Below are positions 1 to 64,000 of a DNA stretch of 64,000 nucleotides, piece by piece (position 1 is the first letter of the stretch; each line of letters starts with the position of its first letter). The position numbers were made by a program, and so were the translations under genes. Location of the stretch: the sequence record DRR378314_807; one strand, given 5' to 3'. The notes below the pieces were generated by a model. The model was not told the DNA's origin and did not search any database. It worked only from the letters and a program-made list of their open reading frames with translations.

Positions 1-40
1 AGCCTTACAGGGACGTACTTGCAGGCGTCTCTCTGAGCCG
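1..40. repeat. possible end of an intergenic REP/MITE-like repeat, truncated by window start
   Basis: CTTACAGGGACGTACTTGCAGGCGTC resembles, from memory, dispersed intergenic repeats of marine gammaproteobacteria. It lies just past the nhaD stop. Only one copy is seen in this window. Confidence 0.3.
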
Positions 41-78
41 GGAACCTTAATCGCAAGAGAGTCCTTTCCCCTTCCCCG

Positions 79-1512
79 CTAGCTGAGGAAGGTGGCTTGG
101 TTTAGCCATAGGTGTAGCAGGATGCTGGCTGCGTAGCCTATTGCTATTACCGGTGTCCATTTCAGGTGCGACATAAAGGTGTAGTAGCCTCTGGCTTGTC
201 CCATTAAGGCAACGCCTGATGCGGAACCGATAGAGAGCAGGCTGCCGCCGGTACAACAGGCCAGGGTTATTAGCAGCCAGTGTCCGGTGGACATTTCAGG
301 GTCCATGGACAGTACTGCGAACATCACAGGAATGTTATCCACAAGAGCGGAGACCACGCCTAGAATACTGTTTGCTATGGTTGGGTCTAAACCACCGTAA
401 AGAGACTCGGACAGTAAACCTAAATAACCCATAAAGCCTAAACCGCCAACGCACAGCACAATGCCGTAGAAAAACAGCAAGGTGTCCCATTCGGCACGGG
501 AAACCCGGCTGAATACATCGAATGGCACGACACCACCAAGTTGTTGCAGGCGTTTTTGGTCGCCTTCGCGTTCTGCCATTGCTCGCTTGCGCGCCAGTGA
601 TCCCGGCAGGGTCATACGCAGGAAGTAACCGAAGAACTGCAAGTAGCCCAGCCCCATCATCATGCCGAGCACCGGCGGTAAATGCAGCCAAATGTGGCAT
701 GCAACGGCGGTTGCGACTGTTAACAAGAATAAGAACGTAATGCGCAGGGCTCCGCGCTTAAGCTCGACTTCGGTATGCAATGTTGTCGGACTTTTGTTCT
801 CAATAAAGAAGCTCATGATAACTGCGGGTATTAAGTAGTTCACTAACGCGGGTACAAACAGCTGTAAGAACTCGGTAAATTCTACCTTGCCGGACTGCCA
901 CACCATAAGCGTGGTTATGTCCCCAAACGGGCTGAAGGCACCGGCGGCATTAACCGCTATAACAATACTGGAACAGCAAAGCGCGACGAACTTTTTATTG
1001 CCTTCGGCAACTTTCATGACCACAGCCGACATTAACAGAGCGGTAGTCAGGTTGTCCGCAATAGGCGAAATGAAAAACGCTAAAAAGCCGGTTATCCAGA
1101 AGAGTTTTCTATAGGTAAAGCCCTTTTTCATCAGCCAGGCGCTGAGCGCATCGAACAAGCGTCGCTCTTCCAGAGCATTGATGTAGGTCATTGCCACCAG
1201 CAAAAACAACATCAACTCTGCGAACTTTAATAAGTTTTCCCGGAACGCTTCTTCCGCCAGAACGGCATTGTCGCCACTATAAACAAACCCTATGAGGATC
1301 CAGATAACCCCTGCCGCAACCAGCACAGGCTTGGATTTTCTCATGTGCAGTTTCTCTTCTCCCATCACCAAAATATACGCAAGAATAAAAATGACGATGG
1401 CAGCGTAACCAACGGTCGATGAGGTGAGATCGATACGGTCAGCAGAGGGTTCTGCAGCCAGCACTGATACCGAAAACAGCAGCGAAATGACGGTAAACAG
1501 TAGTTTTTTCAT
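79..1512 (-). CDS. nhaD: Na+/H+ antiporter, NhaD family
   Basis: 477 aa polytopic membrane protein with motifs EEKLHMRKSKP, SPIADNLTT, FSPFGDITT, DNIPV and GGSLLSIGSASGVALMG. Confidence 0.92.
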   Translation of the reverse strand: MKKLLFTVISLLFSVSVLAAEPSADRIDLTSSTVGYAAIVIFILAYILVMGEEKLHMRKSKPVLVAAGVIWILIGFVYSGDNAVLAEEAFRENLLKFAELMLFLLVAMTYINALEERRLFDALSAWLMKKGFTYRKLFWITGFLAFFISPIADNLTTALLMSAVVMKVAEGNKKFVALCCSSIVIAVNAAGAFSPFGDITTLMVWQSGKVEFTEFLQLFVPALVNYLIPAVIMSFFIENKSPTTLHTEVELKRGALRITFLFLLTVATAVACHIWLHLPPVLGMMMGLGYLQFFGYFLRMTLPGSLARKRAMAEREGDQKRLQQLGGVVPFDVFSRVSRAEWDTLLFFYGIVLCVGGLGFMGYLGLLSESLYGGLDPTIANSILGVVSALVDNIPVMFAVLSMDPEMSTGHWLLITLACCTGGSLLSIGSASGVALMGQARGYYTFMSHLKWTPVIAIGYAASILLHLWLNQATFLS

Positions 1513-1654
1513 AGCGTTTTTTCAGTGCAGTTCAGAACCAAAATATAAACTGCACCAACTCTCCTTGTTGGTTGGTGGTTAAGAATGAAAGTGTTTGATT
1601 ATTCCGGCAGGAATTTTCGCGCGGAGATTACCACAAAACTCGAATTCTGAGAGC

Positions 1655-1687
1655 TACAGAAAGAGGGAAAACTCATCCCTCTCTGTA
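1655..1687 (-). terminator. hairpin downstream of nrdD, probable terminator
   Basis: TACAGA(AA)GAGGGA...TCCCTCTCTGTA inverted repeat just past the nrdD stop; the U-tract is weak. Confidence 0.45.
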
Positions 1688-1703
1688 AGCATTTTGTGCC
1701 AGT

Positions 1704-3542
1704 TTAGCTTGCTCGACGCAATACCCTATTGGATTGTGCCGCACCCACAGCAACCTCGGCTGGTTGCTTGCGGTGATAATGACGCAAATGGTGCTCTTTT
1801 CGACGGCCTGCACTAAAAGCAGACACGCGTTTCAAGTAACCAATAACCCGGGTGCCGTAGTCGATGTCTTCAGAGCCACAACTGGAACATTCACTTAAGG
1901 TGCGTTTATCAATCTGCTCGCAGGCATTGCAGATAGTAATTTTGACGTTAATACAGAAATAATTACAGCCGGTTCTTGCCGCAATATTTAGTAAGGACAA
2001 ATACCCTGAGGTATTGAGCTTTTCATCAAGGTTTAAGTGCAGAGCCGAACCGCCGTCCAGGTATTCAATCAATTCCTTTCCGTGAAGAACCAATTTATCC
2101 AGTGCATTAGCCTCTTCGTCTTCTACTGCATAAAAATATGAGTTGTAGCAGTCACGGGTCACTTTATAGCCGTCAGCTCTGTCCCATTTAGCGTTTTTAA
2201 CACCCAGGTTTTCTGCTGGCACAAACTCAGTGTTGAACATATAACCGTATTCTTTTTTCGCCGCTTTATTGGCGTCGTAAATCACTTTTAAATGGCTTTG
2301 TACAAAGTCTTTATAAGCCTGGTTGTTACCTGCAATGATTCCCTGCGATTCCGCCGCTTCAACCATGCCGTTAATGCCTATAGTCAGGAATTGCTTGTCC
2401 AGGGTAATAAAGCCCGCGTCGTACACGGTTAATAAGCCCGCTTCCTTGTATTCTTCCATCAGCTTTCGGTAAGCCACCTGATATTTGTGAATTTTGCTGA
2501 TTTCTTCCTCTAAATCTCGGCCATCCTGCACCAAACGGTTCATGTTCATGGTAATGACATTAATAGAGCCTGTCGCGACACCACCGGCGCCCAAAGTGTA
2601 GGAGAACGTATTGTCGCTAATTTCACTACGTAGCCGGCAACAGGACGCTAACGAGTCGGCATTGTAGGACAAGTAGACAAAGAAGGAATTACCGCTTGCC
2701 ATTTCCCCGGCAATTTTTTCGGCAAACAACTGATCTTTGCACTTTCCGTTGTCCGTCAGCATAGCCACTGTTACCACAGGGAAGGTCAAAATCGTCTTTT
2801 CCCGTTCCTTGTTAAACCAGTCCAGGAAGAAATCCTGTAGTGTGCTCACCGAGCTCCACTCTGGCTTAGTGAAGTCCGCAGGGAAAACAAACTCACCAAA
2901 CATACTGTCAAAGTAATGCTGGTCGTAAATAGAGATATTCCAGAACACACTCTGGTAGCCGCGTGCTGCCGCAGGCTGATTCAGCGCATACACCACGTGC
3001 TGCAGATGGTTTTCAATCTGGTGACGATGGGTATTTAAATAATCGTCGCCGTAGTCTTTACGGGCAAAGTAATCAAAGTAAGTTAAGAACTCGACCGTGG
3101 CAACGGCTCCGGCAAACTGCGAGCTCACGGCAAAAACAAAGTTAACAAAGGTGCCGCAAAACGATTCCAGGTGCTTGGGTGCCTGAGATTCACCGCCCAG
3201 CTTGGTTAAGCCATCACGTAAGAACGGGTACATAGTGACCGAAACACAGTAAGGTTTAAGGCTGGTTTCGTCATGCACGTAAATTTCATGGTCTTCAATT
3301 TGACGAACGTATTCTTTTGCCAGCTCGTTACCAAAAAGCTCACTGATTTTATTGCTGACTTGCTTACGGTTAACCTGCACAAAAAAGTCTTTCATTAACT
3401 CGGCTTCAAGCGTTGCTATATTCTTTTGTGTGACATTGGCGTTGGCATCCATTTTCGAGCCATCGGCCGCGTTTTGAGCATGCAGATACTCGTGAATGAA
3501 ATCGACTTTGCCAGTGACTTGTTCCTCGTTTAAGCGCAACAT
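1704..3542 (-). CDS. nrdD: anaerobic (class III) ribonucleoside-triphosphate reductase
   Basis: IYVHDE, SCCRL thiyl-radical loop, C-terminal CxxC...CxxC zinc site and glycyl-radical loop TRVIGYL. No obvious N-terminal ATP cone. Confidence 0.93.
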   Translation of the reverse strand: MLRLNEEQVTGKVDFIHEYLHAQNAADGSKMDANANVTQKNIATLEAELMKDFFVQVNRKQVSNKISELFGNELAKEYVRQIEDHEIYVHDETSLKPYCVSVTMYPFLRDGLTKLGGESQAPKHLESFCGTFVNFVFAVSSQFAGAVATVEFLTYFDYFARKDYGDDYLNTHRHQIENHLQHVVYALNQPAAARGYQSVFWNISIYDQHYFDSMFGEFVFPADFTKPEWSSVSTLQDFFLDWFNKEREKTILTFPVVTVAMLTDNGKCKDQLFAEKIAGEMASGNSFFVYLSYNADSLASCCRLRSEISDNTFSYTLGAGGVATGSINVITMNMNRLVQDGRDLEEEISKIHKYQVAYRKLMEEYKEAGLLTVYDAGFITLDKQFLTIGINGMVEAAESQGIIAGNNQAYKDFVQSHLKVIYDANKAAKKEYGYMFNTEFVPAENLGVKNAKWDRADGYKVTRDCYNSYFYAVEDEEANALDKLVLHGKELIEYLDGGSALHLNLDEKLNTSGYLSLLNIAARTGCNYFCINVKITICNACEQIDKRTLSECSSCGSEDIDYGTRVIGYLKRVSAFSAGRRKEHHLRHYHRKQPAEVAVGAAQSNRVLRRAS

Positions 3543-3544
3543 AA

Positions 3545-4018
3545 TTATTCTCCTGTTTGAAACTTGCAGTTCAATAACTGCCGGGTCCGTAAATCATAAA
3601 AGCGTTGGTTGGTGGTTGGGCTTTCCAGCCCGCCCCGGGCAGCAATCCACGGCCCGGTTTTTAAGTAAGTCAGTTGTTCGCGAAGGGATATAGAGACGCT
3701 TTCATAGCCTGTATACAGGCAGGTCTCCAGCCTTTCGTTTCGTACTTGCTTTAATAGTTTCAGTAGTGCTGCGAGCTGCCATTCACCGCCAAGAAATAAA
3801 ACACAGGTTATTAACCCACGGTATTTTTGCAGCTGCTGTGCCAGATGTTCCTGCGTTAAAGGCGACCCGCTTCCCACCGGCCAGCTATCCACACTGTGGC
3901 AGCCTTTACAGCCAACCGGACAGCCGGTAATGGTGTAGGCTAAGGCAACTTCTCCCGGCACTTCTTGCCAGACAACTTGCTCCGCACTGTAATGTAGGCT
4001 TGTAGGGGAAACCGGCAT
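3545..4018 (-). CDS. nrdG: class III RNR activating enzyme (radical SAM)
   Basis: CPVGCKGCH (CX3CX2C), LGGE, YTG, LKTG and TTNQRFY motifs; 2 bp from nrdD. Confidence 0.9.
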   Translation of the reverse strand: MPVSPTSLHYSAEQVVWQEVPGEVALAYTITGCPVGCKGCHSVDSWPVGSGSPLTQEHLAQQLQKYRGLITCVLFLGGEWQLAALLKLLKQVRNERLETCLYTGYESVSISLREQLTYLKTGPWIAARGGLESPTTNQRFYDLRTRQLLNCKFQTGE

Positions 4019-4021
4019 AAA

Positions 4022-4068
4022 ACACCATATATTGTTATTAATTTAAAAATAATCACTACATATTGTGC
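4022..4068. promoter_or_regulatory. tandem NrdR boxes
   Basis: ACACCATATATTGTTA (4022-4037) and TCACTACATATTGTGC (4053-4068) match acaCwAtATaTwGtgt. They start 31 bp apart, directly upstream of nrdG. Confidence 0.88.
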
Positions 4069-4071
4069 TTT

Positions 4072-4112
4072 AGCATAGTTAAGTCTGTTTCGGGCGCATT
4101 GATCCCGCTCAA
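4072..4112 (-). promoter_or_regulatory. FNR-dependent class II promoter of nrdG-nrdD
   Basis: TTGAT-cccg-CTCAA at 4099-4112 (9/10 to the FNR consensus) and minus-strand -10 TATGCT at 4077-4072, placing the box near -41. Confidence 0.8.
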
Positions 4113-4154
4113 GATTTAAGCGAGAAGAAAGAAATGACAGGAGCCTTAAAGAGA

Positions 4155-4170
4155 TACCCATTAAAGGGTA
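4155..4170. promoter_or_regulatory. NarL/NarP 7-2-7 site
   Basis: TACCCAT-ta-AAGGGTA inverted heptamers (TACYYMT consensus) between the divergent nrdG and qNor genes. Confidence 0.7.
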
Positions 4171-4238
4171 GAAATAACCTTTCGGGTACTTTTAACCATA
4201 AAAGTAAAAACAACCTAATAAACTTAAGTCATAAATAC
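4168..4238 (+). promoter_or_regulatory. array of NorR-type enhancer sites (GT-N7-AC)
   Basis: GTagaaataAC at 4168, GTacttttaAC at 4186, GTaaaaacaAC at 4204 (18-bp period) and GTcataaatAC at 4228, upstream of a sigma54 promoter. Confidence 0.72.
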
Positions 4239-4262
4239 CCTTTTAAAATTAAATTCCTTATT

Positions 4263-4275
4263 TATCAATAAATTA
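4263..4275 (+). promoter_or_regulatory. IHF binding site
   Basis: TATCAA-taaa-TTA is an exact WATCAANNNNTTR match, between the enhancer sites and the sigma54 promoter. Confidence 0.65.
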
Positions 4276-4280
4276 AAATA

Positions 4281-4296
4281 TGGCCTCAATATTGCA
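4281..4296 (+). promoter_or_regulatory. sigma54 (-24/-12) promoter of qNor
   Basis: TGGCCTCAATATTGCA gives GG-N10-GC with TGGC...TTGCA, about 95 bp upstream of the qNor ATG. Confidence 0.8.
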
Positions 4297-4389
4297 CTTA
4301 GATGAATGCATAGCGAATTAATAAAAATTCTCTGCTCATAAATCTATGGAGTAACAATATGAAGCTGTTCAGCATCAAGGAGGTCAATT

Positions 4390-6630
4390 ATGGCCGGTTA
4401 TCGTAAGCTTTGGTGGACGTTAATTGCGGTTCTCGCAATTACCTTTGGACTTTTAGGGTATTTTGGAACGGAAGTTTACCGGGAAGCTCCGCCTATTCCG
4501 GATAAGTTCATGAGTACCAATGGCAAAGTCATTGCAACCGAAGAGTCTGTTTTAGACGGGCAAACCGCCTGGCAGTCTGTTGGTGGCATGCAACTGGGTT
4601 CAATTTGGGGGCACGGTGCTTATCAGGCGCCCGACTGGACAGCTGACTGGCTACACCGCGAACTTCTGGCCTGGCTGGACATTCGCGCCAACGAAGTCTT
4701 TGGTAAACCCTACGAACAGCTAGCGGGCTCGCAGCAAAACCAACTAGAGTACGAGCTAAAAGAAGAGTATCGGACCAATACTTACGATAAAGCTTCAGAT
4801 ACCGTTATTCTAAGCGAACGACGCATTCAGGCCATTGAGCAAACCGGCGAGTATTACTCAAAACTGTTTAGCGATGATCCGGAGCTACGCCCTACCCGCG
4901 TTAACTACGCCATGAAAGAAAATACGCTTCCTTCAGAAGCGCGTCGTGCGGTAATGAACGACTTTTTCTTCTGGACAGCATGGGCCGCGTCGACAGAACG
5001 TTTTGACTCAGATATTACTTATACCAACAACTGGCCACATGAAACCTTGATAGATAACGTGCCGAGCGCGGAAAATATTATCTGGTCAATTGTCAGTGTT
5101 ATTCTCTTAATTGCCGGTGTTGGCTTCTTAATCTGGGCATGGGCGTTTTTACGTCAACACGACGAAGAAGACCCTGTTGCTCCAGAGCATGACCCCATAG
5201 CCAAAATTAAGCTCACGCCGTCACAAAAAGCCTTAGGTAAATACCTGTTTATTGTGGTTGCGTTGTTCTCGCTACAAGTTTTACTGGGTGGCTTAACCGC
5301 ACACTACACAGTCGAAGGACAGGAATTCTACGGCATTAATATTTCAGAGTGGTTCCCCTACTCACTAACCCGTACCTGGCACATTCAGGCCGCTATGTTC
5401 TGGATTGCCACCGGGTTCCTGGCTGCTGGTTTATTCCTTGCCCCAATTATTAATGGCGGTAAAGATCCTAAATATCAGAAACTGGGTGTCGATATCCTGT
5501 TCTGGGCACTGGTGTTAGTTGTTGCTGGTACCTTTATCGGTAACTGGTTAGCCATTGCGCAAATTATGCCGGAGCACCTTAACTTCTGGTTAGGTCACCA
5601 GGGCTACGAATACGTCGACTTAGGTCGCTTATGGCAAATTGGTAAGTTCCTCGGTATCGTTTTCTGGCTGGTACTGATGATGCGTTGTGTTGTCGGTGCA
5701 TTCAAAGTCAAAGGCGATAAGAACTTACTGGCATTATTTACCGCTTCAGTTGTTGCCATTGGCCTATTCTATGGCGCTGGCTTCTTCTACGGCGAACGTA
5801 CTCACATTTCTATCATGGAATATTGGCGCTGGTGGATTGTTCACCTGTGGGTAGAAGGTTTCTTCGAAGTGTTCGCAACGGCGTCACTGGCCTTCATTTT
5901 CCACAGCATGGGCTTAGTTTCCCGCCGCATGGCAACCGTGGCTGCGTTAGCATCTGCGTCACTGTTCATGCTGGGTGGTGTGCCAGGTACTTTCCACCAC
6001 TTGTACTTTGCCGGCACAACCACGCCAGTTATGGCCGTGGGCGCTACTTTCTCAGCGTTAGAAGTGGTACCGCTTATCGTACTGGGCTACGAAGCCTGGG
6101 AAAACTACAGCCTGCAAAAACGCGCAACCTGGATGCAACGCATTAAGTGGCCATTACTATGCTTCGTTGCAGTTGCCTTCTGGAACATGCTTGGCGCAGG
6201 TGTACTCGGCTTTATGATCAACCCACCTATTTCGCTGTACTATGTGCAAGGCTTGAACACTACGCCAACTCACGCACACGCAGCTTTGTTTGGTGTATAC
6301 GGCTTCCTGGCGCTTGGTTTCGTGCTGTTGATTCTGCGCTACATTCGTCCGAACCTGCAATTCGACGAAAAACTGATGAAAATGGCGTTCTGGACCATGA
6401 ACATTGGCTTAGCACTAATGCTCTTCACCAGCTTGTTGCCTGTCGGCTTCATTCAGTTTTACGCCGCTGCCAGCGAAGGCTTGTGGTATGCGCGCAGTGA
6501 AGCCTTTATGCAGCAGCCTCTCTTACAGAACCTACGCTGGTTCCGTACGGTTGGCGACATGGTCTTCATCGTGGGTGCGTTAGGTATCAGCTGGCAAGTT
6601 GTAAAAGGCCTAAAACACAAATCTGATTAA
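4390..6630 (+). CDS. norB: quinol-dependent nitric oxide reductase (qNor, single-subunit NorB/NorZ type)
   Basis: 746 aa with GSIWGHGAYQAPDWTADWLHRE, TNNWP, VHLWVEGFFE, GTFHHLYF and HAHAALFGVYG heme/FeB ligand motifs. Confidence 0.95.
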   Translation: MAGYRKLWWTLIAVLAITFGLLGYFGTEVYREAPPIPDKFMSTNGKVIATEESVLDGQTAWQSVGGMQLGSIWGHGAYQAPDWTADWLHRELLAWLDIRANEVFGKPYEQLAGSQQNQLEYELKEEYRTNTYDKASDTVILSERRIQAIEQTGEYYSKLFSDDPELRPTRVNYAMKENTLPSEARRAVMNDFFFWTAWAASTERFDSDITYTNNWPHETLIDNVPSAENIIWSIVSVILLIAGVGFLIWAWAFLRQHDEEDPVAPEHDPIAKIKLTPSQKALGKYLFIVVALFSLQVLLGGLTAHYTVEGQEFYGINISEWFPYSLTRTWHIQAAMFWIATGFLAAGLFLAPIINGGKDPKYQKLGVDILFWALVLVVAGTFIGNWLAIAQIMPEHLNFWLGHQGYEYVDLGRLWQIGKFLGIVFWLVLMMRCVVGAFKVKGDKNLLALFTASVVAIGLFYGAGFFYGERTHISIMEYWRWWIVHLWVEGFFEVFATASLAFIFHSMGLVSRRMATVAALASASLFMLGGVPGTFHHLYFAGTTTPVMAVGATFSALEVVPLIVLGYEAWENYSLQKRATWMQRIKWPLLCFVAVAFWNMLGAGVLGFMINPPISLYYVQGLNTTPTHAHAALFGVYGFLALGFVLLILRYIRPNLQFDEKLMKMAFWTMNIGLALMLFTSLLPVGFIQFYAAASEGLWYARSEAFMQQPLLQNLRWFRTVGDMVFIVGALGISWQVVKGLKHKSD

Positions 6631-6641
6631 CCCTTAATAAA

Positions 6642-6682
6642 CCAGGCTTCTGCAATCGCTGCAGAAGCCTGGCTTTTCTTTT
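6642..6682 (+). terminator. rho-independent terminator after qNor
   Basis: 13-bp stem CCAGGCTTCTGCA/TGCAGAAGCCTGG with a 5-nt loop, followed by CTTTTCTTTT. Confidence 0.85.
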
Positions 6683-6705
6683 GTGAGGCGTTTACTGGAG
6701 GACGT

Positions 6706-6981
6706 ATGAGCCGCAAACCCGATACCAAAACCGCAATGTATCAATTACTCAATGTAATTCGTAAGCACATCCCTTTTGGCTTAAAAGAAGCGGATATGTG
6801 CCAGGGTATTTGTCGTGGCTGCTCTAAAAAAATGATGGAAATGCTGGATGCTGAAGTCAGCCAATGGCAGGCCGACCTGGACAACGAACTGGCAGAACCA
6901 ACCTTAGCGGACTTAGTTTTTATGGAGAAGTTAGCGCGCCGAACCGAGAAAGTTCTTCACCGCAATAAACTGATGAATTAA
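6706..6981 (+). CDS. small hypothetical protein with CX3CX2C motif
   Basis: GGAGG RBS; 91 aa containing CQGICRGC; fills the gap between qNor and the sensor kinase gene. Confidence 0.75.
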   Translation: MSRKPDTKTAMYQLLNVIRKHIPFGLKEADMCQGICRGCSKKMMEMLDAEVSQWQADLDNELAEPTLADLVFMEKLARRTEKVLHRNKLMN

Positions 6982-7055
6982 TCCGCACTTATTTGTTCCC
7001 CTCTTTCGAAATGCTATATCATGTACCGGAACTTTCACTCAGGACGTCGCCCGGA

Positions 7056-8852
7056 ATGATACGCAACGCTTCTATAATTAATGTCTTCAGAGTATCGCTT
7101 GCGCTTATCGTAATTGTTGCCAGCGCCTCTTCTCTCTCTGCGTTCTGGCTTTTGGAAAAATCAGAGCAGGACGCGGAGTTGATTAACGTTGCGGGCTCAC
7201 ACCGAATGAAAGCCTATAAGTTTGCGCTGCAGCTATCTAGCGGCAAGAAAGTTCAGGCCAGCGAAACGGCGCAGGAAATAGATACACTCTGGGAACAACC
7301 TCTACTTCATCGTCACTTCGTAAAAGCCGGCGGTAGTATTCAACAGCTAGCTAAAGACGCTAGAACCGAATGGCAGCGGGTGCACTCGGAAATAGCAGAG
7401 CAGGATTTTGCTCGCTTTTCCCAGCAACAAAGTAACGCCATAGACAACTATGTGAATCAGCTCGACACTCTGGTTGGCCAGCTGCAAGAGCATTCAGAAA
7501 GACGAATGGAGACGGTTCGTAGCTCGCTGGCTTTAGCCTCATTTTTTATCGTTGCCATATTTTTCTTTTTACTTACCGTGCTAAAACGAAAAATCAACCA
7601 ACCGCTTCGACACCTGCTGGCGGTTTCCAAACGTTTGGGTCAGGGCGACTTTACCGCTAAGTCAAAAATCGATAACGAAGATGAAATAGGCCAGCTCTCC
7701 CGCACAATGAACAAGATGTCGGAAACCGTCAGCTACTTTTACGGTGGTCTTGAACGCCGGGTAGAGCAGCAAACTCAGGAACTGTCACGCAAAAACAAGG
7801 TGTTGTCCTTTCTGTACGATACCGCCCGCTCCATTATCGTGCACAGTTATGACTACAATAATTACCAGCAAGTTATTGAAAAGCTCTACGAAATTGGTGA
7901 AGTAAATGACATTGAGTTATGCCTGCTAACGGAAGAAGGCAACCGCCCGTTTTTGCAACTGCAACCGCGTCCCAGTTCACACGAACCCTGTGAGGCCGGT
8001 GACTGCGCTACCTGCCTTAAAGCAGGCCCTGGTGCTTCGGTAATAGAAGACAAACTGGTTTATCGCTTTGTGCTAAAACGAGAAGATCAAAACTACGGTG
8101 TATTAATTGTTCGCTGCGAACAGGGACAGCCTCTGGCGACCTGGCAACAGCAATTGATGAGTTCCACAGCGGACCAGCTTGCCTTGTCGCAGAGCCTGAA
8201 ATCTGAGGAAGAGCAAGTGCGGCGGCTGGCGTTAATGCACGAGCGTACCGTTATAGCCCGTGAACTGCACGACTCACTGGCACAGGCTTTGTCCTACTTA
8301 AAAATTCAGGTTACGCGGCTACACAAGGGGATTGAGAAGAACGATCGCGCCACGATAGATGATGTCAGTAACGAGCTGCGAGAGGGCCTAAACTCAGCCT
8401 ACCGGCAGTTGCGGGAGTTGCTCACGACCTTCCGCTTAAAAGTAGATGGTTCAGGACTTTACAGCGCATTACAGACGACGGTTAAGCAGTTAACCGAACA
8501 AAGTAATATGGTTGTCCATCTGGATTATCGCCTTAATAATATTCCACTGGTGCCCCACGAAGAAATCCATTTATTGCAAATTATTCGTGAAGCCAGTCAG
8601 AATGCGGTAAACCACAGTCAGGGAAGCGAAGTACACATTAGCCTATCGCAGCCCAGTGGACAGGACGTGGAACTTAAAATTACTGACGATGGCATCGGTT
8701 TACCTGAGAATGCGGAAAAGGTTAATCATTACGGGTTAGCCATTATGCAGGAACGCAGTCGTAATCTTGGTGGTGAAATAAAAATCTCAAGACTGGAAAG
8801 CGGCGGCACGGAAGTTTGCTTCACCTTTACACCGGACTATTTGCTGCAATAG
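7056..8852 (+). CDS. nitrate/nitrite sensor histidine kinase, NarX/NarQ family
   Basis: P-box INVAGSHRM, two TM helices, HAMP, Cys-containing central region, H-box ARELHDSLAQALSY, ATPase DDGIG and HYGLAIMQER. ATG 7056 is preferred over TTG 6993. Confidence 0.9.
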   Translation: MIRNASIINVFRVSLALIVIVASASSLSAFWLLEKSEQDAELINVAGSHRMKAYKFALQLSSGKKVQASETAQEIDTLWEQPLLHRHFVKAGGSIQQLAKDARTEWQRVHSEIAEQDFARFSQQQSNAIDNYVNQLDTLVGQLQEHSERRMETVRSSLALASFFIVAIFFFLLTVLKRKINQPLRHLLAVSKRLGQGDFTAKSKIDNEDEIGQLSRTMNKMSETVSYFYGGLERRVEQQTQELSRKNKVLSFLYDTARSIIVHSYDYNNYQQVIEKLYEIGEVNDIELCLLTEEGNRPFLQLQPRPSSHEPCEAGDCATCLKAGPGASVIEDKLVYRFVLKREDQNYGVLIVRCEQGQPLATWQQQLMSSTADQLALSQSLKSEEEQVRRLALMHERTVIARELHDSLAQALSYLKIQVTRLHKGIEKNDRATIDDVSNELREGLNSAYRQLRELLTTFRLKVDGSGLYSALQTTVKQLTEQSNMVVHLDYRLNNIPLVPHEEIHLLQIIREASQNAVNHSQGSEVHISLSQPSGQDVELKITDDGIGLPENAEKVNHYGLAIMQERSRNLGGEIKISRLESGGTEVCFTFTPDYLLQ

Positions 8853-8873
8853 TGAAAGACACCGTCCACACTC

Positions 8874-10250
8874 TTAAGGGTTATAGAACTGGCCGCGTCG
8901 GCGCAAATAGACAAAACCGTTTAACAAGAGCCCGATAACATAGAAAACAATGAAGTCGATATAAACGGTGTCCATGTTTTGCGACTGCAAAGCCCAGGCA
9001 AAGCGCAAGGGCAAATAAACCGCACCCAGCATAGCGATAGTGCCCGCCCAAATTAACACTCTGTGAGTATAAGTTCTGGGGAAGACTTTGGTCATACTGA
9101 CAACGACTGAACCGTTCCCCAAGGCGCTGGTAAAAATCAGTCCCAGCATGCTGATGAAGAAAGGCTCAAAGTAGAGTTCAGTGGCACCATGTTGAGCAAA
9201 ATACATGTAGCGGCCAGCCAAAGCCCCGAATATCATCATCAGTAACAGACTCACTTGCGTTATCAGAGCGCCACCAAAAATAGTTGCCAGCCAACGTCCG
9301 AAAGGTCTGGCTAACAGAGCAATAAAAGGCCCCATCCAAACCAGAATTAAGGTGCTGTAACCAAACACAAATTCCAGCATCAGTGGCAATGCCATAGTAA
9401 AGCCGATAAAGCTACCAAACGTCATGTTGTACAGAATACTGCAATACCAGACGTGACCATTGTGAGCCAGCAGCTTTCTTAAAGTGACTTTGGGTAATGA
9501 CTGTTTGTGGTTTGACAATAAAGCAGCCGCGGCGCTCAAAATGGCTGTCAGGCCAAAAAGAATAGCCCAGACAAAACTGAAATTGTTTAGCAAAATAGTC
9601 TGGCCGGCCTCGATGCGAGCGAAAAAATGACCACTGCTGCGCTCGAGTATGAGAGCGGAATCTACCGCAGCTAACTGCCAGGTAGCCAGCAGAGGCACAA
9701 CCAGCTGAGCTAAAAACAGAGAGAATATCATCATGCCGATAACCAGGCTCATGGACAACGGCAAGGGGATCATAACCTTTGACTGGCGGGTTAAGTCGAA
9801 TGCAGGCGCAAACATCATGCAGCCCATGCCTGACCCCGCAGCTAAAGCAACCAATATAGGATAGCTCAGCTGCACAGCTGAAAATTGCACAAAACTGATA
9901 ATACTCATTAGCAGCATAAGAGTGGCAATAACTGTAGGCATCCATCGTCCGAGGATATTGACTAGTAAAGTTCCTAACAACTTGGACACAGCACCGCTTG
10001 CCCCAGCAATAGCGACTAATGACAGCAACTGAACCGGGCTTAAGTTAAGGTTTGATTTTGCCAGTAATACAACGATAACGCTCCAGCTTGCCCAAAATGT
10101 GACACCAAGCAATAACACACTCAGCGTTAACCCACGGGAAAGCGCGCGAGAACCGAGGTAATCACGAACATCGCTCATTGTATTCGCTTGCGAAACTTTA
10201 CCCATAACATTGCAATTCGTTGTCATATTCACAGAGTAAGGACTTTGCAA
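8874..10250 (-). CDS. divergent NarK/NNP-family MFS transporter
   Basis: About 12 TM helices; ILYNMTFGSFIGF, ARPFG, LGNGS and C-terminal YLRRRGQFYNP; located between NarX/Q and NarL/P genes. Start uncertain (10250, 10226 or later). Confidence 0.75.
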   Translation of the reverse strand: MQSPYSVNMTTNCNVMGKVSQANTMSDVRDYLGSRALSRGLTLSVLLLGVTFWASWSVIVVLLAKSNLNLSPVQLLSLVAIAGASGAVSKLLGTLLVNILGRWMPTVIATLMLLMSIISFVQFSAVQLSYPILVALAAGSGMGCMMFAPAFDLTRQSKVMIPLPLSMSLVIGMMIFSLFLAQLVVPLLATWQLAAVDSALILERSSGHFFARIEAGQTILLNNFSFVWAILFGLTAILSAAAALLSNHKQSLPKVTLRKLLAHNGHVWYCSILYNMTFGSFIGFTMALPLMLEFVFGYSTLILVWMGPFIALLARPFGRWLATIFGGALITQVSLLLMMIFGALAGRYMYFAQHGATELYFEPFFISMLGLIFTSALGNGSVVVSMTKVFPRTYTHRVLIWAGTIAMLGAVYLPLRFAWALQSQNMDTVYIDFIVFYVIGLLLNGFVYLRRRGQFYNP

Positions 10251-10314
10251 CTATGAGGGTTTGGATACAACTCACATCAAGAGTTAGTTTTAGGTTTATT
10301 ATGGAGTAAGCAGC

Positions 10315-10330
10315 TACCTCTTTTGGAGTA
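10315..10330. promoter_or_regulatory. NarL/NarP 7-2-7 site
   Basis: TACCTCT-tt-TGGAGTA in the divergent narK-like/narL-like intergenic region. Confidence 0.6.
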
Positions 10331-10426
10331 GAATTTTATTCAGAAGTGTAAGTAATGCTTGTCTGCGGTGAATTTGTGCACAAGCTATGTCAAACTAACC
10401 AGGTTAAATTTATAAGGGAGAACACT

Positions 10427-11086
10427 ATGACAACCGAAGCGGCCAGCATTATGCTCGTGGATGATCATCCACTACTGCGCAAAGGATTAAAGCAGTTGAT
10501 TGCGATGGAAGATGACATGACCGTTGTCGCAGAGGCCAGTAATGGCCCGGACGCCTTGCTGCTAGCAGTAGAGCACGACCCTGACTTAATCGTTCTGGAT
10601 TTGAACATGCAGGGTATGGATGGCATAGAAACTCTGAAGAGACTCCGCGACTCAGGAGTCACCTCGCGGATCATCATGTTAACAGTGAGTGATGCTGATG
10701 ATGATGTGGTTGCGGCAATTACCAATGGTGCTGACGGTTACCTGCTAAAAGACATGGAACCCGAACTGCTGTTGGAACAGATTCATCGCGCTGTTACCGG
10801 CAAAATGGTTTTAAGCGAAGCCATTACCGAAATACTGGCGACCGCACTGCGCCAACCAACGCAATCAACCACTTCACAATTGAGTAACTTAACCAATCGC
10901 GAGCACGAGATTTTAAGCTTAATTGCCAAAGGCATGAGTAATAAGGTCATTGCCCGCGAACTGGATATTTCAGATGGCACAGTTAAAGTACACGTAAAGC
11001 ACCTATTGAAGAAACTGGGGCTACGCTCCCGGGTTGAGGCCGCCGTATGGATGGTCAACCTACAGGGTAATAAAGCGCCTCAATAA
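10427..11086 (+). CDS. nitrate/nitrite response regulator, NarL/NarP family
   Basis: VDDHPLLRKG, LDLNM, LTVSD, GADGYLLKD, and LuxR HTH GMSNKVIARELDISDGTVKVHVK. RBS AGGGAG precedes ATG 10427. Confidence 0.92.
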   Translation: MTTEAASIMLVDDHPLLRKGLKQLIAMEDDMTVVAEASNGPDALLLAVEHDPDLIVLDLNMQGMDGIETLKRLRDSGVTSRIIMLTVSDADDDVVAAITNGADGYLLKDMEPELLLEQIHRAVTGKMVLSEAITEILATALRQPTQSTTSQLSNLTNREHEILSLIAKGMSNKVIARELDISDGTVKVHVKHLLKKLGLRSRVEAAVWMVNLQGNKAPQ

Positions 11087-11151
11087 GGACCGATAATAAT
11101 CGCCCGTAATCGCGAGGGTAATCTGCCAACACCTACCCTCGCTACCTCTCC

Positions 11152-11193
11152 TTGATTTGCGTCAAGCTGCCAATTCCCCGATTCTGCTATTCT
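11152..11193 (+). promoter_or_regulatory. FNR-dependent class II promoter of trhP-yfhL
   Basis: TTGAT-ttgc-GTCAA at 11152-11165 and -10 TATTCT at 11188-11193 (box centred near -41.5). A NarL-type heptamer TACCTCT lies at 11143-11149. Confidence 0.8.
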
Positions 11194-11223
11194 TCACCGT
11201 TAATTTGGTGATACAGGTGTTTT

Positions 11224-12522
11224 ATGTCAGCCGCAGATTTCCGTCCTGAGTTACTTTGTCCTGCCGGTAGCCCTGAAGCTATGCGTATGGCTTTTGCTTA
11301 CGGTGCAGATGCCGTTTATGCTGGCGAACCTCGCTATAGCCTGCGGGTACGCAATAACAGCTTTACCCTGGAAAACTTGGGCGAATGCATTAACGAAGCT
11401 CATCAGCAGGGAAAGCGTTTTTATGTTGTGGTCAATATTGCGCCGCACAACGCCAAGCTGGCCCGTTTTGTTGAACACATTTGCACCATTGTCGACATGA
11501 AGCCCGATGCCTTAATTGTGTCTGACCCCGGCGTGGTTATGTTGCTGCAACAGTACTTTCCCGACCAACCTCTGCACTTATCGGTCCAGGCCAACACGGT
11601 CAACTGGGCTGCACTTCTGTTCTGGCAACAACAAGGCATTGAGCGCGTTATTTTGTCGCGCGAACTGGGACTCAAAGAAATTGCTGAAATGCGCAAGCAA
11701 GTTCCTGACATGGAAGTTGAAGTATTTGTACACGGCGCACTCTGCATGGCATACTCCGGGCGCTGCCTGCTGTCTGGTTACATGAACAAGCGCGACCCAA
11801 ACCAAGGCGCCTGCACCAATGCCTGTCGCTGGGGGTATGAGGTGCATGAAGCAAAGGAAAACGCTGTGGGTCAATATGAACCGGTACTGCTTGGTGATCC
11901 GAAGCGTCCACAGGATTTAATGTTGCTGGATGAGGACATACACGGCTCCTACATCATGAACTCGAAGGATTTACGCGCGGTTGAATATGTAAAGGACTTA
12001 GTTGAGATGGGTGTGCATTCCTTAAAAATTGAAGGCCGCACTAAGTCAGACTATTACATTGCCAGAACAGCTCAGGTTTATCGGCGCGCAATTGACGACG
12101 CCGTAGCCGGTAAGCCTTTTAATAACGAGCTGCTTAGCGAACTGGAAGGTATGGCAAATCGAGGGTTTACTGCGGGCTTCTTACAACGCCATACGCCACA
12201 AGACTTGCAGAATTATGAACGCTCGCACAGCGAAGGCGAGCATATTCTGGTCGGACAACTGGCAGCAGCAACCGCCGACAACACCTTATATGAGGTTGAG
12301 GTGAAAAATGGCTTTTCTATTGGTGATGAACTGCTGCTGATGACACCCAAAGGTAATTATCCGTTTCAATTGGCCCGCATGGAGTCGCTTAAAAACGAGG
12401 CCATGATCCGCGCGCCCGGTTCCGGTTATCAAGTGAAACTGCAGACACCGGTTAGCATCGAGAAGAACGATATTCCCTTTTGTTTTCTGATAAAAGAAGC
12501 AACCGTGAGGAAAGTAGCATGA
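11224..12522 (+). CDS. trhP: U32-family tRNA 5-hydroxyuridine synthase (YegQ/TrhP)
   Basis: PELLCPAG, GADAVYAGEPRYSLRVRNN, HGALCMAYSGRCLLS, CTNACRW, MNSKDL and SLKIEGRTKS motifs. Confidence 0.88.
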   Translation: MSAADFRPELLCPAGSPEAMRMAFAYGADAVYAGEPRYSLRVRNNSFTLENLGECINEAHQQGKRFYVVVNIAPHNAKLARFVEHICTIVDMKPDALIVSDPGVVMLLQQYFPDQPLHLSVQANTVNWAALLFWQQQGIERVILSRELGLKEIAEMRKQVPDMEVEVFVHGALCMAYSGRCLLSGYMNKRDPNQGACTNACRWGYEVHEAKENAVGQYEPVLLGDPKRPQDLMLLDEDIHGSYIMNSKDLRAVEYVKDLVEMGVHSLKIEGRTKSDYYIARTAQVYRRAIDDAVAGKPFNNELLSELEGMANRGFTAGFLQRHTPQDLQNYERSHSEGEHILVGQLAAATADNTLYEVEVKNGFSIGDELLLMTPKGNYPFQLARMESLKNEAMIRAPGSGYQVKLQTPVSIEKNDIPFCFLIKEATVRKVA

Positions 12523-12716
12523 TTGTTATTAACGATGGCTGTATTAACTGCGATGTTTGCGAACCCGAGTGCCCAACCGAAGCGATTTCAATGGGCGACA
12601 GCATTTACGAGATAAATCAGGATAAGTGCGTAGAGTGTGAAGGCTATTACGATACACCGAACTGCTACGCGGTATGTCCGGTAGAGGCTGTCGATATTCT
12701 ACAAGATAAGGGGTAA
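12519..12716 (+). CDS. yfhL: 2x[4Fe-4S] ferredoxin, YfhL family
   Basis: CINCDVCEPECP and CVECEGYYDTPNCYAVCPV; ATGA overlap with the trhP stop. Confidence 0.88.
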   Translation: MIVINDGCINCDVCEPECPTEAISMGDSIYEINQDKCVECEGYYDTPNCYAVCPVEAVDILQDKG

Positions 12717-12765
12717 CTCTCATCTCTCTTTAGAGGTAGATAAATTTGCTGGAGGGTTTTGTATA

Positions 12766-13491
12766 GTGAACCAGATCAATAATTCAGCAGATGAGATGAC
12801 TATGCGTACCCCAATTCAATGTAGCCAATGCAGCATGCAATCAATTTGCGTTCCCGCCGGTTTAGTGCCAACCGATGTCGAAATTCTTGATAAATGCAGC
12901 CGCGAACCGCACCTTTTTAACAAGCGTAATGTTGTTTTTAGTGAAGGGCAAAAACTCAATTCAGTTTTCGCAATAAAAAGCGGCTCGGTGAAGTGCTACA
13001 CCATTGACAGCAATGGTAAGCAGCAAATTACCAGCTTTCATATGGTTGGCGACATTGTCGGTCTTGAGAGCTTAGCCAGCGGTTCAGCAGCTACATATTG
13101 TGAGACCATGGAAACCTCTATGCTGTGTGAAATTAGACTGAGCAAATTATTTGCGCAGGAACTTCCTAAAGTTGAAAGTAACCTTCTGCAGCTTATGAGT
13201 CGACGCTTAGCAAATTGCAGCAAACATTACTTAAACGTTGTTAATACCAGTGCTGAACAGAAAGTTGTGGCCTTTTTACTTTCAATAAGCACGCACATGC
13301 ATCAACATGGATTGTCCCGTAGTGAGTACCGATTGCCAATGACACGCACGGATATTGCTAATTATCTGGGCCTGGCTGTTGAAACTGTCAGCCGTATTTT
13401 CACTGCCCTGAAAGAACAGCAGCTGATTAACACCGAGCAATCCATTCTCACTATTAATGACTTTACGGCTCTGGAAAGCCGAGTCGCTTAG
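12766..13491 (+). CDS. fnr: O2-sensing Crp/Fnr-family regulator, FNR type
   Basis: N-terminal [10 protein letters not shown], central Cys in SMLCEI, and [22 protein letters not shown]. Confidence 0.85.
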
Positions 13492-13511
13492 TACTTTTTT
13501 CAGGAGGTTAC

Positions 13512-14684
13512 ATGTCATCCGCTGGTTTCAATTGGTCCGATCCGCTCAACTGGCAAAATGCTTTGTCAGATGAAGAAAAAATGATTCAGGAAAGCGCTCA
13601 TCAGTACGCTCAGGAAAAGTTGATGCCTCGCGTACTGGAGGCCAACCGCAACGAGAACTTTGATCGCCAGATTATGAACGAACTGGGTGAGATGGGGCTA
13701 CTCGGCGCGACCTTACCGGAAGAATATGGCGGCAGCGGTGTGAACCATGTTAGCTATGGCCTTATTGCGCGAGAAATTGAACGTGTCGACAGCGGCTACC
13801 GCAGTGCTATGAGTGTGCAATCCTCTTTGGTTATGCATCCTATTTACACCTTTGGTACCGAGGCTCAGCGCAAGAAATACTTACCTAAATTAGCCAGCGG
13901 TGAATGGGTTGGGTGTTTCGGCTTAACAGAACCCGATTCCGGCTCTGACCCGGCCAGTATGCGCACCACCGCCAAGCGCACTGACAAAGGTTATGTGCTG
14001 TCTGGCTCTAAAATGTGGATAACAAACTCGCCTATTGCGGATGTGTTTGTCGTCTGGGCAAAACTCGACGGCGAAATTCGCGGTTTTGTACTGGAAAAAG
14101 GCATGAAAGGCCTGAGCGCCCCCAAAATTGACGGTAAGTTCTCGCTACGTGCGTCTATTACCGGCGAAATTGTTATGGATGGCGTTGAGGTATCTGAAGA
14201 CCACATTTTCCCGGAAGTTAAAGGCTTAAAAGGCCCGTTTAGTTGCCTGAATAAAGCGCGCTATGGCATTGCCTGGGGCTCGCTCGGCGCAGCAGAGTTC
14301 TGCTGGCACGCAGCACGACAATATACGTTAGAACGCAGTCAATTTGGTCGCCCGCTGGCAGCAAACCAGTTAATACAGAAAAAACTGGCGGACATGCAGA
14401 CCGAAATTAGCCTGGGATTATTAGGCTGCCTGCAAGCTGGGCGCGAGCTGGATAAGGGTACACTGAACCCAATAGCGATTTCTCTCATTAAGCGTAACAG
14501 CTGTGGCAAGGCGCTGGATATTGCCCGCCAGGCGCGCGATATGCACGGCGGTAACGGCATTGCCGATGAGTACCACGTTATTCGCCATGTGATGAATTTA
14601 GAAGCGGTTAATACCTACGAAGGTACACACGATATTCACGCGTTAATTCTGGGTCGTTCACAGACCGACATTCCTGCGTTTTAG
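13512..14684 (+). CDS. gcdH: glutaryl-CoA dehydrogenase
   Basis: [43 protein letters not shown] and [21 protein letters not shown] motifs. Confidence 0.92.
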
Positions 14685-14698
14685 TAGCGAGGCTTACC

Positions 14699-16885
14699 AT
14701 GCGTTGCGATATTGAGGGCTGGCAACAGGACTTTATTGAGCGACTGGCGCGGGCAGACTTGCCTGCGCCGCAATCGCGGCACTCAAATTTAAACGACTCA
14801 GATCTATTCGCACTTTTTCACAGCCAGGTTCTGAGCCGCTTCATTGATATCGAATCGCGTCGCCTGCAGCGCCAGGGCAAAAGCTTTTATACCATTGGTA
14901 GCGCAGGACACGAAGGTAACGCTGCAGTTGCAGCGGCTTTACGAGTAACCGATCCGGCTTTTCTGCACTATCGCAGCGGCGCATTCTTCTTGCAGCGAGC
15001 AAAGCAGCTTGAGGGTTCGCACTCGTTATATGACCTCATGCTGTCGTTTTGTGCCTCCAGTGAAGACCCTATTTCAGGCGGTCGCCACAAGGTTTTAGGC
15101 AGCCTGGCACTGAATATACCGCCACAAACCTCGACCATAGCGTCGCACTTGCCCAAAGCCATGGGTACCGCCTACGCCATTGGGCTCAGTAAACGCTTAA
15201 AGCAAGCTGGCCAGTGGCCGGATGATGCCATTGTGCTTTGTAACTTTGGCGACGCCTCAGCAAACCACTCCACCGCCGTAGGGGCACTTAACGCCACCGG
15301 CTGGAGCGCTTATCAGGGCATGCCAATGCCTATTCTCTATGTGTGTGAAGACAACGGCATTGGTATTTCTACCTCGACTCCCAGAGGATGGACAGCTCAT
15401 CAGCTTCAGAATTACCCAGCAATACGCTACTACTATGCAGACGGCGCTAATGTCAGTGAAACTTACGCAGTAGCCCGTCAGGCAGCTGAGTATATCAGGC
15501 GTACGCGAAAGCCCGCTATTTTGCATTTGAAGACTCAGCGCTTCTTTGGTCATGCCGGTGCCGATGCAGAAGTTGCCTATCGCAGCAATGAATCGATAGA
15601 ACAAAGTTTTGAAACTGACGTGCTTTTGCAAAGTGCAGCGCAAGTTATTGAGCGAGGACTTTGTACCGGCATTCAACTCTCGGAAAAAGCACAATGCTGG
15701 TTACAGCGCATTCGTCGGGTGGGCACTGAGGCCTCTGCCCGACCCAGGCTCGAATGCGCAGAGTCGGTCATGGCTTCCATTGTGCCAAAAACTCTGGCCG
15801 ACGATACTCAGCCGCTAACCAGCACCCAGCAACAGGCGGTATTTGCGTTTGATAAGCGCAACTTTAAGAAAGCACAGCCGTTAGGCAAAATGATTAACTG
15901 GGCATTGCACGAAATATTGGCGCGATACCAGAACACCGTGGTATTTGGTGAAGATGTTGGCAAAAAAGGTGGGGTATACCATGTGACTCACCACTTATTC
16001 GATCACTTTGGCGCAAATCGTGTGGTGAATACCTTACTGGACGAGCAAAGCATTCTTGGCTTAGCCATGGGCATGGCGCAGCAAGGCTTTCTGCCCATAC
16101 CAGAAATACAGTTCCTGGCTTATGTACATAATGCCGAAGACCAAATTCGGGGCGAAGCCGCAACTCTGCCCTTTTTCTCTAATGGTCAGTACCACAACGG
16201 TATGGTCATTCGTATTGCCGGTCTGGCCTACCAGAAAGGCTTTGGCGGACATTTTCACAATGACAATTCCTTCGCCGTATTTCGTGATATTCCGGGCGTT
16301 ATTGTGATGTGCCCGTCGAATGGGCAGGACGCAGTACTCATGATGAGACAAGCGGTTCAGCTTGCTCACTGCCAAAAACGCTTAGTGATTTTTCTGGAGC
16401 CTATTGCGCTTTATATGACCCGCGACTTACTCGCAGAGGGCGATAAAGGCTGGCTGCATGAGTTTCCTTCAGCTTCCGCACCGCTGCCAGCTTTAGGCGA
16501 ACCTTCCCGTTATGGTGAAGGTAATGAGCTGGTTATTATCACCTATGGCAATGGTTATTACTTAAGCCGGCAGGCGTGTAGCGAACTCAAGCTTGAACAG
16601 CGCATTCGCATTCTGGATTTACGCTACTTAGTACCACTGGACATTGAAAAGATAGTGGCGGCCGTTGGCTCTGCGAAACACATTCTGGTTGTCGACGAAT
16701 GCCGTAACCGCGGTTCGTTAAGTGAAGAGCTGGTAACCGCTCTGTACGAACATCGGCGCGACTGGCAGCGTGTTGACCGCATTACCGCCAAAGACAGTTT
16801 TATTCCTCTGGGTTCAGCCGCTTATAAGGTTTTGCCTGGAAAAGAAGACATTCTTCAGTATTTACAGGAGCATTTAGGCCAATGA
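14699..16885 (+). CDS. ThDP-dependent 2-oxoacid dehydrogenase E1, fused alpha+beta subunits
   Basis: Alpha part: GSAGHEG, HYR and GDA...EDN ThDP motif. Beta part: VFGEDVGKKGGVY, DEQSILG, EIQF, GGHFH and IFLEP. Confidence 0.85.
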   Translation: MRCDIEGWQQDFIERLARADLPAPQSRHSNLNDSDLFALFHSQVLSRFIDIESRRLQRQGKSFYTIGSAGHEGNAAVAAALRVTDPAFLHYRSGAFFLQRAKQLEGSHSLYDLMLSFCASSEDPISGGRHKVLGSLALNIPPQTSTIASHLPKAMGTAYAIGLSKRLKQAGQWPDDAIVLCNFGDASANHSTAVGALNATGWSAYQGMPMPILYVCEDNGIGISTSTPRGWTAHQLQNYPAIRYYYADGANVSETYAVARQAAEYIRRTRKPAILHLKTQRFFGHAGADAEVAYRSNESIEQSFETDVLLQSAAQVIERGLCTGIQLSEKAQCWLQRIRRVGTEASARPRLECAESVMASIVPKTLADDTQPLTSTQQQAVFAFDKRNFKKAQPLGKMINWALHEILARYQNTVVFGEDVGKKGGVYHVTHHLFDHFGANRVVNTLLDEQSILGLAMGMAQQGFLPIPEIQFLAYVHNAEDQIRGEAATLPFFSNGQYHNGMVIRIAGLAYQKGFGGHFHNDNSFAVFRDIPGVIVMCPSNGQDAVLMMRQAVQLAHCQKRLVIFLEPIALYMTRDLLAEGDKGWLHEFPSASAPLPALGEPSRYGEGNELVIITYGNGYYLSRQACSELKLEQRIRILDLRYLVPLDIEKIVAAVGSAKHILVVDECRNRGSLSEELVTALYEHRRDWQRVDRITAKDSFIPLGSAAYKVLPGKEDILQYLQEHLGQ

Positions 16886-17883
16886 AACAAACTGCCGTTA
16901 TCGTCTGCCCCGGTCGTGGTGGTTACAACAAACCTGAATTAGGCTCTATTACTGGACGCCATTTGCCAAAGCAAAGCGATCTCATCAATCAATTAGATAA
17001 AACCCGCGAAAACGAAGGTTTTATTAGCGTCTCTGAGCTAGACCAAAAAGCAAAATTCGACCATCGCCTGCATTTAAAACCCGAGAATTCGGCGTCCCTA
17101 ATTTTTGCGGCCGGTTACGCCGACTTTAAAGCCGTTGACCCCGAGCAGTATGACATAGTGGCAGTGACCGGAAACTCCATGGGCTGGTATACCGCTCTGG
17201 CCTGTGCCGGTGTATGGCAGCCGGAAAACGCAATGTCTATTGTCACCGACATGGCAAAGCGAACTGCCGCAGCCGACGGTGCGCAGCTTATTTACCCAAT
17301 TATGAACGAGCAGTGGCAACCGGACAAAACCCGTGAAAAAGCCGTCAGTCAGATGTTAGAACAACACGCCGGTGAGCTGTTTTTGTCCATTCGTTACGGC
17401 GGGTACGTTCTGTTGGCGGGTACCCAGGATGCTGTTACTGCTGCCAGTAAAGCACTGGAGCCAGTTGATAACCGCTTCCCTATGATTTTACCCGGCCATG
17501 CGGCATTTCATTCGCCGTTAATGAAAGAAGCATCAGATCAGGCTCTTTCCGTGTGGGACAGCAGTCATTTCAGACAACCCGAACTGCCACTCATAGACGG
17601 CCGAGGTGTTATTTGGGAGCCGCCCGGCTGCCATTTGGATGCCCTGCAACGCTATACTTTTGGGCACCAGGTGACCGAGTATTACGACTACACCAAAGCC
17701 ATTACAGTTGCCTTAAGAGAGTTCGCACCGGATAAATTATTACTGCTGGGGCCTGGCAACAGCCTGGGTGGCGCCACCGGACAGAGCCTGGTGGCAGCCA
17801 ACTGGCGAAACCTTTCCAGTAAAGATGACTTTACCCAGCGACAAGAAAGTGAAGAAGCCCCGGTTATTAGCCTGGGGCTATAA
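16882..17883 (+). CDS. FabD-like (malonyl-CoA:ACP transacylase fold) acyltransferase
   Basis: CPGRG, nucleophile elbow GNSMG, AAFHSPLM and LLGPG; ATGA overlap with the E1 fusion gene. Confidence 0.8.
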   Translation: MKQTAVIVCPGRGGYNKPELGSITGRHLPKQSDLINQLDKTRENEGFISVSELDQKAKFDHRLHLKPENSASLIFAAGYADFKAVDPEQYDIVAVTGNSMGWYTALACAGVWQPENAMSIVTDMAKRTAAADGAQLIYPIMNEQWQPDKTREKAVSQMLEQHAGELFLSIRYGGYVLLAGTQDAVTAASKALEPVDNRFPMILPGHAAFHSPLMKEASDQALSVWDSSHFRQPELPLIDGRGVIWEPPGCHLDALQRYTFGHQVTEYYDYTKAITVALREFAPDKLLLLGPGNSLGGATGQSLVAANWRNLSSKDDFTQRQESEEAPVISLGL

Positions 17884-17888
17884 ATTCC

Positions 17889-20387
17889 CTAGTGAATACC
17901 TTTGCTGTTGAGATGCCCTTTATAAGCCATATCGCTTTTCATAATGTGGTTCATGAGCCAGGCTTTTACGAACTCCAATAGCTCATCAATCACGTCTTCG
18001 TGGCTATCAACCCGGTGTTTGAAGCGCATCACATCCTGCACTAAGTCGCGGTGCTTAAGCTTGTGGTTTTCTAAGTCAGGATAGCCGTTACGCTCCATTA
18101 GCAACTCTTCGTAGTTAAAGTGCGTAGCCGTGTAGTTAATTAACGAGTCCACCAGACGCTGTAACGCATGCTGATCACCATCGCGAAGCTTCAGGCGATA
18201 CAGCTCATTAGCAATGTAAATTAGGCGCTGGTGCTGACGGTTAATTTCTTCAATGCCCACATCCAGCTTCGGCGACCATTCAATGAGTACGTCTTGTTCT
18301 GAAAGACGTCGCTCTATCACGTCTTTTTCAATGTAATAGCGGTCGCCAAGAGACTTAATTTCGCCGCCTAAAGTCGTTAATTGAGCTGAGCTTTCTAACG
18401 CTTCTTGCGAGCGTTCATCAACAATTCGTGCACTTTCAGAAAGTGAATTAATGTTTTCCTGAATATTTATGGTTACCGCAGACTGCTCTTCCGTTGTGGA
18501 GGCTATCTGAATATTCAGGTCGTTAATGACACCAACATTTTCGACAATGTCAGATAATGAACTTGCAGCCCGGTTCGCTTGTTCAACATTTTCGCCCGCC
18601 AGGGTTTTATTGCGCTCCATGGTTTGCACTGCATTGTTTGTGTTGGTCTCCAGCCGACCAATGACACTTTGTATTTCGCCAGTGGAAGCCTGTACCCGTT
18701 GTGCTAACTGTCTGACTTCATCAGCTACAACCGCAAAGCCCCGACCCGACTCACCGGCTCTGGCGGCTTCAATAGCAGCATTCAGCGCCAGCAAATTGGT
18801 CTGGTCGGCAATGTCATTAATGGTCAGTAATATTTTCGAGATAGACTGGCTATCTTCAGATAATGTTTTTATAACACGCTGAGATTCGGACACTTCTTGC
18901 TCGAGTCTCTGGATGGCAGTCACCATGGTATGAACAACCTGCTGCCCATTTTTAGCGGATATCAAGGTGTTATCAGCTTCTGTTGCGGCTTTCTGAGTTG
19001 ACTCTGACACTTCACTTATCGCCGACGTCATTTGCTCGACTGCCGCAGCTGCGCTTTGCATTTGCGAAGCCTGAGCTCTTGCCCGTTCGGCCAGCTCTTT
19101 AATTGCCTGATAATTACCGTTACCCAGCCTGTCCATGCCGTCGCTCGACTTGCGTATAGCATCCACTGAGTAACTGGTCTCAATAGCGACCGAGTTCAGG
19201 TAATGAGTTATTTTCGACAGCTCATCATGCCCCTCTGTCGAGCTCAAACTATTTAGGTCGCCATTTGCCAGCTGTTTGGCCATTTTAATATTGGCAGACA
19301 CCGCCCGGTAAATTCCTAAATATAAGCTGGTAAATAACAGTAACTGCAATAACAACACCCCGACAATCAAAGCCGCGTTGGTCCAAATCACCGTATCTAA
19401 TTTTGTCAGGCGCTGTTCAAGTCTCGAGTGATAAGCCGGAATAACGCTGTCGTAAAAAGCAAATAACGCCCCTGTCGCGGCAGTTCCTTCACGGAAGAAG
19501 TCACTGGCCGACATATTGCGTTCCATTAGTTTGCTAGAAGCAGTTTCGCTAAATAATCTTAACTGCTGTTCGGCTGCCTTAGCCTGCATCAACAAGCCCT
19601 GGTCGTTAACTTCTTCGGATAAACTCTCGACAACGTCCACAAAGTCGGAAACCTGGTTTTCCAGCACGTAGCTTAAAATGGTGACATCCTGCTGTAGTTC
19701 GGGGCTTTCCTTTCCGCTTAACCATTGAGCTCCCAACCCCCTTAAGCGACCTCCCTGCTCAACTAACTGCGGCAGTTCTTCAACAGAAAGACGTGCTAAG
19801 AACAAGCTAGGCAAATCATTTTCCAACAGTTGTTGGGAGTTTTTGCCAAGCAGCTTTAACACACTTTGGACCTTTTCCAAAAGCTCAGTATGCTGGTGAA
19901 AAGTGTCCGTTGAACCGCTTAAGCCCTGCCATTTACGGCGCAGCTCCAGCAATAATGATTCTGGCAGCAAATGACTTTGGCCTGGTTTACTTTGGAGGTC
20001 ATCCAGAGCACTAAAATGACGATTAATGGCTTGCACTGAACGGTTTATTTCACTGGAAAACTCTCGTTTTTGAGCTTCACTCCCAGTCATTCCCCGGTGC
20101 ATGGCGATATGCTCTAAAAGCCCTCTTAATTCTGGCCAGTATTGAGCGGCTTCATGCTTTTGTTCAACCTGATGGCTTTTTTCCAGTGAGTCATTAACCA
20201 TCAACGAACTCAGTACAATAACCGGAATAAAGAGTAAAAAACCAATCAAGCTAAATTTTCGTCTAAAACTCAGTAAATTAAATAACTTTTGGACAGGGCG
20301 AGTTAACCAATCGAGCCACTTCATAACCACTCCACTACAGGCAGAATCTACAACCACAAACGGCTTATTCTGCTCATTCATCGGCAT
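17889..20387 (-). CDS. methyl-accepting chemotaxis protein with C-terminal bacteriohemerythrin domain
   Basis: Two TM helices, HAMP and MCP core [34 protein letters not shown]. The C-terminus has hemerythrin ligands QH, HFNYEE, HKLKH and HIMKSD. Start uncertain. Confidence 0.9.
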
Positions 20388-20432
20388 TAGTCACACATAA
20401 TACAGTGTTGTTGGTTGCCAAGTGGCTTTTGC

Positions 20433-20446
20433 TTGATCGTGATCAA
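20433..20446 (-). promoter_or_regulatory. perfect FNR box upstream of the MCP-hemerythrin gene
   Basis: TTGAT-cgtg-ATCAA (10/10), overlapping the deoD stop codon; candidate -10 AACACT at 20409-20404. Confidence 0.82.
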
Positions 20447-21153
20447 TAAACCAGTAAACTTTCTAAAGTCATCTTGGTCATTTCGTTAAAAGCGGTCTGT
20501 CTTTCATTAGCCGACAAGCCATTGCCCGTTCTTATTTCATCAGAAACTGTCATAACGGCTAAAGCCTGTTTCTTATGAATCGCGGCTACCGCATAAAGAG
20601 CCGCTGCCTCCATATCTAGCGCCAGAACATTCATGACTTCCAGCCGAGACTCCAGTTTTTTGTCCGGATGGTAGAAACTGTCAGTAGAAAATATATTGCC
20701 AACAGCTACACGCTGGTTCTTCTTCTGACAATAACCGACGAACTCACTTAACAATTTGTAATCTGCAATTGCTGCAAAGTCATAACCGCCAAACAGCTTT
20801 TGGTTCATTGAAGAGTCAGTACAGGCTCCCTGGGCAACGACCAGATCACGCAAATTAAGGTTTGCTGATACGGCACCGCAAGTGCCTACCCGCACTAAGC
20901 GCTCAACACCGAAATGCTGAAACAGCTCCTGTGCATACAGCGCGCAGGAGGGCATCCCCATCCCGGATCCCATCACCGACACGGGTGTACCGCGAAATTG
21001 CCCGGTAAATGCCAGCATATTTCGGGTATCACTTATGAGTTCTGCACTGTCCAGATGTGTTTCAGCAATATGTCTTGCCCTTAACGGGTCACCAGGAAAC
21101 AAGCAAAGTTCAGCAAAATCACCGGCTTTTGCCGAAATGTGTGGTGTGGTCAT
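20443..21153 (-). CDS. deoD: purine nucleoside phosphorylase, DeoD type
   Basis: MTTPHISA, PGDPLRA, GSGMGMPS, RVGTCGA, DMEAAALY and ERQTAFNEM motifs. Confidence 0.92.
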   Translation of the reverse strand: MTTPHISAKAGDFAELCLFPGDPLRARHIAETHLDSAELISDTRNMLAFTGQFRGTPVSVMGSGMGMPSCALYAQELFQHFGVERLVRVGTCGAVSANLNLRDLVVAQGACTDSSMNQKLFGGYDFAAIADYKLLSEFVGYCQKKNQRVAVGNIFSTDSFYHPDKKLESRLEVMNVLALDMEAAALYAVAAIHKKQALAVMTVSDEIRTGNGLSANERQTAFNEMTKMTLESLLVY

Positions 21154-21200
21154 AGAAGTCGCCTTGTTATTTTTTCATCAAGATAGATGACAACTCGGAA

Positions 21201-21239
21201 ATAATCGACTATATTTCGGATTATTCTAAATTAGATTAT
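21201..21239 (+). promoter_or_regulatory. candidate ArsR-family operator
   Basis: AT-rich imperfect palindrome ATAATC...ATTTCGGATTATTCTAAAT...GATTAT just before an operon that ends in an ArsR gene. Confidence 0.4.
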
Positions 21240-21250
21240 CAAGAAATAAT

Positions 21251-23767
21251 ATGATCGATGTTATTATGAAATTAGCAACAGGCTATCGCAGAAGCGTCTT
21301 TTGGACGTTGACGCTGATCACTATTGCTGCCGCTGCGTTCATCCCGTCTATTACCATTGATACCGATCCGGAGAACATGCTGCCGGATGACAACCCGCAG
21401 CGAGTTTTCCATAATGAGGTAAAAGAAACCTTCGCTATGCATGACATGATTGTCGTTGGCGTAGTGAATAAGAACACCGTCTACAACCAAAAGACTTTAA
21501 CCGACCTGCATACCATGTCGAATTACGCGGAGTCACTGGACGGAGTTATCAGTGACGACCTGATGTCACTGGCGAATGTCGATAATATTACTCAGGAAGA
21601 GCCCGGCACCATTCGTTTTGAATGGATGATGAAACAACCGCCAGAAAGTAACGCGGAAGCGCAATACATCCAGAAACAAGTAAAAGACCTGCCATTGCTT
21701 TATAACACCATTGTGTCCGGCGACGACAAGTCTGCCGCTATTTATGTACCCATTGAGAGCAAAGACCAGAGCTATGCTCTGGCGGAGCAACTGCGTGAAA
21801 AAATTGCCACTTTGGAAACCAGTGATGACTGGCACATTACCGGTTTACCCGTTGCTGAAGACCAGTTTGGCTATGAAATGTTTGTACAAATGGGCATTTC
21901 AGCGCCGCTAGCAGCAGCGGTAATTTTCGCTCTGCTTTGGTTTTTCTTCCGCAATGTGCGTTTCATAAGTGCAGCAATGATAGTCGCCATGTCGACAGTG
22001 CTTATTACCATGGGAACACTCATTGCTCTGGGGTTTACCGTACACATTATGTCGTCGATGATCGCTATTTTCCTGATGCCTATTGCGGTAGTCGACTCAG
22101 TGCACATTATGTCCGAGTTTTCGGACCGATACCGTGAAAAAGGTAATGCAAAAGACACCATAAAAGACGTGCTGAGGCACCTGTTTACACCCATGCTATT
22201 TACCTCAATAACCTCGTCTATTGGCTTTTACTCGCTGATGCTAACGCCAATTCCACCGGTGCAGGTGTTCGGCGCTTTCGTTGGCTCCGGAATTCTTTTG
22301 GCCTTCTTAATTACGGTGCTTTTCGTGCCTGCCTATATTTGCGCACTGAAACCATCAACGCTGGAAAGCTTTACTCAAGTGACTCATGACGAGCATAAAC
22401 AAGGTTGGCTGCAAAAAATGGGGGCTACCGCGGCTAGCCACGCCAAATTGTGGATAGCCTTTTTCCTGGCCGTTCTGGCTTTTGCCTGGTTCGGTATTCA
22501 GCAAATAAACATTAACGACAACCCGGTGCGTTGGTTTAAACCTGACCACGAGGTTCGTATTGCTGACGAAGTATTAAACGACCACTTTGCCGGGACGTAC
22601 AACGCGTATGTAGTATTTGAAAATACCTTAGATACGACCGAAAAGGCTCGCTCAGCGGTTCGTGACGCCCTGAATAACGACGCGCTGTCTGAAGAATCCC
22701 GCGATGCTATAAGCGCTCTGCTTGAGCAAGAACAAGTGAACTTTAACCAGTGGATTATCGCTATTGATGATCTGCTCTTCAGCGTTGGTTCCGACCAATT
22801 AGAGCCGTTAGAGCGCTTAATGACAGAGCTCGAACAGCTGAATAGCGCCAGCAAAGCATTCCAAAGCCCGGAATTACTAGCTTACATAAGCGAGATGCAA
22901 GCGTACTTGCAAACGACAGGCTTGGTGGGCAAATCCAACAGCCTGTCCGACGTGGTCAAGACGGTTAACCGTGAATTACGCTCGGGCGAAGAAAAAGACT
23001 ACGAATTGCCGGACAATGCCAACGGCGTTGCGCAAACCCTGTTGCAGTATCAGTCATCGCACCGTCCGCAGGACCTCTGGCACTTTGTTACGCCGGACTA
23101 CAAACGCAGTTTAATGTGGTTGCAGTTAACCAGCGGTGACAACCAACACGTAACCCAGGTCGTCAAAGCTGTTGATAGCTATATTCAGGATAATCCTCTG
23201 CCTGCAAACACTGAAATGGACTGGGCCGGCAAAGCTTACCTGAACGTCGTGTGGCAGGAAGCCATGGTCGAAGGCATGCTCGACAGCTTAATCAGTGCTT
23301 TTGTGGTGGTGTTTATTATGATGGTGCTGCTGTTCCGCTCAGTGGTCTTCGGTGTACTGGCCATGTTACCGCTGAGTCTGACCATTGCCTTTATTTACGG
23401 ACTTATCGGCTGGGTCGGTAAAGACTACGACATGCCCATTGCCGTGCTGTCATCGCTGACGCTTGGGCTGTCGGTGGACTTTGCTATTCACTTCATTGAA
23501 CGCACCCGCGCTACATTCAAGCAAACCGGTAACTGGAAAGACACTCTGGTAGTTATGTTTGATGAGCCCGCGCGGGCCATTTCCCGCAATGCCATTGTCA
23601 TTGCCATTGGCTTTACGCCACTGCTGTTCGCACCGTTAGTGCCCTACATTACCGTAGGCGTATTCTTAGCCAGCATTATGGCCATATCCGCCATAGTGAC
23701 GCTTATTATGCTCCCGGCGGTAATGACTGCCTTTAACCGCCTGATATTCCGTGGAGATCCATCATGA
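21251..23767 (+). CDS. RND superfamily MMPL-type exporter
   Basis: 838 aa with two repeats of TM + periplasmic loop + 5 TM; IAVVDSVHIMSEF and GLSVDFAIHF charge-relay motifs. Confidence 0.88.
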   Translation: MIDVIMKLATGYRRSVFWTLTLITIAAAAFIPSITIDTDPENMLPDDNPQRVFHNEVKETFAMHDMIVVGVVNKNTVYNQKTLTDLHTMSNYAESLDGVISDDLMSLANVDNITQEEPGTIRFEWMMKQPPESNAEAQYIQKQVKDLPLLYNTIVSGDDKSAAIYVPIESKDQSYALAEQLREKIATLETSDDWHITGLPVAEDQFGYEMFVQMGISAPLAAAVIFALLWFFFRNVRFISAAMIVAMSTVLITMGTLIALGFTVHIMSSMIAIFLMPIAVVDSVHIMSEFSDRYREKGNAKDTIKDVLRHLFTPMLFTSITSSIGFYSLMLTPIPPVQVFGAFVGSGILLAFLITVLFVPAYICALKPSTLESFTQVTHDEHKQGWLQKMGATAASHAKLWIAFFLAVLAFAWFGIQQININDNPVRWFKPDHEVRIADEVLNDHFAGTYNAYVVFENTLDTTEKARSAVRDALNNDALSEESRDAISALLEQEQVNFNQWIIAIDDLLFSVGSDQLEPLERLMTELEQLNSASKAFQSPELLAYISEMQAYLQTTGLVGKSNSLSDVVKTVNRELRSGEEKDYELPDNANGVAQTLLQYQSSHRPQDLWHFVTPDYKRSLMWLQLTSGDNQHVTQVVKAVDSYIQDNPLPANTEMDWAGKAYLNVVWQEAMVEGMLDSLISAFVVVFIMMVLLFRSVVFGVLAMLPLSLTIAFIYGLIGWVGKDYDMPIAVLSSLTLGLSVDFAIHFIERTRATFKQTGNWKDTLVVMFDEPARAISRNAIVIAIGFTPLLFAPLVPYITVGVFLASIMAISAIVTLIMLPAVMTAFNRLIFRGDPS

Positions 23768-24564
23768 AAACCCTATTGTTAACCGCTTTATCCGCCGCCG
23801 TTTTATTCGTTAGCGGCCAGGCTATGAGTGCCGAAAAAAGCGCGCGTGAAATTGTCGAGCAAGCCGAGTTAAACGCCTATTACTCTGGTGATGACGGCCG
23901 CAGCGCAGCGCGAATGATCATCACTGATAATCAGGGCCGCGAACAAATGCGTCAATTCACCATTTTGCGCAAAGACCAGGAAGACGGTGGAGTTCAGGAC
24001 ATGATGATATTCTTCTCACGCCCTGCCGATGTGCGTGACACTGTGTTTCGCGTGGTAAAACGAGTCAACGACGACGATGACCGCTGGCTTTATTTACCCG
24101 ATCTGGATTTGGTTAAACGCATATCAGCAGGCGACAAGCGTACGTCTTTTGTCGGTTCACACTTTTTCTATGAAGACGTTTCCGGTCGCGATACCGCTTT
24201 AGACAGCTATGAAGTTCTGTCGGAGGACGATGCAAAGTACGTGCTAAAAGGCACACCTAAAGACTCTGACAAGGTTGAGTTTAGCTACTACGAAGTGGTC
24301 ATTGATAAAGAGCACATGCTGCCAGTAGAAAGCACCTTCTATAACGACAGCGGCGAAGCTTATCGCAAAATGGAAGTACTAGAAATTGAAACGGTTCAAG
24401 GCTACCCAACTGTGACTCATTCACGAATATCGGATCTTGAAAATGGCGGTAAAACCGACATGCAATTCCGCTTTATGCAATACGACATTGGCTTACCGGA
24501 CAGTATTTTCAGTGAGCGCAGCTTACGTAACCCTCCGGCAGAATGGTTACAACTGAGAGACTAA
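23764..24564 (+). CDS. outer-membrane lipoprotein-sorting (LolA-like) periplasmic protein
   Basis: Signal peptide; PADVRDT, DDRWLYLPDLDLVKRIS and SFVGSHFFYED motifs; ATGA overlap with the MMPL gene. Confidence 0.82.
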   Translation: MKTLLLTALSAAVLFVSGQAMSAEKSAREIVEQAELNAYYSGDDGRSAARMIITDNQGREQMRQFTILRKDQEDGGVQDMMIFFSRPADVRDTVFRVVKRVNDDDDRWLYLPDLDLVKRISAGDKRTSFVGSHFFYEDVSGRDTALDSYEVLSEDDAKYVLKGTPKDSDKVEFSYYEVVIDKEHMLPVESTFYNDSGEAYRKMEVLEIETVQGYPTVTHSRISDLENGGKTDMQFRFMQYDIGLPDSIFSERSLRNPPAEWLQLRD

Positions 24565-24566
24565 TT

Positions 24567-25772
24567 ATGCCATACCGGAAAATTTTAGCGTTTACTGTTC
24601 TTTTCACTTTGGCTCAGGCCGCATCGGCACAGGACTCCTGGGGGGATGACGAATGGGAAAGTGACTGGGGAACGGAACAAGACCAGGGTATTGATGTCTA
24701 TGGTTATGTTGAGGCGGCAATAGGCGGACGATTTGAATCCTCCCCCTATCACAAGCGTCTGTCTATTGCTGAGCCTCGACTACAGTTGGGTTTTGACGAA
24801 CGCTGGCAAGATATTGCTTGGACAGCAAAAGCCGACGGCTGGTACGACGGCTTTGATGAAACCTGGCACGGTCAAATTCGCGAACTTAATGCTCAGTTTA
24901 CGGTTTTCGATAACACCGATATAAAAGTTGGCCGTCAGGTACTCACCTGGGGCACCGGCGACTACTTATTCCTTAACGATCTGTTCCCTAAAGACTGGCA
25001 GTCCTTCTTTGTCGGACGTGACCAGGAATACTTGAAGGCGCCATCTGACGCACTGCGTATCACCAGCTACTTCGACTGGTTCAATCTCGACTTTGTCTGG
25101 TCTCCTGAGTTTGACCCCGACAATTACATTCGCGGTGAACGCATTTCTTATTTTAATCCGCTAACCCAGCAGTTAACCGGCGACGATCCGTCCATTCAGT
25201 TTGTTGAGCCCACGCGCGATGAGTACGCTTTGCGCTTGTTCCGTAATCACGAAGGTGTGGAATACGCCGTCTATGGTTACGACGGCTTTACCAAAAGCCC
25301 GGAGGCAGTGACTGACAACTTCCAACCCACCTTCGGCCGCTTAACTGTGGTTGGCGCCTCCGTTAGGATGCCTCTGGGACCAGGACTGGTGAATACCGAA
25401 GTCGCCAATTACAACCGTCATGATGCAGAAGATCATTGGCGCGCACTGGTTGGCTACGAGCAAGAATTATGGACGCGCTTTACCGGCGGCTTTCAGGCTT
25501 ACGTAGAGAAAGGCGACAACCAAACACGCACCGTATTCACCACCCGTCTAACCTGGCGCGACGAGCGTGATGATCTGAATCTGTCGTTGTTTGCTTTTGT
25601 ATCACCGAATCAAAGCGACGGCTACTTACGGCCGACTTTTGACTACCGCATTGACGATAACTGGTCATTAAGCGGCGGCTTCAACCTATTTTTCCGCGAA
25701 CGTCCAGAGACTTTTTTTGGCCAGTTCACCGAAAACAACAACGCGTATCTGCGTATGCGGTATGCGTTTTAA
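24567..25772 (+). CDS. putative outer-membrane beta-barrel (DUF1302-like)
   Basis: Signal peptide, IRELNA, KVGRQVLTWGTGD, alternating aromatic strands, FFGQF and C-terminal YAF. Confidence 0.75.
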   Translation: MPYRKILAFTVLFTLAQAASAQDSWGDDEWESDWGTEQDQGIDVYGYVEAAIGGRFESSPYHKRLSIAEPRLQLGFDERWQDIAWTAKADGWYDGFDETWHGQIRELNAQFTVFDNTDIKVGRQVLTWGTGDYLFLNDLFPKDWQSFFVGRDQEYLKAPSDALRITSYFDWFNLDFVWSPEFDPDNYIRGERISYFNPLTQQLTGDDPSIQFVEPTRDEYALRLFRNHEGVEYAVYGYDGFTKSPEAVTDNFQPTFGRLTVVGASVRMPLGPGLVNTEVANYNRHDAEDHWRALVGYEQELWTRFTGGFQAYVEKGDNQTRTVFTTRLTWRDERDDLNLSLFAFVSPNQSDGYLRPTFDYRIDDNWSLSGGFNLFFRERPETFFGQFTENNNAYLRMRYAF

Positions 25773-25795
25773 TAGAAAAACTAAGGAGTTCGATA

Positions 25796-26014
25796 ATGAG
25801 TGTAGAAAGAGCTATAACCGCATTTGCAGGCTTTATGGTATTGTTATCGTTAGCTTTGACTTATTGGGTTCACCCCAACTGGGTATGGCTGACCGTATTT
25901 ATTGGCGCCAATCTATTTCAACAATCTTTCACGGGTTTTTGTCCGGCAGGCATTTTTATGAAAAAAGCGTTAGGATTAAAAACAGAGCGTGAGTTAGAAA
26001 AATCAGGAAAATAA
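25796..26014 (+). CDS. DUF2892 (YgaP membrane-domain-like) small membrane protein
   Basis: ER...AG, two TM helices, GANLFQQSFTGFCP; AAGGAG RBS. Confidence 0.85.
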   Translation: MSVERAITAFAGFMVLLSLALTYWVHPNWVWLTVFIGANLFQQSFTGFCPAGIFMKKALGLKTERELEKSGK

Positions 26015-26021
26015 CGACACC

Positions 26022-26333
26022 ATGAGTGCAACTGAATCACAAGAGATGCATCAGGAAGAGGCGCAGAATGCAGCAAGCTTTCTGCGCTCTTTAGGTAACC
26101 CCCACCGTTTACAAATTTTATGCCGACTGGCTTTAGGTGAACAAAGTGTGGGTCAACTTCATCAGTTTTTTGACTTAAGCCCGTCAGCTTTTTCACAACA
26201 CCTTGCGGTATTGCGTCAACAGCAATTGGTCAGCATTCGTAAAGAGTCGCAAACCGTGTACTACTCCATAAAAGACCCGGATACCGAAGCTTTTATGACG
26301 TTATTGAAAGATAAATTCTGCCCTTCGCTTTAA
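26022..26333 (+). CDS. ArsR/SmtB-family repressor, BigR/SqrR/YgaV-like with two Cys
   Basis: LGNPHRLQILCRL, SQHLAVLR, SQTVYYSI and C-terminal KFC. Confidence 0.87.
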   Translation: MSATESQEMHQEEAQNAASFLRSLGNPHRLQILCRLALGEQSVGQLHQFFDLSPSAFSQHLAVLRQQQLVSIRKESQTVYYSIKDPDTEAFMTLLKDKFCPSL

Positions 26334-26351
26334 GTGGTACTACTAAAGGGA

Positions 26352-26368
26352 TGCTACCTTTTGTCGCA
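26352..26368 (+). promoter_or_regulatory. candidate RegA/PrrA-type binding site
   Basis: TGCTAC-ctttt-GTCGCA resembles GCGNC-N5-GNCGC and lies upstream of the receptor/regB/regA-like operon. Confidence 0.5.
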
Positions 26369-26429
26369 TCCTAACCACCTAAAAAATAGAGAATAATAGC
26401 GACATTACCTTATTAAAGGACAATGTCGT

Positions 26430-28448
26430 ATGAAAGCTATTTATCCTCTGGCAACTTGCTTACTCTTGCCAATTATCAGTTACGCTAACGAAACCACCGA
26501 TATTCAGGAAAGAATTGTCATTATTGGCGAATCGATGCAGTCGCCCAGTGAATGGGTGGTCGATTCGAAACAACCCAGACAACCGCTGCCTGCTCACGAT
26601 GCCGGTGATTTTTTAAAAAGCCTTGCTGGATTTAGTGCAACCCGCAAAGGCGGAGCCTCTGCTGACCCTTTATTCCGCGGCATGGGAGCAGGCAGACTGA
26701 CCATAGTTAATGACGGGCAAATGCTGCAGGGTGGGTGTAGCAGCCGCATGGATCCGCCAACGGCGTACATAACCCCACAAAGTTATGACAGCGTGACGAT
26801 TGTTAAGGGCCCACAAACCGTATTGTTCGCCGGTTCAGCAGCATCTATCCATTTTGAGCGAGAAGCAACATTCTTTGAAGTACCCGAGTTTACCGGTTAC
26901 TTAAATGCCACCACAGCGCAGTACGGCCGCCTGAATACCACCGCTGATTTAACCTGGGGAGCGCAACCAGGCTATGTACGCGTGAACGCATCTGCCGCAA
27001 CCGCCGATGACTACGAAGATGGCTCGGGTAATAGCATTAACAGCCAGTATGAACGCTGGAGTGGCGATGTTGACCTGGCCTGGACACCCTCACGGCAGCA
27101 TCGTCTGATACTCAAGCTTGGCGTTAGCGATGGCGAGGCAGCCTACGCCGATCGCAGTATGGATGGGGTGCTCTTTGACCGTAAAAGCGTCGCGCTGAAT
27201 TACCAATGGCAACCTGAGAACCGTTCGCTCGAAGAACTTTCTGTTAATACCTATTTCAATACCATTGACCACGTTATGGACAACTATTCTTTGCGCGAGT
27301 TTACCCCGTCGATGATGATGCCCAACCCAACCGCCAGTAACCCGGATAGATATTCCCGTGGTTTTAAACTTGCCTCCGAATGGCAGTTAACCCCTTCCGG
27401 GCAACTCAAAACTGGGCTTGAACATAATGAGTCGGCTCACCGTAACCGTTCCAGCAAAGATCAGTTTAACCGACCATTTGAAAGCCTTAACCGAGTTGAT
27501 GACGCTTTTATTGAGCAAGATGGCATTTATGCAGAATACCGCCACTCTATAGATCAAGAATGGCAGTTAGTCAGCGGTTATCGGCTTGATCACTGGAAAA
27601 TGACAGACAAGCGCACCGACATTCAATCTATGTCAGCTCCGGCTCAATCCAACCCCACGGCGAATGAAACACGCAGTGAGAACCTTCATAGCGGGTTTCT
27701 TCGTATAGAAAAACAGCTTAAAAATGGTTATTGGTATGCGGGTTGGGGTCAGGCGGAGCGGTTCCCGGACTACTGGGAGGCCATTGGTAACAGCCGCCAG
27801 TCACCAACGTCAGAATCGGCTTTTTACACCGACGCAGAGACCAACCAACAATGGGATATTGGTCTCGATATAAACACCGATAAATGGCGACTGGACGCGT
27901 CCATTTTCTACAGTCGGGTCGATGACTTTATTCTTTTGCAAAAAGGCATGATGATGCAGCCGGATACCGTCCGTAATATTAATGCCCGAACCTGGGGCGG
28001 GGAAACAACCTTAAGTTACCAACTGACCCAAGCCTGGTCGGTGTCATCAGCACTGGCCATAACCCGCGGAAGTAATAAAACCGATGATAACTATCTGCCG
28101 CAGCAACCTGCTGATGAACTGCGTATTGCCACTGATTACCGCCACAACGCACTGACTTACTCTTTGCTCTGGCGCCTGGTGGATAAACAAGAGCGCACAG
28201 CAGTGAATCAGGGCAATGTCATTGGCTATGATATCGGTAATAGCCCGGGTTATGGTGTTTTATCGGCAAATATCGACTGGAAAATTGATCCAAAGTGGCA
28301 GCTAAGTTTAGGAGTCGATAATATACTGGATAAAACCTATGCAGAGCACTTGAGTCGCTCCGCCGCCAGCATTTCCGGATACCAGCAAATTGACAAAGTT
28401 AATGAGCCGGGTCGTACTGTCTGGCTGCAGACCAACTACCACTTTTAA
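26430..28448 (+). CDS. oprC: TonB-dependent copper receptor, OprC type
   Basis: PRQPLPAHD, CxxxM (GCSSRMDPP), HxM (DHVMDNYSLR), Met tracts (SMMMP, GMMMQ) and a C-terminal NEPGR...YHF. Confidence 0.85.
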   Translation: MKAIYPLATCLLLPIISYANETTDIQERIVIIGESMQSPSEWVVDSKQPRQPLPAHDAGDFLKSLAGFSATRKGGASADPLFRGMGAGRLTIVNDGQMLQGGCSSRMDPPTAYITPQSYDSVTIVKGPQTVLFAGSAASIHFEREATFFEVPEFTGYLNATTAQYGRLNTTADLTWGAQPGYVRVNASAATADDYEDGSGNSINSQYERWSGDVDLAWTPSRQHRLILKLGVSDGEAAYADRSMDGVLFDRKSVALNYQWQPENRSLEELSVNTYFNTIDHVMDNYSLREFTPSMMMPNPTASNPDRYSRGFKLASEWQLTPSGQLKTGLEHNESAHRNRSSKDQFNRPFESLNRVDDAFIEQDGIYAEYRHSIDQEWQLVSGYRLDHWKMTDKRTDIQSMSAPAQSNPTANETRSENLHSGFLRIEKQLKNGYWYAGWGQAERFPDYWEAIGNSRQSPTSESAFYTDAETNQQWDIGLDINTDKWRLDASIFYSRVDDFILLQKGMMMQPDTVRNINARTWGGETTLSYQLTQAWSVSSALAITRGSNKTDDNYLPQQPADELRIATDYRHNALTYSLLWRLVDKQERTAVNQGNVIGYDIGNSPGYGVLSANIDWKIDPKWQLSLGVDNILDKTYAEHLSRSAASISGYQQIDKVNEPGRTVWLQTNYHF

Positions 28449-28453
28449 GCCCG

Positions 28454-29551
28454 ATGCTGACATTACTGACCTATAAATTTATTACTCATAGAGCCTGGCC
28501 ATTGTGCTTAGCCTTATGTCTGGACATAGTACTGGGCAACCTCTGGGTTGCCTTTAATGGTGGTATCAGTAATCCGTTCACTTCGTTATTACTGATCTTT
28601 ATCGTCATCGCGTTTTTATTGTTACCACCAACTTTTGCTTTGATTGTGGTGTTGATAAGCATTCTGGGGCAAGTTGCCCAAATAGGATTGCCTTCACTTT
28701 TGCCCGGGCAGCAAAGTCACACCGCCCATGCCTTAAGCGACGAGATGCTGAAACACGCCATGGGTATGGTCAGCGGCTTTGTGATTGCAGCGGCTATTAT
28801 TGCTTTATCAATGTACTACCTAAAGCGACAATGGTTTCAGTCAGAAAAAGCATTACAGAATGCACGTGAGCGCCAGCTGCGCGACGAACAGCTTTTGACC
28901 ATAGGCGCAGCCGCAGCTCAGTTAACTCATGACGTTGCCACTCCTGTGCAGTCGTTACGGTTACTCAACGAAGAACTTCAGGAATGCGATATTGAGCTGT
29001 CACTAAAACAAGAGTTTAGTGAGCACCTGGGCAAAGTTGAAGCAAGCCTTGAACAATGGCGGGACGCTGCTGAAGACGTGCGCACCAGGCGCCAGCACAA
29101 TTACACTGTCGGGGAAATTATTACTCAGTTACGTCAGCTTCTGCGAATTGCCCGACCCGATGCTCAGGTCAACTGGCAATGCCCCGAACGCTTTAAAACC
29201 GCCATTATTAGCGCCGACCGCACCCTGTTCCCGGCTATCGCCAACCTAGTTATTAATGCTATTAGCGCCGGCGAGCGCAGTCATCAGTTGGTCGTATCCG
29301 TGCAACTCAACCTGACGTTAGTTGATGCGAATCCTCAGCTCACCATCCACATTCTCGATAATGGTGATGGGTTAAGCCAGACGCAACAACGAAAAATAGG
29401 CAAATCAATGGCCTTAAGTGAAAATGGTATGGGTATTGGCGCGGTTATCAGCCATGCCACACTTGAACGGCTTGGTGGTCAGGTCAGCTGGCAATCCACT
29501 TCCGAGGGCACGCTCACGTTGGTTCTTTTACCGGTAACAGCCTATGAATAA
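28454..29551 (+). CDS. sensor histidine kinase, RegB/PrrB-like
   Basis: GGISNPF membrane motif, H-box AAAAQLTHDVATP, N box NLVINA, DNGDG and GMGIG. Confidence 0.8.
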   Translation: MLTLLTYKFITHRAWPLCLALCLDIVLGNLWVAFNGGISNPFTSLLLIFIVIAFLLLPPTFALIVVLISILGQVAQIGLPSLLPGQQSHTAHALSDEMLKHAMGMVSGFVIAAAIIALSMYYLKRQWFQSEKALQNARERQLRDEQLLTIGAAAAQLTHDVATPVQSLRLLNEELQECDIELSLKQEFSEHLGKVEASLEQWRDAAEDVRTRRQHNYTVGEIITQLRQLLRIARPDAQVNWQCPERFKTAIISADRTLFPAIANLVINAISAGERSHQLVVSVQLNLTLVDANPQLTIHILDNGDGLSQTQQRKIGKSMALSENGMGIGAVISHATLERLGGQVSWQSTSEGTLTLVLLPVTAYE

Positions 29552-30065
29552 ATTCCGGCTGCTTATTATTGATGACGATGAAGGTTTCTGCGGCATTTTG
29601 CAACGGCGTCTGGAGCATCATGGTGTTTTGGTGCAAATGGCACACTCGGGTCATCAGGCACTAGCGCTAGAAGGTCATTTTGACGGTATTCTGCTGGATA
29701 TGATGCTGGGCGACGACAATGGATTGGCACTTATTCAACCACTCAAAGAACGCTACTCCCCCTGTCACTTAGTGGTACTAACCGGCTACGCCAGTATTGC
29801 AACAACCGTAGAGGCGATGAAGCGCGGCGCAACGGACTACCTAACGAAACCCGTGGGTACCAATGAATTACTACGTCGCTTTACTAATGAGAAACTGGAG
29901 TTAGAAGACGCTTCGGTAAACCGTTTAACGCCAACTCAAATTGAGTGGGAGCATATTCAAAGAGTGCTCACGGATAATCAGGGAAATGTTTCTAAGACAG
30001 CACGAGAACTGGGAATGCATCGGCGTACGTTACAGCGCAAATTGTCGAAACGCTCACCACATTAA
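29544..30065 (+). CDS. response regulator, RegA/PrrA-like
   Basis: LTGYASIATTVEAMKRGA, EWEHIQRVL and NVSKTARELGMHRRTLQRKL. Confidence 0.88.
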   Translation: MNKFRLLIIDDDEGFCGILQRRLEHHGVLVQMAHSGHQALALEGHFDGILLDMMLGDDNGLALIQPLKERYSPCHLVVLTGYASIATTVEAMKRGATDYLTKPVGTNELLRRFTNEKLELEDASVNRLTPTQIEWEHIQRVLTDNQGNVSKTARELGMHRRTLQRKLSKRSPH

Positions 30066-30097
30066 AAATGCGCCGCCCGGGGGCGAGCGGCGCAAAG
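30064..30097. terminator. hairpin between convergent regA-like and ompW genes
   Basis: AAAAA-TGCGCCGC...GCGGCGCA; the A-tract reads as a U-tract for the minus-strand ompW transcript. Confidence 0.65.
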
Positions 30098-30100
30098 GCT

Positions 30101-30799
30101 TTAGAAGTTATAGCGAACACCGGCCATAGCAACGTAAGGGTCGATATCAACATCAACACTTTCAATGGTATTACCGTTCACACGAACATCACCCGTGGTA
30201 TCGATATCCATGCGGCTGACCATGAAGTGAAGACCCCAGTTTTCACTCAGATCGACATTTACACCAGCTTGCAGAGCATAGCCCCAGCTGTTTTTCAGCG
30301 CTAAAGAGACATCGTCATTGTCGGTAACAACACCCAGGTCGCCTAACGTTGAGCGCAACTGCGGGTCGACTTGCTCATCAAAGAAGGCTGTGTAGTTAAC
30401 ACCAATACCGACGAAAGGTTTAAACATCTCACTATCGATATCGAAATGATATTGCGCCAGCAAGGTTGGTGGCAAGTGCTTGGTTTTACCTATTTTCAGC
30501 CCAGCCAACGAACCTGTTGCGGTAATATCATGGCTGAACGGTGTTGCTGCAACCAGTTCAAGCGTCCAGTTTTCAGTTAACTTATAATCAAAAGTCAAAC
30601 CTAACTGAGTATTCGTGTTTACACCAACGCCAGTACTGTTCTCTGGTAAACCAGCTACTGACTCAACAACGTTCAAGTGACTACTGCTGTCATCAGGCAT
30701 GACAGAGATGGCACCAACGTTGATAGAAAAATCATTTGCTAATGCAGAAGTGCTTAGCAAGCCTAACAATACACCGCACGATAATGCTTTAAGCTTCAT
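30101..30799 (-). CDS. ompW: outer membrane protein W
   Basis: Signal peptide, NTQLGLT, ELVAATPFSH, KHLPPTLLAQY, GVNYTAFFDE and C-terminal RYNF. Confidence 0.93.
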   Translation of the reverse strand: MKLKALSCGVLLGLLSTSALANDFSINVGAISVMPDDSSSHLNVVESVAGLPENSTGVGVNTNTQLGLTFDYKLTENWTLELVAATPFSHDITATGSLAGLKIGKTKHLPPTLLAQYHFDIDSEMFKPFVGIGVNYTAFFDEQVDPQLRSTLGDLGVVTDNDDVSLALKNSWGYALQAGVNVDLSENWGLHFMVSRMDIDTTGDVRVNGNTIESVDVDIDPYVAMAGVRYNF

Positions 30800-30829
30800 G
30801 GGGAACTCCTTGTTAATGAAGACCCCTGA

Positions 30830-30871
30830 AGTTTATAAGGTTTACTGAATAACCGAGTTGATCTGCATCAA
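30830..30871 (-). promoter_or_regulatory. FNR-dependent class II promoter of ompW
   Basis: Perfect TTGAT-ctgc-ATCAA at 30858-30871 and minus-strand -10 TAAACT at 30835-30830 (box centred near -41.5). Confidence 0.85.
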
Positions 30872-30872
30872 C

Positions 30873-31589
30873 CTAGTGTTCGGCATTATGGTAAATGTTT
30901 TGAACGTCATCCAAATCGTTCAGCATATCCATCAAACGTTCAAACATTGGTAAATCATCTTCAGCTATACTGGTCGTTACCTGAGGTAAAAACTGAATTT
31001 CGTCGGCTTCAAAATCAATATCAGGAAACGCATGAGTTAAGGCCTGACGGGCTGCCGCGTACTCGGTATTTGGCGCAAATACGGTAACCAGACCATCTTC
31101 GAATTCGACGTCGGTAACATCAACATCAGCTTCCATCATGGCTTCCAGCACTTCGTCTTCATTGTCATGCCGGAAGGCAAAAATCGCACAGTGATCAAAC
31201 GAATGCGCAACACTGCCCTGAGCGCCAATTTTTGATTTACTTTTGGTAAAGCAGTTCCGGACATCGCCAAAGGTACGGTTCGGGTTATCGGTTAAACACT
31301 CGACGATAACCATACAGTTGCTGGGTCCGTAACCTTCGTAACGCGCCGGAGAAAAGTCCTCTCCTGCTCCGCCCTGCGCCTTGTCTATTGCTTTTTCAAT
31401 AACGTGAGCAGGAACCTGATCTTTTTTCGCCCGATCTATTAAGCCTCGAAGCGCGAGGTTGCCATCAGGATCTCCACCACCTTGCTTGGCGCAAACGTAA
31501 ATTTCACGGCCATAACGGCTATAGACTTTGCTCTTTGCATTCGCCGTTTTAGCAATTGAATCTTTTCGGTTTTGATAGGCGCGACCCAT
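30873..31589 (-). CDS. YebC/PmpR family protein
   Basis: [26 protein letters not shown] and [11 protein letters not shown] motifs. Confidence 0.92.
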
Positions 31590-31791
31590 TCTGAATTTCT
31601 CACTGGTTAATTAAAGACCCAAAGATTTTACACAGGCAGCTGTTACGGGTCGAGTACTAGCAGAAATAAGTACCGGCTTAATTGCAGATTATTGATATAG
31701 CCAAGCTGTCTACCATAGAAGATTTTGATTCTTCAGTTAACGCTGCATAGCAACGTAAACTCAGCCCCAGAAACAACCTGTTGAGTAAATT

Positions 31792-32802
31792 ATGCAAAGC
31801 CCGATACCTGTATTATCCATGCGAAAACTTTATCTCGGAGCCTCTGACCGCCAGCAATTCATTGCTGACCTTGGTAGAGCGGCGCGTGATGTTGGCTTCT
31901 TCTACCTGGAAGACCACGGTATTTCACTGGCAGAACAAGTTAAGGTGCTGGACACCGCTAAAACCTTTTTTGCACTCAGTGATGCAGAAAAGAAACAGGT
32001 TCAGATGATTCATTCACCGCACTTTCGTGGCTATTCAGCAAACTACTCGGAGTTAACGGCAGGCCGGCCGGACCGTCGTGAACAATTTGATATCATGGAC
32101 GAACTGCCTGCTCAGGCTGCGTCCGTTATAAGCCATGAGTGGCAAAAACTCATAGGGCCGAACCAGTGGCCACGGCAATTGCCTGCCATGAAAACCCAGC
32201 TGCTGTTCTGGCAGGACAAGCTAACCGAAGTGTCTCTGCAGCTTTTAGGGGCTTTATGCGAAAGTCTGGAGCAACCGGCTGACGCGTTGTCTGAAACCAT
32301 CAGCAACGGTCCTTATCGCCATACTAAGCTTATTAAATACCCCGGCAGCCCAGAAGCCTCTGGTCAGGGTGTTGGGGCCCATAAGGACCCGGGCTACCTC
32401 ACCTTAGTTCTGCAGGACGAAAACAGCGGGTTAGAGGTGGAATACAAGCGACAATGGTACAAAGTGGCTCCGCGCCCCGGTGCCTTTGTGGTGAATATTG
32501 GCGAATTACTGGAGCTGGCTTCTAATGGCTATTTAAAAGCGACTAACCATCGTGTTAGCAGCCCTAAAGCGGGGGTTACCCGTTATTCATCGGCATTTTT
32601 CATGGCCGCTCAGCTGAATGCTTCGGTGCCGGTGTTAAAACTCCCTTCCCATTTAGCAAAACACGCGAAGGGGCCAACCAGTGATCCGAACAACCCTATG
32701 CTGCATAACGTTGGCGAAAACGTTATGAAAGGCAGAAAACGTTCCCACCCGGACGTATCAGCGCGTTTTTACACGCCAAAAGAAAAATGCAACTCCTGTT
32801 AA
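31792..32802 (+). CDS. 2-oxoglutarate/Fe(II) dioxygenase, isopenicillin N synthase-like family
   Basis: VGFFYLEDHG, GPNQWP, HKD...H facial triad (AHKDPG, TNHRV) and RYS 2OG-binding motif. Confidence 0.88.
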   Translation: MQSPIPVLSMRKLYLGASDRQQFIADLGRAARDVGFFYLEDHGISLAEQVKVLDTAKTFFALSDAEKKQVQMIHSPHFRGYSANYSELTAGRPDRREQFDIMDELPAQAASVISHEWQKLIGPNQWPRQLPAMKTQLLFWQDKLTEVSLQLLGALCESLEQPADALSETISNGPYRHTKLIKYPGSPEASGQGVGAHKDPGYLTLVLQDENSGLEVEYKRQWYKVAPRPGAFVVNIGELLELASNGYLKATNHRVSSPKAGVTRYSSAFFMAAQLNASVPVLKLPSHLAKHAKGPTSDPNNPMLHNVGENVMKGRKRSHPDVSARFYTPKEKCNSC

Positions 32803-33088
32803 TTAAGCTTTGATATAAAAATATAACAAAATGATATAAGTAAAGTTGTGTAAATCATTCGTTATTTTTAAAAATGACGTCAACTTGCGTGAGCGCTGAC
32901 TTTCAAGACGTTAACATCGGGTAACAAAAACCCTAAAAATATAATATTAGTTATATTCCCACATTATTCGCATGGTTTACTTTTCAGCCATCCTCTACAA
33001 AATCTACTTATGTAACATAACGTTACGTATCTAGTGATGCTGTTTATCACTAATTTTAAATTCACAGAAAAACAACAAAGAGAATCTT

Positions 33089-34927
33089 ATGATGACAAAA
33101 AATAAACAGCATAAGACGTTAATTGCTATCGCACTGTCAGGCTTGTTAGCCAGCACCAGCGTAGCAGCTGAAACCTTATCGCAGAACGGATCTGATAACG
33201 GCAATAATGGCGCAAAGCCATCGCTGAAAGAGCGGTCAAACGGACCTGCCACCAGCTTTATCGTTAAGCTTAAGGATGGCTCTCAAGTTGTACAGCAAAT
33301 GCAACAACAATCGGCAGAACACCCATCAGCCAATGCTGCGGCTGTCGCCCAACAGATGCGTGGTTTTACCTCAGTGCTTTCTAAACGCACCGGCAAAAGT
33401 GTTGCCTTTGAGCGTTCCATGGCTCTGCAACAACATTTCGTCGTAAAAGCACAAGGGCGCTTAAGCCCGGAAGAAAAAAAAGAATACCTTCAGTCGCTTA
33501 AAGCAGACAGCGACGTTGAATTTGTAGAGGAAAACAAAATCCTCCGTCACTTTGCCACGCCAAACGACCCTAACTATGATGACCAGTGGCATTATTATGA
33601 AAGCGTTGGTGGACTGAATGTCCCAACCGCCTGGGACTCAGTCGACGGTAGCGGCGTTGTTGTGGCCGTACTCGATACCGGTTATCGCCCCCACTCTGAC
33701 CTGGTCGGCAATATTTTACCCGGCTACGACATGATTTCAGACAGTTTTATCGGTAATGACGGCGATGGCCGCGACAGTGACGCACAAGATCCGGGCGACT
33801 GGGTTAGTGCCGGAGCCTGTGGTAATGGCTACCCGGCTCAGGATCAAAACTCGAGCTGGCATGGTACTCACGTTGCCGGAACCATTGCCGCTGAAACAAA
33901 TAATTCCAGCGGTGTTGCTGGCGTTGCTTATGGCGCCCAAATTGTACCCGTGCGTGTTCTGGGTCGCTGCGGCGGAACCACAGCCGATATTGCGGACGGT
34001 ATTGTTTGGGCATCAGGAGGTTCAGTTCCGGGAACAAGCCCTAACGCTAACCCGGCCGATGTCTTAAACATGAGCCTGGGTGGCAGCGGTACTTGCTCGA
34101 CTGCAACACAGAACGCGATCAACACCGCTCGCAATAATGGAGCGACAGTAGTCGTGGCTTCCGGTAACAGCAACGACAATTCAACCAACTACAACCCGGG
34201 CAACTGTAACGGTGTTGTTAACGTAGCCTCTACTGATCGTAACGGCGATCGCGCTTACTACTCAAACTACGGTTCGAATGTCGATGTTGCGGCACCAGGT
34301 GGTGCAATGCAAAGCGCTAACGACCCTAATGGTGTGCTATCTACTTACAACACAGGCACTTCAACACCAGGCTCTGATAGCTACGGCTACAGCCAGGGTA
34401 CGTCAATGGCAGCACCTCACGTAGCAGGCGCGGCCGCTTTAATTAAAGCAGCTGATCCTGCAGCAACACCAGATGACATTGAACAGATTCTGCGTAACTC
34501 AGCCCGCTCTTTCCCGGGTAGTTGCAACGGTTGTGGTACTGGTATCGTCGATGCCGCGGCTGCCGTAACACTGGCTTCCGGTGGCGGAAACGGCGGTGAC
34601 AATGGCGGCGACGACGGCTCATCTGGCGGCGGTGGCACTGTTGATAACTTATCAGCGTCAACTAATGAGTGGAATCGCTTCTATCTGGATGTTCCTGCTG
34701 GCATGTCAACATTAACAGTCACTATTACTGGTGGCAGTGGCGATGCGGATCTTTATCTGCGTCAGGGCAGTGAACCGACTCAGTCAAGCTGGGACTGCCG
34801 TCCTTATAATGCAGGAAATGAAGAAGTCTGCACTATCGACAACCCTCAGGAAGGCCGCTGGCACATTGGTGTCTTTGCCTACAGCGCATATTCAGGCGTC
34901 GATCTTGAAGCACGCTATGAACCTTAA
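33089..34927 (+). CDS. secreted subtilase (S8) with C-terminal PPC domain
   Basis: Signal and propeptide, catalytic LDTG, HGTHVAG and GTSMAAPH, Gly/Asn/Asp linker, and PPC domain GGSGDADLY...WDCRPY. Confidence 0.92.
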   Translation: MMTKNKQHKTLIAIALSGLLASTSVAAETLSQNGSDNGNNGAKPSLKERSNGPATSFIVKLKDGSQVVQQMQQQSAEHPSANAAAVAQQMRGFTSVLSKRTGKSVAFERSMALQQHFVVKAQGRLSPEEKKEYLQSLKADSDVEFVEENKILRHFATPNDPNYDDQWHYYESVGGLNVPTAWDSVDGSGVVVAVLDTGYRPHSDLVGNILPGYDMISDSFIGNDGDGRDSDAQDPGDWVSAGACGNGYPAQDQNSSWHGTHVAGTIAAETNNSSGVAGVAYGAQIVPVRVLGRCGGTTADIADGIVWASGGSVPGTSPNANPADVLNMSLGGSGTCSTATQNAINTARNNGATVVVASGNSNDNSTNYNPGNCNGVVNVASTDRNGDRAYYSNYGSNVDVAAPGGAMQSANDPNGVLSTYNTGTSTPGSDSYGYSQGTSMAAPHVAGAAALIKAADPAATPDDIEQILRNSARSFPGSCNGCGTGIVDAAAAVTLASGGGNGGDNGGDDGSSGGGGTVDNLSASTNEWNRFYLDVPAGMSTLTVTITGGSGDADLYLRQGSEPTQSSWDCRPYNAGNEEVCTIDNPQEGRWHIGVFAYSAYSGVDLEARYEP

Positions 34928-34955
34928 TTAACCGCTAGGTATAATTGAGCATAGA

Positions 34956-34979
34956 AAAGGGCACCAATTGGTGCCCTTT
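34956..34979. terminator. bidirectional terminator between convergent proteases
   Basis: Perfect 24-bp palindrome AAAGGGCACCAATTGGTGCCCTTT. Confidence 0.8.
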
Positions 34980-35008
34980 ATACGTTAAAACGTCGGCTTA
35001 ACTCAGCA

Positions 35009-37543
35009 TTAGAAACTCGCTGTAGCTGATTGACATGCCTCAGTTCCGGTTTCACACAGCTCGTATACTACATCGCTTCCGTCAGACTCAAAGCGATCAC
35101 GGTATCGACCTGAATTATCCAGGGTTTCGATAAACTCCCCATCACGATAAAGATCGACATCTCCAGAAGCTCCGCTCCAACGCAGGTCGACCAGCGTCGT
35201 ACCATTACGCAAGTGAGTCGCACGATAAATACTCAGTTCAATATCGGTAATACTGACATTAACTGACTGGGTGACACTATCAGAAAGCTCAGTTTCATCC
35301 GTAACCGTTAGTGTTACATCATAAACGCCCGCTTCAGAGTAAGCATAGATCGGGCTAGCTTCTGTTGAAGTGTTACCGTCACCGAATTCCCAGAAGTAAC
35401 TGGCAATGTCGCCATCACTGTCTGACGAAGTATTGGTAAAGGTCACAGTTAAATCATCTACACTGCTTTCGAAGCTGGCAACCGGAGCATCCGGCAAACC
35501 ATCATCTTCTTCCACCGCAGTTAACGTCAATGACCAGTGGTTCAGAGTCCCGGTATCCGCACCGGCATTATCTGAAACACTCAGCGTCCAGTCACCAGTC
35601 ATATCTTCACCATTAAAGGTATCAACAGACCAACTGCGCACTAAATCTTCAGCGCTACCACCAGAACGCTCGTGCAATACATGCTCTGTACCTTCTGGCG
35701 AGGTTAAGCTGACAATCAGGTCGCCCTGCCAGGTATGAGTAATATCAACACTCACATCCGCACCAAAAACAACACCCGTTTCGGGTACATTAATGACTCG
35801 CGAAATACCCTCACTGTCATCATCCGGAATGTCGGTATTCGCCGTATCTTCATAATAGAAATCTGACAAACCTTGTGGCAGAACATACACAGCCGAACTC
35901 ACCTCACGGGTAATTTCGCCCGTTTCAGCATCGGAGCCACTGACGGTGATGCTGTACTCACCCCATTGTGTCTCATCGGTTGTATTCACCTGTACATCGA
36001 CACTGTCTCCCTCGCCAGCCTGACTTGAGGACAGCGAGACATCCAGTTCAGGTTCCGCGGAAACACTTAAATTAACGGTGCCTGACCAATCTGCAATACT
36101 GTCAACATCAAGAGTAAAGGCGGCGTTCTCACCAGCTACAATTTCCTGTCGACCCGGAGACAAAGTTAACAGGTAAGTCGGATCTGGATCGGCAGCTTCT
36201 AAAGCACTTAATGCGTTCAGACGCTTTCCTGAAGCAGTTTTACCCGATAATGCCGGAATACTCTCGCCTGAATCCATAAGAATTTGCTTTACTTCAGCAA
36301 TGCTAAGACTCGGGTCGATAGACCAAACTAATCCGGCAACACCAGCAACATGCGGACTGGACATTGAGGTTCCAGTTGCAGTCGCATAACCACCATCTAA
36401 GTAGGTTGAAAGAATTTCCGTACCCGGAGCCCCTAAATCAACAGATTCCAGGCCATAGGTTGAGTCCTCTTCCATACTGTCGGTGCGCGTCGTATTGGCA
36501 ACATTCACAATACCGTCGAGATCGTAACCACCAGGGTAGCTTGCAGTAACGTCTGCATCGACACCAGCGTTGCCGGCAGCCGAGACAAACATAATGCCCT
36601 GATCAATACTGTCGCTGATGGCCGTTCGCAATGATTCTGAATAAGAACCACCACCCCAGGAGTTATTAGTCGCAACCAAATTAACACCATGGTTAACTTT
36701 TAAATTGGTCATGTAGTTAATACATTCAATAGCGCCATCGGTATAACCGTCACCAAACTCGTCGAGAAATTGACAGCCGATTATTTGCACGTCCCAGTTA
36801 ATTCCGGTAACCCCCGCGCCATTATTTGATGTTGCACCAATGGTGCCTGCAACGTGTGTACCATGACCATTCTCATCCATCGGATCCCCGGTGGACGTTA
36901 TAGCCGAGTAACCATAGCAATCATCGACAACACCGTTGCCGTCGTCATCTTCACCGTTGTCACAGATTTCGCCCGGGTTAACCCACATGTTTCCGGCTAA
37001 ATCAGGGTGGGTGTAGTCAACACCACTGTCTATTACGCCAATAACAATATTACTGTCGCCGGTCGTAATATCCCAGGCTGGTCGCGCATCAATATCTGCA
37101 CCCGGCGTACCGCCACTTTGACCGGTGTTTTCCAACGCCCACATATCACCGAAGCCAGGATCATCCGGAGTAGCAAGAATATTGAACTTGGGATCTTTTG
37201 AATCGTTAATACTAATAACGTAATTAGGCTCAGCAACCTCAACCAGCGGATGCTGAGACAGACGCTTGATTAACGCATCACGCTGTTTTGCATTGCGTAC
37301 GTTAACTTTAGCAATTCGGCCATCAGCAATATGACGCATTGCTATATCACGACCACTGTCATCGAGTGCGCGTAAACTGCCGCCCGCATTTTTGATTAAG
37401 TCTTGCCGTTGTTCTTTCGTCACTGACTGCTTAAACATCACCAGCAATGAATCATCATCAGCTTTCTTATCGGTTGCCGCTACAGCTGAACCTGCGGCCA
37501 ACGCTATAGAAATACCAACGACTAACTTTTTAATATTAGCCAT
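35009..37543 (-). CDS. secreted subtilase (S8) with P-domain and PKD domain
   Basis: IDSG, HGTHVAG and GTSMSSPH catalytic motifs; P-domain ITHTWQGDL...GDWTLSVSD; PKD domain WEFGDG...YDVTLTVTD. Confidence 0.92.
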   Translation of the reverse strand: MANIKKLVVGISIALAAGSAVAATDKKADDDSLLVMFKQSVTKEQRQDLIKNAGGSLRALDDSGRDIAMRHIADGRIAKVNVRNAKQRDALIKRLSQHPLVEVAEPNYVISINDSKDPKFNILATPDDPGFGDMWALENTGQSGGTPGADIDARPAWDITTGDSNIVIGVIDSGVDYTHPDLAGNMWVNPGEICDNGEDDDGNGVVDDCYGYSAITSTGDPMDENGHGTHVAGTIGATSNNGAGVTGINWDVQIIGCQFLDEFGDGYTDGAIECINYMTNLKVNHGVNLVATNNSWGGGSYSESLRTAISDSIDQGIMFVSAAGNAGVDADVTASYPGGYDLDGIVNVANTTRTDSMEEDSTYGLESVDLGAPGTEILSTYLDGGYATATGTSMSSPHVAGVAGLVWSIDPSLSIAEVKQILMDSGESIPALSGKTASGKRLNALSALEAADPDPTYLLTLSPGRQEIVAGENAAFTLDVDSIADWSGTVNLSVSAEPELDVSLSSSQAGEGDSVDVQVNTTDETQWGEYSITVSGSDAETGEITREVSSAVYVLPQGLSDFYYEDTANTDIPDDDSEGISRVINVPETGVVFGADVSVDITHTWQGDLIVSLTSPEGTEHVLHERSGGSAEDLVRSWSVDTFNGEDMTGDWTLSVSDNAGADTGTLNHWSLTLTAVEEDDGLPDAPVASFESSVDDLTVTFTNTSSDSDGDIASYFWEFGDGNTSTEASPIYAYSEAGVYDVTLTVTDETELSDSVTQSVNVSITDIELSIYRATHLRNGTTLVDLRWSGASGDVDLYRDGEFIETLDNSGRYRDRFESDGSDVVYELCETGTEACQSATASF

Positions 37544-37860
37544 TTTGCTTCCTCTGTCTTGTTGTTTTATGAGTTATCGTCGTGCCTAAAACTTAAGCAC
37601 TAGAAAATAACTAGCATATTTTTGACGTAAAGATATCTCGAAAGATATAGCTTTACGAAATCTGATCATAAATACGAATAAAGGACTAGGACGTTTGGTG
37701 CAGGGAAGCGATTAAAAAAAATCAAGACAATGAAAATTAACGATATTTCAATTCAAAAACATCATCAATAAGTCACATAAAATACCCCTTTCATACGATT
37801 GTTCAGCTCTCTGAACCACCTATTCTTGTTAGCGGAATTATTAACAAAAGGTGTTCCGCT

Positions 37861-38268
37861 TTGACTTACAAAAAACAACTTTTAGCAGCACTGGTTTTGC
37901 TTTTTGTCTCACTCCCCGGAGTCGCAAAAGACATTCCTGTTGCGCTAGCAGGGTTACTGGAGCGGCAGGCCCTTGCAAACCATGCAGAAATTGCTCAACT
38001 CGGATCTTATAACCTCACTTCTGTTATCCAGTCAGGCGAGCAAAATTACGCGTATTTGGTTCAGTCGGGTTTTGAGAACACTCTTAGCCTGGAACAGCAA
38101 GGGTTCAATAATTCTGTCACTGCAGAACAATCAGGACGCGGTAATTCAGCAATCATCCTGCAGTTGGGTAATAGCAATCTTATTCAGCTACAACAGCTGG
38201 GTAACGACAATGCTATCACTATCCAACAATCCGGCTCTGCCGCTGAAATGTCCATCACGCAGTTTTGA
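37861..38268 (+). CDS. csgB: minor curlin/nucleator, CsgB-like
   Basis: Signal peptide followed by QxGxxN curlin repeats; first gene of the curli operon; TTG start. Confidence 0.75.
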   Translation: MTYKKQLLAALVLLFVSLPGVAKDIPVALAGLLERQALANHAEIAQLGSYNLTSVIQSGEQNYAYLVQSGFENTLSLEQQGFNNSVTAEQSGRGNSAIILQLGNSNLIQLQQLGNDNAITIQQSGSAAEMSITQF

Positions 38269-38292
38269 TTACAACAATTACGGAGAACAATC

Positions 38293-39780
38293 ATGTCGAA
38301 AATACTAATAAAAAAAAGTGCCATCGCTCTTGCTTTAGGCATTGCCTTTGCAGGTAGTGCCGTTGCGGAAAACCACATCGCTGTTATTAATCAAGAATCG
38401 GCTGGCGCCGTTGAAATTGGTAACGAAGTGTATGTTGAACAAGCCGGAGCTGCACACTGGGCGTATGCTGACCAGTACGGTGACGATAACGTTACATCAC
38501 TGTTGCAGTTTGACGACTGGCACGAAGCTTATGCTTACGTTACCGGCGACTTCAACTTGGTCGAAGGTGAGCAGTCTGGACTCTGGAACGTTTTCAATGC
38601 CGACGCCGTCGGTGATGACAACTGGTTATCAGCTTACCAGGAAGGCAGCTTGAACTCGGCCAGTATTTTCCTGCAGGGTGACGGTAACACTGCAGTTGCT
38701 GAGCAGTCCGGTGATGCAAACGAGGCCGCCATTGACCTCAGTGGCGACTACAATACAGCAGAAATTTACCAGTCAGGCGATTCCAACTGGAGCAACTTCC
38801 AGATTTCAGGCAGTGACAACCTGTTCTTAAGTGAACAGTCTGGCTCACTTAATGAATCAGGCTATTTCAATGCGTCGGGCGACCGCAATACCTTCGAAGC
38901 ATCACAAGAAGGTGATGGTAACGTTGCAGGTGTTGTTGGCGCGGACGGCGACGACAACGAAGTTTATGCTCAACAATATGGTTCATCGAACATTTTTATA
39001 GCTCGTGATTTAGAGGGTAACGAAAACTTTGTCGATGTATTTCAGGACGGTTCAGCAAACGAATTCCTGATCCAGCCTATTCAGGGCGAAGCTAACTTTA
39101 TTGTTGTTCAGCAGCAAGGTAACTCAAACGTTGTTGAAGCCGCGAATGGCATGATTGGTAATGACAACCTAATTGATGCATACCAACGCGGAGACAATAA
39201 CTACGCAGTGTTCGCAACCGAGGGCGACATGCATAATGTTGAACTTGAGCAGGCTGGCGATAACAACACTGCCGTAGGTGAATCTTACGGTGAGCAAAAT
39301 GACATTATGGTCAGCAGCCGTGGTGATGACAACTTTAACGGAGTGGCTGTACAGGGCGTTTCTAACGATATCCAAAGCCGTCAGCGCGGTGATGCAAACA
39401 CAGCCGAAGTTGTGTTTGTTGGTGACGACAACGATGTCATGTCTAGCCAGGTTGGTAATGGCAACGTCACTCTTGCTTACTCTTACGATGCAGGCACAAC
39501 CTCAGGCAACACGTTAGATTCCGAACAGCAAGGTGATATCAACTTAATAGACACCATTATCGGTGGCAATGAGAACCTTATTAGCTTCTACCAGGAAGGT
39601 AACAGCAACGTTATCGCCGGAGATGGCGGCTCGTTCATTGTTGGCGGTAGTAATGGCAGCGTTGATATTCAGCAAGTAGGTGACTACAACGTTGTTACCG
39701 GCGGTCAAGCCAGTGACGGCAACACTATGAGCGTATATCAGCAAGGCGACTATAACGTCGCTACTGTTGTTCAATACTAA
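38293..39780 (+). CDS. csgA: long major curlin, CsgA-like (about 20 repeats)
   Basis: Signal peptide and about 470 aa of ~22-residue Q-x-G-x-x-N repeats ending in ATVVQY; followed by csgEFG. Confidence 0.85.
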   Translation: MSKILIKKSAIALALGIAFAGSAVAENHIAVINQESAGAVEIGNEVYVEQAGAAHWAYADQYGDDNVTSLLQFDDWHEAYAYVTGDFNLVEGEQSGLWNVFNADAVGDDNWLSAYQEGSLNSASIFLQGDGNTAVAEQSGDANEAAIDLSGDYNTAEIYQSGDSNWSNFQISGSDNLFLSEQSGSLNESGYFNASGDRNTFEASQEGDGNVAGVVGADGDDNEVYAQQYGSSNIFIARDLEGNENFVDVFQDGSANEFLIQPIQGEANFIVVQQQGNSNVVEAANGMIGNDNLIDAYQRGDNNYAVFATEGDMHNVELEQAGDNNTAVGESYGEQNDIMVSSRGDDNFNGVAVQGVSNDIQSRQRGDANTAEVVFVGDDNDVMSSQVGNGNVTLAYSYDAGTTSGNTLDSEQQGDINLIDTIIGGNENLISFYQEGNSNVIAGDGGSFIVGGSNGSVDIQQVGDYNVVTGGQASDGNTMSVYQQGDYNVATVVQY

Positions 39781-39791
39781 GAAGTAAGGTT

Positions 39792-39825
39792 AGCGGCTGC
39801 GTCATTTAGGTGCAGCCGCTTTCTT
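39792..39825 (+). terminator. hairpin after csgA (partial terminator or mRNA stabiliser)
   Basis: AGCGGCTGC/GCAGCCGCT stem followed by TTCTT, between csgA and csgE. Confidence 0.65.
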
Positions 39826-39832
39826 AGTCTTT

Positions 39833-40210
39833 ATGCTAAAGAAACTCATTCTACTCGTTCTGTTGTTTACTCCGGTTAGTCAGGCTGACGAAATAGAGCT
39901 TGGCGGCATGGTGCTGGACCGAACCATTTCACGTTTCGGTAAAGACTTCTTCTTTTACTACACCAGCTATTGGCGTGACATCCCTTCAACCAATGGTATT
40001 ACCGTTGTTATTCACGAGCAGGTCTATCCTCAGGCTGGCACCTATTTGTGGGTGGAGATGGAGCAAACCAAGATATTCCAGACCTACTTTGGAAGACGGC
40101 AAAACGATGTCAAAAAAATGGCCGAGAAAGCCATTTTGATCAGTATTAACGAAGTCGCGCGAGTAAAAGCGGACTCTGTATTTGATACGCCACAAGATAA
40201 TAATTTTTAA
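39833..40210 (+). CDS. csgE: curli assembly protein CsgE
   Basis: EIELGGMVLDRTISRFGKDFFFYY...W motif and operon position. Confidence 0.85.
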   Translation: MLKKLILLVLLFTPVSQADEIELGGMVLDRTISRFGKDFFFYYTSYWRDIPSTNGITVVIHEQVYPQAGTYLWVEMEQTKIFQTYFGRRQNDVKKMAEKAILISINEVARVKADSVFDTPQDNNF

Positions 40211-40221
40211 AGGCGCAGATT

Positions 40222-40605
40222 ATGAAATTACGTTGGCTCTTCATTGGTTTTTTGTTTACGGCAGTGAATGCCGCAGCAACAGAAATTGTCTATCAACCTA
40301 TTAACCCGAGCTTTGGTGGAAACCCATTGAACGGGAACTTTTTATTACAAAAAGCACAAACTCAGAATGCTCATTCAGCACCTGATTCCGACCGCTCTTT
40401 TGTTGACCGTTTCCGCGAAGCGTTAGAGCGTAATATCATCAATTCACTTACCCGCCGCATTGCAGATGGCGAAATTGTTGAAGGCCTGTACGACACAGGT
40501 GAGTACACGGTTGAAGTTGTTGGTCAGCCAGACGGTAGCGTTATTGTCTACATCACTCATAACGGCAGCGGTGAACAGACTGTTATCACCATGCCTTCAA
40601 TATAA
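40222..40605 (+). CDS. csgF: curli assembly protein CsgF
   Basis: YQPINPSFGGNPLNGNFLLQKAQTQN signature. Confidence 0.92.
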   Translation: MKLRWLFIGFLFTAVNAAATEIVYQPINPSFGGNPLNGNFLLQKAQTQNAHSAPDSDRSFVDRFREALERNIINSLTRRIADGEIVEGLYDTGEYTVEVVGQPDGSVIVYITHNGSGEQTVITMPSI

Positions 40606-40620
40606 GTGAGGAGAATAGTC

Positions 40621-41376
40621 ATGCGTAAAGTTTTCCTCATTATAGCTTCACTTGTTATGAGCGGCTGCGCGTTAATGCCCAAGCCGACGGACATCAATAT
40701 ACAGCCCGCTGAAATTGACGCTCCCAGCTCTACAATGACGGCTTTGAAACAAAGACAATTACCTCAAACCCGTATTCCGGTATCGGTTTATGCCTTTAGA
40801 GATCAAACCGGGCAGTATAAACCACAAGCTAATGTTTCCAGCTTTTCTACCGCAGTAACTCAGGGTGCAACCTCTATGCTCACTCAAATGTTACTGGAAT
40901 CAGGTTGGTTCTTACCTATGGAGCGTGAAAACCTGCAAAATCTGTTAACTGAGCGAAAAATTTATAACTCAGGCGACAATAAAGAACTTCCTCCATTGAG
41001 TGAGGCCAGACTGTTGCTGGAGGGCGGAATTATAAGCTACGACACCAATGTTAGTACCGGAGGTATCGGCGCAGAATATTTTGGTATTGGTGCATCTGAA
41101 CTCTACCGGGAAGATCAGGTATCCGTCTATCTACGAGCGGTAGACGTTTATAGTGGGCAGGTGCTGGTGTCGGTATCAGCAAATAAGAAAGTGTTCTCTC
41201 AAGAACTACGGGCAGGCCTGTTTCGCTACGTATCTCTCAACCGGCTGGCTGAATTCGAGGGCGGTTATTCAACCAACGAACCGGTTCAATTGTCGGTAAA
41301 GCAAGCGATGGAAAGAGCGCTGGTGGAGTTAATAGAAAAAGGCCTGGAAATGGGTTATTGGCGTGCAGAGAGTTAA
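40621..41376 (+). CDS. csgG: curli secretion channel lipoprotein CsgG
   Basis: Lipobox MSGC, FRDQTGQYKP, SSFSTAVTQGA, ERENLQNLLTERKI and NEPV. Confidence 0.93.
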   Translation: MRKVFLIIASLVMSGCALMPKPTDINIQPAEIDAPSSTMTALKQRQLPQTRIPVSVYAFRDQTGQYKPQANVSSFSTAVTQGATSMLTQMLLESGWFLPMERENLQNLLTERKIYNSGDNKELPPLSEARLLLEGGIISYDTNVSTGGIGAEYFGIGASELYREDQVSVYLRAVDVYSGQVLVSVSANKKVFSQELRAGLFRYVSLNRLAEFEGGYSTNEPVQLSVKQAMERALVELIEKGLEMGYWRAES

Positions 41377-41382
41377 CCAGCG

Positions 41383-42027
41383 TTAAACTGATGTCGCGTA
41401 ACTGGACCACTTTAGTAACTCTACCCGGTTACGCGCGCCAGTCTTTCGAAAAATAGAGGATAAGTGTGTTTTCACAGTATGAGCACTGATATTTAAGTGC
41501 TCAGCAATTTCCTTATTGCGGGCACCAGTAGCAACCAGCTCTATAACTTTTAACTCTTGTGGTGTAAGGGAGTTAATTTGAGACACGGTAGTAAAAGAGT
41601 CATCCGCTTGCCGCCGCAGCATCATTTCTTCAATTTTATCTGAAAGCAATGAGCGCGGATAATAGAGTTCTCCCTGGCTAATAACTTTTATCGCGGTCAG
41701 TACTCGGTCTAAATGGTCGTTTTCGTAAATAATACCGCGAGCACCAAGGTTCAGGGCTTGAATAGGACGAACATCATCTTTTCTCGCATTAACTAGAAAT
41801 AAAAGGTAGGTTTTAGTTAATGCAGCAATTTCACTGGTAATGTGGGAACGAGATAACTGCTCCGATCCAAGAGAATAAGCCACCATGGTCTCGGGCTCTG
41901 GTGAATGATCAACCAGTTCAGAAAATGCACGATGGACGACTGATATTTCTAAGGATTCTGCAAGCAACCCTAAGTTCTGCGTACGTTTTTGGTGTTCGAT
42001 TAAAGCTAACCGCGTATAACGTCCCAT
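41383..42027 (-). CDS. csgD: LuxR-family regulator, CsgD-like
   Basis: Degenerate receiver domain plus HTH GARNKEIAEHLNISAHTVKTHL; convergent with csgG. Confidence 0.72.
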   Translation of the reverse strand: MGRYTRLALIEHQKRTQNLGLLAESLEISVVHRAFSELVDHSPEPETMVAYSLGSEQLSRSHITSEIAALTKTYLLFLVNARKDDVRPIQALNLGARGIIYENDHLDRVLTAIKVISQGELYYPRSLLSDKIEEMMLRRQADDSFTTVSQINSLTPQELKVIELVATGARNKEIAEHLNISAHTVKTHLSSIFRKTGARNRVELLKWSSYATSV

Positions 42028-42169
42028 AACAGCCCTCCCTAAACCTAAAAGCTTATTTTATTACTGTACTTTTCTTCTTATATTCTTCTTATATTACATT
42101 TTTACAACGATTGATGTAGCTCTTTACAATATATGATTAAATTTTGTACTAAAAGACATAGCACCTTAG

Positions 42170-42189
42170 AACATGTAACAAAATGTAAC
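42170..42189 (-). promoter_or_regulatory. OmpR-type tandem site upstream of the csgD-like gene
   Basis: Minus strand reads GTTACATTTT-GTTACATGTT, a 10-bp direct repeat. Confidence 0.65.
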
Positions 42190-42280
42190 AACCATTCTAA
42201 TTTACCTTATGGCATTTAAAATAAAGAGCAACAGGCTTACCTTACCCGGCGAAATAAGCGACAAAAAGGCTGTGATCCCG

Positions 42281-42325
42281 TATAATGTTGGTCAGCAGAT
42301 AAAGTTGAGTGTTTTAGTCAGGTAT
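42281..42325 (+). promoter_or_regulatory. suf promoter -10 followed by IscR type-1 operator
   Basis: TATAAT at 42281-42286; AAAGTTGAGTGTTTTAGTCAGGTAT (42301-42325) matches ATASYYGACTRWWWYAGTCRRSTAT at 23/25. Confidence 0.78.
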
Positions 42326-42386
42326 TTTATACTGTCGGCCAGTAACGGGCGAAACTCCCATCCGCAGCTTTTAGAGTGGGTAAATC

Positions 42387-43823
42387 ATGAGTGAACAGAT
42401 TGATCAGGCGCTTGCGCGTAAATACGACGCAGGCTTCATTTCAGAAATAGAGTCAGAAACTTTCCCAATTGGTTTGGACGAAGACGTCATTGCCCGTCTG
42501 TCCGCCATTAAGGGTGAGCCTGAATGGATGCTGGAGTGGCGTCTGAAGGCTTATCGCACCTGGTTAAAAATGGAAGAGCCTGACTGGGCACACGTCGATT
42601 ATCCTAAGGTAGATTACCAGTCAATTTCATACTACTCCGCACCTAAGAGTATGAAAGACAAGCCTAAGTCGTTAGACGAGGTTGATCCGGAACTGCTACG
42701 CACATACGAAAAGCTGGGTATTCCTCTGCATGAGCAGGAAATGCTCGCGGGTGTAGCTGTTGATGCAGTCTTCGACTCAGTATCCGTGGTCACAACATTC
42801 CGCGAGAAGCTGGAAGAAGCAGGAGTTATCTTCTGCCCTATCTCCGAAGCCCTTCATAAGTACCCGGATCTGGTTAAAAAATACTTAGGTACCGTAGTTC
42901 CACGTGGCGATAACTTCTTTGCCGCACTGAACAGCGCCGTATTCACCGATGGCTCGTTTGTTTATATTCCAAAAGGCGTTCGCTGCCCTATGGAACTATC
43001 AACTTACTTCCGCATAAACGAACAGAATACCGGTCAGTTTGAGCGTACCTTAATTGTCGCCGAAGAAGGCAGTCACGTTAGTTATCTGGAAGGTTGTACC
43101 GCACCACAGCGTGACGAAAACCAATTACACGCGGCCGTAGTTGAGCTGGTTGCACTGGATGACGCGGAGATCAAATACTCTACGGTGCAAAACTGGTATC
43201 CGGGTGATGAAAACGGCAAAGGCGGTATCTATAACTTTGTCACTAAACGCGGCCTGTGCGAGAAAAACGCGAAGATCTCCTGGACTCAGGTAGAGACAGG
43301 CTCTGCCGTTACCTGGAAGTATCCAAGCTGTATTCTTAAAGGCGATAACAGCGTTGGGGAATTCTACTCAGTTGCGTTAACCCGCGGCAGACAACAAGCC
43401 GATACCGGCACCAAAATGATCCACTTAGGTAAGAACACCAAGTCGACCATCATTTCCAAAGGTATTTCCGCCGGCCGCAGTAATAACGCTTACCGAGGTC
43501 TGGTTCGTATGGGCCCGGGTGCCGAGGGCGCGCGTAACTTTACCGAATGTGATTCGCTGCTTATTGGCGACCAGTGCGGCGCACACACATTCCCGTATAT
43601 TGAAAGCAGCAATCCAACCGCGATTGTTGAACACGAAGCCACCACCTCTAAGGTGAGTGACGATCAATTATTCTTATGTCGGCAACGAGGCCTGGACCCT
43701 GAAAAAGCAGTCTCAATGATTGTAAATGGCTTCTGTAAAGAGGTATTCCGCGAACTACCAATGGAGTTTGCGGTGGAAGCCGGTAAGTTGCTTGAAATCA
43801 GTCTTGAAGGTTCAGTGGGGTAA
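42387..43823 (+). CDS. sufB: Fe-S cluster assembly scaffold SufB
   Basis: [34 protein letters not shown] and EHEATTSK motifs. Confidence 0.96.
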
Positions 43824-43826
43824 AAC

Positions 43827-44585
43827 ATGCTATCGATTAAAGACCTGCACGCACGTGTGGAAGAAACAACAATTTTAAAAGGCCTGAATCTGGAAATAAA
43901 ACCCGGCGAAGTACACGCCATTATGGGTCCTAACGGTGCCGGAAAAAGTACTTTAGGTTACGTTTTATCTGGCCGCGATGGCTATGAAGTTGAAAGCGGC
44001 AGCGTTGAAATGGACGGTAAAGACTTACTGGACATGGAAGTAGAAGAGCGCGCCCAGGCCGGTATATTTCTGGCTTTCCAATACCCTGTTGAAATTCCAG
44101 GCGTAAGCAACATGGAATTCATGAAAGAATCCGTGAATGCCATGCGTGAAGCTCACGGCGAAAGCGCTTTGAGCTCAGCTGAGTTTCTGAAAAAAGCCAA
44201 AGAAGCCTGCAAGCAAGTTGAGTTACCGCTCGACTTCTTAAAGCGCGGCGTCAATGAAGGCTTTTCCGGTGGTGAGAAAAAGCGTAACGAAATTATGCAG
44301 ATGATTATGCTGGAGCCGAAAATTGCGATTCTGGATGAGTCTGATTCCGGGCTTGACGTCGATGCTCTACAAGTTGTAGCTAAGGGTGTGAACAGCCAGC
44401 GCGACGGCAAACGCAGTTTTATCGTGGTTACGCACTACCAACGTTTGCTGGATTACATTGAGCCTGACTATGTGCACATTCTGTCCAAAGGCAAAATTGT
44501 GAAAAGTGGCGGTCCTGAACTGGCGAAAGAAGTCGAAGCCTCAGGTTATGCCTGGTTAGCTGAAGCAGAAGGAGCAGATGCATGA
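43827..44585 (+). CDS. sufC: Fe-S assembly ATPase SufC
   Basis: GPNGAGKST, FQYPVEIPGV and NEGFSGGEKKRNE. Confidence 0.96.
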   Translation: MLSIKDLHARVEETTILKGLNLEIKPGEVHAIMGPNGAGKSTLGYVLSGRDGYEVESGSVEMDGKDLLDMEVEERAQAGIFLAFQYPVEIPGVSNMEFMKESVNAMREAHGESALSSAEFLKKAKEACKQVELPLDFLKRGVNEGFSGGEKKRNEIMQMIMLEPKIAILDESDSGLDVDALQVVAKGVNSQRDGKRSFIVVTHYQRLLDYIEPDYVHILSKGKIVKSGGPELAKEVEASGYAWLAEAEGADA

Positions 44586-45832
44586 GTCAATGGTTAAACC
44601 ACGTTTTAGAGCGTGCCTCGACCGTTGACGATTGGCTATCTCCGGTCCGGGCCCAAGCCTTGGACACGTTAAAGCAACAGCAATGGCCGACACGCCGCAC
44701 CGAAGCATGGCGTTATACCTCGTTGCATCCGGTTGCTGATTTAGAGCTGAAATCCAGCACCGGTAACGCGACCGCCGAAGCACCAGTCATTGAAGGCTTA
44801 AACAGTCTGGATTTGGTGTTTGTGGACGGCCAGCTTAGTACCGACATCAGCAAGCTTAAGTTACCTGAAGGCATCACTATTAGTGAGCTGTCAGCGCCCA
44901 GCGAACCCGCTGAAGCTATTTTTGCGCAAGTAAAACCTAGCCGTCATTTGTTTGGCCTGGTAAACGACGTATTGGCGCAGCAAGGTGTCGTTATCGACAT
45001 TGCGGCTGGCGCTAAAGTTGAACAACCCATTCGCATTGTTAACTTTGCGTCTGCCGGTATCGAGTATCATCAGCGCACGCTGGTACGTGTTGGTGAAAAT
45101 GCGCAGGCAACCATTATTGAGCACGGCAGCGGCTCAGGTAACAGCCTGAATACGGTCTTTGCTGAATATGACATAGCCGAAAAAGCGCGTTTAGAGCATT
45201 ACCGTTTTGCCCTGCACGAAGGCGAAGCGATTCATATTGGCGGCAGTCACTTTAAACTGCACGATCACGCCAGACTGAACAGCACCCTAATTGGCTACGG
45301 CAGTCAGTTAACGCGTCTGGACGTAGACATTGAACACGCTGGTGAGCATGCGTTCGCCAAGTTTAATAACGTGTATTTACTGGCTCCACGCCAGCACTTC
45401 GATCTGCACAGCACCATCGAACATGCCTCACCTAACGGCACGACCGAAGAGAACGCCCGCGGCATTATCGGTGACAGGGCAAAAGCAGTATTTAATGGCC
45501 GCATTCATATTCACCGCCATGCGCAAAAAACCCTGGCCGAACTGAATAATCGTAACCTGCTGCTGACTCGTGGTGCGCAAATTAATACTAAGCCCGAGCT
45601 GGAAATTTACGCAGACGATGTACAGTGTGCGCACGGTGCAACGGTTGCTGAAATTGATGAAGAAGCGTTGTATTACATGCTAACGCGTGGCATCGACAGG
45701 CAACAAGCGCTGGTTATGCTCAACTTTGGCTTCGTACAGGAAATGGTGTTCCAGATGCCAAATAAAGCCCTGGCCGACTGGCTGCAGCCTATTTTGAAAA
45801 CCCGCTTTGAAAGTATGATGGAGAAGCAATGA
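44582..45832 (+). CDS. sufD: Fe-S assembly protein SufD
   Basis: EAWRYT, VFNGRI, KPELEIYADDVQCAHGAT and YMLTRGI. Confidence 0.93.
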   Translation: MSQWLNHVLERASTVDDWLSPVRAQALDTLKQQQWPTRRTEAWRYTSLHPVADLELKSSTGNATAEAPVIEGLNSLDLVFVDGQLSTDISKLKLPEGITISELSAPSEPAEAIFAQVKPSRHLFGLVNDVLAQQGVVIDIAAGAKVEQPIRIVNFASAGIEYHQRTLVRVGENAQATIIEHGSGSGNSLNTVFAEYDIAEKARLEHYRFALHEGEAIHIGGSHFKLHDHARLNSTLIGYGSQLTRLDVDIEHAGEHAFAKFNNVYLLAPRQHFDLHSTIEHASPNGTTEENARGIIGDRAKAVFNGRIHIHRHAQKTLAELNNRNLLLTRGAQINTKPELEIYADDVQCAHGATVAEIDEEALYYMLTRGIDRQQALVMLNFGFVQEMVFQMPNKALADWLQPILKTRFESMMEKQ

Positions 45833-47046
45833 GCCTGAACGTTGCACAAATTCGTGAGCAGTTTCCGATACTGCAACGGCAGGTAAACGGTAAACCACTG
45901 GTTTATCTGGATAACGCTGCCACCACGCAAAAGCCACAAGCGGTCATCGATGCGCTGACGGATTACTATACTCAGTGCAACGCTAATGTTCATCGCGGAG
46001 CTCATTATCTTTCTGATGAAGCCACCCGTCGCTACGAAGCCGCACGTAAAACCGTAGCTGATTACATACACGCTAATCGTCAAGAAGAGGTTATCTGGAC
46101 CAGCGGCACCACCGAAGGTATTAACCTGGTCGCTAATGGTGTTGCTCAGCGCTTAAAACCCGGTGAAGAAGTGCTGGTGACCGAAATGGAGCACCATGCG
46201 AACCTGGTAACCTGGCAACAGGCGTGTAAGCGTTCTGGCGCCACATTGAAAGTCGTACCCATTAACGAAGACGGTTCACTGAATACCGAGCAGTTTCACG
46301 CTCTGTTGAGCGAGAACACGGCTTTCGTTTCAATGCCGCACATTTCCAATGCGCTGGGTACCATTAACCCAATTAAAGAACTCACCGCTGCCGCTAAAGC
46401 CAAAGACGCACTGGTCATGATAGACGGTGCTCAGGGTGTTGCACATGGCGCTATCGATGTGCAGGACATTGGCTGTGATTTTTATGCGTTTTCCGGTCAT
46501 AAGCTATTCGGACCAACCGGCATTGGCGTGCTATGGGGTTGTTACGAGGTTTTAAAAGACTGGCCTATATGGTTAGTCGGCGGCGAAATGATAGCCACAG
46601 TCAGTTACCAGGACGCCACCTGGGGTGAATTACCCAACCGACTGGAAGCCGGTACACCAAATATCGCGGGAGCCATTGGTCTGGCGGCAGCGATAAACTG
46701 GTTACAGCAATTTAATCAGGCCGATATTTTAGCTCACGAAACCGCTTTACTGGCACGCGCAACACAACTAGCAGAGCAAACCGATGGCTTAACCATTGTT
46801 GGTCACGCGGACAATAAAATTGGCGTGCTAAGCTTTATTTTAGAGGGCGCACACCCTGCTGATATTGGCTTTTTGCTGGACAAACAAGGCATAGCCATTC
46901 GTACTGGTGACCACTGCGCTCAACCGCTTATGAAACGCCTGAAGGTACCAGGTACTGCGCGCGCGTCATTTACCATTTATAATACGCTAGACGAGGTTGA
47001 TAAGCTGTTCGAAGGCATCAACAAAGCTCGTTTAATGCTAGCCTAA
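45829..47046 (+). CDS. sufS: cysteine desulfurase SufS
   Basis: VYLDNAATTQKP, SGHK PLP lysine and RTGDHCAQP. Confidence 0.93.
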   Translation: MSLNVAQIREQFPILQRQVNGKPLVYLDNAATTQKPQAVIDALTDYYTQCNANVHRGAHYLSDEATRRYEAARKTVADYIHANRQEEVIWTSGTTEGINLVANGVAQRLKPGEEVLVTEMEHHANLVTWQQACKRSGATLKVVPINEDGSLNTEQFHALLSENTAFVSMPHISNALGTINPIKELTAAAKAKDALVMIDGAQGVAHGAIDVQDIGCDFYAFSGHKLFGPTGIGVLWGCYEVLKDWPIWLVGGEMIATVSYQDATWGELPNRLEAGTPNIAGAIGLAAAINWLQQFNQADILAHETALLARATQLAEQTDGLTIVGHADNKIGVLSFILEGAHPADIGFLLDKQGIAIRTGDHCAQPLMKRLKVPGTARASFTIYNTLDEVDKLFEGINKARLMLA

Positions 47047-47062
47047 TGGCAGGAGGAGACTC

Positions 47063-47419
47063 ATGTCTGTAGAAACATTTGTACCATCGTCTTCGTTAAT
47101 TTCGATGACAGAAAACGCTGTACGTTACTTTGAGTCACGCTTAAAAGATGAACCGGGCAAGCTAATTCGCCTTTCTACTAAGCAAAGTGGCTGTACGGGT
47201 TATGCCTATGTGCTTGATTCTGTCGATGCGATGGAAGACGGCGATGAAGTGGTCGATATTAACGATAACATCAAAGTCGCTATTGCCTCTAATGCGTTGG
47301 AACTGGTGCGTAATACCGAAATTGATTACGTAAAAGAAGGCATTAACGGCGTGGTTAAATTCAACAACCCGAATGTTGTTAATGAGTGCGGTTGCGGCGA
47401 AAGCTTCAACGTGCAGTAA
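47063..47419 (+). CDS. sufA: A-type Fe-S carrier (SufA/IscA family)
   Basis: SGCTGYAY and ECGCGESF. Confidence 0.88.
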   Translation: MSVETFVPSSSLISMTENAVRYFESRLKDEPGKLIRLSTKQSGCTGYAYVLDSVDAMEDGDEVVDINDNIKVAIASNALELVRNTEIDYVKEGINGVVKFNNPNVVNECGCGESFNVQ

Positions 47420-47433
47420 CGGAAGTTTAAATT

Positions 47434-47967
47434 ATGCAGCAGAAAATGGTGTCCACCACCCGTGAAGTTAAAGCGCGTCGCGTGCCAACGGGTGAGCCTA
47501 AAGTTATTCCTAAAGGTGAGTTTGTTACTATTACTCAGGATTTAGGCGGTAACTATACGGTTACCTTTCAGGGTAACATGCTGCGCATAGACGGCACGGA
47601 TGCGGATGCGATTGGCCGTAAGCCAGAAAAGCTCGACTTTGAACCACCAGCAAACGGAAAAGTTTCAGAAGATCAGGTCTGGGAAGCGTTAGAGACCATT
47701 TATGACCCGGAAATTCCGATTAACTTAGTTTCGCTGGGGCTTATCTACAAAGTCGCGGTTGATAAAGATTCCGGCACCGTTACTATTGATATGACCTTAA
47801 CCGCACCAGGCTGTGGTATGGGTCCGGTATTAGTGGGTGATGTTGAGTATCGGGTTTCTCTGGTACCGCACGTTAAAAATGTGAATGTTGAACTCGTTTT
47901 TGACCCACCCTGGTCACGCGACATGATGAGCGAAGAAGCTCAGCTTGAAGCCGGTGTTTTCTTTTAA
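47434..47967 (+). CDS. sufT: SufT (DUF59) Fe-S maturation protein
   Basis: DPEIPINLVSLGLIY, MTLTAPGCGMG and FDPPW. Confidence 0.9.
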   Translation: MQQKMVSTTREVKARRVPTGEPKVIPKGEFVTITQDLGGNYTVTFQGNMLRIDGTDADAIGRKPEKLDFEPPANGKVSEDQVWEALETIYDPEIPINLVSLGLIYKVAVDKDSGTVTIDMTLTAPGCGMGPVLVGDVEYRVSLVPHVKNVNVELVFDPPWSRDMMSEEAQLEAGVFF

Positions 47968-47993
47968 CTTATAAGTGAAGGTTATTGGTCAGC

Positions 47994-48410
47994 ATGAATT
48001 TACCCAGTACAGATGAAATCATTGATGACTTAGAGTTTTTAGATGACTGGGAGCAACGTTACCAGTACATCATTGATTTAGGTAAAGCATTGCCCGGTCT
48101 ACCGGAAAGCCAGCATAAAGATGAGTATCTGGTGCGCGGCTGCCAAAGTAATGTCTGGCTTATTAGTGAAGAAAAGGACGGCAAACTGTTGTTGCACGTT
48201 GATAGCGACGCAGTCATTGTTCAGGGGCTACTGACCTTAGTTATGGCGGCTTACCACGACAAAACTCCGGAACAAATTCTTGCTTTTGATATCGACAACT
48301 ACTTTGCTCAGCTGGACTTAGAAAACCACATTACACCGACTCGCGGAAACGGCTTACGTGCTATTGTTGGAAGAATTCAGCAACTGGCAAAACACAACAG
48401 CCAGGCTTAA
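47994..48410 (+). CDS. sufE: sulfur acceptor SufE
   Basis: WEQRYQYIIDLG, VRGCQSNVW, DSDA and TRGNGL. Confidence 0.92.
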   Translation: MNLPSTDEIIDDLEFLDDWEQRYQYIIDLGKALPGLPESQHKDEYLVRGCQSNVWLISEEKDGKLLLHVDSDAVIVQGLLTLVMAAYHDKTPEQILAFDIDNYFAQLDLENHITPTRGNGLRAIVGRIQQLAKHNSQA

Positions 48411-49609
48411 ATGGTATTAAACAGTTCCTGTACTTTAGTCGACACGCTCTGATAAGTCGTTAACAGACGCGAGTCGACTTTATCCAGCCCTTCTTTCATT
48501 CGAACTAAACGTTCCAGTTTAAGTGCAATGCGTAAGCATTGCCCCATAGGTCCGTCACAATCCTCAACCGCTTTTCTAGTTTGTTCAGATAACGGCAGTT
48601 TTTCGAAAAAGCTGGCTTTATCCACGCCCAGCATAATATCAACACCCGAGAGTAAACCCACGAAATAGCACTGATCGGCATCTAAACCCGGCGAGCTTTT
48701 CCATTTAGCCAGTTCATAACACATTTGTGCTCTCACCAGGACCATTCGCGAAGCTTCAGGGCTACTAGCTGTTACTGCGCCAATTAAGGCTATCCAGCGC
48801 CGTAGCTTCTCAATACCCAAACGCATAATAACGTCTTTCACCCGGGTTATCGGACTGGCTGTCGGGTATAGGGGACTATTTACAATTTTCAGTAAACAAA
48901 CTGACAACTGAGGGTCTTCAGAAATGACCCGGGAAAGCTCGGTCAAGTCGGGCTCTTCCTCAAAACAAAGCGACAATACTTTTGCCAGTTGCAATGATGA
49001 GGGTTCCAGCCTGGTTCCGTAAACAATCGCCGGTTTCGCAAAGTAATATCCCTGGAACAACTCAAAGCCTAACTCTTCATAAGCCTGCTTAGTGGCTTCG
49101 TCTTCGACTCGCTCCGCCAGCCACTTCCCTTTGAAACCACTCAGCTTTTGCTTAAATACCCGGGCTTGCGCCAAAGTTAGGGTCGATACATCCACTTTTA
49201 TATACGACGCATACTGCAGCAGCGGCTCCCAAGCGGGGTCAAACTCGAAGTCATCCAGTGCAAAACGAAAACCTTTCTCATACCAACGCGCAACCGCATT
49301 GACTACTGCCCTGGTCGGCTTAATTCGTTCCACTAACTCAATAACCACTTTGTCCGGTTCGAGAGGTAAAAAGCTTTGTGACACTAAAAATTCGCTGGAA
49401 ACATTGATAAACGCGGTTACGTCATAGTGCTCGGTTTGACTAGTGATTCCGGCGCACAGGTTAAACACCACTTCGCTGGTTGCCGCTGTGTCTCCAACTG
49501 TTTCCGCTGTTAAATTCAAAGCACTGCGGTAAAGCAGCTCAACCGCATAAAACCGATTTTTATTATCGTAGATGGGTTGAGCCGCCAACAGCGGAAAGGT
49601 TTCAGCCAT
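48407..49609 (-). CDS. EAL + HDOD domain protein, putative c-di-GMP phosphodiesterase
   Basis: QPI, ELLYR, FIN, IELVE, FALDDF, AERVE and FQGYYF, followed by HDOD DPQLSVCLLKIVNSP. Confidence 0.85.
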   Translation of the reverse strand: MAETFPLLAAQPIYDNKNRFYAVELLYRSALNLTAETVGDTAATSEVVFNLCAGITSQTEHYDVTAFINVSSEFLVSQSFLPLEPDKVVIELVERIKPTRAVVNAVARWYEKGFRFALDDFEFDPAWEPLLQYASYIKVDVSTLTLAQARVFKQKLSGFKGKWLAERVEDEATKQAYEELGFELFQGYYFAKPAIVYGTRLEPSSLQLAKVLSLCFEEEPDLTELSRVISEDPQLSVCLLKIVNSPLYPTASPITRVKDVIMRLGIEKLRRWIALIGAVTASSPEASRMVLVRAQMCYELAKWKSSPGLDADQCYFVGLLSGVDIMLGVDKASFFEKLPLSEQTRKAVEDCDGPMGQCLRIALKLERLVRMKEGLDKVDSRLLTTYQSVSTKVQELFNTI

Positions 49610-50516
49610 CTTTTTTAGTGTCTTTAGCCGCTTCCATTGCGCTTAAAATATCCGATGATAAGGAGTCGAGCTGACCCGTTGGTTGTGGCAGCATAATCAC
49701 TTTACTGGCGGCGGTATCGAAAGAACCCAATACGTCGACATAGTTCGTAAATTTCAGCAAATCGATGACATCTTTAGACGTTATGTCATTAGCCTGATCG
49801 GTAACCATGGCAATAGAGTCCCGCAAACCTTCAGCTATTGCTAAACGCTGGCCTGCAATGCCCTGTCCTTGCAAAATTTTCGATTCTTTGTCGGCTTCAG
49901 CCTGCTTCACCAGCATGATTTTTTCAGCTTCTGCCTTATGTTCTGCCGCACGGCGCTCTCTTTCTGCGGCGTTAATTTGGTTCATTGAATCTTTAACGGA
50001 CTGATCCGGATCAATGTCTGTCACCAGCGACGCAATAATCTCAAAACCATATTCTTCCATGGTATCGCGCAACTGCTCTTTTACATCTTTAGAAATAGAG
50101 TCTTTATTGTCGAACACCGCGTCCAGGTTCTGCTTAGGAATTTGTGCGCGCACCGTATCAAACACATAGGACTGCATTTGCCACTCGGGATTTTCCAACT
50201 GATAAAATGCATTATAAACTGCGGTTTCATTGCTCACGCGATACTGCACTGACACCCGGACAATGACAAAAACATTATCGTTTGTTTTGGTCTCAACATC
50301 GACATCCAGCTGCCGCGTTCTCATCGACTGTTTATGAGCGACCTGCTCAATAAGCGGGATAATAAAGTTAAGCCCCGGCGTCAGCATGCGGCGATAACGC
50401 CCGAACAACTCAACCAAATACACGCTTTGCTGCGGCACAATGCGCACCGACGCTATCAGTAAAAGTAAAACAACTACAGCGGCAACTACCCACATAATAT
50501 TAAAATCATTGTTCAT
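49602..50516 (-). CDS. SPFH/band 7 domain membrane protein
   Basis: N-terminal TM, PGLNFIIP, ETKTNDNVFV, MNQINAAER and LQGQGIAGQR; RBS GAGG precedes ATG 50516. Confidence 0.88.
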   Translation of the reverse strand: MNNDFNIMWVVAAVVVLLLLIASVRIVPQQSVYLVELFGRYRRMLTPGLNFIIPLIEQVAHKQSMRTRQLDVDVETKTNDNVFVIVRVSVQYRVSNETAVYNAFYQLENPEWQMQSYVFDTVRAQIPKQNLDAVFDNKDSISKDVKEQLRDTMEEYGFEIIASLVTDIDPDQSVKDSMNQINAAERERRAAEHKAEAEKIMLVKQAEADKESKILQGQGIAGQRLAIAEGLRDSIAMVTDQANDITSKDVIDLLKFTNYVDVLGSFDTAASKVIMLPQPTGQLDSLSSDILSAMEAAKDTKKDG

Positions 50517-50595
50517 TATTGAATCCTCATAATACGAGAGTGGGAGTGAAAAGAGATTAACGGGAAATGAGAAAAATATCGAAAGGATGATATGC

Positions 50596-50625
50596 AAAGG
50601 CTTCGCCGTCTGTAGCGAAGCCTTT
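50596..50625 (-). terminator. terminator after the prolyl oligopeptidase gene
   Basis: AAAGGCTTCGC...GCGAAGCCTTT 11-bp stem. Confidence 0.7.
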
Positions 50626-50637
50626 ACTATTCAGTCG

Positions 50638-52776
50638 TTACTCAGGAAGCTCTTCAAACCCCATGTGATACAAAGTAAAACCGAAAATATCGGAGTACTG
50701 CTCAATGGTTTTTGAAACCGGTGTGCCAGCACCGTGACCGGCATTGGTTTCAATACGGATAAGCTGAGGGTTTTCACCGCCCGCTTTATCCTGAAGCTCC
50801 GCCGCAAACTTAAATGAGTGCGCAGGAACGACACGGTCATCATGGTCACCCGTAGTGATCAGCGTCGCCGGATAAGCCACGCCTTCTTCCACGTTGTGAA
50901 CAGGCGAATAGCCTAACAAGTACTCGAACATTTCTTTACTGTCATTGGCTGTACCATAATCGTATGCCCAACCTGCGCCAGCGGTGAAGGTGTGATAACG
51001 AAGCATATCCAGAACACCGACAGCGGGTAATGCGACTGCAAATAGCTCTGGCCGCTGTGTCATTACCGCACCAACTAGCAAGCCACCATTAGAGCCACCG
51101 CGAATGGCTAAACGCTCCGGTGACGTATAGTCTTTCTCAATTAAATACTCGGCCGCCGCGATAAAATCGTCAAACACATTCTGCTTCTGCATTTTGGTAC
51201 CAGCTTTATGCCAGTCTTTGCCGTACTCACCGCCACCACGTAGGTTAGCAACAGCGTAAACGCCGCCCATTTCTAACCAGGCTGCATTAGCAATGCTGAA
51301 CGACGGTGTCAGACTGATATTAAAGCCACCATAACCGTACAAAATTGTCGGGTTTGAGCCATCCAGCTTGGTGCCCTTTTTGTAGGTAATGATCATAGGC
51401 ACTTCAGTACCGTCTTTCGAGGTATAAAACACCTGCTTTGATTCGTAGTTGGCAGAATCAAAATCAGCACCAGACTCGGCGTAAACTTCAGAACCGCCCT
51501 GATCCGGGTCGAACTTATAAATCGTTGACGGTGTGCTGTAATTAGTAAAGGTATAGTACAATTCGTCCGCTTCTTTTTTACCTGAGAAGCCACCTATGCT
51601 GCCTACGCCCGGCAACTGCACTTCACGAACCATATCGCCGTTATAAGCGTATTGTTTCACCTTAGCTACGGCATCGACCATGTACTCGGCAAAGATATAA
51701 CCCGCACCGGTTGATACGCTCAACACATTTTCTGTTTCTGGAATAAAGTCTTCCCAGTTTTCAGGCGTTGGATTACTGGCATCAACGGTCACAACACGCT
51801 GGTTTGGCGCATCTAAGTTCGTCACTAGATAGAGCTTTGAGCCGTCGTTATCTAATACACGAGTATCCGAATCGGTATGATCCAGAACGGTGACCAGCTT
51901 ACTGTCTTCTTCTGTAAGATCTTTAATAAAGAGCTTATTGCCAGAGGTGGAGTTTGCCGCCGAAATCATCAGGTAACGGTCGTCATCGGTAACGTAGCCG
52001 CCAACGTAACGGTGCTTCTCAGCATCCGTTCCACCAAACACCAGTTTGTCATCAGACTGGTCTGTACCCAGCTCGTGGTAATACAGCTTGTGCTGGTCGG
52101 TCTTTGCAGAAAGCTCACTGCCTTCTGGCTTATCATAACTGGAGTAGTAGAAACCTTCATTGCCTACCCAGGAAATACCGCTGAACTTCACATCCACTAA
52201 CGGCTCTTCCAGCTGTTCTTTGGTTTCGGCGTCAATAACCCGAATTTTACGCCAGTCACTGCCGCCCTCAGAAATTGAATATGCCGCTAGCGAACCGTCG
52301 TCAGAAAAGGTTAACTGAGCCAGCGAGGTTGTTCCGTCTTCACTAAAGGTGTTCGGATCCAGGAATACTTCCGGATCTTCGTCACCTCTCTGGCGGTACA
52401 CTACATACTGGTTTTGCAAGCCGTCGTTTTTGTAAAAATAAGTGTAATCACCTTCTTTAAACGGCGCGCTGATTTTCTCATAGTTCCACAACTCGGTCAG
52501 ACGCTTTTCTATCGTCTCGCGATATGGAATAGACTCTAAGTGTGCGAACGTCACTTCATTCTGAGCTTTAACCCAGTTTTCGGTCTCTTCGCTACGGTCA
52601 TCTTCTAACCAGCGATACGGATCCGCTACTTCGGTACCAAAGTAGGTATCAACCACATCGCCTTTACGCGTTTCCGGATACGACATAGATTGCGTATTCG
52701 CCTCTTGTTCTGTTTCAGCATTTTGTGAACAGGCTGTCAGCAAACTGACTGCAACTGCTCCCAGTAGATATTTCAT
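50638..52776 (-). CDS. prolyl oligopeptidase (S9A), lipoprotein
   Basis: Lipobox [28 protein letters not shown] and AGHG. Confidence 0.93.
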
Positions 52777-52787
52777 TGTTATTATCC

Positions 52788-53225
52788 TTATTTGAATTTA
52801 ACCACTTCACCCTTCAAGGCAACACCTGCCATTAAAAAGCCAGCACCACACTGAAACTCCTCGGCACTGCTGAACTCATTATGATCATAATTCGATTTAA
52901 TATTGATTACTGCATCGTAACCGTTATCACGCGCGTTGTCTTGCAGCACTTTAAGTGCCGAAAGCAGTACCCATTCACAAGCTTCACGGTCGGACTTATT
53001 CACCGCATTCGTTTTACGGCTGGTGGTAATAACCCCCATTGACTGCGCGACTTCAGGGTGCGACTGGCCGGCAAAATAAACCGGAACATCAAGCAACGCC
53101 TCTTTCGCCTTACTACTTTCCATAACAGGCTTAAGCTCCAGAGTTACCAGGTCATCACGCGCTTCGGCTTGCAGTGACAAAAACGAACTCAATAAAACCA
53201 CAGTAGCAACAAACAGGTTTTTCAT
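52788..53225 (-). CDS. secreted protein of the type found at the end of aryl-polyene-like clusters, function unknown
   Basis: Signal peptide, [15 protein letters not shown]...FQCGAG (two Cys); last gene of the cluster. Confidence 0.65.
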
Positions 53226-53241
53226 TTTCTATTTCCTTATA

Positions 53242-54480
53242 TTAGTTAGCGTCATTCCAGCGTTTAAAAATCAATGAGGTATTAATGCCACCAAAGGCAA
53301 AATTATTGGTCATAACATAGTCTGTATCCAGTTCACGTGCCTGTTCAGTTATATAATCTAAGTCACCACACTCCGGGTCAATATCGCTCAGGTTAAGTGT
53401 GGGCACAAACCAACTTTCCCGCATCATGTTAATGCTAGCCCAGGCTTCAATTGTACCGCAGCCACCCAGTGTATGCCCCAGGTAGCTTTTTAATGAACTG
53501 ATGGGTACCGATCGTTTAAAGACGCTTGCTGTGGCCAGAGACTCCGCAACGTCGCCCCGGTCTGTGGCGGTGCCATGCGCGTTCACATATCCTACTTGCT
53601 CCGGTTCAAGTTGCGCCTGCTGCAACGCAAGCTTCATAGCAATAGCCATGGTATCGGCCGTAGGTTGAGTCACATGGGCACCATCAGAATTCGTACCAAA
53701 ACCGACCAGTTCAGCATAAATGTGCGCGCCACGTTCCAGAGCATGATCCAACTCTTCCAGAATAAAGGTGCCAGCCCCTTCACCAATAACCAGTCCGTCA
53801 CGATTTTTATCAAAGGGTCTTGGCGTCAGCTGTGGCTCGTCATTACGAGTGCTGGTGGCAAATAAGGTATCAAATACTACCGCTTCGGACGGACACAATG
53901 CCTCTGCACCACCAGCAATCATCACTTTCTGATGGCCATAACGAATGGCTTCGTACGCATAACCCAACCCTTGAGAAGCAGATGTGCAGGCAGAGCTCGT
54001 GGTATGAACCCGTCCTTTCACATTATAAAAGACGCCCAGATTTACAGCGGTTGTATGACCCATACTCTTTATGTAAGTGGTGGCGTTCAGGCCGGTCATA
54101 TCACCGCTTTCCAACATAGTGCCGAAAATCTTCATTTGCTCGGTATCGCCGGTCGAAGAGCCATAAGCAACGCCACAGCTCCCGTCGCTAATACAAGGGT
54201 GCTCTAGCAGCCCCGCATCGGTTAATGCTAACTCGGTTGCTCGTGTTGCCATTAAGCTTACCGTGCTCATTGAGCGTACCGCTTTGCGGGAGTAGTGCGA
54301 AGGTTTTTTAAACGCCGGTCGAATGGGCGCCGCCAGGCGTGTGTTCAGTCCGTCAAAACGCTCCCACTCTGGCATATTAACCACGGCGTTCTTGCCATTT
54401 TCAAGTTGACTACGGAAGCTCTGCCAGTTGTCACCAAAAGCCGTCAGACAGCCCATACCGGTTACGACCACACGTTTCAT
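53242..54480 (-). CDS. beta-ketoacyl-ACP synthase (ApeR-like)
   Basis: SACTS, NAHGTAT, GHTLG and NNFAFGG. Confidence 0.9.
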   Translation of the reverse strand: MKRVVVTGMGCLTAFGDNWQSFRSQLENGKNAVVNMPEWERFDGLNTRLAAPIRPAFKKPSHYSRKAVRSMSTVSLMATRATELALTDAGLLEHPCISDGSCGVAYGSSTGDTEQMKIFGTMLESGDMTGLNATTYIKSMGHTTAVNLGVFYNVKGRVHTTSSACTSASQGLGYAYEAIRYGHQKVMIAGGAEALCPSEAVVFDTLFATSTRNDEPQLTPRPFDKNRDGLVIGEGAGTFILEELDHALERGAHIYAELVGFGTNSDGAHVTQPTADTMAIAMKLALQQAQLEPEQVGYVNAHGTATDRGDVAESLATASVFKRSVPISSLKSYLGHTLGGCGTIEAWASINMMRESWFVPTLNLSDIDPECGDLDYITEQARELDTDYVMTNNFAFGGINTSLIFKRWNDAN

Positions 54481-55220
54481 TAAACTAACCCACCATTTAC
54501 CGAAAAGACTTGTCGCGTAATGTATGCTGCTGACGGCTGAAATAAGTAACCAACCAAACCAGCCACTTCTTCCGGCTTACCGGCGCGGCGCATGGGTATC
54601 ATCGACAAAATTTCTTTCTCATGCTCTAGCTCGCCGGTCATGTCCGTTTCAATGAGTCCCGGCGCCACACAGTTGACGGTTATTTTGCGTTTGGCTAATT
54701 CCAGCGACAAAGCTTTAGTAGCAGCAATCACACCGCCTTTAGACGCACTGTAATTGACCTGCCCGCGATTACCGGCGATACCGGAAACTGAAGCAATAGT
54801 CACCACACGGCCACCCCGGCGTTGCTGAATCATCGGCATAATTAACGGGTGCAGCACGTTATAGAAGCCACCCAGATTCGTTTGCAAAACGCTGTCCCAG
54901 TCGTCTTCGGTTAACGACGGAAATGCGCCGTCACGGGTAATGCCGGCATTACAAACCGCACCATAATAAGCGCCATTATCGGCAATATCCTGCTCAATTG
55001 CGTTGCGTGCGGCCTCGCGGTCACTGACATCAAAAACCAGCAATGACGCTTGTTGACCCAGTGACTTAATTTCATCCACAACTCGCTCTGCTGAAGCTTT
55101 GTCTGAGCGACAATGAATGGCCAGATCAAAACCATCTTTTGCCAGTTGCAGGGCGATTGCACGTCCTATTCCCTTACCGGAACCCGTGACAAGAACTCGT
55201 TCAGCCATACCTTCAACCAT
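54480..55220 (-). CDS. 3-oxoacyl-ACP reductase (FabG/ApeQ-like)
   Basis: TGSGKGIG, NAGITRD and NYSASK. Confidence 0.9.
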   Translation of the reverse strand: MVEGMAERVLVTGSGKGIGRAIALQLAKDGFDLAIHCRSDKASAERVVDEIKSLGQQASLLVFDVSDREAARNAIEQDIADNGAYYGAVCNAGITRDGAFPSLTEDDWDSVLQTNLGGFYNVLHPLIMPMIQQRRGGRVVTIASVSGIAGNRGQVNYSASKGGVIAATKALSLELAKRKITVNCVAPGLIETDMTGELEHEKEILSMIPMRRAGKPEEVAGLVGYLFQPSAAYITRQVFSVNGGLV

Positions 55221-55668
55221 AATTTTCCTCTATAAATGCTGTTTCGTCGGGCGGTTGATACACATTTAGCCGAGCCTGCGCAACGACCCTGTCGTTGTGG
55301 CGAATATCGCATTCAAAAACACTCAGGCCAGAAGACTCAACATGCAGTTCTTCAACAAAAATATCGTATCTTTCTCCCAGCTTAAAACTGTCAATCTCAC
55401 ATTGATATTTTCGGCTTCCCAGCAAGAACCCCAGCTTTATCTCCCCACCGTCGGCTTTGCTTTGATAACCGGCAACAGCAGCGATAGTCTGCGCCATCAG
55501 CTCAATTCCGACATGCGCCGGCAGACCCTTGTGCTGCTCACTGTAAAACAGGTTGTCACTGTTCACAGTAAGACAACACTGTCCCTTCCCCTGTTCAGCC
55601 GAGCACAGCTTATCAATCAACCGCATCGGCGGTTCGTGCTTGATAAGCTCAGCCAAATCATGCCCCAT
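55213..55668 (-). CDS. hotdog-fold dehydratase subunit (ApeP-like)
   Basis: HEPPMRLID, ELMAQTIAA, GFLLGSR and LNVYQP; RBS GAGG precedes ATG 55668. Confidence 0.82.
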   Translation of the reverse strand: MGHDLAELIKHEPPMRLIDKLCSAEQGKGQCCLTVNSDNLFYSEQHKGLPAHVGIELMAQTIAAVAGYQSKADGGEIKLGFLLGSRKYQCEIDSFKLGERYDIFVEELHVESSGLSVFECDIRHNDRVVAQARLNVYQPPDETAFIEENYG

Positions 55669-55669
55669 G

Positions 55670-56863
55670 TTATTTTCCTCTACTAAAAACGAGAGAGACA
55701 TTGTTCCCGCCAAACGCGAAAGAATTACTCAGACAATGCTCTATTGGATATTGCAGTGACCCACCTTGATACAAATGGATATCTGCCAAATCAGAATCTT
55801 TAACACCATCCCAGACGTGCTTTGGTAGGCCGTCTTGTTTCGCCAACGCTAGCCAGCAGAACACCGCTTCAATTGCCCCTGCCGCCCCCAAAGTATGGCC
55901 GGTCAACGCTTTTGTTGAACTCGCGGGCACGTTTCCAGCGTTCAATCCATTAACCGCATAAGCTTCCATCAAATCGTTTAATGGCGTGGCAGTACCATGC
56001 AAATTAATATAGCCAAGTTGCTGTGCAGTAATGCCAGCATCTGTCAGCGCCCCCTGCATTGCCGCAAAAGCCCCTCGTCCCTGTGGATGAGGAGCCGACA
56101 TATGATGCGCGTCTGAAGTTGCACAGGCACCGGTTAAAGTCACCTGCGACGGCTGTAAGTTGTCCTCTTCGCGGGTAGCAACAAAAAGCCCTGCAGCTTC
56201 TCCAATGGTAATGCCATCGCGATTCGCACTAAACGGATTGCAGCGCCCTTCCGAGGTAGATTCCAGCGCTTTAAAACCGTTTAATGTCAGCCGACAAAGA
56301 GAATCAACACCGCCGACAACCACCGCGTCGACGACGTCTAAACGCAATAAAGAGCGAGCACTCATAAAAACTCGGGCACTGGACGAACAAGCCGTTGAAA
56401 TGCTGTAAACCGGACCGGTAATACCTGTTAGCGCCGCTATACACTCTGCCGGAGCAAGCATTTCCTGCATGGCATAGTAAAATGTATCGGGTAAACCGCC
56501 TTCAGACTCGTCGTATGCTAACGCCGATTCACCAGAGGCAATACCGGACGTACTAGTCCCCAATACTACCGCTACTCGATCAGAGCCCAACCTATCTATC
56601 AGCGCCAGCAAGGGTTCTTCAATTTGTTGTAAGGCAGCCGCAACCAGCTGATTATTACGGGTACGCATGGTTGCCGGCAGACTACCGATGTCGGGCAGCT
56701 TATTGTCTGCAACTGAACCGACAAACAAAGACGTGCCGTCGTTGGTATTGAATGCGGCGGGCTTAAGCCCGGCTTGCTCGCCTGCCAGTGCAGCCTGCCA
56801 TAGGCTTTCGCAATTATGGCCCAGCGCGCAAATTGCGCCCGGTTCACTTAAGGTGATTTTCAT
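55670..56863 (-). CDS. beta-ketoacyl-ACP synthase (ApeO-like)
   Basis: TRNNQL, GTSTSGI, STACSSS, NLHGTAT, GHTLGAAG and SFAFGG. Confidence 0.88.
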   Translation of the reverse strand: MKITLSEPGAICALGHNCESLWQAALAGEQAGLKPAAFNTNDGTSLFVGSVADNKLPDIGSLPATMRTRNNQLVAAALQQIEEPLLALIDRLGSDRVAVVLGTSTSGIASGESALAYDESEGGLPDTFYYAMQEMLAPAECIAALTGITGPVYSISTACSSSARVFMSARSLLRLDVVDAVVVGGVDSLCRLTLNGFKALESTSEGRCNPFSANRDGITIGEAAGLFVATREEDNLQPSQVTLTGACATSDAHHMSAPHPQGRGAFAAMQGALTDAGITAQQLGYINLHGTATPLNDLMEAYAVNGLNAGNVPASSTKALTGHTLGAAGAIEAVFCWLALAKQDGLPKHVWDGVKDSDLADIHLYQGGSLQYPIEHCLSNSFAFGGNNVSLVFSRGK

Positions 56864-57437
56864 TGGTTTCTAATAGCTCGTACTCGAGAGTGGTTACCGT
56901 CAATTGATAACCTAAAAATTTATTCTCAATCGTTCTCTGCAAATTCTCATTTTCATTCACTGATAACCATTGCAGCTGCCCGTTATGCCACAACTCTCGT
57001 CCGGTTTGAGTGACTTGCAAACTCATACCGGTCAAATTGGCATTAATACTATCAAGTGGCCACAACGCCATTTGTAAATCTGACCAGACCTGTATAGCCA
57101 GCCGCGAGTCGTCAAAAGCTTCGCTGCCTTTAAAGGTTACTCCGTTTGCACGACTGAGTTCGCTCCGAAACAGTTCATTACCAAAAGGAGACAATGCAAC
57201 CAGCAGTAGCCGTTCACTATCAAAAACCGCCGATACCATGAAAATGCGCTGCTGTTCGCCTTTTTTCCACTCCACTTTTTGCCATAGCTGCACGGGCTCT
57301 CGCGGCCAACTATGCTGCAACTGGTAACGGCCATCCGCAATCGCAACTTGAGCAGGCTGCCCGCCTAATGACTGGCAACCAGTAACCATTAACATCAGAA
57401 TTAAGCCACTAATTGTGCTTAACGACTTTATCCACAT
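56844..57437 (-). CDS. DUF3261-like lipoprotein (ApeN-like)
   Basis: Lipobox VTGC, LSPFGNELF and DLQMALWP; position in the cluster. Confidence 0.72.
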   Translation of the reverse strand: MWIKSLSTISGLILMLMVTGCQSLGGQPAQVAIADGRYQLQHSWPREPVQLWQKVEWKKGEQQRIFMVSAVFDSERLLLVALSPFGNELFRSELSRANGVTFKGSEAFDDSRLAIQVWSDLQMALWPLDSINANLTGMSLQVTQTGRELWHNGQLQWLSVNENENLQRTIENKFLGYQLTVTTLEYELLETNENHLK

Positions 57438-58663
57438 AATTCCGCCAATACGTTCAAGCGCCGTTCGCTATCGCGAACATAAGGGTTGCCTGTATCCCAC
57501 GCATAACCCGCTAAAATGGAACAAATCATTTCTTTAACCTGTTGCTGCTGGTGTGGATAAAAAATCACATCCTGAAAGCGGGTATCATACCAACCCTTAA
57601 CAAAAGCGCGAAAGGTGGTAATGCCCACACGTAATGGTTCACTATAAAGCTTCTGCCAGTTCTGAGGCTCATCATTCAGCTCTTTCAATACCAACGGCAC
57701 CGCCAGCGATGAGGACTGCATTGCAATGGTCACACCCGATGAGAAAACCGGATCTAAGAATTCACCAGCATTCCCTAATAAAGCAAAGCGGTCACCAAAC
57801 AAGCAATTTACATTAGCTGAGTAGCCGGTAATACGTTGCTCAGCACGGCTTACCTGGTATTCACCTAACACTTCAAGCAGGTACGGCTCATCTGCCACCA
57901 GCTTCCACAACGCTTCTTTTTCACTGTCGCTTTCTGCAAAATACTCACTCGCACCAACGACACCAATACTGGCAGTACCATCCGCAAAAGGAATTAACCA
58001 GTACCAAATTTCAGGATTTTTTGGATGCACAGTGATAAGAATTTTGCTGCGGTCAAAGTTCCCGCCCGCCAGCTCAGATTTTACATGACAAAAAACGGCC
58101 TGACGCACAGGAAAGTCCGACGGCGATTCTAACGAGAGCAAGCGTGGCAACACTCTACCGAAACCGCTGGCGTCGAGCACAAAATGTGCCTTTGCTTCAC
58201 TTGTTCCGGCAGCGCCGGTTAAATTCAATTTGACCGCATTAGGGTCACTAAAATCAATAGCTTCTAACGCAACACCATGTCGGATTTCAGCGCCTTTCTC
58301 TGCCGCACCCTGCGCCAATAGCTGATCAAAATGTTCGCGTTTCACCTGATAAGTTGTGCCCGGACCTTCACTCGACTTTTTGCGAAAATCAAAGTCCACT
58401 TTATTGCCGTTATGATAAAAAGCAGCGCCTTCTTTGTACTGAAACCCAAGGCGTTCTGCATTATCCATTACCGCATCTAGTAGCCCGGCTTCTTCAATAA
58501 AGGTCATACATTGAGGCAGTAAGCTTTCGCCAATAGAAAACCTTGGAAACTCTTGTTTCTCAACTACCAACACGCTTTTTCCGACATTCGCCAACATCGC
58601 TGCTGCAGTCGAACCTGCCGGGCCGGCACCAATGATCACCACATCATAAATCGACTCTTCCAT
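57428..58663 (-). CDS. FAD-dependent oxidoreductase / halogenase-like enzyme
   Basis: GAGPAG, FPRFSIGESLLP, DASG, WYWLIP and FLDPVFSSGV. Confidence 0.82.
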   Translation of the reverse strand: MEESIYDVVIIGAGPAGSTAAAMLANVGKSVLVVEKQEFPRFSIGESLLPQCMTFIEEAGLLDAVMDNAERLGFQYKEGAAFYHNGNKVDFDFRKKSSEGPGTTYQVKREHFDQLLAQGAAEKGAEIRHGVALEAIDFSDPNAVKLNLTGAAGTSEAKAHFVLDASGFGRVLPRLLSLESPSDFPVRQAVFCHVKSELAGGNFDRSKILITVHPKNPEIWYWLIPFADGTASIGVVGASEYFAESDSEKEALWKLVADEPYLLEVLGEYQVSRAEQRITGYSANVNCLFGDRFALLGNAGEFLDPVFSSGVTIAMQSSSLAVPLVLKELNDEPQNWQKLYSEPLRVGITTFRAFVKGWYDTRFQDVIFYPHQQQQVKEMICSILAGYAWDTGNPYVRDSERRLNVLAELCG

Positions 58664-58674
58664 GATTCTTTTCC

Positions 58675-60903
58675 TTAGTTATCAGGTGACTCTATTATCA
58701 AAGGACTGAACAGGGCACTCATAAAAACCCCAATTAAAACAATAATTCCAAAAGCCGCAATGGCTGGCGTCGAGCTGAAGCTTAAGGCACCAAAAGCCAC
58801 CATGGTCGTGAAAGCTGACAAATAAATGGCTTGCAGCGCATGTTCGCGCTTCAACCGTCCGGCGCAAAAAACGCCGTAATCAATGCTGAGCACCAGTACG
58901 AACATCGCACCAATGCAATGAAACAAGTTCAGTGGTTGTATCAGCTGTGCCAACAGCAACGCCGTCGACACGGACAATGTCATCACACAGGTAACCTGCC
59001 ATGCAGCTTGAATCCGCCGTTTGTTGGCTTGCTGATTGCGCAAAAACATTGCCAGTATAGGCAACGACACAAGCAGCAAAGCGATAAGCCACAACTGCAT
59101 AGAATGTCGGTACTCGGCCAGTGCATCTGATGCATGCTCAATGGGGTTAAAATGTTCCAGTTTCCCGGGGCTCTCGGTGATATCACCATGGTTAAAGGGC
59201 TGCTTTAGCCGCACAACACTCATCCAGCCTTCTTCCGTCGGATATAAAAATTGATTCTGTAATGGGTGCTCTTGCTGATCACTGGCGAGTACCAGCTGTC
59301 CAAGGCCTAACCATTGCATATAAGTCTTCCCTTCCGGGCTTTTAAATAGTTCTTGCTGCTGTTGCAGCAGTTGCTGCTGCTCTGACGCTGGCAACATATA
59401 ATCGTACAAGCTAACACTGCCATCAATGTCACCAAGGTCACCTGTCCGTTCCAATGCTTGCTGCTGGGTTTCTCCCGACACTAACAATACATCTGGCTGA
59501 AAATAAAAGTCCGTAGTTTTTCGCAGGTGGTTTTCCTGTTGCAGTAACGACTCGGGTGAGCTGGCCAGCAAACGAACATTGTCATTGGCGGTAAAAGACC
59601 AAAGCAACAGACCCAGTGTTGCTAACGCCATAACACTCAACCATGCAGTAGTGCCTGACTGGCGCATCTGTCGGTAAAGCTGCGCCATGCTATGGCAAAA
59701 CCGCTGCCAGTCGGGTCGCGACGCCCCCGGCTGCGGCAACCAGGGTAACGTAACAACCACCAGAACAATGGCAGTGAATAAAGCCACTGCCATAAAAATA
59801 CCTAATTGCTGTAACAGCGGTAGTGGTAGCAACAGAAGCAAAATATAACCAAAAATGGTGGTTAGCCCGCTAAGCCACAAAGCCGGCTTTAGTGCAGACC
59901 AGGCCGCAGCACCATGACTGCGGGCGATAAAGCCATGAATAACATAGTCAATGCACAGTCCGATAAAGCTGGTGGCAAACACCAACATCAGCACATGCGG
60001 CCGGGAGCTTAATAACAAAGTGGCCAATAGCCCTGTCGCTGCCGACACACTTAGTAGTAGCAACGTATAAAACAATTGCTGACCAGAGCGGAATACCCAG
60101 AGTAATAAAGCTAACACCAGCAGAAGAGACAGCCCGCCAAACCAGGTCATTTCCTGCTTCGCCTGCTTTGCCGCCGCATCGGAATGGAATAGCAAGCCGC
60201 TTCGATAAACATTAATACCGGGTAGTTGCTCAGTTACTTTGGCAATAAAGTCATTTATAACCAGAACTGACTGCCCTGACTGAGTCACGCTTAACGCATC
60301 ACCCGCAATACGCAGCGGCACTAATACCTGATGAATAGACTCCGAAGTGCGGGTATACAGCCCATTATGACTCTTATATCCTGGCATTAAGTCCGGTAAT
60401 TGCTGTACAAAACGTTTTGTCAGCAATAGTGGGTCCTGCTTCAAAGGCACTAGAACAGGCGCTGGGCTTTGTAAGGCTTTTTGTGCTTCACTTATTAGTG
60501 TTCCGTAGTCGCCGCTCGCAAGCGCTTGCATGTCGTTCGGTGTTGCTAAACGACCGGCCTGATTCTGGTAAAATGACAACACCGCTTTCGGATTTGTCAT
60601 TTCCGCCAGTTTAATGGTCGGCTCAGCTTCAGTCAGTAATTTCAATTGTTTTTGCACAATAGGCAGTATTTCGCTGCCGGAATACTGCTGTGACTCAAAA
60701 CCCAACAGCAATTGCTGCGCATTAGGTTGCTGACTTGCTAAGTAACTGCGCTGTAATTCAGAGACTTCATTTGGCAGAGCATCGGCCAGACTGCTGCTCC
60801 ACTGAGTATTAGAGAGTTGCGCCGACAACGCCGCTACAACGCCAACAATGACAACAAATAACAGCAGTAATCGAGTCGCCAAAGCTGCGCGTACACCCTT
60901 CAT
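58675..60903 (-). CDS. MMPL-family exporter (ApeM-like)
   Basis: Two TM bundles, IGLCIDY, LSIDYGVF and FGALSFSSTPAI. Confidence 0.82.
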   Translation of the reverse strand: MKGVRAALATRLLLLFVVIVGVVAALSAQLSNTQWSSSLADALPNEVSELQRSYLASQQPNAQQLLLGFESQQYSGSEILPIVQKQLKLLTEAEPTIKLAEMTNPKAVLSFYQNQAGRLATPNDMQALASGDYGTLISEAQKALQSPAPVLVPLKQDPLLLTKRFVQQLPDLMPGYKSHNGLYTRTSESIHQVLVPLRIAGDALSVTQSGQSVLVINDFIAKVTEQLPGINVYRSGLLFHSDAAAKQAKQEMTWFGGLSLLLVLALLLWVFRSGQQLFYTLLLLSVSAATGLLATLLLSSRPHVLMLVFATSFIGLCIDYVIHGFIARSHGAAAWSALKPALWLSGLTTIFGYILLLLLPLPLLQQLGIFMAVALFTAIVLVVVTLPWLPQPGASRPDWQRFCHSMAQLYRQMRQSGTTAWLSVMALATLGLLLWSFTANDNVRLLASSPESLLQQENHLRKTTDFYFQPDVLLVSGETQQQALERTGDLGDIDGSVSLYDYMLPASEQQQLLQQQQELFKSPEGKTYMQWLGLGQLVLASDQQEHPLQNQFLYPTEEGWMSVVRLKQPFNHGDITESPGKLEHFNPIEHASDALAEYRHSMQLWLIALLLVSLPILAMFLRNQQANKRRIQAAWQVTCVMTLSVSTALLLAQLIQPLNLFHCIGAMFVLVLSIDYGVFCAGRLKREHALQAIYLSAFTTMVAFGALSFSSTPAIAAFGIIVLIGVFMSALFSPLIIESPDN

Positions 60904-60909
60904 GCCATC

Positions 60910-61440
60910 TTACCTTTTGCTCAGTTCTATACGGGTGGTGTTACCGTTTTGCTCAAACAGCTCCACAAGCTCAACACGGTCAGTACCGCAACTGTGTATT
61001 TTTTCAATCACACTGGCTAAAGCGTCAGCTTCCGGAACCATCACCACACAATTCTGCTCTAGCGAAAGCCTGAACTGCTGCTTCAATACGGCTTCATCCT
61101 GCTGCAGAATCGCCAGTAACAATTGCGCAATGGTGTCACTGCCACTTACCGAGTCTTCATTACCTTGCTCAAAAATACCCTGACGGTTAATGGTTAACTG
61201 TTGCTGCTGTGGGTGCTCTGTTATCCAGACTATTTCGTCTTTTCTAATATCCAACTGGCCTGCACTCACCAAAGGTCTCGGCAGACCCGATAACTGTTTT
61301 TTCTGACTGAACTCCAGCGAAAGCGGCAAAGGTTCTGATTGTTTTTCAAGTGCCGACAGCGCCTTTAACGTCATCTTATCTTCGGCAGCGATAACCGCTG
61401 AGACCATAAGCAACATCATTGCTACCAGTAAACGCATCAT
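60910..61440 (-). CDS. LolA-like carrier protein (ApeL-like)
   Basis: Signal peptide, FSQKKQLSGLPRPLVSAG, IVW...P and EQNGNTTRIE. Confidence 0.78.
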   Translation of the reverse strand: MMRLLVAMMLLMVSAVIAAEDKMTLKALSALEKQSEPLPLSLEFSQKKQLSGLPRPLVSAGQLDIRKDEIVWITEHPQQQQLTINRQGIFEQGNEDSVSGSDTIAQLLLAILQQDEAVLKQQFRLSLEQNCVVMVPEADALASVIEKIHSCGTDRVELVELFEQNGNTTRIELSKR

Positions 61441-61847
61441 GAGCGCTCAATTCCCAGCTTTTCAAACACAATGTCAGGAGATTCAAACAGCATTTCCCGC
61501 GTCTCTTTGCACACGGCTACCTGCACACTGGTAGCTTTGGTCAACAGTTCATTACTTTCAACACAGCGAATTTCATAATTCATTTTCAGTCGATGCTCCC
61601 ACTCCACCAAAGTGGCAGTCACCCGAATGTGCTGTCCGTATGTAGCCGACGCAACGTACTTTAAGCGCAAATCGACAATAGGCCATAAATGGCCATTGGC
61701 TTCCATATCGGGGTAATCATAATTGAAGGTACGCAGTAACTCACTACGCGCCATTTCAATGTACTTTATGTAATGCCCGTGCCAGACAACGTGCATCGCG
61801 TCGACATCGAAAAAGGGAACATCAATAATCAAACTGGCTTGCTTCAT
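61437..61847 (-). CDS. acyl-CoA/ACP thioesterase (4HBT family, ApeK-like)
   Basis: VPFFDVDAMHVVWHGHYIKYIEMAR; ATGA overlaps on both sides. Confidence 0.87.
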   Translation of the reverse strand: MKQASLIIDVPFFDVDAMHVVWHGHYIKYIEMARSELLRTFNYDYPDMEANGHLWPIVDLRLKYVASATYGQHIRVTATLVEWEHRLKMNYEIRCVESNELLTKATSVQVAVCKETREMLFESPDIVFEKLGIERS

Positions 61848-63391
61848 GCTGGCTCCTGATACAAGTTCCAAACTTTTAAGCGTAACTGCGTCAACCAGTA
61901 GCGCAGCTCAGGCTCCAACTGGCGGTCTTCCGTCAGTAGCTCAAACTGATCAGCCAGACTTCGAAGCATTTCTAAGACACCAGCCGATGGGTTCACCGGT
62001 TTGTCTGTAATACGTTTGCGCAACTCAACACCTTGGTAAGCTGCCAGCAAGGTTGCGATAACTACCTGTTCGGTCAATTCCAAAATTCGGATGCAGTCGC
62101 GAGCCGCAATAGTGCCCATGCTCACTTTGTCCTGATTATGGCACTCGGTTGAGCGGGAAAAAACACTGGCGGGCATGGTTAGTTTCAATGCCTCAGCGGT
62201 CCAGGCTGAGCAACCAATTTGCACCGCTTTAAAGCCGTGGTTAATAGACTTACGCTCACCTTCTGCCGCAGACAGGTTCGAGGGCAAGCCGTGGTTCATC
62301 TTTGTGTCCATTAACAACGCCATTTGCCGGTCGTGTAAATCTGCCAGGTTCGCTACAGCAGTTTTCATTGAGTCCATCACCATGGCAATGTGGCCACCAT
62401 AAAAATGACCGCCGTGCAGAACATGCTCTCCCAAACCATCAATAATTGGGTTGTCGTTAGCGCTGTTTAGCTCGTTTTCTATGGTTTCTTTAAACCACGG
62501 TAAACTGTCTTTAAGTACGCCGATAACATGAGGCGCGCAGCGAATGGAGTACCGGTCCTGCAGACGCGATGAATTCCTCGGATGCTCCACATGGTTCAGA
62601 TCTTGTTGGATCCAGCTGGCGACCTGTTGCTGCCCTTTATGAGGTTTCACGGCAAAAAGCAGGTCATCAAAATGGTTACTGTTGCCTTCTAAAGCAATGC
62701 TCGCCAAAGAAGTAATGCGGCTGGATAACCGGGTTAGATACTCCGCTCTGTCCCACGCCAGGCAAGCCAAAGCCGTCATCACGGCGGTACCGTTCATAAT
62801 AGCCAGACCTTCCTTTGGCCGCAGCTTGTGAACCGACATACCAATCTGCTCAAAGGCTTCTGCGCTGTTCATCACTTTATCGCGAAAACGCACATCACGC
62901 TCACCAATAAGCGCGCCGGCAATGTACGACAAAGGCGTAAGATCACCACTGGCACCAACACTGCCCTCTTTTGGAATAAGCGGCAGCATGTTTTCGTTCA
63001 ACATCACCACCAGGCGCTCCAACAGCTCCCAGCTGACACCGGAATAGCCTTGTGCCAACGAGCTTAAGCGGGTTGCCAGAATAGCGCGGGTTTCCTGTTC
63101 ATCAAAGGTGTCACCCAGGCCACAACCATGAAAACGCGTAAGATGAATGGGCAACTCGTTAACCAGGTTCTCCGGTACCGATACTGTGCAGCTGTCTCCG
63201 TACCCCGTTGTCACGCCATAAATCACGCCGTCCTGCTCTAACAGCTCATCCAGAAAACGAACCCCGGCATCGACTTTTTCAACAAACTCCGGCGCGTCGC
63301 TTAACGCGACCTGCGCTTTGCCATTGGCTATTTCTACCACGTCTTTAATGGTCAACGGGCGGCCACCAAAGGCTATAATTGATGTCGTCAT
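61844..63391 (-). CDS. MIO-dependent aromatic amino acid ammonia-lyase (HAL/PAL/TAL family)
   Basis: IYGVTTGYG, GSVGASGDL (MIO), KEGLAIMNGT, QDRYSIRC and HNQDKVSMG; ATG 63391 follows the upstream stop. Confidence 0.9.
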   Translation of the reverse strand: MTTSIIAFGGRPLTIKDVVEIANGKAQVALSDAPEFVEKVDAGVRFLDELLEQDGVIYGVTTGYGDSCTVSVPENLVNELPIHLTRFHGCGLGDTFDEQETRAILATRLSSLAQGYSGVSWELLERLVVMLNENMLPLIPKEGSVGASGDLTPLSYIAGALIGERDVRFRDKVMNSAEAFEQIGMSVHKLRPKEGLAIMNGTAVMTALACLAWDRAEYLTRLSSRITSLASIALEGNSNHFDDLLFAVKPHKGQQQVASWIQQDLNHVEHPRNSSRLQDRYSIRCAPHVIGVLKDSLPWFKETIENELNSANDNPIIDGLGEHVLHGGHFYGGHIAMVMDSMKTAVANLADLHDRQMALLMDTKMNHGLPSNLSAAEGERKSINHGFKAVQIGCSAWTAEALKLTMPASVFSRSTECHNQDKVSMGTIAARDCIRILELTEQVVIATLLAAYQGVELRKRITDKPVNPSAGVLEMLRSLADQFELLTEDRQLEPELRYWLTQLRLKVWNLYQEPA

Positions 63392-63392
63392 A

Positions 63393-64000
63393 CTACTGAC
63401 TGTCCTTCTTCCAGAAATCAAAAAAATTAAACCACTGATAAGGGTAGCGCATCGCCAGCTTCTCCAGCGTTTCACTATAAGCTTTCAGCACTGGCTGCAA
63501 AGCTTCCCGCCTGCTTTTCCGGGGGAGTTTGAGTTGGTCACACGCGTGGTTCAGATATAAATCGTAATGCCCGTCGTTGGGGTTCTTTAAGCAGAACAAA
63601 AAATACACCGGGCATTCTAACACACTGGCTAATATCCACGGTCCTAAGGCAAATGAGACTGGCTTACCTAAAAAGTCCTGCTCTATGGTTTGTCCGGGCT
63701 GAGTCACCGAAGTGCGATCACCGACAATAACCACAAACTCGCCTTGTTCAATGCGCTCTTTCAGCAGTATAGTCAGCCCCATATCAATGTCGGTCACCTG
63801 AATCAGGTCGATATCGACTTTCGGGTTTACGTCTTTCAATGCACGGTTAAACGACTGCGCATGCTGAGTGAACACCAGTACATTCATGCGCCGGGTATAC
63901 TTTTTTGAAGCCAGCGCTCGCGCAACTTCCAGATTACCCAGATGGCTACCAATAAGAATGCCGCCCTGAGGCTGCTTTTCTAAGTCGTCAAAGTGCGTGT
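63393..64000 (-). CDS. LpxL-type acyltransferase domain, probably the C-terminal part of an ApeJ-like protein; 5-prime truncated by window end
   Basis: The frame stays open to the window edge (GGILIGSHLGNLEVARAL), with GDR, FLGK and YPYQWFNFFDFW. Confidence 0.8.
   Translation of the reverse strand, partial: THFDDLEKQPQGGILIGSHLGNLEVARALASKKYTRRMNVLVFTQHAQSFNRALKDVNPKVDIDLIQVTDIDMGLTILLKERIEQGEFVVIVGDRTSVTQPGQTIEQDFLGKPVSFALGPWILASVLECPVYFLFCLKNPNDGHYDLYLNHACDQLKLPRKSRREALQPVLKAYSETLEKLAMRYPYQWFNFFDFWKKDSQ

Follow-up and report, generated by a model that had tools for sequence, protein, structure and literature searches.

A gene cluster from a marine bacterium, in which gcdH is followed by genes for a 2-oxoacid dehydrogenase-type E1 with alpha and beta parts fused and for an acyltransferase of FabD fold (AT), raises the question of how an operon that encodes no E2 could supply glutaryl-CoA, and of what a FabD-like protein would do beside an E1. 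As argued below, it points to an undescribed route from 2-oxoadipate to glutaryl-CoA in lysine breakdown. All positions refer to the window, that is, the whole stretch of 64,000 nucleotides that was analysed (record DRR378314_807).

Organization of the Operon

The three open reading frames lie on the + strand, span positions 13512-17883 and follow a regulator gene:

12766..13491, + strand, gene of an FNR/CRP-family regulator (Pfam HTH_Crp_2, Crp, cNMP_binding)
13512..14684, + strand, gcdH, glutaryl-CoA dehydrogenase, 390 aa (Pfam Acyl-CoA_dh_N, _M, _1)
14699..16885, + strand, fused alpha-beta E1, 2-oxoacid dehydrogenase type, 728 aa (Pfam)
16882..17883, + strand, AT, FabD-fold Ser-His acyltransferase, 333 aa (AF2 model, Foldseek, hhalign)

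A sequence-only reading of this locus had described the three genes as tightly coupled, and the ORF coordinates bear this out: gcdH and the E1 gene are 14 bp apart (14685-14698), and the AT start overlaps the E1 stop in an ATGA junction. GcdH aligns over its full length with the solved bacterial enzymes 3eom and 3d6b (616 bits, E 2e-184) and end to end with human GCDH (1sir, 584 bits). The same reading had noted the lack of E2, E3, lipoyl domain, ACP and ketosynthase nearby. In agreement with it, Pfam detected none of them in the ORFs from 8874 to 21153 or in ten additional ORFs of the window, and tblastn searches with the three E2s of genome G001 revealed no E2-like sequence in the 64 kb. In metatranscriptome data from four runs of one sample in a single study, contigs reach all 30 bins and span both the fnr-gcdH and the E1-AT junctions, a weak sign that the operon is expressed.

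The FNR-like gene, absent from the earlier reading, ends 20 bp before the start of gcdH. Its product carries an N-terminal C-x2-C-x5-C motif and scores 196.6 bits against NCBIfam Fnr, under the cut-off of 228. It is kept upstream of gcdH in Idiomarina loci, while in most other genera its place is occupied by a divergent LysR regulator (30/42 loci, and 73/122 in a larger set).

A Deep-Branching Fused E1

Pfam recognizes E1_dh (residues 43-332), Transket_pyr (396-566) and Transketolase_C (607-706) in the single E1 chain; Transketolase_C is the part to which E2 binding domains attach in alpha-beta E1s of known structure. Among solved proteins, PDH and BCKDH E1 subunits of the alpha-beta type are the best matches, with scores of just 72 bits for the alpha part and 145 bits for the beta part, and no curated NCBIfam model reached its cut-off. 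Judged from these comparisons, the E1 branch is deep relative to the solved enzymes. Within the family, 36 E1 sequences (alignment A2) have a mean column identity of 66%, and the following elements are invariant:

15248..15355, + strand, ThDP/Mg-binding stretch, G184-D185 to E217-D218-N219
15551..15553, + strand, His285, catalytic His of the alpha part
16256..16258, + strand, His520, catalytic His of the beta part

Residues 184-219, which we take to be the ThDP motif, align with the GDG...NN of solved E1 alpha chains. His285 aligns with the pre-Ser His of human E1b alpha and the E1 alpha His of Thermus thermophilus (T. thermophilus), and His520 with His128 of G. stearothermophilus E1p beta (1w85_B). 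A role for H271-alpha, the equivalent of His285, is given in PMC2663715, which proposes H128-beta as the general acid/base in lipoate acylation. This E1 therefore keeps the two histidines that have been linked to the acylation of lipoate.

An Apparently Re-specified FabD-Fold Acyltransferase

The AT matches no Pfam family at E<=0.001, including PF00698, and scores 48 bits against NCBIfam fabD, whose cut-off is 260.9. With its AF2 model (pLDDT 95.8), the top Foldseek matches are all MCAT/FabD (TM 0.71-0.76, identity 17-21%), and PksD, a FabD-fold acyl hydrolase, occurs at ranks 33 and 35. The nearest genome holds a separate, ordinary FabD, to which hhalign relates the AT with a probability of 97.8% and 23% identity. 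Four positions define the putative active site:

16915..16917, + strand, Arg12, at the FabD Gln position in the P-G-x-G loop, invariant in A1 and A3
17176..17178, + strand, Ser99, nucleophile, in the invariant motif T-G-N-S-M-G-W-Y
17251..17253, + strand, Met124, at the position of the FabD malonate-binding Arg (Arg117) in alignments with FabDs
17509..17511, + strand, His210, catalytic His, aligned with that of E. coli FabD (2g1h)

Ser99 aligns with the Ser of GHSLG in both E. coli FabD (2g1h) and the genome's FabD, and Ser99 and His210 are invariant in the two AT alignments (A1, 47 sequences; A3, 36 sequences). Position 124 is Met in at least 90% of the family, and Arg12 pairs, in the profile alignment, with Gln11 of the P-G-Q-G loop of the genome's FabD. 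Both peculiarities that had been spotted by eye, GNSMG in place of GHSxG and the missing malonate-binding Arg, are thus found again in the alignments. Other conserved marks of the family are a C-terminal tail (K314, F317, Q321) and the motif E-F-A-P. On this sequence evidence, the AT is a diverged FabD-fold enzyme, distinct from the housekeeping FabD, which looks catalytically active but re-specified; the apparent move of the Arg from position 124 to 12 would fit one specific carboxylated acyl group better than broad hydrolysis.

Conservation of the Module and Lineages without the AT

The sequence-only reading had proposed to look for co-occurrence of the three genes across genomes, where they turn out to be a conserved unit. 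Of 36 genus representatives fetched, 35 carry them colinearly on a single strand. Among 80 metagenome loci, the E1 gene lies directly upstream of the AT gene in all 70 that have enough upstream DNA; a same-strand gcdH is adjacent in 44 and a divergent acyl-CoA dehydrogenase in 8, neither is adjacent in 3, and 25 are too short, which leaves 55 informative. Over 122 loci, wide conservation is limited to the neighbours E1 (115), AT (104), GcdH (101), LysR (73) and an ArgR-like protein (22); the conserved neighbours of this set include neither an E2, E3, gcvH or other lipoyl gene nor an ACP or ketosynthase. E1-AT pairs without adjacent gcdH occur at loci L012, L014 and L055. In 301 family genomes, GcdH is present in 228, E1 in 144 and AT in 127. 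All 127 AT-bearing genomes have the E1, the 17 AT-less genomes among the 144 with E1 are exactly the difference between the two counts, and genus tallies agree with this nesting. The trio is a conserved module across many genera, and the AT occurs essentially only beside this E1. A search for proteins in which the AT is fused to the E1 or to a lipoyl domain found none, which is weak evidence against the mechanism proposed below. In the window's own genus, 8 of 12 genomes have neither E1 nor AT and 7 of these 8 retain gcdH, indicating that the module is unnecessary for gcdH retention.

Searches of the 17 E1-only genomes detected no AT genome-wide at E<=1e-30, nor any at 1e-3 in the 16 loci fetched, in 5 of which the E1 stands alone. 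The E1 is intact in these lineages and under purifying selection, with dN/dS of 0.04-0.11 in the 4 of 10 pairs whose dS is unsaturated. The E1 can consequently work without the AT, and the AT is not an obligatory replacement for an E2, as had been supposed: its task is dispensable or replaceable, hence accessory, with no necessity.

Predicted Contact between E1 and AT

Structure prediction had also been suggested, and its E1-AT part predicts docking: runs with E1 residues 62-728 and the AT scored 0.86, 0.85 and 0.86, against 0.00 for the best of 3 controls, with 100% contact agreement and a partner pLDDT of at least 92. Of 78 solved complexes, 51 come up to the same mark, as do 2 of 108 mismatched pairs; to our knowledge, no E1-FabD complex has been solved from which the model might have learned the pairing. 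The predicted interface is located on the C-terminal helices of the E1 alpha part, and the interface list gives three regions:

15011..15031, + strand, E1 residues 105-111, predicted AT-docking part
15659..15739, + strand, E1 residues 321-347, main predicted AT-docking helix region
17695..17730, + strand, AT residues 272-283, core of the predicted E1-docking surface

The first sits in a short insertion (about 102-108) relative to solved E1 alpha chains. The AT region is a helix that ends in the family-specific E-F-A-P; E280 and P283 are invariant and V276, F281 and A282 are 81-86% conserved, although AT contact residues overall are no more conserved than the remaining AT (0.68 vs. 0.65). On the E1 side, T108 is found in 92% of AT-linked and 12% of AT-less sequences, R337 in 78% and 6%, R340 in 50% and 0%, and V341 in 58% and 6%. 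AT-less E1s match the AT-linked consensus at 0.31 over the 17 predicted contacts and at 0.72 elsewhere. The predicted contact residues of E1 have drifted where the AT is missing, a contrast behind which there are few independent events, since AT-less E1s are drawn from only about five genera.

Lipoyl Carriers and Metabolic Context

The nearest genome encodes three canonical E2s elsewhere, with two lipoyl domains each (six in total), and one copy of GcvH. The term "E2-less" first put forward is true of the operon, and no E2 lies in the window, but it is not true of the cell. Nothing singles out GcvH, the carrier then named as an example, from the six E2-borne lipoyl domains, and its gene is not a conserved neighbour. 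With three full E2s in the cell, glutaryl-CoA could be formed by a canonical core, which is the part that DLST plays in mammals.

For GcdH, the one substrate known is glutaryl-CoA, and published abstracts give 2-oxoadipate's oxidative decarboxylation as the known direct route to it. A gene for 3-hydroxyanthranilate dioxygenase is present in both operon-bearing non-Idiomarina genomes searched, and an HGLS/DUF1338-like gene (2-oxoadipate dioxygenase family) lies near 4 of 42 loci. Searches of three Idiomarina genomes for a family-III CoA-transferase (PF02515) found none, so that a Pseudomonas-type conversion of glutarate to glutaryl-CoA is not evident in them.

Proposed Mechanism and Alternatives

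We propose, with a probability of about 0.4, that the E1 is a 2-oxoadipate dehydrogenase component served in trans by lipoyl domains and E3, and that the AT is an E1-bound accessory glutaryl transacylase. We infer the substrate from the neighbouring gcdH, the one clue to it; what the AT does chemically, which lipoyl group it draws on, which way it transfers the acyl group and what accepts it are inferences too. The operon would be a catabolic module in which glutaryl-CoA is produced and then oxidised. The fused E1 would decarboxylate 2-oxoadipate from the breakdown of lysine and, in some relatives, also of tryptophan, and reductively glutarylate a lipoyl arm. As the operon has no lipoyl domain, the arm and the E3 must be supplied in trans; one canonical 2-oxoacid dehydrogenase complex of the cell may lend the arm together with its re-oxidising E3. 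Resting on the E1 alpha part, the AT would use its Ser99-His210 dyad to pass the glutaryl group from the dihydrolipoyl arm to CoA, standing in for the catalytic core of a borrowed E2 that may handle glutaryl poorly. GcdH would then convert glutaryl-CoA to crotonyl-CoA.

An unlikely but serious alternative is that a canonical E2 and E3 from elsewhere fully serve a 2-oxoadipate E1, in the manner of DHTKD1, while the AT binds the E1 for another task. It might hydrolyse or clear lipoyl arms or CoA that carry the wrong acyl group, a task analogous to that of FabD-fold acyl hydrolases in trans-AT polyketide synthases, or hand the acyl group to a non-CoA acceptor. The two lipoyl domains on each of the nearest genome's three E2s, the retention of Transketolase_C as a docking site, the purifying selection on AT-less E1s and the presence of PksD among the structural matches are all compatible with this. 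However, the exclusive association with this E1 (127/127 genomes, 70/70 loci) and the predicted docking fit a direct role in the flow of the E1 product better than clean-up, and the Arg shift from 124 to 12 suggests that the acyl group is a specific, carboxylated one. At the other extreme, and far less probable, a free lipoyl protein such as GcvH would be the sole carrier and the AT the sole, obligatory replacement for E2. The single GcvH, the lack of E2 in operon and window and the predicted E1-AT binding would suit such a system, but the AT is missing from 17 of 144 E1 genomes in which E1 remains selected, conserved neighbours in the 122 loci include no lipoyl gene, gcvH or other, and GcvH is indistinguishable as carrier from the six domains on E2s.

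The substrate could also be another 2-oxoacid or an alpha-hydroxyketone, gcdH being linked through a different pathway via glutaryl-CoA or crotonyl-CoA or through shared regulation. The deep E1 branch, whose solved relatives at 72 and 145 bits are PDH or BCKDH enzymes, the failure of all curated NCBIfam models, the lack of adjacent gcdH at L012, L014, L055 and 3 of 55 informative metagenome loci, and the solitary E1 of 5 of 16 AT-less loci lend this some weight. We nevertheless hold it to be rather improbable, given gcdH immediately upstream in 35 of 36 loci and in 44 of 55 metagenome loci (plus 8 divergent), and given that 2-oxoadipate decarboxylation is the direct known source of the one known GcdH substrate. 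Finally, the AT might be an ordinary malonyl-CoA:ACP transacylase paralogue placed beside the E1 by chance. Its fold is that of FabD, and relatives are publicly named "malonyl CoA-ACP transacylase", automatic names being similar. Yet Met replaces the malonate-binding Arg, the fabD score is far under its cut-off (48 vs. 260.9 bits) with PF00698 unmatched, a normal FabD is encoded elsewhere in the genome, synteny with E1 is near-absolute, and the conserved neighbours include neither an ACP nor a ketosynthase, all of which makes this scarcely credible.

Comparison with Known Systems

The proposed module, an E1 with a docked accessory transacylase, would catalyze the same reaction as the mammalian DHTKD1-DLST-DLD system, from 2-oxoadipate to glutaryl-CoA, upstream of GCDH. 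There, the E1a DHTKD1 takes E2o (DLST) and E3 (DLD) from another complex (PMC9367764; 10.1101/2020.01.20.912931; PMC9198357). DHTKD1 is, however, a SucA-like homodimeric E1 without a FabD-fold partner, whereas the E1 described here is a fused enzyme of the alpha-beta type whose 34 solved relatives (E<=1e-5) include neither a SucA nor a DHTKD1 chain. In the order of its domains, in the ThDP motif and in its two catalytic histidines it agrees rather with the heterotetrameric BCKDH/PDH E1s (1w85, 1um9, 1dtw), from which it differs by the fusion of alpha and beta, by the absence of an adjacent E2 or E3 gene and by the insertion at about 102-108 that contributes to the predicted AT docking site.

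Actinobacterial OdhA, which borrows E2p lipoyl domains, resembles the proposed arrangement in the physical link between an E1 and an acyltransferase module and in a lipoyl domain that comes from another complex. In OdhA, one polypeptide holds decarboxylation and succinyl transfer (PMC10415282). There, a SucA-type E1 is fused to the CAT-fold core of a canonical E2, which serves as the transferase; the AT, by contrast, would be a FabD-fold Ser-His enzyme in a chain of its own that docks on an E1 of the alpha-beta type. With FabD (TIGR00128, PF00698), the AT shares the fold (TM 0.71-0.76) and the placement of the Ser-His dyad; it differs by its low identity (17-23%), by GNSMG for GHSxG, by the substitutions Arg117 to Met and Gln11 to Arg, and by linkage to E1 and gcdH instead of fab genes.

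The gcdR-gcdH-gcoT cluster of Pseudomonas putida (P. putida) combines a LysR regulator beside the gcdH operon with a second function that supplies glutaryl-CoA (PMC6667623). A divergent LysR gene likewise adjoins gcdH in 73 of the 122 loci, whereas Idiomarina has the FNR-like gene upstream instead. The supplier of glutaryl-CoA is a CoA-transferase acting on glutarate in P. putida; here, this role would fall to the E1-AT pair.

Gene Order and Surroundings of the Operon

The genes for glutaryl-CoA dehydrogenase (gcdH), a fused alpha-beta 2-oxoacid dehydrogenase E1 (728 aa) and a FabD-fold acyltransferase (AT; 333 aa) follow one another on the plus strand of the window. The sequence-only reading had described them as tightly coupled and as lacking a nearby E2, the lipoyl-bearing CAT-fold acyltransferase of canonical complexes. 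The ORFs of the window confirm the coupling (a 14-bp gap, then an ATGA overlap), and the lack of an E2 is borne out, as the 64 kb contain no E2-like sequence. The upstream flank (1704-13491) is a nitrate/anaerobiosis gene set.

Genes of the operon and its flanks (window coordinates; strand where assigned)
1704-3542, minus: NrdD-like protein
4390-6630: NorB-like nitric oxide reductase
6993-8852: NarX-like kinase
8874-10250, minus: NarK-like transporter
10355-11086: NarL
11224-12522: TrhP
12480-12716, plus: small ferredoxin-like ORF with two Cys-rich CxxCxxCxxxCP-type motifs, resembling a 2x[4Fe-4S] ferredoxin
12766-13491, plus: FNR-like regulator with a C-x2-C-x5-C motif, first of four close-packed genes
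13512-14684, plus: gcdH, 20 bp after the FNR-like gene
14699-16885, plus: fused E1, 14 bp after gcdH
16882-17883, plus: AT, overlapping E1 by ATGA
17889-20387, minus: methyl-accepting chemotaxis protein (MCP) with a C-terminal hemerythrin domain, converging on AT

The ferredoxin-like ORF, located between trhP and the fnr-like gene, has 78 aa from its first TTG, an internal ATG (about 65 aa) being the more likely start. Downstream of AT are the genes for the hemerythrin-MCP, DeoD and an MMPL transporter; the first of these and AT have their stop codons only 5 bp apart, which leaves no space for a free-standing terminator after AT. In one sample of a single study, metatranscriptome contigs span the entire stretch and connect fnr to gcdH and E1 to AT across their junctions. 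They are weak support for its expression, because contigs may derive partly from DNA and do not establish that the genes share one transcript.

Distribution and Synteny

Close relatives belong to Idiomarina, and the nearest genome to the source of the window (G001; 2.8 Mb, one contig) encodes operon genes 98-100% identical to those of the window, with 98% for both AT and E1. Orthologs of AT (E-value at or below 1e-30) were present in 2 of 400 genomes drawn evenly from the class, in 127 of 301 genomes and 37 of 59 genera of the GTDB family of G001, and in 4 of the 12 genomes of the window's own genus. Synteny was examined in one 19-kb region from each of 35 AT-bearing genera plus one out-of-family match: 35 of the 36 loci showed gcdH, E1, and AT colinear on a single strand, and one (L055) had E1-AT only. 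Farther afield, in alphaproteobacteria and other taxa, five loci carried all three genes (two of them), E1-AT (two), or AT alone (one). L013, from a Rhodobacteraceae metagenome-assembled genome (MAG), is the single locus with AT (8001-9005) and no E1, the neighbors being a molybdopterin oxidoreductase, an MttB-like methyltransferase, and a sensor kinase.

Among 80 metagenome loci, E1 lay directly upstream of AT in all 70 that had enough upstream DNA; the adjacent gene was a same-strand gcdH in 44 and a divergent acyl-CoA dehydrogenase in 8, with neither in 3 and 25 being too short. The eight divergent dehydrogenases (L124, L135, L158, L169, L179, L129, L163, and L173) are 50-71% identical to GcdH. 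As those of the first five loci share only 50-54% identity with the GcdH of the window, they may be a different dehydrogenase, perhaps for a different acyl group. When ORFs from 122 loci were clustered, just five families proved widely shared, namely E1 (115 loci), AT (104), GcdH (101), a divergent LysR (73), and an ArgR-like protein (22); lipoyl proteins, E2, the re-oxidizing partner E3, ACP, and ketosynthase were all absent from these shared families. In its 22 loci, the ArgR-like family is a repressor gene of about 159 aa located after AT in the same orientation (e.g., L054 8348-8827 and L070 10268-10747).

Loci without AT or E1

Within the family, GcdH was found in 228 of the 301 genomes (E-value at or below 1e-150), E1 in 144 (at or below 1e-100), and AT in 127. 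The 17 genomes with E1 and no AT account exactly for the difference between the last two counts, and genus tallies are consistent with it; thus, in these 301 genomes, AT is seen only with E1, and E1 is also seen without AT. Sixteen of the 17 AT-less loci were fetched and none contained an AT, even at an E-value of 1e-3; they carried gcdH-E1 (11 loci) or E1 alone (5), followed by convergent or unrelated genes (GGDEF-EAL, NnrS, galactokinase). A 267-aa ORF located after E1 in L099 and L100 was rejected as a cryptic AT, having an hhalign probability of 0.1% and no Pfam family. The E1s of AT-less loci are intact, with dN/dS of 0.04-0.11 in the 4 of 10 pairs with unsaturated dS; the corresponding values for AT-linked E1s are 0.04-0.14 in 3 of 4 pairs. 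These ratios come from unsaturated pairs only, as dS was saturated in six AT-less, one AT-linked, and all four mixed pairs.

Three states were found within one genus (g329): gcdH-E1-AT in one genome (L078), gcdH-E1 in five (L086-L090), and gcdH alone in the five fetched (L188, L196-L198, and L201). Because a gene of the same GGDEF-EAL family flanks each of them, they look like a single locus, and they are a natural series of gain or loss. In the Idiomarina MAG loci L017 (7955-8015) and L018, a clean deletion of about 3.07 kb relative to window positions 14702-17776 extends from just past the E1 start codon to approximately AT codon 299. It places roughly the final 33 codons of AT directly after the region of the E1 start codon, leaving a short remnant ORF after gcdH, with the fnr-like gene and gcdH intact. 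In the window's genus, 8 of the 12 genomes have neither E1 nor AT, and 7 of these 8 retain gcdH.

Identity of the Three Proteins

GcdH scored 616 bits against the solved structures 3eom and 3d6b over its full length (residues 1-390) and 584 bits against human GCDH, the next acyl-CoA dehydrogenase classes scoring at most 233 bits; judged by these similarities, it is a true glutaryl-CoA dehydrogenase.

The E1 carries E1_dh, Transket_pyr, and Transketolase_C domains in a single 728-aa chain, all above Pfam cut-offs, and no additional Pfam domain able to carry lipoate. Its 34 solved relatives (E-value at or below 1e-5) are all alpha or beta subunits of the PDH or BCKDH type, with no SucA/DHTKD1-type chain among them. 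These relatives rule out membership of the homodimeric SucA-type DHTKD1 family, of which the E1 is at most a functional analogue. Residues G184, D185, E217, D218, N219, H285, and H520, which include those of the ThDP/Mg motif, are invariant in 36 sequences, and H285 and H520 align with the alpha-chain His and beta-chain His128 of solved E1s. Structural work (PMC2663715) describes His128-beta as the probable general acid/base in lipoate acylation and places His271-alpha beside the dithiolane ring. By its residues, the E1 thus looks lipoyl-dependent. An alpha-beta E1 is usually encoded with its own E2 and E3; here, the window has no E2-like sequence, and neither E2 nor E3 is among the conserved neighbors in the 122 loci. 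From its linkage to gcdH alone, we infer that its substrate is 2-oxoadipate.

The alignment-based AF2 model of AT reached a pLDDT of 95.8 and superseded a single-sequence model (35.3). The two-subdomain FabD fold is present in this model, whose best 50 Foldseek matches are MCATs or AT domains (FabD/MCAT TM scores of 0.71-0.76 at 17-21% identity). No Pfam family matched AT at an E-value of 0.001 or below, and its score against the NCBIfam fabD profile TIGR00128 was 48 bits, for a cut-off of 260.9. Ser99, in a GNSMG motif, and His210 align with the catalytic Ser and His of FabD, so that the Ser-His dyad is retained. In a profile alignment with the FabD of G001, Met124 stands opposite the Arg that binds the malonyl carboxylate (Arg117 in Escherichia coli), and Arg12 opposite the Gln of the P-G-Q-G loop. 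Family alignments of 47 and 36 members show no variation at Arg12, Ser99, and His210, and at least 90% conservation of Met124. The motif and the missing Arg, which had been noted by eye, namely GNSMG in place of GHSxG and no malonate-binding Arg, therefore hold. In lacking this residue and in scoring below the family cut-off, AT departs from FabD/MCAT (TIGR00128, PF00698), and the public name of its relatives, "malonyl CoA-ACP transacylase", is almost certainly wrong; in Protein Atlas, the family bears only automatic names ("ACP S-malonyltransferase"). Loss of the positive charge at position 124 and its gain at position 12 would suit a dicarboxylic acyl group with a longer chain. Having neither a CAT-like core nor a lipoyl domain, AT is no member of the E2 family (PF00198) either and could at most play a role like that of an E2 core. 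A search for longer forms of AT fused to a lipoyl domain, E1, or ACP retrieved none at an E-value of 1e-20 or below among 5314 candidates, which is weak evidence.

Predicted Complex between E1 and AT

Prediction of a complex between E1 (residues 62-728) and AT, made without using the supplied alignments, scored 0.86, 0.85, and 0.86, the best of three controls scoring 0.00; partner pLDDT was at least 92 and contacts agreed at 100% between runs. For comparison, 51 of 78 solved complexes attained the same mark, as did 2 of 108 mismatched pairs. The two proteins are thus predicted to bind, which is model support and not a demonstration. The predicted contacts involve E1 residues 321-347 and 105-111, the latter in a short insertion that solved E1 alpha chains lack, and AT residues 4, 93, 241-249, 272-283, and 309, including the family-specific invariant residues E280 and P283. 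AT-less E1s, which represent only about five genera, match the AT-linked consensus at 0.31 over the 17 E1 contact residues, compared with 0.72 elsewhere. T108 is present in 92% of AT-linked versus 12% of AT-less E1s, R337 in 78% versus 6%, and R340 in 50% versus 0%. The corresponding test on AT gave binding no support, since its contact residues, taken together, show no higher conservation than the remaining residues (0.68 vs. 0.65).

Genomic and Metabolic Context

G001 encodes, far from the operon, three canonical E2s with two lipoyl domains each, as well as one GcvH, a BCKDH-type E1 alpha, and a SucA-type E1. On its contig C1, two-lipoyl E2s lie beside the SucA-type E1 and the BCKDH-type E1 alpha (1610342-1610911 and 1798026-1798574). 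The description "E2-less" is therefore right for the operon but not for the cell, and nothing points in particular to GcvH, which had been put forward as the carrier.

The pathway reading, with 2-oxoadipate as substrate, is mildly supported by three observations. No family-III CoA-transferase was found in the three Idiomarina genomes searched. A 3-hydroxyanthranilate dioxygenase was found in both of the operon-bearing non-Idiomarina genomes searched, and none above the cut-off in three Idiomarina genomes. Finally, an HGLS/DUF1338-like protein (PF07063, 265-281 aa) is encoded near E1-AT in 4 of 42 loci (L014 9319-10134, L069 8066-8896, L063 1633-2478, and L072 889-1686), in two of them adjoining an aldehyde dehydrogenase gene; the PF07063 match to the 2-oxoadipate dioxygenase/decarboxylase family is partial. 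The saccharopine-dehydrogenase family (PF03435) is uninformative about the operon, because it matched in all five genomes, with or without it. The possibility that E1-AT fills the slot of Pseudomonas gcoT is not supported within the family of G001. All 20 E1-less gcdH loci fetched carried gcdH without E1 or AT, and 10 scanned neighbors, of many, included no CoA-transferase.

Proposed Function and Comparison with Known Systems

The simplest account of these findings is a module converting 2-oxoadipate to glutaryl-CoA and then to crotonyl-CoA. As best explanation, to which we give a probability of about 40%, the E1 would be a dedicated 2-oxoadipate E1 borrowing lipoyl domains and E3 in trans, and AT an accessory transacylase, bound to E1, that would hand glutaryl over from the dihydrolipoyl arm to CoA. 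The three states seen in nature are in line with this graded scheme. Where only gcdH is present, a side activity of the 2-oxoglutarate complex may supply glutaryl-CoA, such an overlap having been noted in mammals (PMC9198357); in the gcdH-E1 state, the E1 would contribute a dedicated decarboxylase, and in the full operon AT would add a dedicated off-loading step.

The sequence-only reading went further and made AT the replacement for E2. The persistence of E1 under selection without it contradicts AT as an obligatory substitute, and the cell has canonical E2s at hand. A related and rather unlikely version has E1 and AT as a minimal 2-oxoadipate dehydrogenase that lacks an E2 core. AT, docked on E1, would take over glutaryl from a borrowed lipoyl arm by way of a covalent acyl-serine and produce glutaryl-CoA, a convergent replacement of the CAT fold; if so, gcdH, gcdH-E1, and gcdH-E1-AT would be successive stages in the building up or decay of a dehydrogenase complex. 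Taken together, the original observation is confirmed and its interpretation is partly supported.

To our knowledge, every described 2-oxoacid dehydrogenase system relies on a CAT-fold E2 core for transfer to CoA, and we know of the FabD fold until now only with phosphopantetheine carriers. Neither an E1-FabD pairing nor this operon was found described in the literature searched, from which most subscription journals are absent. If the accessory transacylase reading is true, an E1-bound FabD-fold enzyme would be a new solution for the CoA-transfer step and lipoyl arms a new substrate class for this fold. A gap in bacterial lysine/tryptophan catabolism, the step from 2-oxoadipate to glutaryl-CoA outside Pseudomonas-type routes, would be closed as well, both in a large group of marine gammaproteobacteria and in some alphaproteobacteria. 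The polymorphism between the three states within single genera offers ready-made comparisons for experiments.

Two known systems would work alike. Mammalian DHTKD1 is an E1 that borrows E2 and E3 (PMC9367764; 10.1101/2020.01.20.912931; PMC9198357), as proposed here for the E1 of the operon. In actinobacterial OdhA, an E1 is joined to a transferase and the lipoyl domains come from elsewhere. The operon belongs to neither system: its E1 is of the alpha-beta and not the SucA type, and its transferase has the FabD and not the CAT fold.
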